A model generated the notes under the pieces. The model had not been told where the DNA came from. It did not search any database and saw only the letters and a program-made list of their open reading frames with translations. The position numbers and the translations under genes were made by a program. Below are positions 1-64,000 of a stretch of DNA of 64,000 bases, one piece after another. This DNA is from Candidatus Aminicenantes bacterium. Lineage in GTDB: Bacteria; Acidobacteriota; Aminicenantia; UBA2199. How positions within the stretch are numbered: the first letter of the stretch is position 1; each line of letters starts with the position of its first letter. The stretch covers positions 8,513 to 72,512 of the forward strand of contig JAOZUQ010000004.1 of assembly GCA_029938635.1 (NCBI GenBank). The letters are read 5' to 3'.

Positions 1-2256
1 GTGGCTGAAATGAACAACAATGAGGTCATTAAGCATGTGAGGGGAGAATCTCAATTTATTGATGACCTGAAACTTCCTCATGATATTCTTTATGGGACTG
101 TTCTTACTTCTGAAATACCGCATGGAAAGATCGAAAAAATAGATCTGGGAAATGCCCTTTCTATCAAAGGGGTAGTACAAATAATAGACCATCATGATAT
201 CCCGGGTGAGAATCAGATTGGTGCAATTATCAGAGATGAAGAATTATTGTCTGAAGGTATAGTAAAATTTGCCGGAGAGCCTATCCTTTTAATCTTATCA
301 GAGAGTCTTGATTCCGGAAGAGAGGCTTTGAAGGAGATCAAGGTTGACATATCACCTATTCCTGCAATTACAGACCCGAGAGAGTCGTTTCGAGCAGGCA
401 ATCTGATCGTTCCGCCTAGGACGTTTGATTATGGTGATACCGATTCTGCCTGGGAGAAGTGTGAGATTGTGGCTGAAGGGAGAGTTGAATCCGGAGGTCA
501 GGAACATTTTTATATGGAAACTCAGGCATCACTTGCGTACCCTGTTGAGAAGGATAGTGTGAAAGTTCTCTCTTCCACACAATCACCAACTGCCGTTCAG
601 AAAACTGTATCAGGTATCCTCGGGATACCCATGAACAGGGTTGAGGTAGATGTCAGGAGGCTCGGAGGCGGTTTCGGAGGAAAAGAAGATCAGGCAACAC
701 CCTGGGCTGCAATGGCTGCACTGGGTGCTTATATAACCAAAAGGCCTGTTAAAATTGTATTATCAAGATCAGACGATATCCGGAATACAGGCAAGAGGCA
801 CCCGTTCTCATCAGATTTTAAGATAGGGCTTGACAGTTCAGGGAAGATAATTGCCTATGAAGCAACCTTTTATCAGAATTGCGGAGCTTATGCAGATTTA
901 TCAACGGCTATCCTTGAGAGGGCACTCTTTCATGCAACAAATTCATATTATATACCTAACGTCAGAGTGACTGGGATAAGCTGTTATACAAATCTTCCCC
1001 CTTTTACTGCATTCAGAGGTTTCGGAGGGCCGCAGGCGATGTTTGTTATTGAATCAGCAATAAGTAAAGCGGCAACTGAAATTAATATGAGTGCCAGAAA
1101 GATTCAGGAGATGAACCTTCTGAAGGAAGGGGATGTTTTTCCTTATGGAATGGTAACTGAAAACTGTAATATATCAGCAACATGGAAAAAGCTCGAGGAA
1201 AAATTTCAGGTCGAAGAAACTTATAAAAAGATCGGTGAGTTCAACCGTAAAAATGATCATATTAAAAAAGGGGCGGCTGTTATGCCGGTATCATTCGGGA
1301 TCTCTTTTACAAATAAAATGTTGAACCAGGCAGGGGCTCTTGTCCATATTTATACAGATGGAAGTGTGTCGGTCAGTACAGGTGCAGTCGAGATGGGGCA
1401 AGGTGTGAACAAGAAGATGATAAATGTAGCAGCTGAGACCCTTTCCATCCCATCTTCACGAGTGAGGGTTGAGACCACCAACACTACCAGAGTTGCCAAT
1501 ACTTCACCTACAGCAGCAAGTTCCGGTGCCGACCTGAACGGTATGGCTACCAGATCAGCCTGTATCGGGCTTGTTAAGAGATTACGTTCCGTTGCTGCAA
1601 AAAGTATGGGTGTTGATATTGATCAAATCAAATTTGAAAGTGGAAAAGTGTTCAATACTGGTAATGGTCAATCTATTATGTGGGAAGAACTTATCGGCAA
1701 AGCTTATGCAGAGCGTGTATCACTCACATCCCAGGCTTATTATGCAACTCCGGATATTTATTTTGATAAAACCAAAGAGAGAGGGAAACCTTTCGCTTAT
1801 CATGTGTTCGGTACCGCCCTGATTGAAGCGGAGTTGGATGTTTTGAGAGGTGTTTATAAATTCAACAGAGTGAGCATTGTTCATGATACCGGGAAAAGTC
1901 TTGATCAGCAGACCGATCTGGGGCAGATTGAGGGGGGATTCATTCAGGGATTAGGCTGGGTGACCGTTGAGGAATTATTATTTGAGGAGGGCGGAAAGAT
2001 AATTACAGGAGGCTCTTCCACATATAAAGTGCCGGATATTAAATTTATTCCTGATGAGATAAATGTGGAAATGATGCAGGATCTTAAGAATCCGTATGCA
2101 GTTCTCGGGTCAAAAGCTGTTGGCGAGCCCCCGTTTATGTATGGTATCGGCGGGTATCTTGCAGTCAGGGAGTGTCTCTTTGCAGCAAAACCTGATGTTC
2201 AACTTAAATATGACTGCCCGTTGACACCTGAAAAGATTACTATTTCCTTAATGTAG
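1..2256 (+). CDS. Xanthine dehydrogenase / aldehyde oxidase family molybdopterin-binding large subunit. Probably 5' partial at the window edge (GTG at position 1).
   Basis: 751-aa ORF with the GGGFGGKE motif and other conserved Mo-co binding blocks typical of the XdhA/CoxL family. Reading frame is open to the window start. Confidence 0.8.
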   Translation: MAEMNNNEVIKHVRGESQFIDDLKLPHDILYGTVLTSEIPHGKIEKIDLGNALSIKGVVQIIDHHDIPGENQIGAIIRDEELLSEGIVKFAGEPILLILSESLDSGREALKEIKVDISPIPAITDPRESFRAGNLIVPPRTFDYGDTDSAWEKCEIVAEGRVESGGQEHFYMETQASLAYPVEKDSVKVLSSTQSPTAVQKTVSGILGIPMNRVEVDVRRLGGGFGGKEDQATPWAAMAALGAYITKRPVKIVLSRSDDIRNTGKRHPFSSDFKIGLDSSGKIIAYEATFYQNCGAYADLSTAILERALFHATNSYYIPNVRVTGISCYTNLPPFTAFRGFGGPQAMFVIESAISKAATEINMSARKIQEMNLLKEGDVFPYGMVTENCNISATWKKLEEKFQVEETYKKIGEFNRKNDHIKKGAAVMPVSFGISFTNKMLNQAGALVHIYTDGSVSVSTGAVEMGQGVNKKMINVAAETLSIPSSRVRVETTNTTRVANTSPTAASSGADLNGMATRSACIGLVKRLRSVAAKSMGVDIDQIKFESGKVFNTGNGQSIMWEELIGKAYAERVSLTSQAYYATPDIYFDKTKERGKPFAYHVFGTALIEAELDVLRGVYKFNRVSIVHDTGKSLDQQTDLGQIEGGFIQGLGWVTVEELLFEEGGKIITGGSSTYKVPDIKFIPDEINVEMMQDLKNPYAVLGSKAVGEPPFMYGIGGYLAVRECLFAAKPDVQLKYDCPLTPEKITISLM

Positions 2257-2270
2257 TGATTAAGCCTGGA

Positions 2271-2747
2271 TCAGAAACCGATCCCGACCTGAACACCTAC
2301 AACATTACTTGCAAAAAGGTCATTAAAAGGAGTTATAATGTATACTCTGAACTTGAAGTTGTCTCCCCTGAATCCTCCATTCACTTTCAGAGCAAAATCC
2401 GAGGACTCTCCGAAATCGTTTCCGGAAATTATAATGAATTTTGATAATCCTGCTCCGGCAAATAAAGTTCCTAACTTGAAATTTGCCATAACCGCCGGCT
2501 CAAGCAGGAAAGTTGAGAATTCAAATTTATAGGTAATAACGTTAAGTTCCGGGCTTATCATGAACAGGTCATTTATGCTGAAATCAATATTTGCACCCAT
2601 GGTCCATACATAAAAATCGAAGCTGAATGAGTCATCTGTCATCATTCCGAAGTTAGCAAAGAACTTGGTTGAGTCTGCTTTCAGATCGCCGGAAAAAGCA
2701 ACAGATAAAATAATAAAGATCAGAATTAATGGTAATAGCTTTTTCAT
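2271..2747 (-). CDS. Small exported protein, possible outer-membrane beta-barrel (C-terminal Phe).
   Basis: 158 aa with an N-terminal signal peptide (MKKLLPLILIFIILSVAFSG). Alternating amphipathic strands, ends ...VGIGF. AGGAGA RBS upstream. Confidence 0.4.
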   Translation of the reverse strand: MKKLLPLILIFIILSVAFSGDLKADSTKFFANFGMMTDDSFSFDFYVWTMGANIDFSINDLFMISPELNVITYKFEFSTFLLEPAVMANFKLGTLFAGAGLSKFIIISGNDFGESSDFALKVNGGFRGDNFKFRVYIITPFNDLFASNVVGVQVGIGF

Positions 2748-2771
2748 GTTTTCTCCTGTTTGAAAAGGGGT

Positions 2772-3239
2772 CTAAAACTCGAAACCAATTTGTGCGGATA
2801 CCCAATTATCTCCAAAAAGATCATCGAAAGGAGAGAAGTGGATAATTCGCAGGACCATATCTCCAAGCCTGAATCCGATATTGATCTTAAGGCCTGTAAA
2901 TTCCTCGACCAATTCATCTCCGGCTATTCTGAACAATCTCATCGGGCCTGCTCCTATAAATGCATTGTTGAGCTTAAGGTTTAATATAATAGCAGGTTCA
3001 AAATAGATCACCTTGCAGATCGGTTTGACAAAAATATTTGCTTCCGGGGTTATCATAAAAACTTTTGAAAAGTGATAGTCCCAATTTACTCCAAAATAAA
3101 AGAACAGGTTCTGGGTTGTATCATTGTACAAAAGTCCGTATTTGTGAAAAAGCCTGTTGTAGTCCTTTCCCGAAACGGTCATTGTAGATATGGAAAAAAG
3201 TATTAAAATCAGGGTCAAGATAATTATTAATTTTTTCAA
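2772..3239 (-). CDS. Paralog of the preceding small exported OMP-like protein. TTG start after a GGGAGG RBS.
   Basis: 155 aa with a signal peptide, ends ...IGFEF. Shares blocks with the 2271..2747 product (FSxDFY, LGTLFAGAG vs NNAFIGAGP, FKxRVYIITPFNDLF vs LRIIHFSPFDDLF). Confidence 0.4.
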   Translation of the reverse strand: MKKLIIILTLILILFSISTMTVSGKDYNRLFHKYGLLYNDTTQNLFFYFGVNWDYHFSKVFMITPEANIFVKPICKVIYFEPAIILNLKLNNAFIGAGPMRLFRIAGDELVEEFTGLKINIGFRLGDMVLRIIHFSPFDDLFGDNWVSAQIGFEF

Positions 3240-3364
3240 AATTTCCTCCCTCTTGATTTAATTATAACAAAAAGGAGAAAAAGAAATCAATAGAAATAGA
3301 TTTGCTGTTCAATTTATTTGAATTTTGCTTTTAGAAGAAGTGAACATTATGTTATAATTTCAGC

Positions 3365-5872
3365 ATGAGAAAACACAATGATCTTTATGTCAGGATCACC
3401 CTGTTTGTCATCATAACCCTGGGTTTTCTTCTGAGGATAAATCACTGGTTTGATTTTCTCGGAGCAGATGAAATTGGGAAGACAGGGCTCATGACATGGT
3501 CATGGGATTTTCATAAAGATCCTTTCCCGATCCATTATTATCCCCCATTCTTTATGTATCTTAACTTTGTTTTTTCTTTTATCCTTAATAAACTGGTAAT
3601 ATTTCTCGGGATTATAGATTTTAATAATATTTTCCAGAATACTGATTTTGGTTTCATATTTACACTTAAGACCGGGAGGATCCTTTCTGCAATTTTCGGA
3701 ACATTCAATATCTATATGGTATATCTGCTTGGAAAAGAGTTCTTTAATAAATATGCGGGGATTTCAGCCGCTTTGCTGCTGTCGGTATTCTGGCCTCATG
3801 TCATAGACTCACACAACTTTAAGTCCGATGTGCTTCTTACACTTCTGATCACGATTGTTGTATATTATGCATTAAAATTTCTCAGGACAAAAAACAAACT
3901 TAATTTATTCCTGGCTTCATTTTTTTTCGGGCTTTCGGTAGCAGCAAAATTCAATGGTGTATTCTTCGGGATCGTATTACTGATCCCTCTTTTCTATCTC
4001 CGAAAAGAATTCTCTTTTGTTAAAGGCTTTTTTTATGTAGCTGTAGGGAGTGCAGCAGGATTCTTTTCCGGAGCACCAAACTGGCTGGTCCACCCGGTAA
4101 GCAATATTAAGGTAACACTTAAATATTTGAGTAGACTTTCAGAGGAACTTGTCTGGTATGATCCCTTCCCTTCATCATTTATCCTGTATGGCAAGAATTT
4201 GTTGGAACATTTCGGGATATTGCTGATCATTATTTTTATTGCCGGTATGATTTTGTCTTTTATAAGGAAAAACAGAGAAGCTGTTTTAATCTCGTTTTCA
4301 TTATTGGTTTATTTTATTATGGCAGGCAGGGAAAATTATCTGAATTACAGAGCAATCCTGCCCCTCATCCCACTGGTAGCTATAATAATAGGAAAAGTTA
4401 TCTTTGTAGATACAAAAGAACTTTTTCGCGGGAGCCGGATTCGGTGGAGTGTTACTGCTCTGCTTCTAATTCCGGTTTCTATCTATTCCTTTGTTAATTT
4501 CACAAGGAGTTACAAAAGCTTTGATCTGCTGAAAGGGATAGCATCACATCCGGTCAGGGAGAGAGCCGGGATCGGCGAACCGGACTATTCGGCATATTAT
4601 ATGAGAAATCACTTTGGGAGATCCAGTTTCACTTTCCGTGAAATGTGGACCCCACCGGCTGTAGGATTCAGGGGATCTGTGTTCGGAAGGGATGTTACGA
4701 AGGTCCCGGAAAAAATGTTCACAGGGAAAAGAAAATTTGATTTCCTTATAACTAGTTTCAGAACTGATTATATTTTACGTAAGACAAAGAGCATGAAGTT
4801 TAAAAATGCAGCAAAAAACAGGCTGAAAAATTATTCTCCTTTTTATGAGGTTGAAAGGCCGGCAATTTTCACCTGGAGTGATGATATTCTTTTCTGGTAT
4901 AGAAAACCGAATTATATAAAAGGAAATTTGAGATTGGATAAAGGGATGCCGCTTCCCCGTACATTTGTACCGTTGAACGAGAATCCTTCCATTCACCTTC
5001 CTCTTCAAAGATATGAAAAGGATCCGTGTTACGGAGTTGTAAAGAATGGGATTGCAGGGAAATATATTTTTTCAAAGAAGGAAATTGAAAAGATAGTTTT
5101 CAGTTTTATTTCAAGAGAAAAATTAAAGTTAAAAGTTGATGTGAACGGGGAAAAAGCGGTTCATATTTCAGAAAAAGGTGCTTACACATGCAGCATTGAA
5201 ATATCCGATATGGTCCCACAGGAATTCAGTAAAACTGCTATAAGAAAATTGTTTGAAGCTTCTCTGGATCCGGATGAACTGAAAAAAGAATACTTTATTT
5301 ATAAAATAGAGATCAGGTCTAATACCCATGACAATATTCCATATACTTTTAGTGTTGAATATACCGGGGAGGGGATTTCGAAGACAGAATACAAAAGACC
5401 TGTAGATGAAATCCATGATACTCAGGGAGAAATTCCGGAACTGTTCAGCGATAGTGTGACCCCTCGTTGGGTGAAAACTTTTTTCAAAAGAAATGGAGTT
5501 GACCTGATTCTTCTCTCATATATTAATTCTCTGACGATCTATGAGAATAAAAATAGTTCTATTGATAAAATTGACACAGGATATATGCCGATAAATTGCG
5601 GGCAGTATAATGTGGCAGTTGTTTCTGAGCAAATTGTAAGGAATTCACCGGCATATAAAAAAGGAGAGCTGAAAATTATTCTGATATCAGGTGAGTCCAG
5701 AGAAGAGATAAATCTGGATCCTGGAGATGGAGATTCAGGAAAAGATATATATTTCAAACATGAGTCAGGGTTCTTCCGAATAATCAGTTCAGGGATAAGA
5801 GATTCAAATCTTATGATTAAAAAGATCACAATTGTCCCTGACTTTAAAAAAAGTATTAGAAAATTGCAATAA
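3365..5872 (+). CDS. GT-C fold integral membrane glycosyltransferase (PMT / ArnT / GT39-GT83-like) with a large C-terminal soluble domain.
   Basis: 835 aa. About 11 TM helices in the N-terminal 400 aa, with a DE pair (GADEIGKTG) in the first extracytoplasmic loop as in PMT/ArnT-type GT-C enzymes. About 400-aa hydrophilic C-terminal domain. Confidence 0.45.
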   Translation: MRKHNDLYVRITLFVIITLGFLLRINHWFDFLGADEIGKTGLMTWSWDFHKDPFPIHYYPPFFMYLNFVFSFILNKLVIFLGIIDFNNIFQNTDFGFIFTLKTGRILSAIFGTFNIYMVYLLGKEFFNKYAGISAALLLSVFWPHVIDSHNFKSDVLLTLLITIVVYYALKFLRTKNKLNLFLASFFFGLSVAAKFNGVFFGIVLLIPLFYLRKEFSFVKGFFYVAVGSAAGFFSGAPNWLVHPVSNIKVTLKYLSRLSEELVWYDPFPSSFILYGKNLLEHFGILLIIIFIAGMILSFIRKNREAVLISFSLLVYFIMAGRENYLNYRAILPLIPLVAIIIGKVIFVDTKELFRGSRIRWSVTALLLIPVSIYSFVNFTRSYKSFDLLKGIASHPVRERAGIGEPDYSAYYMRNHFGRSSFTFREMWTPPAVGFRGSVFGRDVTKVPEKMFTGKRKFDFLITSFRTDYILRKTKSMKFKNAAKNRLKNYSPFYEVERPAIFTWSDDILFWYRKPNYIKGNLRLDKGMPLPRTFVPLNENPSIHLPLQRYEKDPCYGVVKNGIAGKYIFSKKEIEKIVFSFISREKLKLKVDVNGEKAVHISEKGAYTCSIEISDMVPQEFSKTAIRKLFEASLDPDELKKEYFIYKIEIRSNTHDNIPYTFSVEYTGEGISKTEYKRPVDEIHDTQGEIPELFSDSVTPRWVKTFFKRNGVDLILLSYINSLTIYENKNSSIDKIDTGYMPINCGQYNVAVVSEQIVRNSPAYKKGELKIILISGESREEINLDPGDGDSGKDIYFKHESGFFRIISSGIRDSNLMIKKITIVPDFKKSIRKLQ

Positions 5873-6001
5873 GTGAGAAAAAGGTGAAGGGTTTTTATCA
5901 ATTTTAAGTAATTTAGAAAGCTTGGGACACTAAAGATCAATTTGACCTGAACTTGAATTTATGGTATTTAAAAACCTCGGATTTTGTTAAAAGGAGTCCC
6001 T

Positions 6002-6781
6002 TTGTTTAAAAATATAATGAAGAATAACAGGCGTGTAATTTTATCATTTGATGTAGATGGAGAGAGAGCTTTTAGTTCATTTGATAAAATGGAAAAGGAT
6101 ATCTTTCTTGATGATGGCGTTCCTGCGATTACAGGTTTTCTTAAAAAGAACGGACTTGATGCTACATTCTTTGCTGTCGGAAAGAATATCCAGGATTTTC
6201 CCCGGACACATGAATTGTTAAAAGATTTCGAGATCGGGAATCATACTTTTTCACATCCAAGATATTTGACAAAAAAAAGTTATAAAGAAAAGGAAGCTGA
6301 GATAAAGAAAAATCATGAAATCATTGAAAAGTTTTTCGGTGTTTCACCAACAATGTTTCGTGCTCCTGATTATTCAATAGATGGTGATATTTTAGATATC
6401 CTCAGGGATATGGATTATATCGGTGATTCTTCTTTGATCAGGGTTCTCCTTCCGTTCAGATATTTTACTAATTATATAAAACAAAGGAAACTGGCATTAC
6501 AAGAGATGGAAATACCCATGACAAGTTTTGTAATTCCATTTAACGGAACATCTGTGATCTCTTTAGGTATGACATATGCAAAAACAATATTTAATATTCT
6601 TCTCATGTTCAACAGGACTATTGTTCTTAATTTCCATCCGAGAGATTTTGTGAATATTGATATTAAAGATATAGGATTTATGAACAGGGATAAGGCCCTG
6701 GATACTTCCATGGAATTTCTTGACTATATAAAAGGAAAATGTGAGATTCAAAGCTTCAGGCAGTACTATAGTAATAAATAA
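6002..6781 (+). CDS. Polysaccharide deacetylase (CE4 / NodB homology domain).
   Basis: VILSFDVDGE and IGNHTFSHP motifs (Asp-Asp and His-His metal/catalytic motifs of CE4). The start is uncertain: TTG 6002 is 6 nt after GGAG; alternatives are TTG 5984 or ATG 6017. Confidence 0.6.
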   Translation: MFKNIMKNNRRVILSFDVDGERAFSSFDKMEKDIFLDDGVPAITGFLKKNGLDATFFAVGKNIQDFPRTHELLKDFEIGNHTFSHPRYLTKKSYKEKEAEIKKNHEIIEKFFGVSPTMFRAPDYSIDGDILDILRDMDYIGDSSLIRVLLPFRYFTNYIKQRKLALQEMEIPMTSFVIPFNGTSVISLGMTYAKTIFNILLMFNRTIVLNFHPRDFVNIDIKDIGFMNRDKALDTSMEFLDYIKGKCEIQSFRQYYSNK

Positions 6782-6821
6782 CCTATGAAAGCTGTAAATT
6801 GAAAATTATTGAGGTGAAATT

Positions 6822-8618
6822 ATGAATATACTTGGAATTATTTATCATCCTGAGTTTGCTCACCCTTCAGCATGTTTGCTGAAGGATGGTAAATTGATAA
6901 GTTTTATAGAAGAAGAAAGGTTAATAAGAGTGAAGCAGGCATCAGGTTATTTCCCATCTAAATCGGTTGCTTTTTGCCTGAAACAGGGTGGTCTCGATCT
7001 GAATGATGTTGATCTTATAGCTGTCGGATGGGATTCTAATTATTATAAAGTTAAATATCCGCTTTTCCTGATGAGGTCTTTTCTCAAATTCAAATTATTC
7101 GGGAAAAAGGGAAATAGTTTAAAGAAGATCAGTAAAGGGAGAAAGAATCTCGGATCAGGTGTTATCTCGGGATTTAAAGATATCCTTAATTACCATCCTA
7201 AAAATATTGAGCAGAATATTGTTTTCGGGCTTAATGATGCCGGATATGCAGGACAGAAAATCCCACCGGTCATATATGTGAAACACCATTATGCTCATGC
7301 AGCTTCTGCATATTACAGTTCGGGATTTGAAGATTCGGCAATCCTTGTTTTTGATGGACATGGTGAAAATTCAACGATCACGATCTGGTCAGGGAAAGAG
7401 AAAAAGATCAAATTATTGAAAGAGATCAGCATTCCAAACTCCCTCGGATGGTTCTATTCTGCATTTACTGAGTATCTCGGTTGGGGCCCTAACGAAGGAG
7501 AAGTGAAGCTTATGGGACTTGCTCCTTTCGGGAAACAGAATCCGGAGATAAAAAAACTTGTTGATGAAGTAGTTGTCCTTACAGACAATGGAGTAAAAAT
7601 TAATCCTGAGTATCTTTTCTACAATAAGAGGACATACGGCTATTTTTACAGTGATCTTATCGTTGAAAAATTCGGCCCTCCGAAGAAAAAGGGGGAGGAA
7701 TTTACACAGCATCATAAAGATCTTGCATTTGCAGTTCAGTCAAAACTTGAAGAGGCCGGAATACATCTTGCAAATGCAGCTGTCAAAATGGCAGGCAGTG
7801 CAAACCTCTGCCTCTCAGGTGGTGTAGCTCTTAATTGTAAAATGAATGGTGAGATTCATAAACATTCGAATGCAAAGGAGATGTTTGTCCAGCCTATTTC
7901 ACATGATGCGGGAGTTTCACTCGGAGCGGCAATGGCAATTGCAATGGAAAAAGGAGACGATCCCCGCTATAAAATGGATCATGTCTATTTTGGTACATCC
8001 TTTACTGATGCTCAGATCGAAAAGGTCCTGGTAAGAAACAAAGTAAACTTTGAAAAACGAAAAGATATTACGAAATATGGCGCGAAAAAAATTAAAGATG
8101 GAAAAATCGTAGGATGGTTCCAGGGTGCAATGGAGGCAGGCCCCAGAGCTCTTGGCGGAAGGTCGATCCTGGCAGATCCGAGTGATCCGGATATGAAAGA
8201 TAAGGTGAACGATTTTGTCAAATTCCGTGAAAACTGGAGACCATTCGCTTTATCTCTTCTTGAAGAGTATAAAGATAAATATCTGAAGAAACCTGCAGAT
8301 TCACCATTTATGATAATGGCTTTTGATGTTCCTGAAGATAAGTATAAGGAGATTCAGAGTGCAATGCACTGGATCGACAATACTACAAGGCCTCAAACTG
8401 TCAGTAAAAAAACAAATAAGATCTACTGGGAAGTTATTGATGAATTCAGGAAGATTTCCGGTATTCCCGGGGTTCTTAACACCTCCTTCAATATTAAGGG
8501 AGAGCCGATAGTCAGTTCTCCGGAAGATGCTTTGAGGTGTTTTTACGGGACCGGGATGGATGTCCTGATAATTGGTAATTTTGTGATTGATAAAGAAAAG
8601 TGTAAGCCTGTTAGATAA
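6822..8618 (+). CDS. Carbamoyltransferase, NodU/CmcH (HypF-like) family.
   Basis: 598 aa. N-terminal MNILGIIYHPEFAHPSACLLKDGKLISFIEEER... and VKHHYAHAASAYY blocks are typical of NodU/NovN O-carbamoyltransferases. GAGGTGA RBS. Confidence 0.7.
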   Translation: MNILGIIYHPEFAHPSACLLKDGKLISFIEEERLIRVKQASGYFPSKSVAFCLKQGGLDLNDVDLIAVGWDSNYYKVKYPLFLMRSFLKFKLFGKKGNSLKKISKGRKNLGSGVISGFKDILNYHPKNIEQNIVFGLNDAGYAGQKIPPVIYVKHHYAHAASAYYSSGFEDSAILVFDGHGENSTITIWSGKEKKIKLLKEISIPNSLGWFYSAFTEYLGWGPNEGEVKLMGLAPFGKQNPEIKKLVDEVVVLTDNGVKINPEYLFYNKRTYGYFYSDLIVEKFGPPKKKGEEFTQHHKDLAFAVQSKLEEAGIHLANAAVKMAGSANLCLSGGVALNCKMNGEIHKHSNAKEMFVQPISHDAGVSLGAAMAIAMEKGDDPRYKMDHVYFGTSFTDAQIEKVLVRNKVNFEKRKDITKYGAKKIKDGKIVGWFQGAMEAGPRALGGRSILADPSDPDMKDKVNDFVKFRENWRPFALSLLEEYKDKYLKKPADSPFMIMAFDVPEDKYKEIQSAMHWIDNTTRPQTVSKKTNKIYWEVIDEFRKISGIPGVLNTSFNIKGEPIVSSPEDALRCFYGTGMDVLIIGNFVIDKEKCKPVR

Positions 8619-8639
8619 ACAGAAAAGGCTTTGTGATTT

Positions 8640-9401
8640 TTAGTTTCCCGGATCTTTAACACATCTGAATCCGAGCCAGGGGAGCGACCGTTTTACAGGA
8701 AAGGGTGTCCGGGTGGAATATTTTATATCATTTCTGATGTTAGTCCATGCACCACCTCTGATTACTCCTACCTTCTGGCTGTTCCTGTTTTTCCCGATCA
8801 ATAGATCAGTCGGATAAGCACTTGTTGTCCACTCGAAAATATTCCCTATATGATCATAAAATCCTATATCATTTGGTGGAGTTGAAAAAACAGGAGAAAT
8901 GGTTTTTCTCTCCATCTCAAAAAAAACACCGTTTTTTTCTTTGTAGAACATGGAAAGGGTCGATTGATAGTCTTTCTTCAATGCCCTTGCAGCAATTTCC
9001 CATTCCCATTCTGTCGGAAGCCTTTTGCCGGCGAATTCAGCATATCTCTCAGCATCTTTAAGACTAACTCCCGTTACCGGATTTGCCGGCATCTTTTCAG
9101 CCGAAGTTTTATTGAATTTCCCATCCGGCTGAAAGTCTGTTCTCTCCAAAAAAACAAGAAATTGGGAATTCGTAACAGGATGTATATCTATATAAAAACC
9201 TTCAAATACCCTCTTTGTGGGAGGAGATTTATCTCTGGAACCCTTGTCTCCGGTAAAATATTCACCTTTCGGAATGAAGATCATTGATGATCCTCCCGGT
9301 TTGAGAGATTCCAGATACCGGCTCTGATTCTTCAAATTCATATAGGATGATGGTAGCAGCATGTAAAATGAGAAAATTAAGATTAATAATTGTTTTTTCA
9401 T
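8640..9401 (-). CDS. FGE-sulfatase (SUMF1/formylglycine-generating-enzyme-like) domain protein, secreted.
   Basis: 253 aa with a signal peptide. Blocks GFYIDIHPVTNSQF, GVSLKDAERYAEFAGKRLPTEWEWEIAAR, GNIFEWT and RGGAWTN...GFRCV match the FGE-sulfatase domain family. 4-bp overlap with the upstream gene. Confidence 0.65.
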   Translation of the reverse strand: MKKQLLILIFSFYMLLPSSYMNLKNQSRYLESLKPGGSSMIFIPKGEYFTGDKGSRDKSPPTKRVFEGFYIDIHPVTNSQFLVFLERTDFQPDGKFNKTSAEKMPANPVTGVSLKDAERYAEFAGKRLPTEWEWEIAARALKKDYQSTLSMFYKEKNGVFFEMERKTISPVFSTPPNDIGFYDHIGNIFEWTTSAYPTDLLIGKNRNSQKVGVIRGGAWTNIRNDIKYSTRTPFPVKRSLPWLGFRCVKDPGN

Positions 9402-10708
9402 TTTTTCAGGTATTTCCTCATGTAAAAAAGGATCTTCTGTTGTTCAGAGCTTCTTATGAACCTCACGGCAGGGCCATTTTCGGACCTGGACTTCTCGAGA
9501 TCCAGAAATTCACGAAATTTCCTGAAGTTCATTAACATAATGAGATCAACTGATAGTTCATTGTTATTTACAGCTTTTATTGCGAAGTAATGATAGAAAC
9601 CCGGGAATAGGACTGCAATCCTTTCAGGATCGATATCAGGGTCTTCCCGAAGGAAATTGAGCGCTCCGTTAACTTCCATATCACAAAGATTTATCTTTGT
9701 CTTTTTTCTGCATGCCCTCTTTGTATTCGGAGCAAGAACAGCAAATCCTTTATCAACAAGAGTATTAATAAGTTCATCATAATAGAGCCTTGTTTCTGAT
9801 TCGGGGGGATATATCAGCAGAGCCGGAATTATTGATTTTCCGGCAGGTTTTCTGAATGTTGCATTTATCGGCATGTTATCGGTCGAAAAAAAGGTGATCA
9901 TATCCTTTGGTTTAGGGTTTTTCACAATCCCGTCAGCTTCCTTATCGATTCCGAATACTTCTGCAAAAAAATCGGCTATATGGTTTTGTATCTCAGGTAT
10001 TTCATCAAAAACAAATGTTCCGTGAGCGGGGAGTGTAAAAGGGGTTTCTGTTTTTTCAATCAGCAAATTTCTTGACAAGGGATTCAGGCTTCTTGCTGTA
10101 TATTCTTCCATAAGAAGATAATGGTTCCCGTCTAAAATACTTGCAATATTGAAAATAGCCAGGTCAGAGTTCCTTGTTATCCATTCCCTCGATTCTTCTC
10201 TCAGGATAGGGCCGGATATGATAACATTTGCTATTATGTCCGGATTGTTCTGTATTGCATACATCCCTGTCTCTACTGTAAAACTGGCTGTGATTATCCC
10301 CGTCTTCCCCTTCCTGGTAAAGTCAAGTGAGCTTAAGTATTCTAAAGCATCTTTCAGATCGGTTATTCTTTTAGCGCTGAGGTTTGCCCTCTGCCTGACA
10401 AAATTGGGCGCAAGTGTAACAATACCCTTTTTTGCAAACATCGGGAAAAGTTTTAAAAAATCATCGCGGTTCCCTGATAGTTGATGGAAGCATGCAACAG
10501 AAGGGTATTTGTTTTTCCCCGGATTCTCCGGTCTCAGCAGAAAAGCACTCAATTCAAATCCATCCCGGGTTTTAAAAGTAATTTCATCAATAACCCAGTC
10601 CCTCTCTTTTTTCATACTCAGATATACGAAAAGTGATGCAGCGAAAAGGAGGGCAAAGGTGAAAATTATAATTTTAATTGAACGGCTGTTTATTTTTATT
10701 GCTCTCAA
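9398..10708 (-). CDS. Membrane-anchored hypothetical protein with two tandem alpha/beta-hydrolase-like (dienelactone-hydrolase/S9-like) modules. No canonical GxSxG.
   Basis: 436 aa with an N-terminal TM anchor. Two ~200-aa halves each carry a 'P(S/A)(V/L)xxxH/P...(K)GxxxLAPN' core (…YPSVACFHQLSG…AKKGIVTLAPN / …IPALLIYPPE…VDKGFAVLAPN). 4-bp overlaps (ATGA-type) with both neighbours. Confidence 0.3.
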   Translation of the reverse strand: MRAIKINSRSIKIIIFTFALLFAASLFVYLSMKKERDWVIDEITFKTRDGFELSAFLLRPENPGKNKYPSVACFHQLSGNRDDFLKLFPMFAKKGIVTLAPNFVRQRANLSAKRITDLKDALEYLSSLDFTRKGKTGIITASFTVETGMYAIQNNPDIIANVIISGPILREESREWITRNSDLAIFNIASILDGNHYLLMEEYTARSLNPLSRNLLIEKTETPFTLPAHGTFVFDEIPEIQNHIADFFAEVFGIDKEADGIVKNPKPKDMITFFSTDNMPINATFRKPAGKSIIPALLIYPPESETRLYYDELINTLVDKGFAVLAPNTKRACRKKTKINLCDMEVNGALNFLREDPDIDPERIAVLFPGFYHYFAIKAVNNNELSVDLIMLMNFRKFREFLDLEKSRSENGPAVRFIRSSEQQKILFYMRKYLKK

Positions 10709-12054
10709 TTTCCGATATATCCCAGGGTTTCCAGCTTTTTCTGTTCTTCCGCTGTCAATTTTGTTTTTTGGGAGATGTGCTTGTTATCCTCTATCATACG
10801 GATATATCTTTTCAGTATCTTGTACATACTGAAGAACATTTTTTTATTTGAATCAAACTGATTGTTTTTTTCCGGTTTGTCCCCGCTAAGGTCATATAAT
10901 TCAAATTTGTTATTTTCAAAATCCCTGATTAGTTTCCAGCCTTTATGGACGATCGCACATTGATTATATAGAGTGTCATATTTTTTTTCATTAACCTCCA
11001 TAAAGATCGTCTCCGGCCCTTTTTCAGCCAGAATACTTGTTCCCCTGAAAGAATCCGGAATTTCGATCCCGGCAACATCCAGGATCGTTGGAGAAATATC
11101 AATATTTGAAAAGTTCGGGCGAATATTCGCATTTCTTTCAAAATCTTCGGGTAATTTTAGAATAAATGGAATTTTAGTCTGCTCATTAAACAATGACTGG
11201 CCGTGTCCGAGTGTTCCCCGTTCGCCAAATTCTTCTCCATGATCTGAAACTATCACAATTATTGTATTTTCATAAAGGTGCTGCTGTTTAAGTTTTTCGA
11301 TAACTCGTTCTATATACATGTCTGTAAATCTGATCTCGCTCCTGTAGCACTCATTAAAATAATCGAGGTCATTCTGAGAGAAAAGGTTTTTCTTTATGAT
11401 CTCAGCTTTTTCGGACTCATTCCTGTCGGGGAGAAAAGGGCCCGAATAAGAGGATTTGTTTTCATGATCAACATATCTGTAATGAGGGTCAAAATAGTGG
11501 AGGAACATGAAGAAAGGTTTCCCCCGGCTCTCCTCAATTATTTTTATTGCTTCGGAAGTGACAACCGGTGATGTTATGGAAAACAGATTGTTGTCCGAAG
11601 AATCGATCTTTTCCAGATATGTGTCAAAGCCCTGCCCGAGGCCATATTTTTTCTTCAGGAATATGTGTGTTATTACACCGTGGGTTTTGTATCCGTTCTC
11701 TTTTAGAACCTCTGCCAGAGTAATGAATTTTTCATCTATTTTAGAATTTCTCTTTACAACACCTATCTCAGAAGGGAATTTAGATGTGATCATTGATGAT
11801 ATCGAAGGGAGGGTCCAGGGCGCATTAGAATAAGATGCTCCGAAATATGCGGAATTATTTTTGAACAATTTTTTTAATGCCGGTGTTTCTCCGGACTTAT
11901 CGTTGCCCATATTCGTATGATCGGCTCTTAATGTATCAATTATTATGAAGACCACATTTGGTGGTGGATCTTTCTTGAAAATCATTAATCCGATGAAAAA
12001 AAAAGCTGTTATTAACAATATAACAAAGAATGATTTTTTCACTGATGATCTCAT
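10705..12054 (-). CDS. Sulfatase/alkaline-phosphatase superfamily (PF00884-type) protein, membrane-anchored. Thr at the nucleophile position.
   Basis: 449 aa. IIDTLRADHT metal-binding block, and SDHGEEFGERGTLGHG near the C-terminal end of the catalytic domain. The CxPxR position reads W-T-L-P-S-I (Thr, no Arg) by by-eye alignment. Ends ...KLETLGYIGN. Confidence 0.65.
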   Translation of the reverse strand: MRSSVKKSFFVILLITAFFFIGLMIFKKDPPPNVVFIIIDTLRADHTNMGNDKSGETPALKKLFKNNSAYFGASYSNAPWTLPSISSMITSKFPSEIGVVKRNSKIDEKFITLAEVLKENGYKTHGVITHIFLKKKYGLGQGFDTYLEKIDSSDNNLFSITSPVVTSEAIKIIEESRGKPFFMFLHYFDPHYRYVDHENKSSYSGPFLPDRNESEKAEIIKKNLFSQNDLDYFNECYRSEIRFTDMYIERVIEKLKQQHLYENTIIVIVSDHGEEFGERGTLGHGQSLFNEQTKIPFILKLPEDFERNANIRPNFSNIDISPTILDVAGIEIPDSFRGTSILAEKGPETIFMEVNEKKYDTLYNQCAIVHKGWKLIRDFENNKFELYDLSGDKPEKNNQFDSNKKMFFSMYKILKRYIRMIEDNKHISQKTKLTAEEQKKLETLGYIGN

Positions 12055-12167
12055 GTTTAAACTCTTGTTTTTACCCCTTTCACCTGCTTAAATAATATAT
12101 CATAGTGGTATGGCCTAATCAAGTCAGGTATACACGAAATGGATTAAAAGCTAATTGCAATCGGCTC

Positions 12168-14027
12168 TTATAAATAGCCCAGAGTTTTCAATTTCTCTCT
12201 ATCTTTATCAGTTACTTTCAGAGGGATGCCTTTTATTTTATGAGCAAAAACTTTCCTTTTTATCTGTCTTATCTTCTCTTTGAGATCTGTTAGAACTTTC
12301 TTAAACTTCGGATCTCCGGAGAGGTTGTTTCTTTCTGAAAAATCAGTACTAAGATCGTAAAGTTCATATTCTTTGTAGTCGGGGAGAGGAAATTTTGTGT
12401 AAAAAATATTCATTTCATCTGAATATTTAAAATTATATATGAGTTTATATTTCCCGTTGATCACAGATATCATCTGCGGTACCTGGGATAGCTTTAATTT
12501 TGACCCCATATGTATTAGAATCGACTCAATATCTCTCTCATTTCTGTAACTTTCAGGATCTTTCAGCAATGGTAGAAGTGATATCCCGTCTGTATCAAAT
12601 TCGTAAGAAATATCAAGGTAATCAAGAATAGTAGGAAGAATATCAATTATAGAACAATTCTGATTGATCCTATTCCCTTTATATTCTCCCGAAGGGAATT
12701 TTATCAGGAGGGGGATGTGAATAGTTTCATTATAGAGGTTGTTCCCATGCCCCCATGCTCCGTGTTCAAAGAATTCTTCTCCATGATCAGACATGAATAT
12801 TATCATCGAATTTTCATACATTCCTGATTTTTTCAAGGCATTGATGAAGTATCCGAACCAGTGATCGAAGAATTCAAGCTCGGCATCGTAAGAAGATATG
12901 ATCCCGCTCTTTTGTTTTTCACTTCTGGGCCTGTAAGTGAATTTACGATCATGCTCTGCCAGTTTGTATGGAAAAGAGAAACCTGTTGTATGTTCTGTTG
13001 TATGGACACTATCTGAATATTTCAGTCCGGGATGGAGTCTGAAAGGGCTGTGAACCTGATAGGTATGGAGGAAGTTAAAGGAATTGCCAAGGCCATTTGT
13101 TTTTGCCAATTTAATCGCATGTTCAAACATTTTCTTTGAAAATATAGAGGATCTCCACTTCCTTGAAATATATTGGTCAAATCCCCTGTAGAACCCATAT
13201 TTGTAATTCACAAATACTCCTTCATTCATACTTATTGAATATCTGTCTTCAGAGAGCAATTCTGTGAAAACTGGAATCTTTTCTGAAAGTCTCAAGTGCT
13301 TGTTGTAAACCCCGTGGTTGTAAAGATTTTTTGATGTAAAAAGGGATAAATGTGATGGTAACGTCCAGGAAGTTGTAGAAAAACAATTATCGAAAATCGC
13401 ACAATCCTCTGCGAACCTGTCAATATTCCTGGTTACATTCATGTCATATCCGTATATTCCCAGATGATCTGCCCTCAGTGTGTCTGCAACTATCAGGAAT
13501 ATCGGGTTTTTATTTCTGACCTTCAGATAAACCGGTTCAGATACAAATATCTCCGAATTTCCTTCAATATCTACGAATATTTCCGAAGAGCCGGTAAGTT
13601 TCAGGATCTGATCGAATTTAACACTTCTTCCTACTTTTGAGAATTCACTGACTGTTTTTCTTCTCCCGTTCGAGGCAAGGCTTACAATGATCTTCAGATC
13701 AGGATCATTGGTTTTTTTAAATTGTCCGATAGTAAAATATACAAAAGTATCACCCTTTAATTCAGGTTTGAATACCAGGGTTTTTGATTTTTTGATCTTA
13801 TAAAATTTTGATCTGTAAGTGGTTTTTTCCCTTTGAACAAAATGATATCTTGATTTACTATCTATGCCCAGAAGTGGTTTTATTCCCTTGTAATCTGATT
13901 TTTCAGACTCAGTTAATTCAAGTTTTCCCCTTTCGAATTTTATGTCTTCTTTTGAGCAGGATATCAGAATTGTAAGTAACATTAACAGGATGATCCATTT
14001 ATTCACTTTGTGAAAATTTTCCCTCAT
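12168..14027 (-). CDS. Sulfatase/alkaline-phosphatase superfamily lipoprotein with a ~170-aa N-terminal extension. Thr-type.
   Basis: 619 aa. Lipobox LISC. IVADTLRADHLG and SDHGEEFFEHGAWGHG blocks. Active-site position S-W-T-L-P-S-H. Ends ...KLKTLGYL. GGAGGA RBS. Confidence 0.6.
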   Translation of the reverse strand: MRENFHKVNKWIILLMLLTILISCSKEDIKFERGKLELTESEKSDYKGIKPLLGIDSKSRYHFVQREKTTYRSKFYKIKKSKTLVFKPELKGDTFVYFTIGQFKKTNDPDLKIIVSLASNGRRKTVSEFSKVGRSVKFDQILKLTGSSEIFVDIEGNSEIFVSEPVYLKVRNKNPIFLIVADTLRADHLGIYGYDMNVTRNIDRFAEDCAIFDNCFSTTSWTLPSHLSLFTSKNLYNHGVYNKHLRLSEKIPVFTELLSEDRYSISMNEGVFVNYKYGFYRGFDQYISRKWRSSIFSKKMFEHAIKLAKTNGLGNSFNFLHTYQVHSPFRLHPGLKYSDSVHTTEHTTGFSFPYKLAEHDRKFTYRPRSEKQKSGIISSYDAELEFFDHWFGYFINALKKSGMYENSMIIFMSDHGEEFFEHGAWGHGNNLYNETIHIPLLIKFPSGEYKGNRINQNCSIIDILPTILDYLDISYEFDTDGISLLPLLKDPESYRNERDIESILIHMGSKLKLSQVPQMISVINGKYKLIYNFKYSDEMNIFYTKFPLPDYKEYELYDLSTDFSERNNLSGDPKFKKVLTDLKEKIRQIKRKVFAHKIKGIPLKVTDKDREKLKTLGYL

Positions 14028-14118
14028 TTATCCTCCGGTCACAATTATTGCCATCAACAATTTCTTCATGATCCTGATACTATTATAACATATACTTCAA
14101 GTTCTCCGGCCCGGGCAA

Positions 14119-14135
14119 GTGACAATTATTGTCAC
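14119..14135. promoter_or_regulatory. Perfect 8-1-8 palindrome GTGACAAT-T-ATTGTCAC in a divergent intergenic region. Candidate operator.
   Basis: Read directly from the sequence. A related half-site, GTCACAATTATTG, lies at 14038..14050, abutting the RBS of the minus-strand sulfatase-like gene. Confidence 0.35.
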
Positions 14136-14264
14136 TATTGTATGGTTTTTGTAAAAATGGTTGAAAAAAAAATCTGAATATGTAATACTATAGTGGGATT
14201 TCGGATTGGCATGAAAGTTGCATTGTAAGTAATGGTTAAAAAAAGCACATTGAATGGAGCATTT

Positions 14265-17200
14265 ATGAAAAAGCTAATATTTCTCTCTTTTATTATATTT
14301 ATCTCATTTTTTACCATAAATAGTCAGACTGTAAGCTCTCTCGGGATCACAGGGACCTATTATGACATAAGAGCAGATAATAACGGTAATATCCATATTC
14401 TATGGATCGATAACGGATGGGCTAAGTATGGACAGATCGTAAACCGACAGGTTGTCAACCAGGTCACTATAAATGTTGTTGACTGGAATGAGGTGAATTA
14501 TAGAAAGGTTCGCCCCAGGCTGTCTGTAAAACCGGATGGCAGCGAGGTCCATTTTGTATGGGTAACACCTTTTTTCAAATCAAAGGACTTCATACACTGC
14601 TGGAGAGATTCGGGAGGGACCTGGAGAAGGGAGAAAATAGTCACAGTTAAAAACTTTTGTCTTGCTCCTACTTTTACGGTCGATTCGAGCGGAGTGTACC
14701 ATGCTGTTGTTATTGAAGATACCGGCGGTTCCCTTCTTCATCCTGTTGCCTATTGGCGGAAAGCTCCGGGCGGGGGATGGATAAAGAAGACAAATCTCGC
14801 TCCTGCAACAAAAGAACATTTATGGCCGAATCTTTTTACCGATATGAACGGTAACGTACATATCACCTGGGATGAGGATAAAGATATAATCAAATACAGG
14901 TATGCCGCTTCCGGGGGAGATCTTTCGACAAGTGCAACAATGACATTATCTAATCTCCATCCCCATAATAAGCAGAGTGAAATATTTGCCGATGCATCGG
15001 GAAATGTTTATGTTGCGGCTCTCTCATATTATACCCCCGGGACCCAGGGTGGAATTGATTATTGGGTCAAACCGGTCGGCGGATCTTTTTCAACATCGGT
15101 GAGAATTTCCGGCCCGGATTTTCCTTTAAAGGAATATTTCCCTTTTCCGGCAGTCATTGCACGATCACCTGACATGGTAGCTGTTTCCTGGGCTCAGACT
15201 AAATATCTAACACAACCTGCTGCGATAGGTGTTGCTGTCTATGACGGTGCCTGGCAGCCTGTAGAGTATCTTTCTACAACAGCAAACTTCAAGGCAGATA
15301 CAAGAACAACGATGGCAATGAACGATGAAACTGCATTTATGGTTTGGAGAGAAGGAGACCAGATGTTATATCTGGCAACATTTGATTATGCACTTTTCGG
15401 AGTCCTTTCCCCGAATGGAGGAGAGAACTGGAGTATTAATAGAACTTATGAGATTCGATGGAATCTTGAGAATGCAACAGGCAATGTTAATATAAACCTC
15501 TATAAAAATAGTGTAAACCTGGGCCCGGTTGCATCTGATGTAGCAGATGCCGGTTCTTTCAATTGGACTATCAATACTCTTGAAAGTGGAGCCTCTATTG
15601 AGACAGGAGTAGATTATCAGATCGAAGTTAGAGCAGTGAATGATTCTGATTCTGATATGTCAAGTGCTTTTTTTACTATTGATTATGCATTTGAAATTAC
15701 TTCTCCTGTTTCCAGTAGTGCCTGGGAGATCGGACAGAACTATAACATTACATGGACTAGTCCCGCGATTTCATCACCAACTGTAAAGTTAAATATATAC
15801 AAAGATTCAATACTTGTTGAAAATTTTGTTGAACAGCTTACCGGCCCCAATTCCGGTTCGTACAGCTGGACAATTCCATCTTCTTATGTAGCGGGGAATT
15901 ATATAATAAGATTAAAAACAGAAGACGGCCTTCTTATTGATGACAGTGACTTATTTAGTATTACCGGAACTTCAACTCTTCCATCGATCACGGTAACCTC
16001 TCCGACCTCAAGTGATACCTGGGACAAGGAGAGTACGTACGACATAACCTGGGAAAAAACCGGGACCCAATCTGCTAATGTGAAAATAAATGTATTCAGA
16101 AATTCGATCGATGTTGCAAATTTTGTGGAACAATTAACCGGGCCGAATTCCGGATCCTACAGTTGGACGATCCCCGGGACCTATGCTACCGGTAATTATA
16201 TCCTCAGGCTTAAGACCGATGACGGGCTTTTATCCGATGATAGTGATGTTTTTGCCATCTCAGGCGGCGGTTCGACCACTCCGTCGCTCACGATCACTTC
16301 TCCCACTTCGAGTGATACCTGGGACAAAGGAAGCACGTATAACATAACATGGGACAGGAATGGTACATTGTCGGCCAATATAAAGATCAATGTATATAAA
16401 GATTCAATACTGGCTGGAAATTTTATTGAGCAGTTAACAGGACCGAATTCCGGTACATACAGCTGGACCATCCCCGGTACCTATACAGCAGGGAATTATA
16501 TTCTCAGGATGAAGACAGATGATAATCTGGTAACAGATGACAGTGATGTGTTTGTTATTGCAGAGAACTCAACAACTCCCTCTATCACGATCACTTCTCC
16601 CACTTCGAGTGATACCTGGGACAAAGGAAGCACGTATAACATAACATGGGACAGGAATGGTACATTGTCGGCCAATATAAAGATCAATGTATATAAAGAT
16701 TCAATCCTGGTTGAAAATTTTATTGAGCAGTTAACAGGCCCCAATTCGGGTACCTACAGCTGGACCATTCCGGGAACTTATACAGCAGGGAACTATATTC
16801 TCAGGATGAAAACAGACGATAATCTGGTGTCAGATGACAGTGATGTTTTCCAGATCACTGACGGAGGAAGTGTAACACCTACAATGACCATAATTTCTCC
16901 TTCGTCATGCAGCTCCTGGCCGAGAAATAATACTTATACAATAACCTGGCTGAAAGACGGAACGATGTCAGCTAATGTTATAGTTAACATTTATAAAGAT
17001 TCAATTGATGTGGGGAATTTTGTTGAACAGTTGGCCGGTCCTAACACAGGATCCATGATCTGGGCAATTCCTAGTTATTATGAGGCCGGGAATTACATCA
17101 TAAGATTGAAAACTGATGATGACCAGGTCTCAGATGACAGTGATCTGTTTGCGGTTAACAGTTCTATAGTGAGTACTCCGAAAATAACTGTAACTTCTCC

Positions 17201-17465
17201 AACATCATGTGATACCTGGAGTAAACTGAAAACCTATAAAATTGCATGGTCAAAGGCCGGGACAATGTCTGATAATGTGAAAATAAATATTTACAAAGAT
17301 TCAATAGAGACCCCAAATTTTGTTCAGCAGCTCACCGGGCCTAATACAGGATCTATTGACTGGACCATTCCCGGAGCTTATGTGAACGGGAATTATATTT
17401 TACGTATAAAAACTGTTGATAGTGCAGTTATCGGTGATAGTAATGTATTTGTAGTAACAAACTAA
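14265..17465 (+). CDS. Large secreted repeat protein: beta-propeller-like N-terminal region plus about seven tandem ~99-aa Ig-like (Kre9/KNH-like) domains.
   Basis: Signal peptide MKKLIFLSFIIFISFFTINSQ (an in-frame upstream ATG at 14232 is also possible). The N-terminal ~380 aa carry repeated 'DxxGNxHxxW'-type blades. Then come repeated units ITSPTSSDTWDKGSTYNITW...NIKINVYKDSI...NFIEQLTGPNSGTYSWTIPGTYTAGNYILRMKTDD...SDDSDVF, separated by Ser/Thr-rich linkers. Confidence 0.6.
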   Translation: MKKLIFLSFIIFISFFTINSQTVSSLGITGTYYDIRADNNGNIHILWIDNGWAKYGQIVNRQVVNQVTINVVDWNEVNYRKVRPRLSVKPDGSEVHFVWVTPFFKSKDFIHCWRDSGGTWRREKIVTVKNFCLAPTFTVDSSGVYHAVVIEDTGGSLLHPVAYWRKAPGGGWIKKTNLAPATKEHLWPNLFTDMNGNVHITWDEDKDIIKYRYAASGGDLSTSATMTLSNLHPHNKQSEIFADASGNVYVAALSYYTPGTQGGIDYWVKPVGGSFSTSVRISGPDFPLKEYFPFPAVIARSPDMVAVSWAQTKYLTQPAAIGVAVYDGAWQPVEYLSTTANFKADTRTTMAMNDETAFMVWREGDQMLYLATFDYALFGVLSPNGGENWSINRTYEIRWNLENATGNVNINLYKNSVNLGPVASDVADAGSFNWTINTLESGASIETGVDYQIEVRAVNDSDSDMSSAFFTIDYAFEITSPVSSSAWEIGQNYNITWTSPAISSPTVKLNIYKDSILVENFVEQLTGPNSGSYSWTIPSSYVAGNYIIRLKTEDGLLIDDSDLFSITGTSTLPSITVTSPTSSDTWDKESTYDITWEKTGTQSANVKINVFRNSIDVANFVEQLTGPNSGSYSWTIPGTYATGNYILRLKTDDGLLSDDSDVFAISGGGSTTPSLTITSPTSSDTWDKGSTYNITWDRNGTLSANIKINVYKDSILAGNFIEQLTGPNSGTYSWTIPGTYTAGNYILRMKTDDNLVTDDSDVFVIAENSTTPSITITSPTSSDTWDKGSTYNITWDRNGTLSANIKINVYKDSILVENFIEQLTGPNSGTYSWTIPGTYTAGNYILRMKTDDNLVSDDSDVFQITDGGSVTPTMTIISPSSCSSWPRNNTYTITWLKDGTMSANVIVNIYKDSIDVGNFVEQLAGPNTGSMIWAIPSYYEAGNYIIRLKTDDDQVSDDSDLFAVNSSIVSTPKITVTSPTSCDTWSKLKTYKIAWSKAGTMSDNVKINIYKDSIETPNFVQQLTGPNTGSIDWTIPGAYVNGNYILRIKTVDSAVIGDSNVFVVTN
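15400..17460 (+). repeat. In-frame tandem coding repeats, period about 297 bp (99 aa), about 7 units. Units starting at 16291 and 16588 share about 125 bp of perfect identity.
   Basis: Direct sequence comparison: 16291..~16415 is identical to 16588..~16712, with about 90% identity over the rest of the unit. Flanking units are about 75-80% identical. Reflected in the near-identical antisense shadow ORFs 16196..16471 and 16496..16744. Confidence 0.7.
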
Positions 17466-17574
17466 AATATATTAAGGTTTAATTACTGAGTATTTCGCCT
17501 GCCTATAAGTCTATTCCTGCTTTGTTAAAAAATTTTTACGCTCCGGAAAAAAATAATTGAAAATTTATTTTTTT

Positions 17575-17603
17575 TTGAGATATACTTCTTGTAGTTCTAT
17601 ATA
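17575..17603 (+). promoter_or_regulatory. Sigma70-like promoter, TTGAGA-N17-TATATA, for the first paralog.
   Basis: -35 TTGAGA at 17575..17580, 17-nt spacer, -10 TATATA at 17598..17603. The same architecture recurs before the two following paralogs. Confidence 0.45.
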
Positions 17604-17629
17604 TAAAGATGATAAACAAGGAGGAAATC

Positions 17630-19009
17630 ATGAAAAAACTATTTATATTTTCATTCATTCTGGCAGTAACGATGGGGATGATCTATTCACAGAGTATTAC
17701 TGTGACATCACCATCGGGTGGTACATGGTACAAAGGTTCTACACATAACATCACATGGACAGCGACAGGGTGTTCAAGTTCCAGTTATAAGATCAATATT
17801 TTCAGGGGTTCAATTGATCCTGCAAATTTTGTTGAACAACTTACCAAAACAGGAACGCCTGCGAAGAGCTGGACAATACCTATGGGTTATACAAACGGGA
17901 CCTATTACATCAGGATTAAGACTGACCCGGCTCAGCCCGGATGCCAGGGAGACAGTAGTGCTTTTACAATCACAGATCCTTCCTCACCCGGGCCGGGGAC
18001 AGCAGCTTCAATTACGGTTACCAACCCTACTACCGGGACTAAATGGGGCAGAGGTACTACAAAGACTATAACCTGGGATAAGAGTGGGGATCTGGATTCA
18101 AATATCAAAATAAATATCTTCAGGAATTCTATTTCTGAAGCTAATTTTGTTGAACAATTAACCGGGTCTAATAATGGTTCTAAAAGTTGGAATATCCCGG
18201 CATCTTATGATCTGGGGACATATTATTTGAGGATAAAAGAAGCTGTTGGTACAGTACAGGGGGACAGCAGGGCGTTTGAGATCATTAATCAGATGTATGT
18301 ATTTACACCGCTTGTAGCGACCATGTTTAAACCTCACTCAATTAAGATAACAGAACCGAGCGGCAGGGATCTTGCCCTTAACAGCAGGATGAAGATATTG
18401 TGGAGACCTAAAAACCTTACCAACAATGTGAAGATCTCCCTGATGAAGAACGGAGAATTTTTCGGTGTTATTGAGGAGAATCTTGCTCCCGGAAGGATTT
18501 CTACTGAATGGACAATCGGAAGGACGCTGATTAAAACTGCAACACCTGATTCAGGATTTAAAATAAAAATTGAAGAGACTGGTGTCGCTAATGTATCTGC
18601 TGAAAGTGCTGTCTTCAGTATAATAGATGAAAAGAACATTGATCTGAGCTGTTATATCTCAGGACACAGCTCCAGGGATTACGGGAGAGTTGTCAGGCTG
18701 ACCGTAAAAGTGAGGATAAACAATTTTGGTGGCCCCCCTCTTGCGAGAGTTCCGGTTCAGGTTTCTGTCAGGACCCAGGGTTCTACACCAGGATCTGGAG
18801 AGACAAAGACCAAATATCTTGAAAATGTCACTTACAGAGGACACAGCTATGAGTATAGTCTCAGTTTTGATTTCAGGCTGCATAGCGGAAGCAGGTATGA
18901 TTCACGGAGGTCACTAGGTAGAGTGGCTACGGTAGTTGTTGATCCCGGAGATTCTTTCCGTGACAGAAGGATAAGGAACAACACTTCAACTTATACTTTT
19001 AGTTTTTGA
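17630..19009 (+). CDS. Secreted repeat protein, paralog A: signal peptide, two Kre9/KNH-like Ig domains, a third divergent Ig-like domain, and a CARDB-like C-terminal domain.
   Basis: Start moved to the ATG at 17630, 7 nt after AAGGAGG (the ORF track starts at 17609). MKKLFIFSFILAVTMGMIYSQ signal. ITVTSPSGGTWYKGSTHNITWTATGCSSSSYKINIFRGSIDPANFVEQL... C-terminus ...VVVDPGDSFRDRRIRNNTSTYTFSF is CARDB-like. Confidence 0.6.
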   Translation: MKKLFIFSFILAVTMGMIYSQSITVTSPSGGTWYKGSTHNITWTATGCSSSSYKINIFRGSIDPANFVEQLTKTGTPAKSWTIPMGYTNGTYYIRIKTDPAQPGCQGDSSAFTITDPSSPGPGTAASITVTNPTTGTKWGRGTTKTITWDKSGDLDSNIKINIFRNSISEANFVEQLTGSNNGSKSWNIPASYDLGTYYLRIKEAVGTVQGDSRAFEIINQMYVFTPLVATMFKPHSIKITEPSGRDLALNSRMKILWRPKNLTNNVKISLMKNGEFFGVIEENLAPGRISTEWTIGRTLIKTATPDSGFKIKIEETGVANVSAESAVFSIIDEKNIDLSCYISGHSSRDYGRVVRLTVKVRINNFGGPPLARVPVQVSVRTQGSTPGSGETKTKYLENVTYRGHSYEYSLSFDFRLHSGSRYDSRRSLGRVATVVVDPGDSFRDRRIRNNTSTYTFSF

Positions 19010-19033
19010 TGCTTAAAATAGATCACAATTTAA

Positions 19034-19066
19034 GGCTCCCGGAGAGATCCGGGGGCCTTTTTTTTT
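19034..19066 (+). terminator. Rho-independent terminator (GGCTCCCGG-AGAGAT-CCGGGGGCC plus T9).
   Basis: GC-rich hairpin followed by a T-run immediately after the stop at 19009. The identical hairpin recurs after the next paralog. Confidence 0.7.
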
Positions 19067-19129
19067 ATCTGTAATTAGATCGATGTCTATATTGCTAAAA
19101 AAAGGGTGAGTGAAATTCTGAATAATAAG

Positions 19130-19158
19130 TGAGATATTTTTTTAAAACTTCTATTATC
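19130..19158 (+). promoter_or_regulatory. Sigma70-like promoter, GTGAGA-N17-TATTAT, for the second paralog.
   Basis: -35-like GTGAGA at 19130..19135, 17-nt spacer, TATTAT at 19153..19158. Followed by an AAGGAGG RBS and ATG at 19187. Confidence 0.45.
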
Positions 19159-19186
19159 TTAATGTAAGCAAATTAAGGAGGAAGAA

Positions 19187-20389
19187 ATGAAAAAGTCAGT
19201 AATAATTTTATTTGTTTTGTTTGTGTCGATTGGGATGATATATTCTGCCAATTTGACAGTTAATCAACCATCAGGAGGCACCTGGTATAAGGGAACCACG
19301 CACAACATCACCTGGACAGCAACCGGATGTAGCAGTACCAGTTATAAGATCAACATTTTCAGGGGTTCAATTGATGAGTCAAATTTTGTCGAACAACTTA
19401 CCAAAACAGGAACGCCTACGAAGAGCTGGACAATACCTATGGGCTATACGAACGGGACTTACTACATCAGGATCAAAACAGATCCGGCACAGCCCGGATG
19501 TCAGGGAGACAGTGCTGCATTTACGATCACTGATCCCTCCTGTGCGCCTTCGATCACTGTAACAAATCCGACCGGATCATCACAATGGTGCCGTGGACAA
19601 AGCAGCAACATAACGTGGACTTCTTCAGGTTCCCTTAATGCGAATGTAAAGATCAATATTTTCAAGAATTCAATTAATCAGGCAAATTTTGTACAACAAC
19701 TGACAGCTACAACTGCCAGCGGTTCAAAGAGCTGGGCGATCCCGGCCTCTGCTGCAACCGGCACATATTTTGTAAGGATAAAAGAGGCGGTTGGGACAGT
19801 TTACGGAGACAGTCCCGGATTCCAGGTTAAAGATTGCGGAACAACACCAAGTGGTCCTTCATGTTCATCTTTTGTGGTTTATAAACCTGCAAAAGATGAT
19901 GTAAAGTGGATTGGTTTCCCTATGGTAGTAAAATGGAAATATAAGAAGCTGATGTTTCCGGGCACTTTGAAGTCAAAAAAAGTTCTTCTGGCTCAAAAAG
20001 CTCATCTGGCTGTAAAACCGGTCCTGGAAGCGTCATTGGTAAAGATGGTCAAGATTGAGATCAAAAGTGTGAAATGTTTTTCAATTGGACAATTAGTACC
20101 CAGATTAAGAGAAATGTATGTAAAGAAGAAAGTATCTCTCGAAAAGATCAATACTCTAATGAAGATTCCGTTCCTTGTTGAGATGTTAAAATGGAAAACA
20201 CTTAAAGCAATGACCCCTGATGATGGATCTGAATTAGTAATAATTCCTTCATCCTATAAAAAGGGGTGTTATGTGATAAGAGTTACCAAGTTGTGGTGTA
20301 CTTCAAGTGATTCGGACAGAAGAGCTACTTCAGAAAAATTTTCACTGATCCCGTTGCAAATTCCCGGGTATTTAGTAGAAGCATTATAG
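19187..20389 (+). CDS. Secreted repeat protein, paralog B: conserved N-terminal signal plus two Ig-like domains, then a divergent Lys-rich C-terminal module.
   Basis: The N-terminal 190 aa are about 85-90% identical to paralogs A and C. The C-terminal ~180 aa are lysine-rich (…KWKYKKLMFPGTLKSKKVLLAQKAHLAVKP…). The other two frames contain stops, so this is not a frameshift artefact. The ends retain a weak Ig-repeat pattern (VVYKPAKDDVKW…GSELVIIPSSYKKGCYVIRVTK). Confidence 0.6.
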   Translation: MKKSVIILFVLFVSIGMIYSANLTVNQPSGGTWYKGTTHNITWTATGCSSTSYKINIFRGSIDESNFVEQLTKTGTPTKSWTIPMGYTNGTYYIRIKTDPAQPGCQGDSAAFTITDPSCAPSITVTNPTGSSQWCRGQSSNITWTSSGSLNANVKINIFKNSINQANFVQQLTATTASGSKSWAIPASAATGTYFVRIKEAVGTVYGDSPGFQVKDCGTTPSGPSCSSFVVYKPAKDDVKWIGFPMVVKWKYKKLMFPGTLKSKKVLLAQKAHLAVKPVLEASLVKMVKIEIKSVKCFSIGQLVPRLREMYVKKKVSLEKINTLMKIPFLVEMLKWKTLKAMTPDDGSELVIIPSSYKKGCYVIRVTKLWCTSSDSDRRATSEKFSLIPLQIPGYLVEAL

Positions 20390-20418
20390 TAATAATAAAC
20401 AGACAGCAAATATAAAGG

Positions 20419-20451
20419 AGGCTCCCGGAGAGATCCGGGGGCTTTTTTTTT
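20419..20451 (+). terminator. Rho-independent terminator, same hairpin as at 19034 (GGCTCCCGGAGAGATCCGGGGGC plus T-run).
   Basis: Identical stem-loop sequence to the terminator after paralog A, followed by T9. Confidence 0.7.
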
Positions 20452-20499
20452 AACTACATTTTTTATTGTTAAAATAATTATAAATAAAACTTTAAAAAA

Positions 20500-20528
20500 A
20501 ATGAGATATTTCTTTTTTACTTTTATAT
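20500..20528 (+). promoter_or_regulatory. Sigma70-like promoter, ATGAGA-N17-TATATA, for the third paralog.
   Basis: ATGAGA at 20500..20505, 17-nt spacer, TATATA at 20523..20528. AAGGAGG RBS and ATG at 20559. Confidence 0.45.
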
Positions 20529-20558
20529 AATAGCTAGAATAAATTAAAGGAGGAAAAT

Positions 20559-21689
20559 ATGAAAAAATTATTTATATTTTCATTAGTTTTTGTAGTAGCA
20601 ATGGGCCTGGTATATTCAGCCGGGCTTACAGTAAATTCACCATCGGGTGGAACATGGTACAAAGGAACAACTCATAACATCACATGGACAGCGACAGGGT
20701 GTTCAAGCTCCAGTTATAAGATCAATATCTTCAGGGGGTCAATTGATCCTGCTAATTTTGTAGAACAACTTACCAAAACAGGAACTCCCACAAAGAGCTG
20801 GACAATACCTATGAGCTATACGAACGGGACCTATTACATCAGGATCAAAACAGATCCGGCACAGCCCGGATGTCAGGGAGACAGTGCTGCATTCACGATC
20901 ACGGATACTCCTACACCCGCCACATCAGCGATAACTATTACACACCCGACAGCAGGCGAAGAATTCTGCAGGGGACAGGGGGAGACAATATCATGGACCC
21001 ATACCGGTACATTGAGTGCAAATGTAAAGATCAATATATTCAGAGGTTCAATTGATCCTGCAAATTTTGTAACACAGCTTACGGCTACTACTGCAAGTGG
21101 ATCCAAAATATGGAATGTTCCTGCGGCTCAGGCATTAGGAACAAATTATCATGTTCGGGTGAAAGAGGCTACTCTCGGAACAACAAGTGGAGACAGCCCT
21201 GCATTTACAGTTGCAAATTGTGACGGAGGAAGTGGTCCGGGACTCGATCCGGGACTTATTGAAAGGCTTAAGGACTTGATGAGACGTCTTGAAAGGATCC
21301 CATGGTGGAGAAATCCAAAAGGCCCATGGCCTGGACCCGGACCGGGACCATGTCTTTCCTGCCCGGTGTTTGATCTTCAAAAACTTAGGGACTTGCTGAA
21401 AGAAGTTGGGTTAAAGGAAGAGATCGGAATTGCTCTGTATAATGGCGGACAGAAAATTGCTGATTTTGGAAAATTCGGCCCTCCCTCGCGCTTAGGAAGA
21501 AAGGGTTTGAAATTAAACAGACTAAAAGGGATGAAACTTATGCAAAACAGAGTAGGTCTGAAAAGTATTAAGATGGAACATACTAAAATGTTGAGCAGAG
21601 GTACAGGTTTTAAACTTGTATTCATCAATTCGAAGGGAAAAATGATCGGAGACTCCGGGATAAAACTGGAAGAGAAAGTAATGAAATAA
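20559..21689 (+). CDS. Secreted repeat protein, paralog C: conserved N-terminal Ig-like domains, a PGPGPGP linker, and a basic Gly/Lys/Leu-rich C-terminal module.
   Basis: MKKLFIFSLVFVVAMGLVYSA signal. Two Kre9/KNH-like domains. C-terminus …PWPGPGPGPCLSCPVFDLQKLRDLLKEVGLKEE…RLGRKGLKLNRLKGMKLMQNRVGLKSIKME…. Confidence 0.6.
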   Translation: MKKLFIFSLVFVVAMGLVYSAGLTVNSPSGGTWYKGTTHNITWTATGCSSSSYKINIFRGSIDPANFVEQLTKTGTPTKSWTIPMSYTNGTYYIRIKTDPAQPGCQGDSAAFTITDTPTPATSAITITHPTAGEEFCRGQGETISWTHTGTLSANVKINIFRGSIDPANFVTQLTATTASGSKIWNVPAAQALGTNYHVRVKEATLGTTSGDSPAFTVANCDGGSGPGLDPGLIERLKDLMRRLERIPWWRNPKGPWPGPGPGPCLSCPVFDLQKLRDLLKEVGLKEEIGIALYNGGQKIADFGKFGPPSRLGRKGLKLNRLKGMKLMQNRVGLKSIKMEHTKMLSRGTGFKLVFINSKGKMIGDSGIKLEEKVMK

Positions 21690-21713
21690 GCTTTGTAAAA
21701 GATTTTAAAATAA

Positions 21714-21743
21714 AGCCCCCGGCAAAAACCGGGGGTTTTTTTT
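21714..21743 (+). terminator. Rho-independent terminator (AGCCCCCGG-CAAAAA-CCGGGGG plus T8).
   Basis: Perfect 9-bp GC stem with an A-rich loop and a T-tract, 25 nt after the stop of paralog C. Confidence 0.7.
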
Positions 21744-21788
21744 ATGAAAGAATTGAATTTAGTGAAATAGCCTTATCGCGGAGGGGAA

Positions 21789-22802
21789 ATGCAGAACAAT
21801 ATTGCATCTTCAAAAGAATTGATATTTGCTGATCTGATAAAAATTACTAAAAAAAGGGCAATCTTGCTTTCCACAGTATTAATATCAGGAATAATTCTTA
21901 TAACACTTTTTTTTACTTTTAAATATCCTCCCGAGGCCTTATCATCAAGGATCTTCTCAGATGATCTCGGAAATATTTTCAGTATAATCAATAGTAAAAA
22001 TAGTTTTTTATCTCCTGATGATATCAACAAACTGATTGATCCCATTATTCAATTAAATATAGAAAAGAAGAAAAAATATAAGATTTCAGTAAAAAACACA
22101 TTTAAAAAAGGGAAAATACACAATTCAGTTGTTGGAGTCCTTGACCTGAATATAAGTAGAAAATTTGCAAAATATGATGAAAAAAGTAAAGTAAAATTTA
22201 CTAGGGATATTGAGGATTTTTTCAGGAAATTTGAGCATCAACTTTTTTTATGGTTTGTTTACAGAGAGAAAATTGAAAAGCTGAAGATCATAGACAACAT
22301 TATAAAAAAAAAAAAAGCAATTGAAGAAGAAGAGAAGAAAATTAGTATTGTAAAAAAATTCAAGGATATCCCCTCAGAAAATTACCGGGATATACTTGAT
22401 ATAGACCCTAGTTATCTTCCTCCTTCCCAGCAATATTACGGGCTTGTTATTGAAATGAATAACCAAAAAAGGCTTCTTGATTTGTTTAATGAAGCCCTTA
22501 TTGAAATAGATGGAATATTGAAAATTATTTCAGATAAAGAGTTGTCATTATTTTCTGAGATTGTAATTATCAAAGACCTGAAGCAGTATGAAATATTATA
22601 TAACAGAGTAAAGTTAATTTCTGAAAATATCCGGATTTTAAAGAATAAACTTATTTTAAGAGGATTTTATCGGTCTGAAAATATCCCGGGAATTTATCTG
22701 ATAGTTTTTTCCTTTTTAATACTCTTTATATTCCTGGTCATTTTAATAAGCTTTATTGAATGGTGGTCCAAAAATAAAGATAAGATTAACATCAGAATAT
22801 AG
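21789..22802 (+). CDS. Wzz-like polysaccharide co-polymerase (chain-length determinant) candidate. Called from topology only.
   Basis: 337 aa. TM1 at about aa 23-44, a Lys/Glu-rich predicted coiled-coil region of about 250 aa, and a C-terminal TM (IYLIVFSFLILFIFLVILISF). This is the PCP-1 architecture. GGAGGGG RBS. Confidence 0.4.
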   Translation: MQNNIASSKELIFADLIKITKKRAILLSTVLISGIILITLFFTFKYPPEALSSRIFSDDLGNIFSIINSKNSFLSPDDINKLIDPIIQLNIEKKKKYKISVKNTFKKGKIHNSVVGVLDLNISRKFAKYDEKSKVKFTRDIEDFFRKFEHQLFLWFVYREKIEKLKIIDNIIKKKKAIEEEEKKISIVKKFKDIPSENYRDILDIDPSYLPPSQQYYGLVIEMNNQKRLLDLFNEALIEIDGILKIISDKELSLFSEIVIIKDLKQYEILYNRVKLISENIRILKNKLILRGFYRSENIPGIYLIVFSFLILFIFLVILISFIEWWSKNKDKINIRI

Positions 22803-22997
22803 TCTCATGTTTCTTTCAATATGAATTTATTTATCTTCAGGTTGTCTTTAATGAAAACAGAACTTATTGTCAATGGAATTATCGTATAATTTTTCAATTG
22901 TGATGTAATATGTTAAAATATATACACAGATATTGAATCTTTTAAAGTTTAACAAAACTGATTTAAATCATTAAATTTATAATGAAGAATTGAAATA

Positions 22998-23717
22998 ATG
23001 CTATTAGTAACTGGAATGCACAGATCTGGGACTTCAATAACAACACAGTTGCTTCTTGAAGCTGGAGCTAAGCTTGGAAATCCTGACAAGCTATTTCCAG
23101 GAGACAAATGGAACCCCGATGGATATTTTGAACAAATGGAGATCCTGGATGTTAATATTTCATTAGTTAACGGGCCTTGGGGGAAATTTTCCTATTTCTC
23201 TCCACCTTCCGAGAATTTAATACTGAAAAGAGCGGAAAAGTTAGAAAATAAAATTAAGGAATTGTCCAGAAATCATATAGACCTAATTGTTAAAGACCCA
23301 AGGTTTTGTCTTACACTATCGGCCTGGAAGCAGTATTATGATGGTATAAAAAAGGTTCTGATCAATGTCAGAGAACCAATTCAAGTGGCCTATTCATTAA
23401 AAAAGCGAAATCATATTTCTATTAGATTGGGATTGAAGTTATGGTATGAACACAATAAAAGGATACTGGAATATGTAAATGATATTCCTCATATTTTTTT
23501 TAATTTTAATAATTTGTTTTCTCCTGAATTATCAACTCTGGAAATTAAGAAAGTATTTAAGTTTTTTGATTTAAATGTAAAGGATTCAAAAATAGATTCT
23601 ATTCTGAACAAATGTGTTAAATCATCTTTAAAACACAATACTATCACTGAATATAAGTATGAAAAAAATATAAGGGAACTTTGGGATCACTTAAAAAACA
23701 AGTGTGGAAGTTATTAA
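22998..23717 (+). CDS. Sulfotransferase (Stf0/NodH-like, PAPS-dependent).
   Basis: N-terminal LLVTGMHRSGTSITTQLL is a 5'-PSB P-loop-like motif. A downstream IVKDPRFCLTLSAW is a 3'-PB-like block. 239 aa. Confidence 0.6.
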   Translation: MLLVTGMHRSGTSITTQLLLEAGAKLGNPDKLFPGDKWNPDGYFEQMEILDVNISLVNGPWGKFSYFSPPSENLILKRAEKLENKIKELSRNHIDLIVKDPRFCLTLSAWKQYYDGIKKVLINVREPIQVAYSLKKRNHISIRLGLKLWYEHNKRILEYVNDIPHIFFNFNNLFSPELSTLEIKKVFKFFDLNVKDSKIDSILNKCVKSSLKHNTITEYKYEKNIRELWDHLKNKCGSY

Positions 23718-23753
23718 TAAGCTAATAATTATAAAGGAATTAGATATAAAAAA

Positions 23754-24416
23754 ATGATAAGTTTAAAAAAAATGAAGTTGAAAATATTTGGGGGGTTGGT
23801 CCCGGAAGGGGAATTGGGGTTGAAAATTATTGGATATCGTAAATATGTCGGAGGCAAATGGGATGAGATAGGAAATTTGCAATTTGATTATCTGATAAAA
23901 CAGGGATTAAAATCTTCTCACAGTTTTCTTGATATCGGTTGTGGTGCGCTAAGGGGCGGGTCAAGGTTTATTGAATACCTAGATGCCGGTAACTATCTTG
24001 GATTTGATAAAGAAAAAAAATTAGTTGAAATTGGTAAGAAGAAAGTTCTTCAAGGAAACTTGTTAAAAGAAAAAAATCCTGAATTTGTAATATCTGATAA
24101 GTTTGAGTTTGACGGATTTTTAAAAAAACCGAATTATTCACTTGCCCTGTCTTTGTTTTCCCATCTAAGTGAAGAAGATATATTGCTTTGCCTGAAAAAT
24201 CTCAGAAAATTTGTCAATAAAGAGCATATATTTTTTGCCACATTTTTTGAGGGTGAATCCGATAGAAACCCAGATAAATCTCATAGTCTTGACCATTTTG
24301 ATTTTACTAGAGAAGAGATGATCAAATTCGGGGAAAGAACAAGCTGGAAGTCGGAATACATCGGAGATTGGGACCATCCGAGAGACCAGAAAATGATCAA
24401 ATATATTGCCGAATAG
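23754..24416 (+). CDS. Class I SAM-dependent methyltransferase.
   Basis: LDIGCGALRGGSRFIE motif I (GxGxG) with a downstream acidic motif II. 220 aa. Confidence 0.65.
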   Translation: MISLKKMKLKIFGGLVPEGELGLKIIGYRKYVGGKWDEIGNLQFDYLIKQGLKSSHSFLDIGCGALRGGSRFIEYLDAGNYLGFDKEKKLVEIGKKKVLQGNLLKEKNPEFVISDKFEFDGFLKKPNYSLALSLFSHLSEEDILLCLKNLRKFVNKEHIFFATFFEGESDRNPDKSHSLDHFDFTREEMIKFGERTSWKSEYIGDWDHPRDQKMIKYIAE

Positions 24417-24429
24417 GAATAGTTAAGAA

Positions 24430-25374
24430 ATGGGATGTTTGTCAGAAAAAAAAACAAAAATCGGAATTAAGTTTTTTATTGGGATAATTTTACTGGGGAT
24501 ACTTGTATTCAAGTTGTACAATAATAAAATAGAATTCTTCAATTATACATTTAACAATTATTATTTTTTCTTCGGATTTTTTTTTATTTTATTTTCATTT
24601 TTTATTATTACTTTAAGGATTCATATTTTAGTGTCTGATTATGTTGAGAGTTATATTGAAACTTTAAAAATGTTTTTAATAGGATGGTTTTTTTCTAATA
24701 TACTTCCAACTAATATCGGAGGAGATGGATATATGATCCTCCATCTGAAAAAAAAATCTGTTTCAATGACAGAGGCAGTTACACTTGTAACTTTCCAGAG
24801 ATTTATAGGTTTGATTGTCCTTGTTGTTTATGGAATAGGATATTTGTTTTTTTATCCAAACTGGATCTATAAAATAGATATGAACCTGAATATTAGTTTT
24901 AATTTCGTTATTTTAATATCTGTGATTTTTATTATATTACTTTGCATTTTTTTCATTCTCTTCAAGGGAGTAATAAAAAAACAATTAAAAAAAGCAAGAA
25001 AATTCTTTATGGATTACAAAAGTATACTTAATGATTTCAAGTTTATTAAACATCTAAACCTGATACTTCTCTCAATTTCCTATCATTTGATCAGATTGGC
25101 AGGTTTATCATTTCTTTTACTAAGTTTTAATCAAAAAGTTGATCCTCCGGATATACTGTTCATTATGGTTATTGTTACAATTGGTTCTCTGATACCTATA
25201 AGCATCGGTGCTCTGGGTGTGCAGGAATCTCTGTTTACATTAGGATTGTCAACTTTTGGAGTTTCTGTTCCAATAGCTATTATAGTTTCCTTTATTAACA
25301 GAGGAATATATATTCTTGTTGCATTAATCGGCGGACTTCTTTTTTTGTTTGACAAGAAAAAAAAAGCAACATAG
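24430..25374 (+). CDS. Polytopic membrane protein, UPF0104 / LPG-synthase-TM 'flippase-like' family candidate.
   Basis: 314 aa, about 8 TM helices. An ILPTNIGGDGYMILHL block resembles the PxxGGxG(E) signature of that family. Low certainty. Confidence 0.3.
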   Translation: MGCLSEKKTKIGIKFFIGIILLGILVFKLYNNKIEFFNYTFNNYYFFFGFFFILFSFFIITLRIHILVSDYVESYIETLKMFLIGWFFSNILPTNIGGDGYMILHLKKKSVSMTEAVTLVTFQRFIGLIVLVVYGIGYLFFYPNWIYKIDMNLNISFNFVILISVIFIILLCIFFILFKGVIKKQLKKARKFFMDYKSILNDFKFIKHLNLILLSISYHLIRLAGLSFLLLSFNQKVDPPDILFIMVIVTIGSLIPISIGALGVQESLFTLGLSTFGVSVPIAIIVSFINRGIYILVALIGGLLFLFDKKKKAT

Positions 25375-25395
25375 AATATTAAAAAATCAAAAAAT

Positions 25396-27408
25396 ATGTC
25401 TTTTAATAAATTTAAAATTTTGTCATTTTCAAAATATGGATTAATAATTTTTTCAATTCTTTTGATTCTTTTCTTGTACACTCCATCAATCTTTTTTTTC
25501 TTCAGGGACTCTAATCAAGGAGCACAACTCTCAAAAGCTCAGGAGATCCTGAATGGATTTCATCCATTTGTGGATATTATGGGAAATATATACGGACCTC
25601 TTGTATTTTATTTTAGTACCCTGGGGCAACTTCTCTCTGGCAATAGATTAATAGGTGAGATTTTTATCATTGTTATCGGATATTTATCATCCTATTTGCT
25701 CCTTTATTATTTAATGGAAAGATTCACAAAAAGCTTTATGATCTCCTATCTATTATTAATAACTTTGTTATTATTTTTACCAAGATTCTATAAATATTAT
25801 ATTGTACTAGCTCCGATCTTAGTTCTATTTTCAATTTATTACCTTATTTTCAGAAATAGAAATTATAATGGAGTTGTTTTTTTAGGAATTTCCTGTGGGA
25901 TTTCTATTTTGTTTAGATTTGATTTTGGAGTATATGCTTTTATTGTCGGACTTTCAGTTATTTATCTGAGTTTAAAGGATAAGGGAAAAAAGATATTAAG
26001 GAATAATTTCATATATTTTACTGCATCTGTTTTTTTTGTGGGATTACCTTTCTTATTATTATTAATTTTGAATAACAGATTCCCGGGTGCAATAATTGAA
26101 ACTTTTGAAGTAGTAGTCGGGATGGCACACGGAATGGATCTGCCTGTTCCTGTATTCAATTTTCATCAATCTCTTTTTTCCTTATATAACAATATATCTC
26201 TATTTTTCTGGTTTTTTAGAATTTTACCTTTTATAGTATTGATAATTTTACTTACACTAAAAAAAAAAATAGAGCAAAAAGAGAGATTATTTATTTTTGT
26301 AACTTCTGTATTTTCTATTCTACTATATATTCAAGCCTTAAACAGGCCTCATATTTTCCATACACTTCAAGCTATACCTATGCAGTTTATTTTGATAGCA
26401 TGGATATTTGGTTACTCTAATAAAAAAATTGTAAGGAAAAGCTTTAGCATTAAACTGGCAATTGTATCTACAACATTGATTTTGTTATTTCTTATTATTC
26501 CATTTGTTAAAAACCATCATTTAATAAAAAAACATGGTGAATATAATTCTAATCTAAAGAATTGGTTTTCAAATTACAAGGAATTATTCTTAACAAAAGA
26601 GAGTTTAAGGGAAAAATACAAAAAGAAAAACGGGTTAATAAGAATAACAGATTTTGTGAATAGAAGAACAAAGAAGGATGAATCTGTTTTATTCATCCCT
26701 GTGGCCCCTCAGCTTTACTATTTTTCAGAAAGGGTTTTTAAAACATCTCTTGGTGTTTTGGGACCGGGAAGATTAACCACCAGGGAGAAACAATCAGCTT
26801 TCTTCCGGGAGTTAATAGATACAAACACAAATATTATAGTTGATTTCTACGAGTTTAGTTATGATAAAATTGCAGAAAGGAACCCAAGATATTATTATCC
26901 GTATTTAATGAATCTTATTTATTCAAATTACAAAATAGTTAGTAAATTTGGAAATAGAACTTTACTATGCAGAGACAATCGTTTTAATAAATTTCTTACA
27001 AACAAATTGCCTTCATTCAGCAATATGACATATGAGAAAAATATTTTTATAAAAAAAAAAATTCCGGCAAATATTTATAGAATAAATACTTTATTTGCAA
27101 AAAACATAACAAAAGTCAGCATAGTGAAAAAAGGAGTTCTGTTTTGTGAGATAAAGATCTCCCTGGAAAAAAGTATAATTAAAAAATATTTTCTGGGACT
27201 AATAAAGGGGAGTAAATTATATTTTACAGATATAAAGCCATTGAAAAGGAAAAAAGCTAAAAATAATTTTAAGTTTGAAGTTTTTTCTTCAACATCTAAT
27301 GTCCCGGAAGGATCATATAAAATGATTGTTTTTTATTCTGAAGATCAGAATAAATGGTATTATGAAGAGTTACCAATAGAAATTTTGATTACAAAGCCGA
27401 TAAATTAA
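25396..27408 (+). CDS. GT-C-like polytopic membrane protein with a C-terminal soluble domain. Paralog of 30036..32024.
   Basis: 670 aa. About 11-12 TM in the first ~390 aa. Conserved first-loop motif FFFRDSNQGAQLSKAQEILNGFHPF. About 65% identity to the 30036 product over the N-terminal 100 aa. Confidence 0.35.
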   Translation: MSFNKFKILSFSKYGLIIFSILLILFLYTPSIFFFFRDSNQGAQLSKAQEILNGFHPFVDIMGNIYGPLVFYFSTLGQLLSGNRLIGEIFIIVIGYLSSYLLLYYLMERFTKSFMISYLLLITLLLFLPRFYKYYIVLAPILVLFSIYYLIFRNRNYNGVVFLGISCGISILFRFDFGVYAFIVGLSVIYLSLKDKGKKILRNNFIYFTASVFFVGLPFLLLLILNNRFPGAIIETFEVVVGMAHGMDLPVPVFNFHQSLFSLYNNISLFFWFFRILPFIVLIILLTLKKKIEQKERLFIFVTSVFSILLYIQALNRPHIFHTLQAIPMQFILIAWIFGYSNKKIVRKSFSIKLAIVSTTLILLFLIIPFVKNHHLIKKHGEYNSNLKNWFSNYKELFLTKESLREKYKKKNGLIRITDFVNRRTKKDESVLFIPVAPQLYYFSERVFKTSLGVLGPGRLTTREKQSAFFRELIDTNTNIIVDFYEFSYDKIAERNPRYYYPYLMNLIYSNYKIVSKFGNRTLLCRDNRFNKFLTNKLPSFSNMTYEKNIFIKKKIPANIYRINTLFAKNITKVSIVKKGVLFCEIKISLEKSIIKKYFLGLIKGSKLYFTDIKPLKRKKAKNNFKFEVFSSTSNVPEGSYKMIVFYSEDQNKWYYEELPIEILITKPIN

Positions 27409-27420
27409 TATGTTTATAAA

Positions 27421-28161
27421 TCAGTCATAAGCTGATCTGATTTTCCCGGAACTGATCCTGTCAGATTTCTTCCATTTATAGGCTCTTATCCTGCGAAAAA
27501 AAAGGAACTTGAAATAATTGATGTAGCCTATATCTGAGATTGAATAATTGTAGTTTTTTATTTTATTGTAAATCAGAAAAGGTCCGAATATTATTTTAAT
27601 AAGTTTTTCAGGAACATCACTCTTTCCTTCAATCTTATTAGTTGGATTGTATAGTGGTAATTTCCTTTTTTGATCTATTCCTGCCTTTTTCAACATTTCA
27701 GAAAATCCTTTATTCAATTCATCAAAATATATCCATTGGTTAACATAATTCCTGTTTTCAGATATATAACTGTCATATGGAATAAATGAATACACATTCT
27801 TAAGATATTCCAGGAAATCCCAATTGTTTTTCTTTACCTGATGAAAAGTTCTTCTTGCTTTTTTTGAAACATGGCCGCCATTTTCTAAAAAATATTTCCT
27901 GTCGGTATAAACACCATTTGCATTTGTTTTAAGTTTATTGAATACCGAGAATACTATATCAACAGGATCTCTTTGAACAGCTGTTATATGGAATTGATTA
28001 ATATCCAATCCTTTGAAAATTTTAATCAAATAAGGGATATTCGCATGTTTATGAAGTAAAGGTTCACTATTGTAATTTTCGATCAACTCCTTTATTATTG
28101 CACTCGAAGCGGAATAGGGTATCCCGATAAACAGTAATTTATACTTTTTGTTAATGACCAT
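27421..28161 (-). CDS. Sulfotransferase-like protein with a degenerate PAPS-binding motif. Opposite strand to the surrounding cluster.
   Basis: 246 aa. LLFIGIPYSASSAI is P-loop-like, but Tyr sits where the 5'-PSB Lys is expected. ITAVQRDPVDIVFSVF is a 3'-PB-like block. Confidence 0.3.
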   Translation of the reverse strand: MVINKKYKLLFIGIPYSASSAIIKELIENYNSEPLLHKHANIPYLIKIFKGLDINQFHITAVQRDPVDIVFSVFNKLKTNANGVYTDRKYFLENGGHVSKKARRTFHQVKKNNWDFLEYLKNVYSFIPYDSYISENRNYVNQWIYFDELNKGFSEMLKKAGIDQKRKLPLYNPTNKIEGKSDVPEKLIKIIFGPFLIYNKIKNYNYSISDIGYINYFKFLFFRRIRAYKWKKSDRISSGKIRSAYD

Positions 28162-28409
28162 TCTATATATATTATCATGAGAAATGTTTTTTTTGAATTA
28201 AGGAATAATTTCTGGCATTACCCCATTTTTTCATATCATATCTCTGTAAATTACTGCCTCCGGATAACGTCATGTCCATCATCATTTCCAACATGAACTT
28301 CTACTCTAAAATATGGGGTGATGACAAAATAGTTTGATTAGATAAGCAATATATTTCATTTTTTTTATGCTATAATTTCAAATTGAAAAATGCTATCAGG
28401 TTTTCCAAT

Positions 28410-29972
28410 ATGAGAATCGAACTAAAGAAAAAAAAATATTCTATCATCGGATTTTTTCTATTATTAATTCTAATAATTCTTTTTCTTGAAAAACCAGTAA
28501 ATAATTTAATATCAAAGAATAAACAACTAAAGAAAAATATTATTCTGATTGTTTCCGATGCATTACGAAAAGATATTCTCGGATGTTATGGTGGCAAAGC
28601 AAAAACTCCAAATATAGATAAACTGGCCAAAAGAGGAATATTATTTGAAAATGCTTATACAATATCTCCTGTGACAATCCCTTCCTCTGTAGTTTTATTA
28701 ACAGGGAACCATTCGGGATCATACTCACTTTTTTCTGCTAAAGTTAATAATACTACAAAAAAGTTTTTTTTCCATGTTAATAACAAGGATGAACTATTCT
28801 CTGAAATTCTCAGAAAGAATGGTTATGATGTTAAAATGGATATCGAAAACCCCTTGGCTAAAAGTTCAAATAATACTCAGGGATTTGAAAATCTCTACAG
28901 TTTTAAATTAATTAAAAAATTCGATATTTTTAAAATGTTTAATCTTTTTGTAAATAATCAGATTAAAAACATAGAAAAAAAAATCGGAATATTAAAAAGT
29001 GTTCATGAACTCCCTCGCGGTCATTCCAATGATTATTTAAGGACTTATAGCATTCTTGACTATATTCTTACTATTCCAAATAAAAAGAACTTCTTTATTC
29101 TGAAATGGTTTATGGATCCACATGCTCCTTATAACCCTTTAAAAAAATTTAGGGAGAAAATAAAATTCAATCCAGTAGATCTTATAGAAAACAAAAATTA
29201 TTATTCTCGAAATAATGTTAGAAAACTCTTAGAAAGAGAAAAAAAAGGAAAGGAATTTACAAAAGAAGAAATTTCCTATATCAAATCTCTTTATATAGCT
29301 GAAATTGAGTCCGTTGACGAAAGAGTGGGATACATAATGAAAGCGCTGGAAATTAAAAACCTTTTAAACAATACAATTATTATTTTTACTTCAGATCACG
29401 GTGAATTCTTTAACGAGCATGGAGAATTGGGTCATAGTTTATTATATTATGATCAGCTTATACGAATTCCGCTTATTATTTCAGGATCTGGTATACCTGC
29501 CGGAGAAAGAATAGTTAGCAGAGTTTCAAATATGGATATTATTCCTACCCTGAAAGAATTGATGAAAATGAATTATAAAAGTAAAATGTCAGGGAAAAGT
29601 TTCAAAGATCTGCTATTAAATCAGGAATCAAATCCAAATCAAAAAACAATCTATTTTGATACTCTCGGGCATTCTGTAAAAAGAGTTACTGCGAGAGATG
29701 CAATTTTGTATAAAGAATTTAAGCTGATTATTACAAGAAATAAGGGTAAGACAAAATATGAACTATATAATATAATAAGCGACCCGGCAGAGGAGAATAA
29801 TCTTGCTTCATTTAATTTACCGCTTATCAGGAAAATGCTCAGTGAAGTAATAAAAAACAGGAATAGCATAAGAAACCAATACAAAATCAATCTGAAAAAA
29901 AAAGATAATACAAAACTTGATAAGAAGTGGGAAAAAACAAAAAAACACTTAAAAACTCTGGGATATATTTAA
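28410..29972 (+). CDS. Sulfatase/alkaline-phosphatase superfamily protein, membrane-anchored. Thr-type.
   Basis: IILIVSDALRKD, TSDHGEFFNEHGELGHS. Active-site position V-T-I-P-S-S-VVLLTGNH. Ends ...KTLGYI. Start ambiguous: ATG 28410 (MRIELKKKK…) or TTG 28383. Confidence 0.6.
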   Translation: MRIELKKKKYSIIGFFLLLILIILFLEKPVNNLISKNKQLKKNIILIVSDALRKDILGCYGGKAKTPNIDKLAKRGILFENAYTISPVTIPSSVVLLTGNHSGSYSLFSAKVNNTTKKFFFHVNNKDELFSEILRKNGYDVKMDIENPLAKSSNNTQGFENLYSFKLIKKFDIFKMFNLFVNNQIKNIEKKIGILKSVHELPRGHSNDYLRTYSILDYILTIPNKKNFFILKWFMDPHAPYNPLKKFREKIKFNPVDLIENKNYYSRNNVRKLLEREKKGKEFTKEEISYIKSLYIAEIESVDERVGYIMKALEIKNLLNNTIIIFTSDHGEFFNEHGELGHSLLYYDQLIRIPLIISGSGIPAGERIVSRVSNMDIIPTLKELMKMNYKSKMSGKSFKDLLLNQESNPNQKTIYFDTLGHSVKRVTARDAILYKEFKLIITRNKGKTKYELYNIISDPAEENNLASFNLPLIRKMLSEVIKNRNSIRNQYKINLKKKDNTKLDKKWEKTKKHLKTLGYI

Positions 29973-30035
29973 AAGAAATTATGATGAATATATTCTTTGG
30001 TACTATAGTTTATATATTTTTTTAGAGGTCAAAAT

Positions 30036-32024
30036 TTGAGTGTAATTAAAAAATCTGTATATTCTAAAATAATAAAATCTTTACTGTTATCTTTATATAT
30101 ATTGTTCTTTCTTTTCTTAAACATCCCATCTATTACATTTTTTTTTAGAGATCCCGACCAGGGAGCTCAACTTGCAAAAGCGATGGAAATATTAAATGGA
30201 TTTCATCCTTTTATTCATATTAAAGGTAATATATATGGCCCTTTAGTATATTACTTCAGTGCATTGGGGCAATTTTTATCTGGAGGCAAGCTTATTGGAG
30301 AGGTTATTGTCATATTGGGCGGATATCTTACTGCATATCTAATCATATATTACCTTATTGAGAAGATAACCGGAAAAATTTTAATATCATTATTGTTACT
30401 TACTATAGCGTTAACGTTATTACCAAGGTTCTATAAGTATTATATAGTACTTGGGCCGGCTGTATTTTTGTTGGCATTATATTATTTTGTTAACAATGAT
30501 AATTCACAAAAGAAACTTTTTTTCCTGTCTGCTGGTACTGCTATAACGGCTTTGTTTCGTATTGATTTTGGTGTTTATTCTATAGTTGTCGCTCTTATTG
30601 CAATAGTAATTTACAAGGGGAGTGACCGATCAAATACATGGATTAAATGTATTGTTATTTATTTTGCATTTCTAATCATGATAGTTTTACCGTGGATTGT
30701 TTTGGTTATTATATTAAGTGGATCATTAAAACCTTTTCTGGAATTATTTCCGATAATTAAAAATATGGCAACGGATCTTTCTCTCCCTATCCCTGTTTTC
30801 ACCCAGCATCAAGTCTGGTTTTCAAAGTATAATAATTTTTCTCTACTTTTTTGGGCCTTCCGAATATTACCTTATTTTACTCTTATCATATTATATTTTA
30901 ACAAAGGAATTATAGAACAGAAGAAAAAGAATTTTATTATCTTAACTTCAATTTATACTGCTATAATATTTATCCAGGCACTTCACAGAACGAGTTTTAC
31001 TCACCTGCGTCATTGTATCCCGTTAACATTTATTCTTATTGGATGGTTGATCGGGAAGCTGATAAAAAATAAATCAGAATGGAAAAAGTTTTATGTTGTC
31101 CCAATAATAATGTATTTGATCATTCTTCTGTCAGGTTGGACTGTTTTTATGATTAATAACAGAGTGCTGAAAAGGTACAAAATTGCTTTGAATAAAGGGG
31201 TAACAAATTTTTCCTATATTTCTTATTCCAATGCTGATCTACGTATCAAGTTTAAGAAAAATATGTATATAAAAACAGCTGCCATAATAAATAAGTACTC
31301 AGATAAAAATGAACCGGTCATGTTCTTTCCGATTGAATCTCAATTATATTATTTCTCGGAAAGGATGTTTAAAAAATCAATGGGAATGCTGGGACCTGGC
31401 AGGCTAAATACCGAGGATCAGCAGGTTTTATTTTTTAAAGAACTTATAAATAGCGGCACAAATCTTATGGCAGACAGGCCTTTTTTTGCCTATGATAAAA
31501 TACCGGAAAGAAATCCAAGATTCTATTATCCTCATCTTATGAGATTAATATATGCTGAATATAAAATTGTTTGCAAATCTGGTGATTTTATAATTTTATG
31601 CAGGGATGATCGTTTTAATCAATATTTATCAAATAATAATCACTTCTCTAAATTTTCAGAAATCCAGAGTCCCGGGAAAGGATCAAATCGTGTTAATATC
31701 TCTTTTGATACTGTAAATACTTTCCCCTCTGAAGAAATATATCATCTGGCTCATAATGAAAGTATGCTTTATATTACAGGTAGTATTGAGTTAGAAAAAA
31801 AAGGTTTTAACAAAAAATCGTTTTTATTAGGGCTCCGGAAGGGTGAGAAATTATTTACATCCGGTGTAGCATTTACTGATAGAAGAGATCAATTAAATCT
31901 AAGATTCGAATTATTCTCATCACTTTTTTATGTTAATCCGGGAGAGTATGAATTAATAGCATTGGTCAAAGAAGGAGAGAAGTTTAGGATAATTGATTCA
32001 AATATAGTAATAGCTGTGATATAA
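30036..32024 (+). CDS. GT-C-like polytopic membrane protein with a C-terminal soluble domain. Paralog of 25396..27408.
   Basis: 662 aa. TTG start 6 nt after AGAGGT. Conserved loop FFFRDPDQGAQLAKAMEILNGFHPF. Same TM plus C-terminal-domain architecture as its paralog. Confidence 0.35.
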   Translation: MSVIKKSVYSKIIKSLLLSLYILFFLFLNIPSITFFFRDPDQGAQLAKAMEILNGFHPFIHIKGNIYGPLVYYFSALGQFLSGGKLIGEVIVILGGYLTAYLIIYYLIEKITGKILISLLLLTIALTLLPRFYKYYIVLGPAVFLLALYYFVNNDNSQKKLFFLSAGTAITALFRIDFGVYSIVVALIAIVIYKGSDRSNTWIKCIVIYFAFLIMIVLPWIVLVIILSGSLKPFLELFPIIKNMATDLSLPIPVFTQHQVWFSKYNNFSLLFWAFRILPYFTLIILYFNKGIIEQKKKNFIILTSIYTAIIFIQALHRTSFTHLRHCIPLTFILIGWLIGKLIKNKSEWKKFYVVPIIMYLIILLSGWTVFMINNRVLKRYKIALNKGVTNFSYISYSNADLRIKFKKNMYIKTAAIINKYSDKNEPVMFFPIESQLYYFSERMFKKSMGMLGPGRLNTEDQQVLFFKELINSGTNLMADRPFFAYDKIPERNPRFYYPHLMRLIYAEYKIVCKSGDFIILCRDDRFNQYLSNNNHFSKFSEIQSPGKGSNRVNISFDTVNTFPSEEIYHLAHNESMLYITGSIELEKKGFNKKSFLLGLRKGEKLFTSGVAFTDRRDQLNLRFELFSSLFYVNPGEYELIALVKEGEKFRIIDSNIVIAVI

Positions 32025-32053
32025 ATAGTAAATACTTCTATGGGGATAAAAAT

Positions 32054-32941
32054 ATGATAATTAAAAGAGCTCTTTTAAAATCATGGCGTGGTATTACTTT
32101 TATTCCTCATTGGATTCTGGATTCAGTCTTCCTTGGAATTGATAAAAAAAATATTATCTGGACAAGGAATATCAGGTTGATCCCCCGGAAGAAATTCAGG
32201 AAAGGGGCAAGGACCTCATATGCTGAGTATGGCCATGTGATCGGGATTTTTCAGACTTTGATAAAGCAGAACCTTAAAAGTGAAAACAATGTACGTATCC
32301 TCGATATCGGCTGTGGTACCGGCCTTATGGGTATGGCATCCGAGCCGATTTTATTTGAAGGCGGGCATTATACAGGTATTGATTTAATTGACAATAATGT
32401 TAAATACTGTAAAGCCCATTTTGATCCAAAGTATTTCAATTTTATTTTATCAGAAGCAACTAACTCCGCATATAATCCCGGTGGCATTGTAAAAAAAACA
32501 AAATGGGATCTGAAAGACAATACATTTGATTTGGTAACAGCTTTATCCGTTTGGACACATTTAGATGAAGATGATGCCGTATTTTATTTAAAAGAAGTGA
32601 AAAGGGTTCTGAAACCGGGAGGGAGGGCTATAATTACATTCTTCTTTTTAAATGAACTCTATAGAGCCGGCATTGATCAAAGAGTAAAGAGGGAAAGTTT
32701 TTTTCACATGACCTCTCCCGGTAAATGGGTTTTTGATAAACCGGTATATGATTCAAAGAACTGGTTTTGCCCTCAATGGGCGAGAGTTCCGGAAAGTGCT
32801 ATAGGGATTAATGAAAAAGGGATGGATAAGCTTTTAAAAGAATCAGGACTTGAAATTAACTCAATAATGGCTGGGAACTGGAAAGAAATACCGGGAGTCT
32901 ATTTTCAGGATATTATTATTTTTGAAAAACCAAAAAAATAA
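32054..32941 (+). CDS. Class I SAM-dependent methyltransferase.
   Basis: ILDIGCGTGLMG motif I, and a LKPGGRAIITFF post-motif II/III region. 295 aa. Confidence 0.65.
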   Translation: MIIKRALLKSWRGITFIPHWILDSVFLGIDKKNIIWTRNIRLIPRKKFRKGARTSYAEYGHVIGIFQTLIKQNLKSENNVRILDIGCGTGLMGMASEPILFEGGHYTGIDLIDNNVKYCKAHFDPKYFNFILSEATNSAYNPGGIVKKTKWDLKDNTFDLVTALSVWTHLDEDDAVFYLKEVKRVLKPGGRAIITFFFLNELYRAGIDQRVKRESFFHMTSPGKWVFDKPVYDSKNWFCPQWARVPESAIGINEKGMDKLLKESGLEINSIMAGNWKEIPGVYFQDIIIFEKPKK

Positions 32942-32964
32942 AATTAATAAATGGAAATTAGTTT

Positions 32965-34347
32965 TTGAAACATTTAAATTTGATCAACAATAGATTTATA
33001 AAAGATAAAAATCTACTTGAAGTATTGAAAGGCTCATCTGCAGCTTTCCTGCTAAGGGTTGCAGGAATGGTATCAAGTTATTCACTGATTTTCCTTATCT
33101 CTCATGTATACGGGGCTGATGTCCTCGGTATTTTTGCCCTGTGTCTCACTCTTCTTCAGGTGTTTACTGTTCTCGGAAAATTAGGGGTAGATACAGCGAT
33201 GATGAGGTTTGTCTCCGAATACTCAACCTCAGGTGAATTCATTTTTATCTCAAGGATGTCAAAACTTGCACTGAATATACTACTGCCATTGTCTTCTGTT
33301 ATATGCATTCTGGTATTTTTTTATTCACGTGAGATTGCAGAAGTTGTTTTCAAAAAAGGGTATCTTACTCCATATTTTAAGATTGCTGCACTTGGGATAG
33401 TACCGAATATATTTATAATGCTCAATTCTGAAAGGCTTAGAGGATTAAAGAAAATAAAAGAATACTCATTTCTTAGAAATGTAGCTATTCCCCTTTTTGC
33501 TTTTGGAATACTCGGAATTTCATCTGTATTTATTTCCCACAAAGTACTTCCGGTTTTAATTTATATGATAGTAGTGGTAATTACAGCAATTATCAGTTTT
33601 ATATTCTGGAGAAAGGCATTCACTGCTGAGAGTGGAAACTCAAATGTGTTGTCAATGAATCAAGGGAAATCAAGACCAGATTACAGAAAACTGCTTGGAT
33701 TGGCAATCCCCATGCTCTTCACCACTTCACTTCTGTTGATAATGGGATGGACAGACACGATAATGCTCGGTATCTTCAAAACCACCGCTGATGTAGGTAT
33801 TTACAGAGTTTCTCTTCGACTTGCTGCTATAATCTCTATTACTTTGATTGCTTTTAATGCAATTTTGGGTCCAAAAGTTACTGAATTATGGGAAAAGGGG
33901 AAAGTTAATGAATTAAAAAAAGTTGTCAGACAGGCAACAGCAATAGTTTTTGTGTCATCAATGATTGGATTTATTATTTTGGTAATTTTTCGACATTTGA
34001 TTCTGGGGATGTTTGGACCGGAGATTCGATCCGGATCCACTGCTTTTATTTTTTTGCTGCTTGGGCAGTTATTTAATTCAGCTGTAGGGTCTGTGGGACT
34101 GATATTGATGGTAACCGGCAAGCAAATTGTCATTCAAAACGTTATGATTGCTGGAACCATTATTAACATAACTCTAAATTTACTATTGATACCAAATTAT
34201 GGTATTAATGGTGCTGCTTTTGCGAGTATGACAAGTATGATATTTATTAATATTATTCCTTTCATCTATGTTAAGAAATTTATGGGTTTTTATACTCTAT
34301 CATTTAGTATGATGCGGGTCAGAAGGAGAGGTGTAAAAAAACAGTAA
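32965..34347 (+). CDS. Wzx-type oligosaccharide flippase (MOP superfamily polysaccharide biosynthesis protein).
   Basis: 460 aa, about 12-14 TM helices, Wzx-like length and hydropathy. Located in a GT/Wzy/WbaP context. TTG start. Confidence 0.55.
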   Translation: MKHLNLINNRFIKDKNLLEVLKGSSAAFLLRVAGMVSSYSLIFLISHVYGADVLGIFALCLTLLQVFTVLGKLGVDTAMMRFVSEYSTSGEFIFISRMSKLALNILLPLSSVICILVFFYSREIAEVVFKKGYLTPYFKIAALGIVPNIFIMLNSERLRGLKKIKEYSFLRNVAIPLFAFGILGISSVFISHKVLPVLIYMIVVVITAIISFIFWRKAFTAESGNSNVLSMNQGKSRPDYRKLLGLAIPMLFTTSLLLIMGWTDTIMLGIFKTTADVGIYRVSLRLAAIISITLIAFNAILGPKVTELWEKGKVNELKKVVRQATAIVFVSSMIGFIILVIFRHLILGMFGPEIRSGSTAFIFLLLGQLFNSAVGSVGLILMVTGKQIVIQNVMIAGTIINITLNLLLIPNYGINGAAFASMTSMIFINIIPFIYVKKFMGFYTLSFSMMRVRRRGVKKQ

Positions 34348-35684
34348 TGATACCTGTATTGATTTTTACAGTGGCAGTCATTTTTTTGTTATCATCAATT
34401 TTATTTCCGCGAAAGATATTTTTTTTGATGTTATTTTTTATTATCTTATGGCCGGATCTTATTTTTTATAAATATAATGACTTTCCAGGTATAACCCCTA
34501 CAAGAATAATGATTTTTGTTTTATCTGTTGCATTTATAATCAATGTATTACTGCTTAATGAAAAAACTATTGTTATTTGGGACCAGATAAAAAAGAACCG
34601 AAAAATAAAATATATATTGACTCTGATTATTATCTTCTTTTTTGTTCAGTTCTCTTCTTCGCTATTAATGTCTTCCAATATTTTTAAATCTCTTTATGCT
34701 TTCTTCAATAATTTTATATCCGGGTTTTTATTATTATTGTTTATTCTGTTTTTCTTTAATACAAGTAAGGATATTCGTAAAATTTTCAATTTCCTTTTTC
34801 TCTGTGCACTTGTTGTAAATTTAGTTGCATTATATGAATATATATCAGGAGATTCTGTTTTTTCAAATTTTCTTTTAACTCAAAATGAATTTAATGTAAA
34901 GGCAGTGTTAATTCAGTCTAGAAGTGGAATTCACAGGTTGAAGTCTGTTTTCTCAAATACATTAATTTATGCTCAATATATGGTCTCAATGATCCCCATT
35001 GCCATTTTTTTACTTAAGAATGAAAAGAAAAAATTTTTCAGATTTATTATAACTCTTTATTTATTATCAAATGTGTTTTTTGTTTTCCAAACAGATTCAA
35101 GAACGGGAATGGGTTTAATAGTTCTAATTCCTTTGGTTATACTAATATTCAAATTTTTCCAGAAAATTGAAAATATGTTTAAAAGGAATGTGATTTATTC
35201 TATTATTATCGGAGTGATTTTATTATCTGTTTTCTTAATTGCAGTTAATGCAGATTATGCTCTGGAATATAGTGAGCTGAATCCAATTTCCGAAAAAGAT
35301 AAAAGTACTATTCATAGAATCAGGCAGTTTGAACTTGCAATGAAACAAATTCCAGGCTCTCCTCTTATAGGGTATGGTGCAGGTGAAGGAGTGAATTGTG
35401 TAGCTCCGTATACGACCATAGATAGTTTTTACTTAAGTTTATTACTTGAGGTTGGAATTTTGGGGTTGTTGGTATTTGTTGTTTTTAATATTAAATTGTT
35501 AGACCTATTTCTTAGTGGATCAGGAGATATTCTATCAGAGAAATTTTATTTAGCAGTTTCTATAAGTATAATGTTAATGTTTTATTTTATATTATCACTT
35601 GATAAAATGAATTCGATATATTTTATTCTTATAGGTATGGGAATGTCAATGATTCTGAATACTGAGAAAGCAGAAACCCGATAA
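34347..35684 (+). CDS. Wzy / O-antigen-ligase-like (Wzy_C) polytopic membrane protein.
   Basis: 445 aa, more than 10 TM. Extracytoplasmic loop with QTDSRTGMG. 1-nt overlap with the wzx stop. Confidence 0.45.
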   Translation: MIPVLIFTVAVIFLLSSILFPRKIFFLMLFFIILWPDLIFYKYNDFPGITPTRIMIFVLSVAFIINVLLLNEKTIVIWDQIKKNRKIKYILTLIIIFFFVQFSSSLLMSSNIFKSLYAFFNNFISGFLLLLFILFFFNTSKDIRKIFNFLFLCALVVNLVALYEYISGDSVFSNFLLTQNEFNVKAVLIQSRSGIHRLKSVFSNTLIYAQYMVSMIPIAIFLLKNEKKKFFRFIITLYLLSNVFFVFQTDSRTGMGLIVLIPLVILIFKFFQKIENMFKRNVIYSIIIGVILLSVFLIAVNADYALEYSELNPISEKDKSTIHRIRQFELAMKQIPGSPLIGYGAGEGVNCVAPYTTIDSFYLSLLLEVGILGLLVFVVFNIKLLDLFLSGSGDILSEKFYLAVSISIMLMFYFILSLDKMNSIYFILIGMGMSMILNTEKAETR

Positions 35685-35797
35685 GTTTTTTTGGAGGCAA
35701 AGATAAAAGAAATAGGGAAGTTAAATAAGGAACTTAATTATTTGTTGAAATCCAGGATTCCGATTATATTCGCAAAATACAATATATATATATCAAA

Positions 35798-36769
35798 ATG
35801 GTTAATAATTTAGATAGTGCAGCCAGAGTGTTTATTGTTGTTCTCAATTTTAATAATTGGCGAGATACTGTAGAATGTCTTGACAGCCTTCTTGAGATAA
35901 CTTATAAAAATTATTCAATCGTTATTGTAGATAATGATTCAAATGATGGTTCTCCTGAAAAAATAGTTACTCACTGCAGGGGAATTAGCGAAGAGATTGA
36001 TATTTTGAATACTAATGAGCAGATTACTGCACATAAGAAAACTGTCAGAATAAAACTTTTACGGGCGGACAAGAATGGAGGATACGGATATGGGAATAAT
36101 CTCGGTATTAAATATGCACTTTCAGAAAGAGCTGATTATGTCCTTATTATCAATAATGATACAATAGTCGATCCTGATTTTTTGCAGCCCCTGGTTAATA
36201 CTTGTGAAGATGATAAAACGATGGGAATTGTTTCGGGGAAAATTTATTATTATGACAAACCGGATACAATATGGTCTAATGGAGGCCATTTTCATTCATG
36301 TACCGGGAAAGTAGAACAGTTTAATTTTAATGAGAAAGATAATGGCCTGATCCCCGAAGGGGAGATTAATTTTATCAGTGGGTGTATGTGGTTTATCCCT
36401 GTAGATGTGATACGGGAAGTCGGATATATTAACGAAGAGTATTTTATGTATATGGAAGATATTGATTATTGTCATAGAGTGCTTGAGAGAGATTATAAAC
36501 TTGCTGTTGTCCCGGAAAGCAGGATCTTCCATAAGGCAGGAGACAGGGATAAAAGTTTTTCAAAGTTCAGTGTTTACTGGAGAAGTAGAAATTACATGAT
36601 TTTATTAAAAAGAACAGAACCTTTTTTTTTCAATAGAATACTAAAGGCATTAGTATTTAATATTTTTTATTCGATAAGGTTGATAAAATATATGAAAATG
36701 AGCAGAATTCCGGATCAGTTAAGGGGGATGTTGAATGGGAGCTTACGTGGAAAACAAAAAACCACCTAA
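35798..36769 (+). CDS. Glycosyltransferase family 2.
   Basis: FIVVLNFNNWRDTVECLDSL…VIVDNDSNDGS is the GT2 N-terminal signature, with a DxD-type region downstream. 323 aa. Confidence 0.7.
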   Translation: MVNNLDSAARVFIVVLNFNNWRDTVECLDSLLEITYKNYSIVIVDNDSNDGSPEKIVTHCRGISEEIDILNTNEQITAHKKTVRIKLLRADKNGGYGYGNNLGIKYALSERADYVLIINNDTIVDPDFLQPLVNTCEDDKTMGIVSGKIYYYDKPDTIWSNGGHFHSCTGKVEQFNFNEKDNGLIPEGEINFISGCMWFIPVDVIREVGYINEEYFMYMEDIDYCHRVLERDYKLAVVPESRIFHKAGDRDKSFSKFSVYWRSRNYMILLKRTEPFFFNRILKALVFNIFYSIRLIKYMKMSRIPDQLRGMLNGSLRGKQKTT

Positions 36770-37661
36770 TCTACTGATTATAGGTGTTCATAAAGCGGGG
36801 ACCACCTCTGTTTTTGAATATCTGTCTGCTCATCCTGAAGTTTGCGGAAGCAGGAAAAAGGAACTCCATTATTATACTCCTTTAAGATTCAACAGGCCTT
36901 TGACAGATTTTGATGATTACCTGAGTAAATTCTCACATTGCCGTAAAGTAAAATATCGCCTTGAGGCCAGCCCCTCCTATCTTTATGGAAAGGGAAAGAT
37001 AGGGGGGAGGATCAGAAATGATCTTGGAAATGTCAAACTGATCCTGATCCTGAGAGATCCGGTTTCAAGGTTTATTTCATTTTATAAATCTCTAAAAACC
37101 ACTCTACGTCTTGATGTAAAGACAGAATTTGATAATTTCCTTGAAGATTCGGTTAAGGCATCATCAGGTGAGGAGTCGGAAGATGTTTATTTCAGGGGTT
37201 TCCAGGAGGGTTTATATTCAGAATATATTAAGGACTGGATTAAAATGTTTGATAGAAACTCATTAAAAATTGTTTTTTTTGAACATCTGAAAGATGATCC
37301 TTCCCGTTTCATGATCGAACTTGCTGACTGGCTTTCAATTGACGGAACTTTATATAAAGATACCGGGTTATTTAAGATCTCAAACAGAACCAGAATGCCT
37401 TCAAGTATAATGGTTCATAAATTTGCCATGTTAATGAATAAAAGGTTTGAATTTTTCTTCAGGTCACAGAAAAGATTAAAACAATCACTGAGAGAATTTT
37501 ATTTTAAGATTAACAGGGAAGAAGATATGGAAATAATTTCTGAAGCTTCTGTTAAAAGAGTGAAAGATCTGTATATCGGAGAAACAATAAAATTAAAACA
37601 GATTTTAGATAACCTGGGGATTGATTATATTCCATTATGGTTGGATAATATTAATAATTAA
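36735..37661 (+). CDS. Sulfotransferase (heparan-sulfate-sulfotransferase-like fold).
   Basis: LLIIGVHKAGTTSVFEYL is the 5'-PSB. LILILRDPVSRFISFYK is the 3'-PB. 308 aa. Overlaps the GT2 gene by 35 nt. Confidence 0.7.
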   Translation: MGAYVENKKPPNLLIIGVHKAGTTSVFEYLSAHPEVCGSRKKELHYYTPLRFNRPLTDFDDYLSKFSHCRKVKYRLEASPSYLYGKGKIGGRIRNDLGNVKLILILRDPVSRFISFYKSLKTTLRLDVKTEFDNFLEDSVKASSGEESEDVYFRGFQEGLYSEYIKDWIKMFDRNSLKIVFFEHLKDDPSRFMIELADWLSIDGTLYKDTGLFKISNRTRMPSSIMVHKFAMLMNKRFEFFFRSQKRLKQSLREFYFKINREEDMEIISEASVKRVKDLYIGETIKLKQILDNLGIDYIPLWLDNINN

Positions 37662-37706
37662 TAACAATCTATTATCAAATTATTTAGGTTTGTGAGGGGG
37701 GGATAA

Positions 37707-38573
37707 TTGCTTCCTGATTTTTTTATTGTTGGTGCTCCAAAATGCGGTACAACAACACTATATCATTTTCTGGCTTCCCATCCGGAAGTATCAATGTCGG
37801 TTCCGAAGGAGTTGAATTTTTTCTCCGGAAAAGAGATTCTTGATCAGAGACTATATTATAAAACATTTCTGGTAAAAAATCTGAATGAATATAAAAATCA
37901 CTTTAAAAAAATCAAAAACGAAAAAATTACCGGGGAGTCCAGCGTATCCTATCTTTATTACAAGGAAGTTCCCGGCAAGATTCATAAACTTATCCCTGAA
38001 GCAAAGATAATTATAATGCTTCGGGATCCGGTGCAAAGAGCGGTATCGCATTATATGATGGACAGAAGGCTTGGATACGTAAATATTCCGTTTGAAGATA
38101 TTGTTTTCAAAAATAATAATTCTGAAAAACTGGAATTATATTATCAGCAGTATATAAAGTTGGGAATGTATTATAATCCGGTTAAAAGGTATATGGATGT
38201 TTTTGGTGAAGATCAGGTATGGATAGGTTTTACAGATGATCTGAATAATAATCCGGAGACAGTATTGGGGGACCTGATTGATTTTCTGGGAGTGAGCAGA
38301 AACAATTCTAAAAATATTTCTGAAAAGCGCAATGTAAATAAAATCCCCAAATTAGATCTGATTGCAAATTTATATAAGTCCGGGAAGTTAAGGAAAACTC
38401 TAAACCTGATATTGCCTGATAAAATAAAAAAAAATATAAAAAAGATACTATTCAAATCGAGTGTGAAACAAGTTGTTGATAAGGATCTGGAGATGCATTT
38501 AAGAAAATTGTACTCTGAAGATATATTAAAACTCAGGAAACTGGTTAATAAAGATTTGGGAGAATGGGTGTAG
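37707..38573 (+). CDS. Sulfotransferase.
   Basis: FFIVGAPKCGTTTLYHFL is the 5'-PSB. IIMLRDPVQRAVSHY is the 3'-PB. TTG start after a G-rich RBS. 288 aa. Confidence 0.7.
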   Translation: MLPDFFIVGAPKCGTTTLYHFLASHPEVSMSVPKELNFFSGKEILDQRLYYKTFLVKNLNEYKNHFKKIKNEKITGESSVSYLYYKEVPGKIHKLIPEAKIIIMLRDPVQRAVSHYMMDRRLGYVNIPFEDIVFKNNNSEKLELYYQQYIKLGMYYNPVKRYMDVFGEDQVWIGFTDDLNNNPETVLGDLIDFLGVSRNNSKNISEKRNVNKIPKLDLIANLYKSGKLRKTLNLILPDKIKKNIKKILFKSSVKQVVDKDLEMHLRKLYSEDILKLRKLVNKDLGEWV

Positions 38574-38577
38574 TAAG

Positions 38578-39729
38578 TTGAACCAATCTGAAAAAATTAA
38601 GATTGCCATTATTGATCCTGTGGGAATTAAAGCGGGAATGAATTATTATGATAGTTCATTGATGAATTCTCTGGCAAAAAAGGGTTTAGGTACTTATATT
38701 TTCAGTAATTATCAGGGGACTGCCGGAGAACCTACTAAATATTTCAGTTTTTTTAAAAATCATATAAACAATTTTTTGTTGAAAAAGATTGTTTTGATGC
38801 TCAAGGGGATATTATTGTCGGTATTAAAATGCAGGAAAGAAAAAATTAATTTTATTATTATTCATATTTTCTCTTCCGGATATTTAAATTTATTTATGAT
38901 TTTGTCTATTAAAATATTTGGTTTGAAAACAATTGTCATTTCTCATGATGTGTCCAGTTTTGTTGAAAATGATCTGAAATTTGTTCAGAACATAATATAT
39001 AATAGAATTTCCGATTATATTATTGTTCATAACAGGTTTTCATTAAAAGAATTAATAAAAAATATAAAAATTGATGATCAAAATAAAATAAATATAATCA
39101 GACATGGAGCATATTCAGAATTTATAGATAAAAATATTAAAAAGAATTCTGCAAGAAAAATGCTTAGGCTTGATCCGGGAGGAAAGTATCTGCTTTTTTT
39201 TGGGCAGATTAAAAAAGTTAAAGGATTGGAAATTTTGCTTAGTGCAATGCCTTCCATCAGAAATAATATTAAACTTATAATTTGTGGAAAGCCATGGAAG
39301 GATGATTTTTTCATTTATGATCAGATCATTGAAGAATATAAAATCCAGAGCAGAGTTATAAAATTTGTCAGATATATTGAAGATCATGAAAGAGAACTAA
39401 TCTTTAAAGCTTCAGATGCTATTATAATACCATATAAGAGAATATATCAAAGTGGTGTTTTACTTATGGGGATGAGTTACGGGTTACCTGTGATTGCTTC
39501 TGATCTGGAACCGATAAAAGAGATTATTCAAGACCAGAATAATGGTATTCTATTTAAAACAGGAAATGCCGGGGATTTGGCAGAGAAAGTTAATTTACTG
39601 TTTCAAAACAATAAACTTAGAAAAACAATAAGTGAAAAATCACTTGAAACAATAAGATCAGATTTTTCATGGGAAGGGATAGCTGATAATTACATAAAAA
39701 TGATAAATTGGAATCAAGGTGAAACTTAA
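38578..39729 (+). CDS. Glycosyltransferase family 4 (GT-B, Glycos_transf_1).
   Basis: 383 aa. C-terminal half has the typical GT4 E-x7-E-like region (…GLPVIASDLEPIKEII…). TTG start. Confidence 0.6.
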   Translation: MNQSEKIKIAIIDPVGIKAGMNYYDSSLMNSLAKKGLGTYIFSNYQGTAGEPTKYFSFFKNHINNFLLKKIVLMLKGILLSVLKCRKEKINFIIIHIFSSGYLNLFMILSIKIFGLKTIVISHDVSSFVENDLKFVQNIIYNRISDYIIVHNRFSLKELIKNIKIDDQNKINIIRHGAYSEFIDKNIKKNSARKMLRLDPGGKYLLFFGQIKKVKGLEILLSAMPSIRNNIKLIICGKPWKDDFFIYDQIIEEYKIQSRVIKFVRYIEDHERELIFKASDAIIIPYKRIYQSGVLLMGMSYGLPVIASDLEPIKEIIQDQNNGILFKTGNAGDLAEKVNLLFQNNKLRKTISEKSLETIRSDFSWEGIADNYIKMINWNQGET

Positions 39730-40818
39730 TTGAAAATTGCAATTCTTGGGTCAAGGGGAATTCCTAACAACTATGGTGGTTTTGAAGAGTGTGCAGCCAG
39801 GTTATCTGTTAATCTGGTGAGGGGTGGGCACGATGTAACGGTCTATAACCCCGACACTCACCCCTATGAAGGTAATGAGTGGAAAGGAGTTAAGATAAAA
39901 AAAATATTTTTCAAGGAAAATATTTTCAGGTTTTTTGCTGTTTTTATTTTTGACTTCTTATCATTAAAAGATGCAGTGAAAGATCAGAATGATATAATTC
40001 TGGAGTTGGGATATTCTCCTGCTTCACTTTTTTACAAGTTTGTTCGAAGGGGAAGATCAAAGATAGTTACGAATATGGATGGCCTTGAGTGGAAGAGGGA
40101 TAAGTGGGGTTATCTGACCAGAAAACTTCTAAAACATTGTGAAAAAAATGCAGTAAGGCGAAGTGATGCACTTATATCAGACAATATTGGAATTCAAGAT
40201 CACTTATATAGTGAATACAATGTAAATAGTTGCTTTATTCCTTATGGAGCTGAGAAATTGACCTCACCTGGTGATCCGATACCTGGAAATTTAAACTTGA
40301 AAAAAGGTGAATACTTTCTCTCCGTTGCAAGACTTGAGCCGGAAAATAATATTGAAATGATTTTAGACGGGTATAAACGCTCTGAATCAAATTATCCATT
40401 TGTTGTAGTAGGGCCGTTAAATACAAGTTATGCCGGATTCCTGATGAAAAAATACAGGAATGAAAAAAAAATAAAGTTTATGAATGGGATCTATGATAAA
40501 AGAGTCCTGGATAATCTAAGGTGTCATTGCAGATTATACTTTCATGGCCATTCTGTAGGAGGGACAAATCCTTCACTGCTTGAAGTGATGTCTTGCGGAA
40601 CTCCAATTGCTGCTCATGACAATATATTTAACAGAAGTGTATTGGGTGATGCTGCCTATTTTTTTAAATCTTCAGAAGACGTATCATTGAACATTATAAA
40701 TAAGGACGTTGAAGTTTGTAACAAATTCTCAGATATGAATATTAAAAAGGTCAAAAATGTGTATAATTGGTCAAAAATAACTGACTCCTATTTAAAATTA
40801 TTCCTTGAAATTACTTAA
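39730..40818 (+). CDS. Glycosyltransferase, GT4-like.
   Basis: 362 aa. MKIAILGSRGIPNNYGGFEE N-terminus, and a C-terminal GTNPSLLEVMSCGTPIAAHD nucleotide-sugar-binding block. Confidence 0.6.
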   Translation: MKIAILGSRGIPNNYGGFEECAARLSVNLVRGGHDVTVYNPDTHPYEGNEWKGVKIKKIFFKENIFRFFAVFIFDFLSLKDAVKDQNDIILELGYSPASLFYKFVRRGRSKIVTNMDGLEWKRDKWGYLTRKLLKHCEKNAVRRSDALISDNIGIQDHLYSEYNVNSCFIPYGAEKLTSPGDPIPGNLNLKKGEYFLSVARLEPENNIEMILDGYKRSESNYPFVVVGPLNTSYAGFLMKKYRNEKKIKFMNGIYDKRVLDNLRCHCRLYFHGHSVGGTNPSLLEVMSCGTPIAAHDNIFNRSVLGDAAYFFKSSEDVSLNIINKDVEVCNKFSDMNIKKVKNVYNWSKITDSYLKLFLEIT

Positions 40819-41002
40819 AAAGGGAAATAATAGCTAATATTTTGATATAATCAGATTAAGGACTTTTAATATTCAGAGTTGTAAATCGAATAATACTGAA
40901 AAACCCTGATTTGTAGAATTAAAAAGTATAAATGCACGCAATTGAGCAGGAGGATATTTTTTCTTAGAGGGGAATCCGGGAAAAAAATATGGTCAAAGTA
41001 AG

Positions 41003-41518
41003 ATGATTAAGCGAGTACTATCCACTTCATTTCATTCGATAATTTCAAGATTTTTTATAACGGCTACAAATCTTTTTTTAGTTTTCTTTATTTCAAAAAA
41101 TCTGGGAAAGGTCCAATTAGGTACCTATGGAATTGTTTTCTTCTTCTTCATGTTCTTTGCATTAATATTTTCAGTTTCTCTCTTATTAAGCAGGAATCTG
41201 ATTGTTGCAGCATTCTCCCCCGAATTTCTCCATGATACCGGCAAATATCTTTTCTATTTTTCATTTATTTTAATTTTCAGATTCTTTTCATTCTCTACAG
41301 GTATTATTCTTACTTCTGCAGATGCTCAGAAGACCAGGTTTAATATAATGTTCACTGCTTCAATAATAATGATTGCTCTTGACATAATTCTCGGATCTCA
41401 ACTTCAAGTGACAGGTATGATTATTTCAAGGGCAGTTACAGAAATATTTATATTTTTTATTTTTGGGTACTATGTAAACAGGATCATTTCCAGATACGAT
41501 GTAATTAGACATACATGA
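41003..41518 (+). CDS. Small polytopic membrane protein, possibly a remnant of a flippase-like gene.
   Basis: 171 aa, 4-5 TM, no recognisable motif. Flanked by 184-bp and 144-bp non-coding gaps, unlike the tightly packed neighbours. Confidence 0.25.
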   Translation: MIKRVLSTSFHSIISRFFITATNLFLVFFISKNLGKVQLGTYGIVFFFFMFFALIFSVSLLLSRNLIVAAFSPEFLHDTGKYLFYFSFILIFRFFSFSTGIILTSADAQKTRFNIMFTASIIMIALDIILGSQLQVTGMIISRAVTEIFIFFIFGYYVNRIISRYDVIRHT

Positions 41519-41662
41519 AAATCCTGATTGTACATATTTCTGCTGTATCTCCCCAATGCTTAGAAAGAAAATGGAAAAAAGGTTATAATATAAACGTAAT
41601 GGAAAAGAAGTGTTCAATCATAAGATTTTAAAAAAGATAGATTCGGTGTAAAATAGGAAGAA

Positions 41663-42727
41663 ATGAAAATATTAATTACAGGGACAGCCGGATTCATAGG
41701 GTATCATCTTGTAAAGAAGCTTGCCGGAAAGGATCTGGAAATAGTTGGAATAGACAATATTAATGATTATTATGACGTCAATCTGAAATATGCCCGGTTG
41801 AAAGAGACAGGGATACTTAAAGAAAGGATCGAAGATGGCAAAGTTGTAAAGAGTGAGATATTTCCGGATTATTCTTTTATAAAGATGGACTTAAAAGATA
41901 GTGCCGGAGTCAATGATATTTTTAAAAAAAATAAATTTGACATGGTTTGTCACCTTGCTGCACAGGCAGGTGTAAGATATTCGATTGAGAATCCAAAAGC
42001 ATACATTGAGAGTAATCTTAACGCCTTTGCAAATATTCTTGAAGGAGTACGGAATTTTAAGACAGGGCACCTTGTCTATGCCAGCAGCTCTTCGGTTTAC
42101 GGTTTGAATGAAGCCATGCCGTTCTCGACCCATCACAATGTCGATCATCCGGTAAGTTTGTATGCCGCGACCAAGAAAGGAAATGAGCTTCTTGCACACA
42201 GTTATAGTTATCTCTATGGGATACCGGTTACTGGCCTCCGGTTCTTCACTGTTTACGGGCCATGGGGGCGGCCTGACATGGCTTTGTTTAAATTTGTCAG
42301 GAATATTCTTGAGGGGAATCCGATCGAAGTTTACAATTTCGGGAAAATGGAGAGGGATTTCACATACATAGATGATATTGTACTCGGTATCGAAAAAGTT
42401 TTATCCATACCTCCGAAAGGGAATCCAAACTGGAACGGAATGCAGCCTGATCCTTCATCCAGCACATCTCCCTACAAAATTTATAATATCGGAAATGGCA
42501 AACCGGTAAAACTGATGGATTTTATCAGTGTAATGGAAAAAACACTTGGAATAGAAGGGGAAAAAAAATTGATGCCCATCCAACCTGGAGATGTTAAGAA
42601 AACCTGGGCAGATACGGCAGATCTCGAGAGAGATACAGGATATAAACCTTCCACCCCTGTTGAGATTGGAGTCAGGAATTTTATAGATTGGTATCGGGAT
42701 TTTTATAATTTCAGAAATGATGGCTGA
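41663..42727 (+). CDS. NAD-dependent nucleotide-sugar epimerase (SDR), most similar in pattern to UDP-glucuronate 4-epimerases.
   Basis: MKILITGTAGFIGYHL Rossmann motif. YASSSSVYG and YAATKKGNE (catalytic YxxxK). TVYGPWGRPDMA block characteristic of the Cap1J/WbpP-like UDP-GlcA/GalNAcA epimerase group. Confidence 0.7.
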   Translation: MKILITGTAGFIGYHLVKKLAGKDLEIVGIDNINDYYDVNLKYARLKETGILKERIEDGKVVKSEIFPDYSFIKMDLKDSAGVNDIFKKNKFDMVCHLAAQAGVRYSIENPKAYIESNLNAFANILEGVRNFKTGHLVYASSSSVYGLNEAMPFSTHHNVDHPVSLYAATKKGNELLAHSYSYLYGIPVTGLRFFTVYGPWGRPDMALFKFVRNILEGNPIEVYNFGKMERDFTYIDDIVLGIEKVLSIPPKGNPNWNGMQPDPSSSTSPYKIYNIGNGKPVKLMDFISVMEKTLGIEGEKKLMPIQPGDVKKTWADTADLERDTGYKPSTPVEIGVRNFIDWYRDFYNFRNDG

Positions 42728-42753
42728 TCAAATAGTGAACAGGTAACAATTAA

Positions 42754-44172
42754 ATGAATGGAATAAGACGTTCATTCTTCTATATTTTCCTGTTTTTTGA
42801 TGCGCTAATCCTTATAGTCACTTTTTCAATTGCAGATATTATTTCAAGAAGCAGACTAAATGAAAAAATTCTGAATGAGATCGGGAACCCGGGCCTCTCC
42901 GAAATATTTACAATTCTTATATTTATTATTATCTGGTTCTTTTCAGCGAGGATAACTTCACTCTATGATGAATTGAAAAATTTCAACTTCGGGTCAGAAT
43001 TTTTTACTCTTCTACAGAATATATCAATTCAATTAATTGCCGGAGTGGCTGTTTTTTTCTCTTTGAAAGATATGCTGTTGTCCAGATATTTCCTGATGGC
43101 CTATTTGATCCTGGTATTTTCAGGGACACTTTTTCTAAGAGTTGTGTACAGATATGTAAAGAGATTGTTGATAAGACAGGGGAAATTAAGGAAAAATGTT
43201 CTATTAGTAGGTGATAGTGATTTCGGGAATAATTTGTTTGGTACACCGGAACGGTCAGCAACAATGGGCTATAACATAACCGGATATATTGCTGACAGCC
43301 CTGACACTGATAACCCCGGATATCTTGGGACTTTTTCCGATATTGGCAAAGTGATTACTGAGTACAATGTTGATGAAGTATTGATCACTTTAAGTACAAA
43401 AGACTCAGAAAAGCTCGATAGTATTATTGCAACTCTCTCGGCATTCCCTGTCCGTGCAAGGGTAATACCTGAATATTTTAAATTTATTTCAAATAAATAT
43501 CAGATCTCATTTTTCAATAATGTCCCCGTAATAGATATAAGGAATGATCCGCTTGATGAACTCCATTGGCGCCTGATAAAGCGGGGATTTGATGTTTTCT
43601 TTTCAATTATGTTCATTCTGTTGATTTACTCATGGCTCGGCCTTCTGATATCAATTGGTGTTAAAATAAGTTCTAAAGGCCCTGTTTATTTCAAGCAGGA
43701 GAGGTGGGGGCGAAAGAACAAACGGTTTACTTTATTTAAATTCAGGTCAATGGTAAAAGACAGCAGCGATCTGGATGGTGAAGGAAAGTTTGTACAGGCG
43801 ACCAAAGAAGATGCTCGTATTACTCCATTCGGGAAGTTTCTAAGGAAGACAAGCCTTGATGAACTGCCGCAGTTTTTTAATGTACTTTTTGGAGACATGT
43901 CCGTGATAGGGCCAAGGCCTCATGCTGTCCCCATGAATATTGAATCGAAGGATAAGATAGAGAACTATATGCTGAGGCACCTTGTTAAGCCCGGGATAAC
44001 CGGGTGGGCCCAGGTGAACGGATACAGGGGTGCAACTTTAAATAAAAAAAGGCTTGAGCGGAGGATTGAATTTGATATGTTCTATATTGAGAACTGGTCC
44101 TTCTGGTTTGATTTGCGGATCATCTTCCTTACAGTCTGGCAGGGTGTGAGGGGAGATCCGAATGCATATTAA
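42754..44172 (+). CDS. Undecaprenyl-phosphate sugar-1-phosphate transferase (WbaP/PglB-like initiating 'bacterial sugar transferase').
   Basis: 472 aa. N-terminal TM segments, then KRGFDVFFS…GPVYFKQERWG…FTLFKFRSM…DELPQFFNVLFGDMSVIGPRPH blocks of the Bac_transf domain. Confidence 0.75.
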   Translation: MNGIRRSFFYIFLFFDALILIVTFSIADIISRSRLNEKILNEIGNPGLSEIFTILIFIIIWFFSARITSLYDELKNFNFGSEFFTLLQNISIQLIAGVAVFFSLKDMLLSRYFLMAYLILVFSGTLFLRVVYRYVKRLLIRQGKLRKNVLLVGDSDFGNNLFGTPERSATMGYNITGYIADSPDTDNPGYLGTFSDIGKVITEYNVDEVLITLSTKDSEKLDSIIATLSAFPVRARVIPEYFKFISNKYQISFFNNVPVIDIRNDPLDELHWRLIKRGFDVFFSIMFILLIYSWLGLLISIGVKISSKGPVYFKQERWGRKNKRFTLFKFRSMVKDSSDLDGEGKFVQATKEDARITPFGKFLRKTSLDELPQFFNVLFGDMSVIGPRPHAVPMNIESKDKIENYMLRHLVKPGITGWAQVNGYRGATLNKKRLERRIEFDMFYIENWSFWFDLRIIFLTVWQGVRGDPNAY

Positions 44173-46084
44173 CAAAACTGATCTGATATATTATATTTTT
44201 GCGTCACTGGCCTTAGTACTATCATTTTATATTATTGTATTTCACATAGGTTTTATATTTCTTCCTGTTACTTTCCTGATTGCAGGAGCTGCAATATCAT
44301 TACTTCCGGGTGGGAACGGGTTGAAAGTTTTCTTTTTTCTACTCCCTCTGATCAATTCTCTTCCTGCACTATTTTTTAACGGTTATCCATTCAATCTGAT
44401 GGCGATCGTTTTATTCTTTCTGGCGGGTGTGGTCGCAGGATCATTACTGAAGGGTGTTAATCCCGGTTTTAAAGATTTCAACTGGGCATCTTCTTACCTT
44501 ATATTCCTATCGATCTTATGGATATCATTTGTTTTTGTTTTATTAAGGTGGTCGAATATTTTTATGCCTTCCGGAGCATTTTTAGCCGATACACCTGTCG
44601 GCCCGGGAGTTCCTCAGAGCCCCAGGGTCTCTTTTGCTGTTATTTTCCCGGTCATTACAATATTTCTTTTTTCTTTGACCCCTTTTACTGCAGCTTTGAT
44701 CAGAAAATATTCCTTGAAAAAAGAACAGATATTCAGACTGATCATCTTCGGGTATTCCTTTTCTTTTCTCATTGCTTTGTATCAGAAATTAATTGATAAA
44801 GGGTTCCTGTCCCTTGTATGGTGGGGGGAAAAATTGAATCGGTACAATGGGGGATTCTCAGATTTTAACGGGTTCGGGTTCTTCGGAGGAGTCCTGTTTC
44901 TATACTCCTCTCTGGCATTAATGAACTCTCCTGATGATGGAGCAGGGAAATGGTTTGGCAGAAACCGTACTTTTTTGATTTTTGCTGCTCATATTTCTTT
45001 CTTCGGAATAGTTTTATCCGGAAGCCGCACTGCGTTTATTTTTGTGATCTTTGCATTTATATATTTGATGTTCAGTAGAGTAAAGAACACCATAAAGATT
45101 ATAATTCCTTCATTGTTTATCGTTATACTGCTTTTTTCCGGAGGAGAACTAGTAAAAAGACTGGAAAAAGCATTTGATTCTCCCAGTATTGGTAAAGGGA
45201 ATACGCGTTTTATAAAAGTCATTGATGGTTTTTCAAACGGAAGAGTCCGGATGGTTGAAACCTCCATACAGATAGTTAAAAAATACCCGGTTTCGGGTAT
45301 TGGAGCAGGCAATTTCATTTTTCATCTGAAATTTCTGAAACATGGAGAAAAATTTCTTGAAGACCTTCCACTTAACCAATACCTCCTTTTCCTGGACGAA
45401 ATTGGAGTTATCGGCCTTTTATCTTTCCTGCTTTTTATTTTTATTATAATAAGGGGGAGATATAAGGATATGTATTTCAAGATGCTTATGGTTGTTTTAC
45501 TTGTTATGCTTGTCGGTAATTCTTTATGGCTGCCTGAAATATTTATCCTGTTCTGGATACTTGTTATATCTGTAACGGGGCCTCCAGAACTTAAACAATT
45601 TGATATAAAGAAGTTTAAACCTGTTATATATTTATTGTTAATAATTTTTGTTCTATCAAATATCGTTTCTTTTAATTCTCTTCACCCGTCAAAACTAATG
45701 TCAATTCGGGGACTCCCGTATGACTTTGGTTTCTGGACGGAATCTGCTAATTCAGGATTCCGCTGGACAAAGACTAATGCAGGGGTGTTATTGGAGATAG
45801 ATGAGAGCGGAGTTTGCGGCCCTATAAAATTTTTCTGTGGAGCTCCTCTTGGTAATATTCCAGGAAAAATTCAAATTTTAAAGATATTTAAAAATGGTAA
45901 GCCTGCAGGTACAAAGAGTTTTAATTCAAATGAAGAACACCTGTTTTATATTAAAGGTGAACCAGGAGAAAAGTTCTTTCTCGGAGTTGAAGTTGATCCT
46001 GCTTTTAATTTGAAAAAAATGGGTATTAGCCCGGAATCGAGAGATCTTGGCGTTCAGTTCTTTCCTGTTGCTGATGAGCTGTGA
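44162..46084 (+). CDS. O-antigen-ligase-family (Wzy_C) membrane protein with a ~190-aa C-terminal extracytoplasmic domain. Candidate polymerase or O-oligosaccharyltransferase.
   Basis: 640 aa, about 12 TM. SGSRTAFIFVIF loop block typical of the Wzy_C/WaaL family. Hydrophilic C-terminal ~190 aa. Confidence 0.45.
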   Translation: MHINKTDLIYYIFASLALVLSFYIIVFHIGFIFLPVTFLIAGAAISLLPGGNGLKVFFFLLPLINSLPALFFNGYPFNLMAIVLFFLAGVVAGSLLKGVNPGFKDFNWASSYLIFLSILWISFVFVLLRWSNIFMPSGAFLADTPVGPGVPQSPRVSFAVIFPVITIFLFSLTPFTAALIRKYSLKKEQIFRLIIFGYSFSFLIALYQKLIDKGFLSLVWWGEKLNRYNGGFSDFNGFGFFGGVLFLYSSLALMNSPDDGAGKWFGRNRTFLIFAAHISFFGIVLSGSRTAFIFVIFAFIYLMFSRVKNTIKIIIPSLFIVILLFSGGELVKRLEKAFDSPSIGKGNTRFIKVIDGFSNGRVRMVETSIQIVKKYPVSGIGAGNFIFHLKFLKHGEKFLEDLPLNQYLLFLDEIGVIGLLSFLLFIFIIIRGRYKDMYFKMLMVVLLVMLVGNSLWLPEIFILFWILVISVTGPPELKQFDIKKFKPVIYLLLIIFVLSNIVSFNSLHPSKLMSIRGLPYDFGFWTESANSGFRWTKTNAGVLLEIDESGVCGPIKFFCGAPLGNIPGKIQILKIFKNGKPAGTKSFNSNEEHLFYIKGEPGEKFFLGVEVDPAFNLKKMGISPESRDLGVQFFPVADEL

Positions 46085-46257
46085 GAACTCCTGTCTATCT
46101 TTACATTAAAGGCACATCCGCCAGTAAATGCTGATATTAATGTGAATACTCCCAGAAATCCGACCCAGTTCCTGTAGTAGATCCCGAGCCCGATAGCCAG
46201 TAGTGAAAGTGCTATTCTTGTATATTTTATAATTGGATTTGTATTACATGCTTTCAT
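46054..46257 (-). CDS. Small membrane protein, DUF2892/YgaP-TM-like.
   Basis: 67 aa. RIALSLLAIGLGIYYRNWVGFLGVFTLISAFTGGCAF matches the G…L…G…W…G…TG.C pattern of DUF2892. Convergent, overlapping the last ~30 nt of the preceding gene. Confidence 0.3.
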   Translation of the reverse strand: MKACNTNPIIKYTRIALSLLAIGLGIYYRNWVGFLGVFTLISAFTGGCAFNVKIDRSSHSSSATGKN

Positions 46258-46320
46258 AATTATTAATTATATTTCAACCAGGCTTAGAAATCAATATGGT
46301 TTATATGATGTGATTGTATG

Positions 46321-48069
46321 TTATTTGGTGAACTTAATTTTAAGTTCCTCCAATTGTTTTTCCGAAACTGTGGACGGGGAACCGGTCAGCAGGCAGAGAG
46401 ATGAAGTGGTCTTCGGGAATGATATAACTTCTCTGATCGATTCCTCTCCGGTCAGAAGCATAATTATCCTGTCCATACCCAGTGCTATTCCAAGATGGGG
46501 TGGTGCCCCGAATTTCAGAGCATTGATGAAAAATCCGAATTTTTCATCGATCTCCTCTTCGGAGAGCTTTAATAATCTGAAGATCTTTTTTTGAAGGTCT
46601 ATATTGTTGATCCTCCTGCTGCCGCCACCGATCTCTACTCCGTTCAGGACCAGGTCATATGCGATCGAGTTTACTTTAAGAGGATCGGAATCAAGGAGGC
46701 CGATCTCATCGAGTTTTGGTGATGTGAATGGATGATGGTTGGAGTCAAACCTCTGTTCGTCTTCATTATAGAAGAACAATGGGAAATCCACTACCCATAA
46801 AAATTCAAGTTTATCTTTATCTATCATATCTTTGCCAAGATATTCTCTCAGCCTTCCCGTGAGGCTCAATGCCTGCTCTTTCTTGCCTCCTATCAGGAAA
46901 ACAATATCACTCTCCCCGACAGATTCGGCTTTAAAGAATTTTTCTATGGACGAGCTGTCAATTTTTAAAGAAGATTTGAACCCCTCTTCACCTTTTTTCA
47001 TCCATATGGCTCCTGCTCCACCCAATTCTCTTATATACTCGTTTATATTATCGAGTCTTTTTCTGGAGTATCCTGATCCATTTTCAAGCACGAGACCTTT
47101 TACAACATCTCCTTTACTTAAAATTGAGTCAAGAATATTTGATCCCAGTGATCCCGAGTTTGATGTAAAGTCCCTGATCTCAAGAGGAATTCTCAGATCA
47201 GGTTTGTCGGAACCGTATTTTTCCATTACCTCTTCATAAGTTTTTATAAGAAACTTACCTCTGATATCTTTTCCATTGATAGAAAAAATATTTTTTATCA
47301 TACCTTCGATGATTTCAAAAAGCTCTTCAGGCTCACCAAAGCTCATCTCTATATCGATCTGGGTAAATTCCGGTTGTCTGTCTGCTCTGAGATCTTCATC
47401 CCTGAAGCATTTTACTATCTGATAATACCTTTCAAATCCGGATATCATCAATAATTGTTTGAACAGCTGCGGGGATTGAGGAAGAGCGAACATTTTCCCT
47501 TTGTAAATTCTGGAGGGGACCAGATAATCACGGGCTCCTTCCGGTGTGGCTTTAGTAAGCATGGGTGTTTCAATATCAAGAAATCCCTTTGAGTTCAGAT
47601 AATTTCTGACATTAAGATTAACTTCACTTCTGATCCTGAAATTTTTCTGGAGTTTACTATTCCTGAGATCAAGATATCTATACCTGAACCTGAGTTCTTC
47701 AGAAACATCATCATTGTTTTCGGGGAAGAATGGTGGGAGTTCTGATGAATTCAGAATAGTGATATCTTCCGCAATTAATTCGATATTGCCTGTAAACATT
47801 TCAGGGTTCGGATTAGATCTTTTTATCACCTTCCCCTTCACTGCGATGACATATTCATTGTTGATCTCCCTGATCAATTCCTTTTCAGCAAAGTTTTCAT
47901 TGATGACGATCTGAAGTATTCCCTCTCTGTCTCTGAGATCGATAAATGTAAGTCCGCCAAGTTCCCTTTTTTTATTAACCCATCCGTAAACTATAATTTC
48001 TTTGTCGAGATATTTCTCGTTTATTTGTCCGCAATATAGATCTCTCTTTAGCAATTTTTCTTCAGCCAT
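46321..48069 (-). CDS. aspS: Aspartyl-tRNA synthetase.
   Basis: 582 aa. N-terminal OB-fold anticodon-binding region (…IIVYGWVNKKRELGGLTFIDLRDREGILQIV…), class II motifs, and an insertion domain. Typical bacterial AspRS. Confidence 0.9.
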   Translation of the reverse strand: MAEEKLLKRDLYCGQINEKYLDKEIIVYGWVNKKRELGGLTFIDLRDREGILQIVINENFAEKELIREINNEYVIAVKGKVIKRSNPNPEMFTGNIELIAEDITILNSSELPPFFPENNDDVSEELRFRYRYLDLRNSKLQKNFRIRSEVNLNVRNYLNSKGFLDIETPMLTKATPEGARDYLVPSRIYKGKMFALPQSPQLFKQLLMISGFERYYQIVKCFRDEDLRADRQPEFTQIDIEMSFGEPEELFEIIEGMIKNIFSINGKDIRGKFLIKTYEEVMEKYGSDKPDLRIPLEIRDFTSNSGSLGSNILDSILSKGDVVKGLVLENGSGYSRKRLDNINEYIRELGGAGAIWMKKGEEGFKSSLKIDSSSIEKFFKAESVGESDIVFLIGGKKEQALSLTGRLREYLGKDMIDKDKLEFLWVVDFPLFFYNEDEQRFDSNHHPFTSPKLDEIGLLDSDPLKVNSIAYDLVLNGVEIGGGSRRINNIDLQKKIFRLLKLSEEEIDEKFGFFINALKFGAPPHLGIALGMDRIIMLLTGEESIREVISFPKTTSSLCLLTGSPSTVSEKQLEELKIKFTK

Positions 48070-49298
48070 TTGTCCAGGTCCTCCCTTCCTATTTTGATCT
48101 GTTCTCTCGTTTGCATATTTTTTATCGAAATTTCATTATTTGCAATTTCATCTTCTGCAAGGATCAGTGTGAAATCTGCACCCAGTTTTATCCCTTTCTG
48201 AAGTTGTTTGCCAAATTTTTTTGATGAATAATCCTGGTAAATTATATAACCTTTCTTCCTTAATTGATTTGAAAGTTTGAAAGCTTCGGCCATTGCATCG
48301 TCTCCCTGATAAGCAATGAACAATTTCTTTGTATTATCAGAAGGGGGAGTATCCATATTGAGAAGAATTCTTTCAATGCCTCCCGAGAATCCTATTCCGG
48401 GCAGGTCCTGCCCTCCGAGTTCTTTTACAAGATTGTTATATCTTCCTCCGCCGAGAATGGCATTCTGGGCACCCAGCTTTGAAGATGTAATTTCAAAAGC
48501 AGTTTTTGTGTAATAGTCCAGCCCCCTTACCAGTTTCTTATTTTCAGTGAAATCCATCCCGAGCAATTGAAGATTGTTCTTTACTTCTTTGTAGTGTGAA
48601 CTGCAATCTTCACAAAGGTGATCTGTGATATTAGGCAGGTTATCAGCGAGGGATATACATGATTCGACCTTGCAGTCAAAAATTCTCAATGGATTGGTGT
48701 CTATCTTTCTCTGACAATCGGTGCAGAAATGTTCTTTGTTTTTTTTTGCTTCAATTGTCAGCTTTTCAAGGTAACCGGGCCTGCAGTCGGAACATCCTAC
48801 AGAGTTAATATAAAGTTTCATGTCGGTTACATTAATTGTATGTAAAAAATCAAGTGCAGAAAAAATTACTTCAGCATCAACATAAGGAGAATTATCTCCA
48901 AACACTTCAACACCGAATTGATGGAATTGTCTATATCGTCCTTTCTGAGGTTTGTCATATCTGAACATTGGGCCGATATAATAAAATCTGTGCGGGAAGA
49001 GCTCATTCATGAGATTGTGTTCGATCAAAGACCTGACAACAGAGGCCGTGTTCTCCGGGCGGAGTGTCATACTCCTTCCGGCCTTGTCTTCAAATGTGTA
49101 CATCTCTTTCTGAACAACTTCAGTTTCGTTTCCTATCCCTCTTGAGAACAGTTCACTTCTCTCGAATATGGGAGTTCTGATCTCTTTATAGTTGAACAGA
49201 GTGAAGTATTTTCTTATACGATCTTCAAAATATTGCCATTTTTCAATTTCAGGAGAATAGATATCTTTTGTTCCCTTCGGTGCATTTAATTTATTCAT
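48048..49298 (-). CDS. hisS: Histidyl-tRNA synthetase.
   Basis: 416 aa. Class II motif 1/2 region (…YYIGPMFRYDKPQKGRYRQFHQFGVE…) and a C-terminal anticodon-binding domain. 22-nt overlap with aspS. Confidence 0.9.
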   Translation of the reverse strand: MNKLNAPKGTKDIYSPEIEKWQYFEDRIRKYFTLFNYKEIRTPIFERSELFSRGIGNETEVVQKEMYTFEDKAGRSMTLRPENTASVVRSLIEHNLMNELFPHRFYYIGPMFRYDKPQKGRYRQFHQFGVEVFGDNSPYVDAEVIFSALDFLHTINVTDMKLYINSVGCSDCRPGYLEKLTIEAKKNKEHFCTDCQRKIDTNPLRIFDCKVESCISLADNLPNITDHLCEDCSSHYKEVKNNLQLLGMDFTENKKLVRGLDYYTKTAFEITSSKLGAQNAILGGGRYNNLVKELGGQDLPGIGFSGGIERILLNMDTPPSDNTKKLFIAYQGDDAMAEAFKLSNQLRKKGYIIYQDYSSKKFGKQLQKGIKLGADFTLILAEDEIANNEISIKNMQTREQIKIGREDLDKWLKKNC

Positions 49299-50878
49299 AG
49301 GTACCCCAATGATTTTAATATATCTTGATGTATCCTTTTCCTCTTTCCGATCTTACCCTTTGTTGCAGTTATGGATCTTGAGATACTGAGGATAGATTTT
49401 AATAATTTTGATCTTGAATTTGCGGAAATGTTCTTGTTGTTGGTAATAGTGCCTGAAGGGTCATTTTCCAGATCGATGTATTCTGTTCTGTTTTCTGATC
49501 TCCCGGGATAGAATATTATCTGGTTGGGATATTCGATCACTGAGAATGCATCGAAATATGCTTCGGGAGAGAATGTTTCCAATATGAGTTTTCTATCACC
49601 TTTTGAAGATATAACAGAGCTACCCTGCATGAATTCAGGTTTCTTTATTCCTGCCATTTCAAGGATTGTCGGCGCTATGTTCAGATTGGATGTCAGATCG
49701 CTCCTTATCTCTCCTTTTTTGATCCCCTTTCCATATAAAATAAATGGCACATGTGAATATATCTTATTCAGATAATGGATGTGGCCGTAATTGTCAAGGT
49801 ATTCTCCAAACCCTTCACCATGATCTCCTACCACCATAATAATTGATCTGTTGAGGATTTTTTCTTTTTTCAGAAAATTAATAAGCTCTCCGATCTGATG
49901 ATCCAGATATTTTACACTTTCCAGATATAGTTTCTTCTTACTGCTGTTGTCCTCATTAAGAGAGTATAAAAAGCTGAGATTCATTCTTGCAAGTTTCCCG
50001 CTATTATTAATGATTGTAAAAACAGATTCAAGGTCCTCCGAAAAGTAATCTTTCGATTTATTTCCCTTCAAACGCAAGTTGCCGGGATAAATAACTTTAA
50101 TGTTCTCCGTGTCCTCCGGTTCAAAGATGAGATCCGAATAGGTAACACCGGTAATGGTTAATCCGGGGTTACTATCTATCTGTGATGCAGTCTTTGATAT
50201 GAACTTTATTTTTGTCTCACCGGGCTTAAGTTCGATACTCTTTTTCACAAGAGGATAAAGGCTGTTGCTGATCGAAAATATATTAGTACTTTCTGACCAT
50301 ATCTCAAATTTACCGTCAAAATAGGGAGGAAAATATGGTTCGTGAGGATCAGAATAATGGGCCCATATAAATGATCTTTCGCTTTTCATATCTTTTATCA
50401 GGGGGAAAAGGTCCCGGTTAACTTCTTCTGCTGATTTTGTCCATACGGATGGTGAAAAATTTTCAATATACTTATCAAACCCCCTGTCCAGGCCAAAATC
50501 GGTTTTAAGGACTCCGAGTGAAATTACTGCTGCTGTCCTGAATCCGTTTTTTTTCATTAATTGTGTCAGGGATGGATGCCGGGAGTTGTTAACCTGCCCG
50601 TTATTATATAACCGGAGATCATGGGGATATTGTGAATAGAACATTGAAGTGTGTGAAGGGAGAGTGATCGGAATGACCGAATAGCAATTTTTGAAAGTTG
50701 TTCCTCCGGATGAAAGTGACGCAATATTAGGTGTGTCAGTGTTCCTGGTGCTGTAATTAACAGCATCAGCTCTCATCGTATCAATTGTTATGAGAAATAT
50801 GTGCGAGGCCTTGCTGTTTTTGCATCCGGTTAATAAGAGAATTAGTGTAAGAACAATTATCAGCTTTATGAACTTCAT
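49295..50878 (-). CDS. Sulfatase/alkaline-phosphatase superfamily lipoprotein, Thr-type, embedded in a housekeeping operon.
   Basis: 527 aa. Lipobox LLTGC. FLITIDTMRADAVN and VVGDHGEGFGEYLDNYGHIHY blocks. Active-site position I-T-L-P-S-H. Ends ...ILKSLGYL. 4-bp overlaps with hisS and the HIT gene. Confidence 0.6.
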   Translation of the reverse strand: MKFIKLIIVLTLILLLTGCKNSKASHIFLITIDTMRADAVNYSTRNTDTPNIASLSSGGTTFKNCYSVIPITLPSHTSMFYSQYPHDLRLYNNGQVNNSRHPSLTQLMKKNGFRTAAVISLGVLKTDFGLDRGFDKYIENFSPSVWTKSAEEVNRDLFPLIKDMKSERSFIWAHYSDPHEPYFPPYFDGKFEIWSESTNIFSISNSLYPLVKKSIELKPGETKIKFISKTASQIDSNPGLTITGVTYSDLIFEPEDTENIKVIYPGNLRLKGNKSKDYFSEDLESVFTIINNSGKLARMNLSFLYSLNEDNSSKKKLYLESVKYLDHQIGELINFLKKEKILNRSIIMVVGDHGEGFGEYLDNYGHIHYLNKIYSHVPFILYGKGIKKGEIRSDLTSNLNIAPTILEMAGIKKPEFMQGSSVISSKGDRKLILETFSPEAYFDAFSVIEYPNQIIFYPGRSENRTEYIDLENDPSGTITNNKNISANSRSKLLKSILSISRSITATKGKIGKRKRIHQDILKSLGYL

Positions 50879-51354
50879 TTGCTGAAACCTTCTTTCATTT
50901 TCTCATAAACATGGTAAATATCATAAGATACTACTTTAGTGTCACCTATCACACCCATATAGTTGGCATCACCGTTCCACCTGGGGACGACATGAAGGTG
51001 GGTGTGTTCTTTGATCCCTGCTCCTGCCGCTCCGCCTATATTCATCCCGATATTGAATCCGTCGGGGGAGAAATTTTTTTTCAGTATACTTATTGCTCTG
51101 TTCATCAAATCCCATAATTCAGTGGAAGATTCCGGAGATATCTTTTCCGGGGAATTGATGTGATCGTAAGGAACTATCATAAGGTGTCCTGAACTATAAG
51201 GATATTTGTTCAATATCACAAAAAATTCATCACCCAGATAACAGATCAGAGAATCCCTGCTCAGATCTTTCGGGATTTTACAGAATATACAGCCTTTTTG
51301 TTTGCCAGAACTGGAAATAAAATCCCATCTCCACGGTGCTGACAGAAATTTCAT
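50875..51354 (-). CDS. HIT-family nucleotide hydrolase/transferase.
   Basis: 159 aa. Histidine triad EHTHLHVVPRW (HxHxHxx) and an upstream CIFC zinc-ribbon-like motif. Confidence 0.7.
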   Translation of the reverse strand: MKFLSAPWRWDFISSSGKQKGCIFCKIPKDLSRDSLICYLGDEFFVILNKYPYSSGHLMIVPYDHINSPEKISPESSTELWDLMNRAISILKKNFSPDGFNIGMNIGGAAGAGIKEHTHLHVVPRWNGDANYMGVIGDTKVVSYDIYHVYEKMKEGFSK

Positions 51355-53063
51355 TTCTTTTTGTCTAGTGCACTCTCAAAGAGATCTCCTACGGTAGTAA
51401 CCGATTCACTTTCGGACTTGCCATATTTTTCAAGATCCTCTTTATCTTTCTTTCTTTTCAATTCTCTGAAACTCAGATAGACTCTTTTCCTGGTTCTGTC
51501 AGTAGATTGGACAACCACTTCATATTCCGTACCTGTCAGGAATTTTTCTTTAGCTTCTTCAAAAGTGATCTTTTTTTCATCTAACTCGCCAAGCCGGATG
51601 AAACCTTCAACAAATTCACTTATCTCACATCTGATCCCTGTTTCAGTAACAGCTTTGACCTTAACCTTAATTTTGTTACCGGGCCTATTTGTAGCAAAAA
51701 ATTCATTCCACTTATCTTCATGAAGCTGTTTGTATCCAAGCTTTACTTTATAGTTCATGTCAAGATCATCACTGATGATCATTGCTTTGATTGTTTCTTT
51801 TTCTTTGAGGTAATCTTCAGGTGAGTCAATTCTAAAATAGCATATGTCAGATATTTTGATCACACCTTCTATCCCCTTTTCAAGCTCAACAAATACACGT
51901 GATTTGATTATCTTTTTAACAAGGCCTTCAACAATTTCACCCTTGTTATGATTTTCCATATATTTGAGCTCCGGCCTCATTCCGAGCTGTTTCAAGCCGA
52001 GCTTGATCCTTCTCTCTTCCGGGTTAAGCTCTATTACCTGAACCCACATCCTTTCTCCTACTCCCACATATTCTTCTACGGATTTTGGTTTCCCTTCCCA
52101 GGTAAGGTCTGATATGTGAAGTAATCCTTCAACACCCTCTTCGAGTTCGATGAAAGCTCCGAAATCTACAGTTTTCATGACTTTTGCCTCAAGGCGATGT
52201 CCTACGGGATATTTATCTTTAATATTAATCCATGGATCCTGATATTTTTGTTTCAGTCCGAGAGATACTTTGTTGTTCTCTTTATCAATGCTGAGAACTT
52301 TTACTTCCAGTTCATCATCTTTTCTCAGTTTTTCCTTAGGATGGTTAACTCTGCTGTAAGAGATATTATCCTTATGAAGAAGTCCGTCAATGGCTCCAAT
52401 ATTAACAAAAGCACCGTAATCTTCTATTCTGGTGACGACTCCTTTCAATAAGTCGCCTTCTTTTAGAGTGGAAAAGAGGATTTCCAGTTCCTTTGATCTC
52501 TCTTCCTCCATGAGGATTCTTCTTGATAATACTCCGGATTTTTCTTTAGGATTGAGCTTTACAACCTTGAAATCAAATTTCTTCCCGACAAGGCTGTTAG
52601 GATTTTTTATTTTTCTGATATCTGCCTGTGTCATAGGCAGGAACATTTCAGCCCCTGCATCAACTTTAAAACCTCTGCCATCAATGGAAACATTCAAGAT
52701 CCTTCCGGGAATTGTTGAATTGTTATCATAAGCATCTGAGATCTTTTTCCACCCTTCAGCCCGATCCACATTCTTTTTTGAAACAATAAGATATCCCTGT
52801 TTCATGTTTACATTCTGGCATACAACGGTTACGCTATCTCCTATCTTATGGTTGAAGTTCCCTTCCCAGTCGAGAAGTTCTTCTTTATTTAATATCCCTT
52901 CTGTTTTCTGCCCGATATCCACTATAACATTATTATCAATAATATCGATGATAACCCCTTCAACATGACTGCTTTGTTTGATCGATTTGAGACTATATTC
53001 CTCCATCAGTTGGGAAAAATCTTCATTTTCCTGTTGGTCCTTTTTCTCTTTATTCTCATCCAT
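51351..53063 (-). CDS. rpsA: 30S ribosomal protein S1.
   Basis: 570 aa with six consecutive S1 (OB-fold) repeats (…GxxVxGxVxxIxxxGAFVxI… recurring). Sits directly downstream of ispH, as in many bacteria. Confidence 0.8.
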   Translation of the reverse strand: MDENKEKKDQQENEDFSQLMEEYSLKSIKQSSHVEGVIIDIIDNNVIVDIGQKTEGILNKEELLDWEGNFNHKIGDSVTVVCQNVNMKQGYLIVSKKNVDRAEGWKKISDAYDNNSTIPGRILNVSIDGRGFKVDAGAEMFLPMTQADIRKIKNPNSLVGKKFDFKVVKLNPKEKSGVLSRRILMEEERSKELEILFSTLKEGDLLKGVVTRIEDYGAFVNIGAIDGLLHKDNISYSRVNHPKEKLRKDDELEVKVLSIDKENNKVSLGLKQKYQDPWINIKDKYPVGHRLEAKVMKTVDFGAFIELEEGVEGLLHISDLTWEGKPKSVEEYVGVGERMWVQVIELNPEERRIKLGLKQLGMRPELKYMENHNKGEIVEGLVKKIIKSRVFVELEKGIEGVIKISDICYFRIDSPEDYLKEKETIKAMIISDDLDMNYKVKLGYKQLHEDKWNEFFATNRPGNKIKVKVKAVTETGIRCEISEFVEGFIRLGELDEKKITFEEAKEKFLTGTEYEVVVQSTDRTRKRVYLSFRELKRKKDKEDLEKYGKSESESVTTVGDLFESALDKKK

Positions 53064-53064
53064 T

Positions 53065-53925
53065 TTAACTCTCCTTTTCTGTTTTAAAATTTCTGAAGAA
53101 AACCTTTACATCCTCGATCTCTTCCGGTGGGGTAGATGCCCCTGCAGTTATACCAACAGAATTAAAGCTCTTATATCTGATTTCTAATTCAGGATCTCTT
53201 AATTCTCTGCTGTTTTCTATATGAAAGGTATTTTCATTTATTTTTTTTGAAATATTATACAATTTTTTTGTATTTGAAGAATTTTTTCCTCCAATAACAA
53301 TTACAAAATCAACTTTCGGGGCAAGTTTTTTTACTGCTTCCTGCCTTTCTATTGTTGCGCTGCAGATCGTGTTGAATATCTCAACATGCTCTACACGGCT
53401 GACGATCTCACACATCATCATTTTAAAGAAGCCCGAATCAAGGGTTGTCTGAGCAACAACAGTTACAGGTTCTTCATGTTTTAAAACACTTAATTCTTCT
53501 ATGGAGTTTACTACCAGGCTATTTTCGGCATAGCTTCTTATCGCCATGATCTCCGGGTGATCCTTGTTGCCAATTATTAAGATTTTATTTTTTGACAGAT
53601 TAATTTTTTCAATTATTCTGTGTATCTTCTTCACAAGGGGGCAGGTTGCATCTACATAAAAGATATCTTTCTCTTTAAGTAATTCTTCATCACTTTTTAA
53701 TATTCCGTGAGTTCTAATAATTAGTTTCTTCTTCTTATTTATACATTTCAGGTCATCAATGTAGTTGATACCTTTCTTCTTGAGATTGTTTAGAACTGTA
53801 TTGTTGTGGATGAGCTGTCCGTAAATTTCAATGCTCTCATTACTTTCATGAAGTCGATCAATTATATTCAAGGCCCTTTTCACTCCAAAACAAAATCCAG
53901 CCTCATCAGCTGTATAGATTTTCAT
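53065..53925 (-). CDS. ispH: 4-hydroxy-3-methylbut-2-enyl diphosphate reductase.
   Basis: 286 aa. N-terminal GFCFGVKRA Cys-ligand motif, with further conserved Cys and His residues of LytB/IspH. Confidence 0.85.
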   Translation of the reverse strand: MKIYTADEAGFCFGVKRALNIIDRLHESNESIEIYGQLIHNNTVLNNLKKKGINYIDDLKCINKKKKLIIRTHGILKSDEELLKEKDIFYVDATCPLVKKIHRIIEKINLSKNKILIIGNKDHPEIMAIRSYAENSLVVNSIEELSVLKHEEPVTVVAQTTLDSGFFKMMMCEIVSRVEHVEIFNTICSATIERQEAVKKLAPKVDFVIVIGGKNSSNTKKLYNISKKINENTFHIENSRELRDPELEIRYKSFNSVGITAGASTPPEEIEDVKVFFRNFKTEKES

Positions 53926-54078
53926 AGATTATTAAGCGATATAATAAACTATATTGTCAGTTTTGTCAATTTCAAACAGTAGTTTGATGCTGTGTCATGG
54001 GGAAGAAGTATGAATGGAATAATTGACAAATAGTTAAGAGTTGAATTATTTATTTCTTAATATTATTATAATACCAAT

Positions 54079-55038
54079 ATGGTTAAGAAAATATTATGTA
54101 TAGATGCCGATATGGCAGCTGTTCAGGAGTGTGTAAATGGACTGAGGAAACTAGAACCTGAAATTCTCACTGATTTCTGTGAATCGCTGGATGAAGGACA
54201 GGAACTTTTTAAAGAGAACTATTATGGACTGATAATAATTGATCTTTCTATATTGAACAAAGATATACTCGAATTCATTGAGGATATAAGGAGAGGGAAT
54301 TTTTACGGAGATATTGTCTTCACGGGCAACTATAAGGATCCGTCAACATTAAAGAAGATCCAATTGTTAAAAGAGATTGAAGTTTTGTTAAAGCCGTTTG
54401 ATATTGAATGGTTCGTTTCCAAGGTAAACAGGTATTTCAGGGAAAATATCTCGATCGGGAACAGAATAGATTCCATCGGGCCCTGTTTTTTTATCCGTTT
54501 GCTGAACCTCGGAAGCTGTACCATTACCTGCAAAATATCAAAAGATGATAAGACGGGAATGATATTTTTTGAGACTGGCCAGATAGTTAATGCAAAGTCC
54601 TGGAAGAACTCCGGAGAACTTGCACTTGTTGATCTGCTTGATCTTGCTGATGCAAGGATTGATATAATCGGGGATAAAAAATCAATATCAAGAAAGATCA
54701 ATATGGATTTTAATTCGCTCATTTCAGTCGTATCATCTCAGTCTTCAAAAGGTTGTGTTGACAAAGTGACAGATGAAGGACCTGATAGTTCAGGCTTCAT
54801 TGAGTTTATTATTGATGAGATAAAAAAGAGCGGGGGAATTAACGGGGAGATGATTGTCAATGATGCGGTTATGGCAATGGGATTGAGCACATTTTCATTT
54901 CCGTCGGAAAGCGAAATAGACCTTATCGAACGTGTTTCCGGAGATTTTAAGGACAAGTCAAAAGTATTGAAATTTAAAAAGAATATGATGTCTTATCTGA
55001 AAGACAGAGAGATAGGAAAGATCAGGAAGGGAGGTTGA
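54079..55038 (+). CDS. Receiver-domain-like regulatory protein with a DUF4388-like central domain.
   Basis: 319 aa. The N-terminal ~120 aa have a CheY-like layout (ILCIDAD…IIIDL…LKP). A middle segment (…GPCFFIRLLNLGSCTITCKISKDDKTGMIFFETGQIV…) resembles DUF4388. No HTH seen. Confidence 0.35.
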   Translation: MVKKILCIDADMAAVQECVNGLRKLEPEILTDFCESLDEGQELFKENYYGLIIIDLSILNKDILEFIEDIRRGNFYGDIVFTGNYKDPSTLKKIQLLKEIEVLLKPFDIEWFVSKVNRYFRENISIGNRIDSIGPCFFIRLLNLGSCTITCKISKDDKTGMIFFETGQIVNAKSWKNSGELALVDLLDLADARIDIIGDKKSISRKINMDFNSLISVVSSQSSKGCVDKVTDEGPDSSGFIEFIIDEIKKSGGINGEMIVNDAVMAMGLSTFSFPSESEIDLIERVSGDFKDKSKVLKFKKNMMSYLKDREIGKIRKGG

Positions 55039-55041
55039 ATA

Positions 55042-55407
55042 ATGGAATTTAATTTGATTGTTTCTGTGCTGTTGATCCTGGCCGGTGCAATTTTTCTGGC
55101 TGCATCGATATCGGTTACGAACAGAATCAAAGAGAATGTTCCTGAAGAATTAAAGAAAAAGTGGATGGTTTCATTTGGGTTGATGATATTCTTTCTTGCC
55201 GGGTATGTTTTTGCAATGTTCATCATGTTTTTCAAAGTCTCTGTCCCCCTGGAGATCATTACCGGGGTAATATTCATGGGCGGTGGTGTATTTGTATATA
55301 TAATAATAAGCCTTGCCAGGACTACGATCCAGACCATCGAGGAAAAGGAAGTTGATCTCTGGTTATCAAAAGAAAAACTGAGAAAAAAACTGGAAGAGAG
55401 CGAATAG
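55042..55407 (+). CDS. Small 3-TM membrane protein, hypothetical.
   Basis: 121 aa. GGAGGG RBS 6 nt upstream. Three hydrophobic helices, then a charged tail. Confidence 0.3.
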   Translation: MEFNLIVSVLLILAGAIFLAASISVTNRIKENVPEELKKKWMVSFGLMIFFLAGYVFAMFIMFFKVSVPLEIITGVIFMGGGVFVYIIISLARTTIQTIEEKEVDLWLSKEKLRKKLEESE

Positions 55408-55464
55408 AATTAAAGGAGGAGGTCGGGAGCTATCCTTTTATCAAAAAAATATATAAAAGTCCGG

Positions 55465-56523
55465 TTATAATTCTTCGACGTGGAGTTCCCACTCTTCTTC
55501 ATCTTCATTTTCTAACAGATAGTATAACTTGCCGTTATTGATACTGGAAATGCTCCCTCCTGCAATCTGTGAATTAATGCTGAGTTCGAAGGAATTTGAG
55601 ATATAGACCTTTTTCTTTACCTTTCCCTTCAGGTCCATCACTATGTACTCATCTTTTCCATCCTTTAGATTATATGTCCGGACATAAAGCCTGTCGCCTG
55701 AAGCCTCAATTCCCTTAATGGGGGGGAAATATGCAGAGAAATCCATCTTTATAAATTTTTTCATCTCTTTCCATCCGCCCATTCTGCTGGCTTGCTGTTT
55801 TACCTGCGGGTCATTCTTCAATTTGTTTTCCAACTCTTCTCTGTCCTTTGCTGTTACAGGAAGTTTCGTATACTTTTTTTCTATATCATAAAGTTTGTTT
55901 CCGTTCAGATCGAATACTTCGATAATGAAGCCTTTCGGACTCTCCTCCAGAAATATCTTTTCTTCTGTAATCACAATCGAAACAAATTCCATGGTCATAT
56001 CCAGGACGATTCCGGGAGATCCCTGCTGCTGAACAAATGGCTGACGGTAGAGTTCTTTAAGTTTTTTCATGTCAGAGTTGTAAAGGGTTATGGTCATGTT
56101 ATTTATTTTTCCGTCCTTTGATCGAGCAAACTCTTTTGCGATAAAATTGTTTCCTGCCGGGATCAACTGAAAAACAGCCTGAGTTGTTTTAAACTCACTG
56201 ATAAATTCTCCTGTTTTTGAAAATGATATAGCTTTTCCTATTCCTGTAACAAATATCTTTCCCTTCTGTACTGATATCTTGTTAGGAACATGTGGCAGTT
56301 CAATAAGTTCTCCCGGGCCCTCTCCTTTTTTTCCAAACTTAAATAATAATTTCTGATCGTTAATTGAATATATTGAAAAAGTTGCTCCCTCTGCTAAATA
56401 CAATTTGTTATTTTTTACTACTATCATCGAAGGTCTCATTACTTCCGGCAGAGTGCCTATGAACTCCGGAAATAACATAGAACATAAAAGTACAAGAAAA
56501 ATAAATAGTTTAAATTTTTTCAC
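55465..56523 (-). CDS. Exported hypothetical protein (beta-rich, possibly beta-propeller-like).
   Basis: 352 aa. Signal peptide MKKFKLFIFLVLLCSMLF. Repeated short beta-strand-rich segments. No motif recognised. Confidence 0.3.
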   Translation of the reverse strand: MKKFKLFIFLVLLCSMLFPEFIGTLPEVMRPSMIVVKNNKLYLAEGATFSIYSINDQKLLFKFGKKGEGPGELIELPHVPNKISVQKGKIFVTGIGKAISFSKTGEFISEFKTTQAVFQLIPAGNNFIAKEFARSKDGKINNMTITLYNSDMKKLKELYRQPFVQQQGSPGIVLDMTMEFVSIVITEEKIFLEESPKGFIIEVFDLNGNKLYDIEKKYTKLPVTAKDREELENKLKNDPQVKQQASRMGGWKEMKKFIKMDFSAYFPPIKGIEASGDRLYVRTYNLKDGKDEYIVMDLKGKVKKKVYISNSFELSINSQIAGGSISSINNGKLYYLLENEDEEEWELHVEEL

Positions 56524-56720
56524 ATTAATCTCCTATGCCCGGTTTTTAATATCTGCTATACGAAATAACTGACCGGTTTGTTCCAACACTGTTCAGATTT
56601 TGAGTATTCTTTTGTAGAGGGGTCATCCATTAGCACCATGTGTCCAATATAGTTGCAAACTAAATGTGATATACTTTTTCAACAGAAAAGATACACTGAA
56701 AAAAGGGAATATCAGGAAAA

Positions 56721-59072
56721 ATGGATTTTGATATGAATCGATTGTTCGGCAAGTTAAAAAGATATAAAAAAATATTCATAACTTTACTATCCCTAGTTAT
56801 CTTTTATTCTATTATCCCCCTGCCCGGAGAGATGTTTGACGTTGATCACAGTATAGTCATCAAAGACCGGAACGGGGAATTGCTAAGGGCATTTCTGAAT
56901 GAAGATGAACAATGGCATTTCCCGGATGATCCTGATATTAAATTTTCTGATAAGCTGATCAAGTCTGTAATTAATTTTGAGGACAGGTATTTTTATTATC
57001 ATCCCGGTGTTAATCCGGTCTCACTTTTAAGAGCTTCCATCGGTAATATCACTGCTGGCAAAATAAAGAGTGGTGCCAGTACTATTTCAATGCAGGTTAT
57101 CCGGCTTTCAATGAAGAAAAAAAGAACTCTCCTGAATAAATTGATCGAGATATTTCAGTCAATGAAAATGGAGATAAGATATTCCAAAAAAGAGATATTA
57201 AGGATGTATCTGAACAATGCACCTTATGGAGGGAATATAATCGGGGCCAATGCTGCTTCACTAAGATATTTCGGAAAGGCCCCCTTACACCTTACATGGA
57301 ACGAGGCTGCAATTCTTGCTGTCCTTCCCAACTCTCCGGGGCTGATCTCTCCTCTTTTAAACAGGGATCACCTTATCAGAAAAAAGAACAGGCTCCTTAA
57401 AAAATTGTTTAACAGAGATATTATTTCTGAGGATGTTTACCGGCAGAGTTCATCAGAAAGTGTACCTTCGGGCCTAATACGTTTCCCTTCAATCTCTCCC
57501 CATTTCTCCGAATATATGAAAGGTTTTTATGGAAATAACGGTACTCTGATAAGAACGACCATAGATAGAGAACATCAGATTAGAATTGAGCATCTTATAA
57601 AGGAACATCTAAAATACCTGTCAACATTCGGAATAATGAATGGTTCTGTAGTAGTTGCAGAAACATCCAGTGGAAAAGTGAGAGCATATTGCGGATCCCA
57701 GGATTTTTTTGATTTTGAGAATAATGGCCAGGTGGATGGAGCTAGGGCAGCAAGGTCCTCAGGATCGATCCTGAAGCCATTCCTCTATGCATTGGCCATA
57801 GACGAAGGTGCAGTTCTTGAAAAAACAATCCTTAAAGATATACCTTCCTATTTCGGGTCTTTCTCTCCATCGAATGCTTCCATGAAATTCAGCGGTGTGG
57901 TTACAGTTAAAGAAGCACTTATAAGGTCATTAAATGTCCCTGCTGTAAGGCTTCTGAATTTTTACGGCCTGCATAAGTTTTATCTTTTCCTGAAGAGCAG
58001 CGGATTGACCTCGCTTGTAAGAGATCCGGATGATTATGGCCTTACGTTGATCCTAGGTGGTGCTGAAACAAAACTTACAGATCTGGTGAGGTTATACAGA
58101 GGGCTTGGAAATTATGGCAGGTTTTCTCCTCTGGTATTTTCTCCGGATCATAAGCAGAGAGGTGAGACGAGAGATCTGATAACCCCTGAAGCATCTTACC
58201 TGACACTTAATATGATGAGAGAATTGAAGAGGCCGGGGGCAGAGTTTTACTGGGAACAATATCAGAGCAAAACCCCGATAGCGTGGAAGACCGGAACAAG
58301 CTACGGACAGAGAGATGCATGGTCTGTCGGTGTTAGTCCGGAATGGACAATCGGAGTATGGATTGGCAATTTCAGAGGAGAGGGAAACCCGAAGATAGCC
58401 GGGTATTCATGTGCCGCTCCGATGATGTTCGATATTTTCAATTATCTCCCGAAAGAGAGGTCAGGTGAATGGTTCAAAAGAGATAGATTGAACTTCAAAC
58501 AGGTGGAGCTTTGCAGCAAGACAGGATTCCTGGCAGGGGAAAATTGTAAGGATACAGTGGTTGAAGATGCGCCTCCCGGACCGGGTGTTGTTCCTCTCTG
58601 TCCCTATCACAAGTCTGTTTATGTGACCTTAGATGAAAAATACAGTGTTTGTTCTCTCTGTTGGACGGAGGGGAAATACAAAAAAGTAAAAAAATTATTG
58701 TTTCCCCCTGACGTATCTCAATTTCTCCGGGAAAAAGGGGATATAGTTGATTCCATACCTCCCCATACAAAAGGGTGCTCATTCGGATCGGACTCCAATC
58801 CAATTCAGATACTCTACCCGGTGAAAAATGCCAGAATTCTGATTCCTGTAGATTTCAAAAGAAAAGTTCAGAACATAACTATAAGGGTTGCTCATAAGTT
58901 CAAAGGTAAAGAGATATTCTGGTATATAGATAAAATTTATAAAGGAGTTACAAAAAACAAACATAAAATGATAATTGATCTATCTCCCGGGTGGCATATT
59001 CTCGAAGTTTTAGATTCGGATGGTAACAATGCAAAGAGGAGATTTTATATATCATTCACCAGAAGTTCCTGA
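56721..59072 (+). CDS. pbpC: Penicillin-binding protein 1C-like bifunctional transglycosylase/transpeptidase.
   Basis: 783 aa. GT51 motifs (…FEDRYFYYHPGVNP…, …RLLNFYG…), a transpeptidase domain with SxxK-type region, and a PbpC-type C-terminal domain. Confidence 0.75.
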   Translation: MDFDMNRLFGKLKRYKKIFITLLSLVIFYSIIPLPGEMFDVDHSIVIKDRNGELLRAFLNEDEQWHFPDDPDIKFSDKLIKSVINFEDRYFYYHPGVNPVSLLRASIGNITAGKIKSGASTISMQVIRLSMKKKRTLLNKLIEIFQSMKMEIRYSKKEILRMYLNNAPYGGNIIGANAASLRYFGKAPLHLTWNEAAILAVLPNSPGLISPLLNRDHLIRKKNRLLKKLFNRDIISEDVYRQSSSESVPSGLIRFPSISPHFSEYMKGFYGNNGTLIRTTIDREHQIRIEHLIKEHLKYLSTFGIMNGSVVVAETSSGKVRAYCGSQDFFDFENNGQVDGARAARSSGSILKPFLYALAIDEGAVLEKTILKDIPSYFGSFSPSNASMKFSGVVTVKEALIRSLNVPAVRLLNFYGLHKFYLFLKSSGLTSLVRDPDDYGLTLILGGAETKLTDLVRLYRGLGNYGRFSPLVFSPDHKQRGETRDLITPEASYLTLNMMRELKRPGAEFYWEQYQSKTPIAWKTGTSYGQRDAWSVGVSPEWTIGVWIGNFRGEGNPKIAGYSCAAPMMFDIFNYLPKERSGEWFKRDRLNFKQVELCSKTGFLAGENCKDTVVEDAPPGPGVVPLCPYHKSVYVTLDEKYSVCSLCWTEGKYKKVKKLLFPPDVSQFLREKGDIVDSIPPHTKGCSFGSDSNPIQILYPVKNARILIPVDFKRKVQNITIRVAHKFKGKEIFWYIDKIYKGVTKNKHKMIIDLSPGWHILEVLDSDGNNAKRRFYISFTRSS

Positions 59073-59936
59073 TGAAACTGATATTCTTTTTTTTCTCTCG
59101 GATATCTCATTGTAGATAAGCGCGGATATTATTATCGAGCATCCTGTAAATATTCTGGCCAGGTCTCCCTGCTCTCCGAACACGGTCATGGAAATGATTA
59201 TTGCAAGTGGTATTTTTAGATTATTTAAAACAGAAATTGTTCCTATGCCGGAGCGCCTGACTCCGAAATTCCATAAAAAGAATGCAATACCTGATGATAT
59301 TGTTCCCAGATAGAGGAGGGTAAGTGCTTCCTTTCCTGTTATATAAATGGAGTTGAGATCTACAGTTATCAGGACAGAGATTAAAGTGATTATCATGGCT
59401 CCGAAATAAAGATATGCAAATATATCTCTGTCCCTGATATCTTCTCTGACCTTCATTATCTCTCTATAATATACCTGTCCCCATGCGAAGAAGATATTTG
59501 AAAATTGAAGAAGTATAAATCCGGGGAGAAAAGCTGCGGAAGAGATCCCTTTATAAACAACTACGGCTGTTCCGGATATTACCAGTATAGAGATGATAAA
59601 ATAGTTTCTGTGAAGTTTTTTTTTCATTAAGTCATGTATGACAGAAACATAAAGAGGAGTGAAGATTGTAAAAAGGGCAACTTCATATCCTTTCAGGAAT
59701 CTGTATGAATATATATATGTGATATACATAAGACCGAATTGGATTGCTCCCGTCAAAATCAATTTTAATTTTAATTTTATCTCGATATTCCTGATTTTTA
59801 TGAATGGAAGAAAAACAATAAAAGAAAGGGCAATTCTGATGAATGATATCAGATTTGGATGAAGATCTGTCAGGTTATTTTTGATCAATCCGAAGGAAAA
59901 AGACCAAATAAGAGATGCTGAAAGAAGATAGAGCAT
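59052..59936 (-). CDS. EamA/DMT-family transporter.
   Basis: 294 aa, 10 TM helices in two 5-TM halves. 21-nt convergent overlap with the pbpC 3' end. Confidence 0.55.
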   Translation of the reverse strand: MLYLLSASLIWSFSFGLIKNNLTDLHPNLISFIRIALSFIVFLPFIKIRNIEIKLKLKLILTGAIQFGLMYITYIYSYRFLKGYEVALFTIFTPLYVSVIHDLMKKKLHRNYFIISILVISGTAVVVYKGISSAAFLPGFILLQFSNIFFAWGQVYYREIMKVREDIRDRDIFAYLYFGAMIITLISVLITVDLNSIYITGKEALTLLYLGTISSGIAFFLWNFGVRRSGIGTISVLNNLKIPLAIIISMTVFGEQGDLARIFTGCSIIISALIYNEISERKKRISVSSGTSGE

Positions 59937-61210
59937 TATGGTTTAAGGCCGGCTATGAATCTTGAAATTTCGAAGGAACGTATTTCAAATATATAATCAA
60001 TAATAGCTGCGGCTTCAAGAGAATGTTTACGAAACGCCGGAATATTTACTGCTATTTTCTTCAGTACAGAACCTGAGCTGTAGTACAATGAAATAAGATT
60101 GTCCATGAATGGGAATATCCGTACAAAATCCCTGGCTTTTCTCAGGTTTGCAAGGACTCTCGCTTTGTTCTTCAGTCCGGATCTGGAAACACTCTCCTCC
60201 ATGTAACATTTTTTTGAAAACTCTTCAGGTTCTGAATCATCTCCCGCCGGGTACAACCCGGAAATATAGTCGGTGTAAATTCCGTATGCAGGTTTTTCGG
60301 TAAAGTCACTTTTTAGTATTCCCCATGGCCTTATTTCCGGAGTGGCATCATCCATTATCTTATAAAAAAAGATCTTATCAGGATAATTCCTCTTTTTCAT
60401 CTCCTGTAGAAATTCCAGATACCTGTTCCCCTGTTCCTCTTCTGAGAATAATTCTGTATCCCAACCTGTTTCTGTTATCCAGAATGGCACAGAAGAAAAA
60501 CCGGAGTCATATATAATTTCTTTAACAGAAGGTGTTATGTTTTCTCCGATCACAAGGGATTCAAATATTGCATAAACTCCTGTGTTTTTATAAATATGGT
60601 GGGAAACTATATCTATATATTCTGAACATTCTGTAAGGATATATTTCATCCAGAAATACCACTCACTTCCCTGATTTACGAGATGTGCAAGTTCCGGCCC
60701 TGCAATAAGTGAGAGCGGGCTGTATTTTCTTATAGTTTCAGCTGCAGGCAGGAAAATTTCATCTACAAAGATATCTTTCCCGAGCGCAAAGAAATTTTTC
60801 ACATTAGGTTCGTTCCAGATGTTCCAGTATTGTATATCATTCTTATAACGGCTTACTGTGACTGATACGAAATTCCTCCAGTATTCCAAGTTGTCGGGGG
60901 GGTAGTTCCGGCCTTTATTATTGTTACTCCAGCCCGGAGAAGAACTGAGTACACCGAGAATAGCTAATTGATTCTCTCTACTGTATTTTACTATCCTGTC
61001 TATTTCGCTATAATCAAACTTTCCCTTTTCTTTCTCAATTTGTGACCAATAGAGGTCGATCCGGATCCATTTTATTCCTGAGTCTTTTACCTTGGCGAGA
61101 ATTTCATTACTGCCTGAATGCGCATTGATCCCGAAAGGGGAATCGTTCCCGAAAAAAATAAGAGGGATGAAGATAAGGAAAATAACAAATAATAATTGCT
61201 TTCTTTTCAC
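59936..61210 (-). CDS. Secreted TIM-barrel glycoside hydrolase (GH5/cellulase-like).
   Basis: 424 aa. Signal peptide. NIWNEPNV is the acid/base NEP motif. A downstream WITETGW block is a candidate nucleophile Glu motif. Confidence 0.5.
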   Translation of the reverse strand: MKRKQLLFVIFLIFIPLIFFGNDSPFGINAHSGSNEILAKVKDSGIKWIRIDLYWSQIEKEKGKFDYSEIDRIVKYSRENQLAILGVLSSSPGWSNNNKGRNYPPDNLEYWRNFVSVTVSRYKNDIQYWNIWNEPNVKNFFALGKDIFVDEIFLPAAETIRKYSPLSLIAGPELAHLVNQGSEWYFWMKYILTECSEYIDIVSHHIYKNTGVYAIFESLVIGENITPSVKEIIYDSGFSSVPFWITETGWDTELFSEEEQGNRYLEFLQEMKKRNYPDKIFFYKIMDDATPEIRPWGILKSDFTEKPAYGIYTDYISGLYPAGDDSEPEEFSKKCYMEESVSRSGLKNKARVLANLRKARDFVRIFPFMDNLISLYYSSGSVLKKIAVNIPAFRKHSLEAAAIIDYIFEIRSFEISRFIAGLKP

Positions 61211-61241
61211 TGGTTTATTATAGATTTACAGGCAGATATTG

Positions 61242-63083
61242 TCAATCTGATCTACTGGTGGCATCTTTTAAAAGGCCAGTTAGTTCAGGGGGCAGTTTTA
61301 TCAATGCATCAAGATATTGAGATTTTCTTTTCACCCAATTTGAAGTTGATCTGAGTATCTTCCTGATCTTATTATTAAACAATTCATCCTTTCCAAAATA
61401 GTTGAAGTTTTTCTGCAAAAAATATAATGCCGAAATATAATCAGGTTCCAATTCAATTGCCCTGATTGCTTCTGCTTTTGCCGATTCAGGCTTGTTGAAC
61501 TTTAGCAGTATATGCGCCTTTTCCATTTTTATAAAAGGGTTGAATGGATCGATCTTTTCAAGTTGTTCCAGAGGTGTGATTATTTCTTCAGAAAGCCCGG
61601 GGTAATGCATCCCTTTTTCCAAAATAGTGCGAAATATATCAGATTCAAGGAAGTATGCTTTACTGAAATATGGATTGATCTTCTTGATACTTTTTACATT
61701 ATCGAGGGCGGAATAAAAATAGACCGGATCTGAAGTTTTACGAAATTGTTCAAGCAGGAGAATTGCTCTGTAATTGTAGGGCCTTAAATTCTGCCTGTTG
61801 AATTTCCCTGCTCTTTTTAGAGAATCAAAAATTGTAACCAGATCTTTCTGATTGATCCCTCTGCCTGCCAGAAGTTCTGAATAATAAGGGAATACATACC
61901 CTGTAAATATTATAATGATCAGTATTGATACTGAAATAAATTTCATTATATTCGAGTTGCTAAAAAAGTTTATTTCGCCCTTAAAGAGTATTTTAAGTAA
62001 AAAAATGAAGAGAAAAAAGAAAAATGTCTGGAAAATTATATTAAAAAAGAGAGACTGAAAAAGGAGATAAAGTATCAGTATCTTTGAAATATTGAATAAC
62101 GGCCCTTTAAGTATTCTTCTTAATATAAAGAACAGCGAAAACGAAAGTATAAATATTCCCCATAGCCCGAGTTCAGAAATCATTTTGATATAATCACTAT
62201 GAGGCATCCTTGGAATCTTGAAATAGTTAGCCGGCCCATATTTTTGCTTGAAATTATAGGTTTTTGAAAGTTCACTGAAGTTGTCAGCACCAGAACCGGA
62301 AAATATATTATCTCTGAATATTTTAAGGCCTGTGTTCCATATTTGCAGTCTGTCTGCCGAGTATGGATCTTCATAAATAGAAAAATGGAACATACTTCTG
62401 ATCGGATTCGGGATGATAAATGTCAGCAATATCAGAATCAGGATGACGGGTATTGCTTTTTTATTCTTAGTAAGTACCAGAAGCAGAGAGAAGATCGCAA
62501 CACCCAGGAAGGCTGCTTTTGATTGAGAAATGTACAGAGCTGCAAGATTAAGAAAAATCAGTGACAGGTAGGTATAGTTGATCTTTTTCAGAAAATAGTA
62601 AAGAAAAATTAATGATCCGATTCCGGAAGTTATCCCGGCCATGATCGGATTGAGGAAAAACAGGTCGCGTGTATCTGAAAAGAGAAAAATGATAATTGAA
62701 ATAAATGAAAACACAGAAATAATAGTTCCGAAAATCTTAATATTTCGCTCTTCTTCTTTCTCCTCTATCAAATGGAGTATAAAATAAGCGGAGATCAAAA
62801 ACACATCAAAAAAGAATAAAAGGGACTTAAAAAAATAGACAGAAAATATTGTTGAAACCAGGAGTAGGGTGTTTACAAGTAATAATGCTCTTGTAAAATT
62901 TGAAATACCTATGTTTTTCGAAATTATTATTTTCCGGATCAGGAAAGTGATCATCAGGACAGCAAATATCATAAAATAATAGAATGAGGATTTTTCAGGA
63001 AAGAAGATCAGGAATATCAGGATCGAGATCAATTCAACATCTTCATTCAGAGATCTGAGTTTAAAAAGGAGATTAGAAATCAT
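61242..63083 (-). CDS. O-antigen-ligase-like (Wzy_C) polytopic membrane protein with C-terminal TPR-like repeats.
   Basis: 613 aa, more than 10 TM in the first ~400 aa. Helical-repeat C-terminus (…AIRAIELEPDYISALYFLQKNFNYFG…). 4-bp overlap with the upstream ORF. Confidence 0.4.
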   Translation of the reverse strand: MISNLLFKLRSLNEDVELISILIFLIFFPEKSSFYYFMIFAVLMITFLIRKIIISKNIGISNFTRALLLVNTLLLVSTIFSVYFFKSLLFFFDVFLISAYFILHLIEEKEEERNIKIFGTIISVFSFISIIIFLFSDTRDLFFLNPIMAGITSGIGSLIFLYYFLKKINYTYLSLIFLNLAALYISQSKAAFLGVAIFSLLLVLTKNKKAIPVILILILLTFIIPNPIRSMFHFSIYEDPYSADRLQIWNTGLKIFRDNIFSGSGADNFSELSKTYNFKQKYGPANYFKIPRMPHSDYIKMISELGLWGIFILSFSLFFILRRILKGPLFNISKILILYLLFQSLFFNIIFQTFFFFLFIFLLKILFKGEINFFSNSNIMKFISVSILIIIIFTGYVFPYYSELLAGRGINQKDLVTIFDSLKRAGKFNRQNLRPYNYRAILLLEQFRKTSDPVYFYSALDNVKSIKKINPYFSKAYFLESDIFRTILEKGMHYPGLSEEIITPLEQLEKIDPFNPFIKMEKAHILLKFNKPESAKAEAIRAIELEPDYISALYFLQKNFNYFGKDELFNNKIRKILRSTSNWVKRKSQYLDALIKLPPELTGLLKDATSRSD

Positions 63084-63985
63084 TGTTCTGTGTCTCCATC
63101 TGAATCGTCTTTGCTAAGATCTTTGCTTAGATTATCGTTCAGGAAATCATACCAGGATTTGTATTCACTATTCCTTTTGTTAAGAGATATGGCTTTTCCT
63201 GCATGATAAAATGAAGTGAGATATTTTTTCTTCATATACAATATCCTTGATCTGAGGAAGTGGGCATAAGGGGTCAGCCCGTTAAGTGCAATTACTTTTT
63301 TCAGATATTTATTGCTTTTGTTAATATCTCCTGCTGCATAAGAGGTTTTTGCCAGTCCCAAAAGCGATTTGTGATTGAATTTATTAAAGCGAAGGCTTTT
63401 CAGGAAATATCCTTCCGCTTTACTTATCCTGTTGAAATTAAGATGAAAGGACCCGGTCTTTCTTACACCGGAGGAAATGAAAATGAAAAGCTGAGGGATC
63501 ATCAATATCAATGTGACAAAGACTGTAATTTTTGGAAGTGGTGCTTTTCTTCTGTACAATTGAGAAAGAACCAAAGCAAGCAGGAGGGATGCGGAGAAAA
63601 AATATAATCCGATATCGATAAGGTTGTATAGAAGAATAATAAATAAAATTGATATATATAGAGCATTTTCCTTATTAAATTCAGGGATGAGCTTTTTTCG
63701 TAATAAAATAATAAGTGATAATACAAGCAAAATAAAAACCAGCCCTCCTTCTGCGGTTATTTGAAGAATGAAATTATGTGAGTAAATTGAGCGTGCTTCA
63801 CCAGGGAGTGTAAACATTGATATTTTCGACTCATAATTGCCAAGGCCGTTTCCAAAAAGAGGCCTGGCCTCTATCATTCTAGCCGCCTGGTTCCAATTAG
63901 AAATTCTTAATTTAACAGGGTCAAGTTTTTTTGCTTCTGAAAATCTTAAACCAATAATAATAAAAAGGAATACTGACAAGGTCAT
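63080..63985 (-). CDS. Membrane protein with a TPR-like C-terminal region. May be 5' truncated at the window edge.
   Basis: 301 aa. TM helices plus TPR-like segment (…LAKTSYAAGDINKSNKYLKKVIALNGLTPYAHFLRSRIL…). The frame stays open to position 64000 on the minus strand, so the true start may lie outside the window. Confidence 0.3.
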   Translation of the reverse strand: MTLSVFLFIIIGLRFSEAKKLDPVKLRISNWNQAARMIEARPLFGNGLGNYESKISMFTLPGEARSIYSHNFILQITAEGGLVFILLVLSLIILLRKKLIPEFNKENALYISILFIILLYNLIDIGLYFFSASLLLALVLSQLYRRKAPLPKITVFVTLILMIPQLFIFISSGVRKTGSFHLNFNRISKAEGYFLKSLRFNKFNHKSLLGLAKTSYAAGDINKSNKYLKKVIALNGLTPYAHFLRSRILYMKKKYLTSFYHAGKAISLNKRNSEYKSWYDFLNDNLSKDLSKDDSDGDTEQ

Positions 63986-64000
63986 AAGGAGGGGTATTAA

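Follow-up and report, generated by a model that had tools for sequence, protein, structure and literature searches.

The window analysed here is a stretch of 64,000 nucleotides from a Candidatus Aminicenantes bacterium, in which a variable glycan cassette is followed by a conserved block of genes and, on the opposite strand near the window end, by a pair of overlapping genes. Four proteins of the Wzy_C superfamily, named A to D, are distributed over these parts. The relevant features are:

21789..41518, + strand: variable low-GC glycan cassette (Pfam, GC content and comparison with a relative)
32965..34347, + strand: Wzx-type flippase (Polysacc_synt/MatE; Pfam)
34347..35684, + strand: protein A, 445 aa, putative repeat-unit polymerase (Wzy)
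35061-35480, + strand: Wzy_C domain of A (Pfam)
41003..41518, + strand: Wzx flippase remnant at the junction of cassette and conserved block (similarity to the Wzx of relative L013)
41663..42727, + strand: NAD-dependent sugar epimerase/dehydratase, first gene of the conserved block (Pfam)
42754..44172, + strand: WcaJ-type initiating phosphoglycosyl transferase (PGT), of the Und-P glucose-1-P transferase type (TIGR03023, Pfam)
44162..46084, + strand: protein B, 640 aa, WaaL-fold membrane enzyme
44984-45430, + strand: Wzy_C domain of B (Pfam)
45605..45670, + strand: extra (13th) TM helix of B (AF2 model)
45674..46081, + strand: C-terminal β-sandwich of B, residues ~505-640, CBM35/CBM6-like
59052..59936, - strand: EamA-family transporter, downstream of the hydrolase (Pfam)
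59936..61210, - strand: GH39/GH5-like glycoside hydrolase, downstream of C and in the same orientation (Pfam)
61242..63083, - strand: protein C, 613 aa, WaaL-fold with ligase-type His and TPR domain
62145-62558, ~61857-61955 and ~61305-61844, - strand: Wzy_C domain, extra TM helix and TPR domain of C
63080..64000, - strand: protein D, last 306 residues of a Wzy_C protein of ~487 aa that ends in a short TPR-like tail (Wzy_C, orthologue)

Wzy_C proteins and their catalytic residues

All four ORFs match PF04932 (Wzy_C) above its gathering score of 31.7 bits (A, 43.9; B, 52.2; C, 62.4; the D fragment at 63080-63985, 36.4; a full-length D orthologue, 52.6), which bears out an earlier sequence-only reading of this DNA that several Wzy_C proteins are encoded in the window. 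No further Wzy_C protein was detected by Pfam among the other scanned ORFs. The WaaL/SEDS-like polytopic fold of the Wzy_C (GT-C_B) superfamily was recovered, and since pairwise BLASTP identities reach at most 28% over short segments only, the four proteins are not recent duplicates and are, as judged by sequence, anciently diverged members of the WaaL/Wzy superfamily. D had previously been taken for a separate TM+TPR protein at 63080..63985. Its frame, however, stays open to base 64000 without a stop upstream of the ATG at 63985, and the Wzy_C profile is matched in its C-terminal half only (positions 75-148). A full-length Wzy_C+TPR protein of 487 aa in a syntenic relative aligns with the fragment through residues 183-487, at 82% identity. 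D is therefore a fourth Wzy_C protein, cut by the window edge. A literature search found no biochemical or genetic data on these proteins or on Aminicenantes.

O-ligases share two Und-PP-binding arginines, R191 and R265, and an acceptor-activating histidine, H313 (numbered as in 7TPG); where ligases have this His, which is essential in WaaL, PglL and TfpM (PMC9829042), an Asp or Glu is found in inverting polymerases and SEDS proteins (PMC10920833). Both Arg have counterparts in A (R252 and R324) and B (R289 and R361). At the His position, A carries the polymerase-type Asp (D359, in a register anchored on a Glu+9/Gly+11 motif) and B carries Leu (L404, with D401 upstream), its family having L/A/G/S at this position and D/E/H at position -3. 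C and D present His instead. In C, an invariant Lys (K189) replaces the first Arg and is joined by R245 and H295, and D has Phe, Arg and His-Asn, which are invariant (F158, R214 and H257-N258, L009 numbering) in 20 aligned D sequences; the His is residue 75 of the window fragment, and the Phe position lies upstream of the fragment. The search for WaaL- and PglL-type Arg and His residues that the sequence-only reading had proposed was therefore successful for the His in C and D and negative in A (Asp) and B (Leu). The four copies sort into three classes: A, B, and D together with C.

Variable cassette, conserved block and protein B

The cassette comprises sulfotransferase-like genes, methyltransferases, a gene for an LPG_synthase_TM protein, two Pfam-less polytopic paralogues, a sulfatase-family gene, Wzx, Wzy (A), a GT2 gene and two GT1/GT4 genes including a DUF1972 glycosyltransferase (GT), together with the flippase remnant. 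Its genes have a GC content of 27-36% (27.1% for that of A) versus 37-40% in the flanking genes, and the cassette shares no homology with the corresponding region of a close relative, in which AspRS and HisRS are 90% identical to those here. The Wzx stop codon overlaps the start codon of A (TAATGA), A weakly matches TIGR04370 ('oligosaccharide repeat unit polymerase'), and tblastn detected no A homologue in 44 related B-family loci. Of the four proteins, only A is encoded within, and varies together with, the GT/Wzx cassette. A is thus best described as a putative ordinary, cassette-specific repeat-unit polymerase. The cassette would build a heteroglycan on a lipid carrier, probably sulfated and methylated and primed by the conserved WcaJ-type transferase 3' of the cassette, and A would polymerise its repeat units. 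Wza, Wzc and Wzz were not found in the window.

The block that follows behaves differently from the cassette. In a close relative with housekeeping genes 90% identical, all genes upstream of the block are replaced, whereas orthologues of the epimerase (88%, in L013), the PGT (67%) and B (80%) are retained; B is cassette-independent, as it is orthologous while the genes upstream have been exchanged. The PGT scores 449 bits against TIGR03023 (cut-off 410.75), contains Bac_transf and CoA_binding_3 domains, and overlaps the start of B by 11 bases. It lies directly upstream of B homologues in 25/38 loci, often preceded by a DUF1972 GT, and the epimerase is found upstream of the PGT in closer relatives too. 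The cassettes of other B-family loci have a Wzx or MurJ of their own, frequently together with a further polytopic protein or Wzy_C. As a separate observation, the locus presents a case of glycan-cassette replacement, with epimerase, PGT and B as the conserved flank and a flippase remnant left at the junction; this remnant consists of two fragments, 67-75% identical to the 410-aa Wzx of L013, and has no Pfam match.

The C-terminal part of B sets it apart from a plain Wzy_C protein. In the AF2 model, an additional helix (residues 482-503) comes after the three post-loop helices, and the soluble domain behind it measures ~130 aa rather than the ~190 aa first estimated from the sequence. Helix counting against the 12-TM architecture of WaaL (PMC10920833) would place this domain, like the other accessory domains, on the periplasmic side. 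The β-sandwich has no Pfam family, appears CBM-like and is a putative sugar-binding module. Wzy_C proteins carry this domain repeatedly as an appendage, and in its distant carriers the canonical [DE]-x-x-H-N ligase motif is intact. The conservation of B, its pairing with the PGT gene and the lineage of its accessory domain point to B as a putative ligase-lineage final transferase. Working coupled to the WcaJ-type initiating enzyme, B would most likely accept the completed Und-PP-glycan irrespective of its distal structure and pass it on to a conserved, probably carbohydrate-containing acceptor. Its catalytic base has probably moved three residues upstream, to D401.

Proteins D and C and the upstream pilins

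The D stop codon overlaps the C start codon (ATGA), and D and C are, going by this overlap, translationally coupled; D is directly upstream of C in 25/25 related loci. An HH alignment of D and C gives 98% probability over 318 columns, with homology running through the first TPRs. The TPR domain of C forms a superhelical array of helix-turn-helix repeats. Pfam detected neither PglL_A (PF15864) nor Wzy_C_2 (PF11846) in B or C (E <= 0.01) or in full-length D (E <= 1). D could be catalytically impaired, since it carries an invariant Phe where WaaL has the Und-PP-binding R191. The GH39/GH5-like hydrolase and the EamA transporter next to C occur there in close relatives only.

In each of the 20 related loci with at least ~2 kb of upstream sequence, the fully syntenic L009 among them, D is immediately preceded by GspG-like pilin genes, and these pilin-linked D/C loci span 37-88% identity. 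In the genome studied here, the pilin genes would lie beyond the window end, judging from L009, which is syntenic and 81-88% identical. The encoded pilins carry N_methyl and T2SSG domains (Pfam), and a C-terminal ...SNG.F.YGP[KR]V[KQR] is common to the 30 distinct pilins associated with D and C. This C-terminus (...YGPKVK) lacks the Ser/Thr acceptor of the TfpO/TfpM type; a Ser ~12 residues from the end is conserved (97%) and might, speculatively, be an internal glycosylation site. No GT or Wzx neighbours of C/D were found in the related loci. A pilin gene directly upstream is the classic context of pilin O-oligosaccharyltransferases (O-OTases) (PMC9829042, PMC3643930, PMC12645811), and an O-OTase adjoined pilin genes in 21/31 cases (PMC3643930). 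Owing to their position directly behind pilin genes in relatives, D and C probably attach sugars to pilins and are candidate pilin O-OTases outside the definitions of TfpO, TfpM and PglL. On this reading, pilin(s), D and C would form a conserved operon; the two enzymes would modify the GspG-like pilins of the adjoining upstream genes and perhaps further proteins, and their TPR domains would bind either the protein substrate or one another.

Weighing the alternatives and relation to known systems

From the folds, motifs, gene order and its conservation, and the cassette replacement, we infer activities, donors, acceptors and topology, and on balance we lean towards reading the set as a repeat-unit polymerase (A), a ligase-lineage final transferase (B) and candidate pilin O-OTases (D and C). 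All three jobs would use Und-PP-linked glycans at the periplasmic face. The sequence-only reading had expected one polymerase beside ligase or O-OTase candidates; this holds in that A alone is polymerase-like and that C and D combine the ligase His with a place behind pilin genes, and only in part for B, which is not a cassette-specific polymerase but has no ligase His. Another role deserves consideration for B, namely that of polymerising a conserved backbone, such as a disaccharide assembled by the WcaJ-type PGT and the DUF1972 GT, with the CBM-like domain holding the growing chain and the variable cassette making side chains or a second polymer. Two Arg, no His and a nearby acidic residue are closer to the polymerase/SEDS pattern (PMC10920833), the PGT and the DUF1972 GT are the most conserved neighbours of B, several loci have no separate Wzy_C within 10 kb, and no chain-length regulator was found in the window. 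We nevertheless consider this fairly unlikely: position 0 is Leu, neither Asp nor Glu, the other carriers of the β-domain are His-type and ligase-like, a separate Wzx and Wzy_C are present in the same cluster in the window and in L001/L034, and the module has no conserved flippase companion. In addition, conservation of 36-40% across the class would be atypical for polymerases, which diverge with their repeat unit (PMC10920833). That all four proteins are polymerases for different polysaccharides, the outcome named in the sequence-only reading as its refutation, is highly improbable and fares worse than the ligase/O-OTase idea. All are indeed Wzy_C proteins, Wzy polymerases are extremely diverse and the window is rich in glycan genes; yet only A belongs to and co-varies with a GT/Wzx cassette, B stays orthologous when that cassette is replaced, and C and D, with their ligase His, have neither GTs nor flippases beside them and keep their place behind pilin genes.

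The role of D and C can also be seen differently. One or both might be LPS O-antigen ligases (WaaL) or act on a non-pilin acceptor, the pilin position reflecting co-regulation or an unrelated envelope role. WaaL is the closest solved structure to C, sequence similarity alone cannot separate WaaL from O-OTases (PMC3643930), and both the missing PglL_A and Wzy_C_2 domains and the pilin C-termini would fit such a role. This is unlikely given that pilin linkage persists in every one of the 20 loci across the whole identity range, that the TPR tails, whose fold is confirmed, are protein-interaction modules, that translational coupling of two paralogues is foreign to WaaL, and that no LPS-core genes were seen adjoining any of the four proteins, either among the window genes or in the related C/D loci. 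It also seems doubtful that D is a non-catalytic or regulatory partner of C, with C as the sole active subunit of a heteromeric transferase. The ATGA overlap with strict co-occurrence, the Phe at the R191 position and the homology to C through the first TPRs are compatible with such a pseudo-enzyme, but D is invariant at R214, H257, N258 and numerous further periplasmic positions, a pattern expected of an active enzyme, and other invariant Arg (R201, R223) could stand in for R191. Beyond the preferred three-class reading, a bolder version would make these proteins two uncharacterised enzyme types, a His-less branch of O-antigen ligases (B) and a two-subunit O-OTase (D and C), which we regard as a long shot. 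B would then be a 'glycan-to-glycan' ligase moving the sulfated, Wzx/Wzy-made polysaccharide to another envelope polymer, not to lipid A or protein, with the CBM-like domain selecting the carbohydrate acceptor, and D with C a TPR-armed enzyme using an internal pilin site and glycans with glucose at the reducing end. If so, the pair would be a fifth class of bacterial O-OTase.

To our knowledge, four classes of O-OTases are recognised (TfpO, TfpM, PglL and PglS), all from Proteobacteria, and we know of no protein glycosylation system in Acidobacteriota. The glycoengineering of bioconjugate vaccines relies on these enzymes. Of the four classes, PglS and TfpM alone accept glycans with a reducing-end glucose (PMC12645811, PMC9829042), and the pilin-D-C operon, which adjoins a glycan pathway primed by a WcaJ-type (glucose-1-phosphate-type) PGT, offers new O-OTase candidates from an uncultured phylum. 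The B family is a natural experiment on the catalytic His of the WaaL fold and, with the wider β-domain relatives, reveals a recurrent accessory module of ligase-type enzymes, and the bracketed cassette replacement helps to annotate 'serotype' loci in metagenome-assembled genomes. These findings extend known principles to new variants and do not overturn current understanding.

Among known systems, the Wzy polymerases (inverting BP-Pol, clan GT-C1) resemble A, which is likewise next to Wzx, cassette-specific and equipped with Arg and an Asp at the His position; B, C and D differ by not co-varying with a repeat-unit cassette and by Leu (B) or His (C/D). TfpO/PilO (Pseudomonas aeruginosa, Acinetobacter) and TfpM (Moraxellaceae) are Wzy_C proteins with an essential His whose genes directly follow that of the pilin they modify (PMC9829042, PMC3735195) and which, like D and C, lack PglL_A and Wzy_C_2 (PMC12645811). 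In contrast to these, two coupled enzymes are found here instead of one, both with TPR tails and a replaced first Und-PP Arg, in the phylum Acidobacteriota, and the associated GspG-like pilins have 0-1 Cys and end in Lys, not Ser/Thr. PglL (Neisseria, Burkholderia, Acinetobacter) and PglS (A. baylyi) share with C and D the Wzy_C core, the essential His and a frequent location next to pilin genes, and they glycosylate internal Ser/Thr; a C-terminal TPR motif has been reported for PglL and WsfB (PMC2943079). PglL_A and Wzy_C_2 were not detected in C, D or B, so that sequence kinship is limited to the Wzy_C core. Compared with WaaL (CAZy GT121; Cupriavidus metallidurans 7TPG/7TPJ; E. coli WaaL), B has Leu at the His position, C Lys and D Phe at R191, and none of the four lies in an LPS-core locus; WaaL lacks the extra TM helix and periplasmic C-terminal domain that B (β-sandwich) and C (TPR) are predicted to have. 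A precedent for a ligase core with an appended domain is WadA, a GT121 fused to GT25 in Brucella and Mesorhizobium (PMC10920833), in which the extra domain is a cytoplasmic-type GT25 glycosyltransferase, whereas B and C carry a putatively periplasmic β-sandwich and TPR domain.

Wzy_C proteins and surrounding genes

Mapping of the window from an ORF listing together with Pfam and NCBIfam scans gave the following features.

About 21.8 to 46.1 kb, + strand: glycan locus
34347-35684: Wzy_C protein A
41003-41518, + strand: 171-aa ORF, Wzx flippase remnant, with two fragments 67-75% identical to the 410-aa Wzx at 3093-4325 of L013, a close relative with a swapped cassette
44162-46084: Wzy_C protein B
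Downstream of the glycan locus, - strand: housekeeping genes AspRS, HisRS, a sulfatase, HIT, S1 and LytB
+ strand: PBP1C gene
Right edge, - strand: operon of Wzy_C proteins D (63080 to beyond 64000) and C (61242-63083), a GH39-like hydrolase and an EamA transporter

The four ORFs named in an earlier sequence-only reading all exceed the gathering score of Pfam Wzy_C. The last had been taken for a separate TM and TPR protein ending at 63985; instead, the reading frame stays open as far as base 64000, and of the Wzy_C profile only the half towards the C-terminus is matched. A syntenic relative has a 487-aa Wzy_C protein whose residues 183-487 show 82% identity to this ORF. Pairwise identity among A, B, C and D reaches at most about 28%, over short segments only, and judged by their sequences the four are ancient paralogues and not recent copies. 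The name 'IctB-family bicarbonate transporter' for A and D was rejected as a legacy annotation of Wzy_C proteins (weak TIGR00947 matches of 17-28 bits, the cut-off being 366), and so was the IctB label that P0256, a protein sharing the C-terminal domain of B, carries as its JGI name.

The start of A overlaps the stop codon of the Wzx flippase gene. Its GC content is 27.1%, with 27-36% in cassette genes and 37-40% in flanking genes, and it weakly matches TIGR04370, 'oligosaccharide repeat unit polymerase'. No tblastn match to A was obtained in the 44 loci with B homologues. Since WaaL was not among the PDB matches of A or of full-length D when each was searched as a single sequence, the motif registers of both rest on MAFFT or HH alignments and on a Glu+9/Gly+11 anchor, counted from the His position (H313 of the WaaL structure 7TPG) and common to all sequences aligned. 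For A, the alignment with WaaL of E. coli and C. metallidurans, checked by this anchor, gives R252, R324 and D359 as key residues. A is accordingly placed, as a prediction, among ordinary cassette-specific Wzy proteins.

Wza, Wzc and Wzz (export, chain length) were not found among the scanned window ORFs. Sulfur-ester genes are unusually dense (8640-14027, 22998-23717, 28383-29972, 36735-38573 and 49295-50878), with three of sulfotransferase-like type in the cassette, four of the sulfatase family and one for an FGE-sulfatase maturase; this density suggests both sulfation of the cassette glycan and breakdown of sulfated glycans. Two paralogues (25396-27408 and 30036-32024, + strand; 43% identity), with ~10 TM helices, a ~290-aa soluble C-terminal region and no Pfam or NCBIfam match, adjoin an LPG_synthase_TM protein (24430-25374) and may be GT-C-like periplasmic glycan-modifying enzymes. 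At 3365-8618 (+ strand), an 835-aa PMT_2 (GT-C) protein, a polysaccharide deacetylase and a carbamoyltransferase form a small glycan-modification group unrelated to the Wzy_C finding. Directly upstream of the glycan cassette, four tandem genes with Kre9_KNH/GEVED Ig-like repeats (14232-21689, + strand; 1077, 466, 400 and 376 aa) could encode surface (glyco)proteins, a weak association; B homologues in loci L025, L034/L001, L040 and L053 have similar genes close by. As glycoprotein acceptors of B these neighbours were set aside, the link being too weak at 4/44 loci besides the window.

Protein B and its conserved gene block

B and the gene before it, for a WcaJ-type initiating phosphoglycosyl transferase (PGT), overlap by 11 bases; the PGT scores 449 bits with TIGR03023, above the cut-off. 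The PGT-B pairing recurs in distant homologues, and 25 of the 38 genome loci that extend far enough upstream have it; a DUF1972 glycosyltransferase often lies upstream of the PGT. Between the window and L013, AspRS and HisRS are 90% identical and the orthologous epimerase, PGT and B 88%, 67% and 80%, while all genes further upstream differ. The ORF at 41003-41518 has no Pfam match, and the intact 410-aa Wzx occupies the equivalent position in L013; read from its fragments, this remnant marks where recombination joined the variable cassette to the conserved epimerase-PGT-B block. Other cassettes carry their own Wzx or MurJ and often also a second Wzy_C protein or a Pfam-less polytopic protein.

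Within these variable cassettes upstream of B homologues, a polytopic family of ~560-620 aa without a Pfam match and with 25-38% mutual identity is recurrent (L016 590-2284, L017 4970-6661, L024 2140-4011, L035 1741-3426, L042 41-1162); its members may be Pfam-less polymerases. One Acidobacteriota MAG (JBDLJQ01; L015 and L018) encodes two B paralogues, which have 62% and 48% identity to the window B, each with epimerase and PGT upstream (adjacent in L015, with a ~870-nt gap before B in L018), so the module can be duplicated within one genome. The titles 'uncultured Clostridia bacterium' and 'Eubacteriales' stand on many public MAG records in which B-family and PGT genes are clear (binchicken assemblies; L016, L019, L023, L035, L038, L040, L046, L047 and others); these titles look placeholder or mis-assigned, because the gene content matches Aminicenantes loci.

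B ends in a CBM-like β-sandwich, here termed the β-domain. A word-index search with this domain alone gave one fragment, and its relatives were therefore taken from an exhaustive profile search, which returned 282 representative proteins; those scanned or aligned are mostly Wzy_C proteins. On these matches, the β-domain is a recurrent domain without a Pfam family. In distant Wzy_C proteins, 700-1100 aa long, the domain is doubled in tandem at the C-terminus and the canonical [DE]-x-x-H-N ligase motif is retained (P0256, P0260, P0269, P0280-P0284, P0299 and others); some also contain Fib_succ_major or FG-GAP domains. In B, R289 and R361 are both present and an invariant Leu404 stands at the His position; its family has L, A, G or S there, D, E or H at -3 and often H or E at -4. 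The catalytic base of B is probably shifted.

The D-C pair and its pilin genes

D lies directly upstream of C in all 25 loci with upstream sequence; an ATGA overlap joins the two genes, and by hhalign (98% probability) their homology takes in the first TPRs. Pilin genes occur upstream of D in 20/20 loci with at least ~2 kb of upstream sequence. In the relatives examined, one to three genes of 145-155 aa with a G|FTLIELLIV prepilin motif and T2SSG similarity directly precede D, and in five loci a further pilin gene directly follows C. The fully syntenic relative L009 (C 86%, D 82% identical) has three pilin genes at the point where the window ends; the third is longer (204 aa), with a disordered tail that is acidic and then Lys/Pro-rich. 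In the GspG-like pilins upstream of D (L004-L009, L059-L082), the C-terminus is strongly conserved as DI.[FY]SNG.F.YGP[KR]VK, cysteines number 0-1, and a Ser some 12 residues before the end is conserved as well.

HMM alignment of C with 7TPG places the invariant K189 at R191, R245 at R265 and H295 at H313 (numbered from Met1; alignment A2 omits Met1 and numbers one lower). In the alignment of D (n=20), R191 corresponds to an invariant Phe, R265 to an invariant Arg and H313 to an invariant His-Asn.

Functional assignment and comparison with known enzymes

Ligases present two Und-PP-binding Arg and an acceptor-activating His, whose position is held by Asp or Glu in inverting polymerases and SEDS proteins (PMC10920833). 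Of these residues, the His is found in C and D but not in B (Leu) or A (Asp), and both Arg are found in A and B. That all four proteins are repeat-unit polymerases would suit A and is disfavoured overall: C and D have the ligase His, and because cassettes swap around a conserved B, B appears independent of repeat-unit structure, which argues against it as a repeat-unit polymerase. A conserved-backbone polymerase is a serious rival for B, whose own His position holds Leu; the distant carriers, by keeping [DE]-x-x-H-N, mark the β-domain as an accessory module of ligase-type enzymes, and the motif pattern of the two groups makes B a likely His-less offshoot of them. On our reading, B belongs to the ligase lineage and carries out the final transfer of Und-PP-glycans that its partner PGT has started; its acceptor may be a carbohydrate.

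Direct linkage to pilin genes is a recognised signature of pilin O-oligosaccharyltransferases (O-OTases) (PMC3643930, PMC9829042, PMC12645811, PMC3735195), in which the His is essential (PMC9829042). For C and D, the gene context gives good support to the proposal that the decorated Wzy_C copies are ligase or O-OTase candidates; for B this proposal is plausible but atypical.

The four proteins are best described, by inferred function, as one routine Wzy, one conserved ligase-lineage family and one pilin-linked TPR pair. Literature searches on Aminicenantes glycans or pilins and on Wzy_C proteins with CBM-like domains yielded nothing relevant. The B family would represent an uncharacterised conserved ligase lineage, its catalytic residue displaced and a CBM-like domain added, and D-C a conserved pair of ligase-type enzymes that bear TPRs and are linked to pilin genes, in a phylum in which protein glycosylation is not known to have been studied. 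Harding et al. reportedly described in 2015 two Acinetobacter O-OTases in a pilA-tfpO-pglL tandem, which carries no weight in the assignments made here. Unlike the known O-OTase classes, C and D lack the PglL_A and Wzy_C_2 domains (Pfam), form two coupled enzymes with TPR tails and have the first Arg replaced, and the pilins are GspG-like, ending in ...YGPKVK and not in Ser/Thr.
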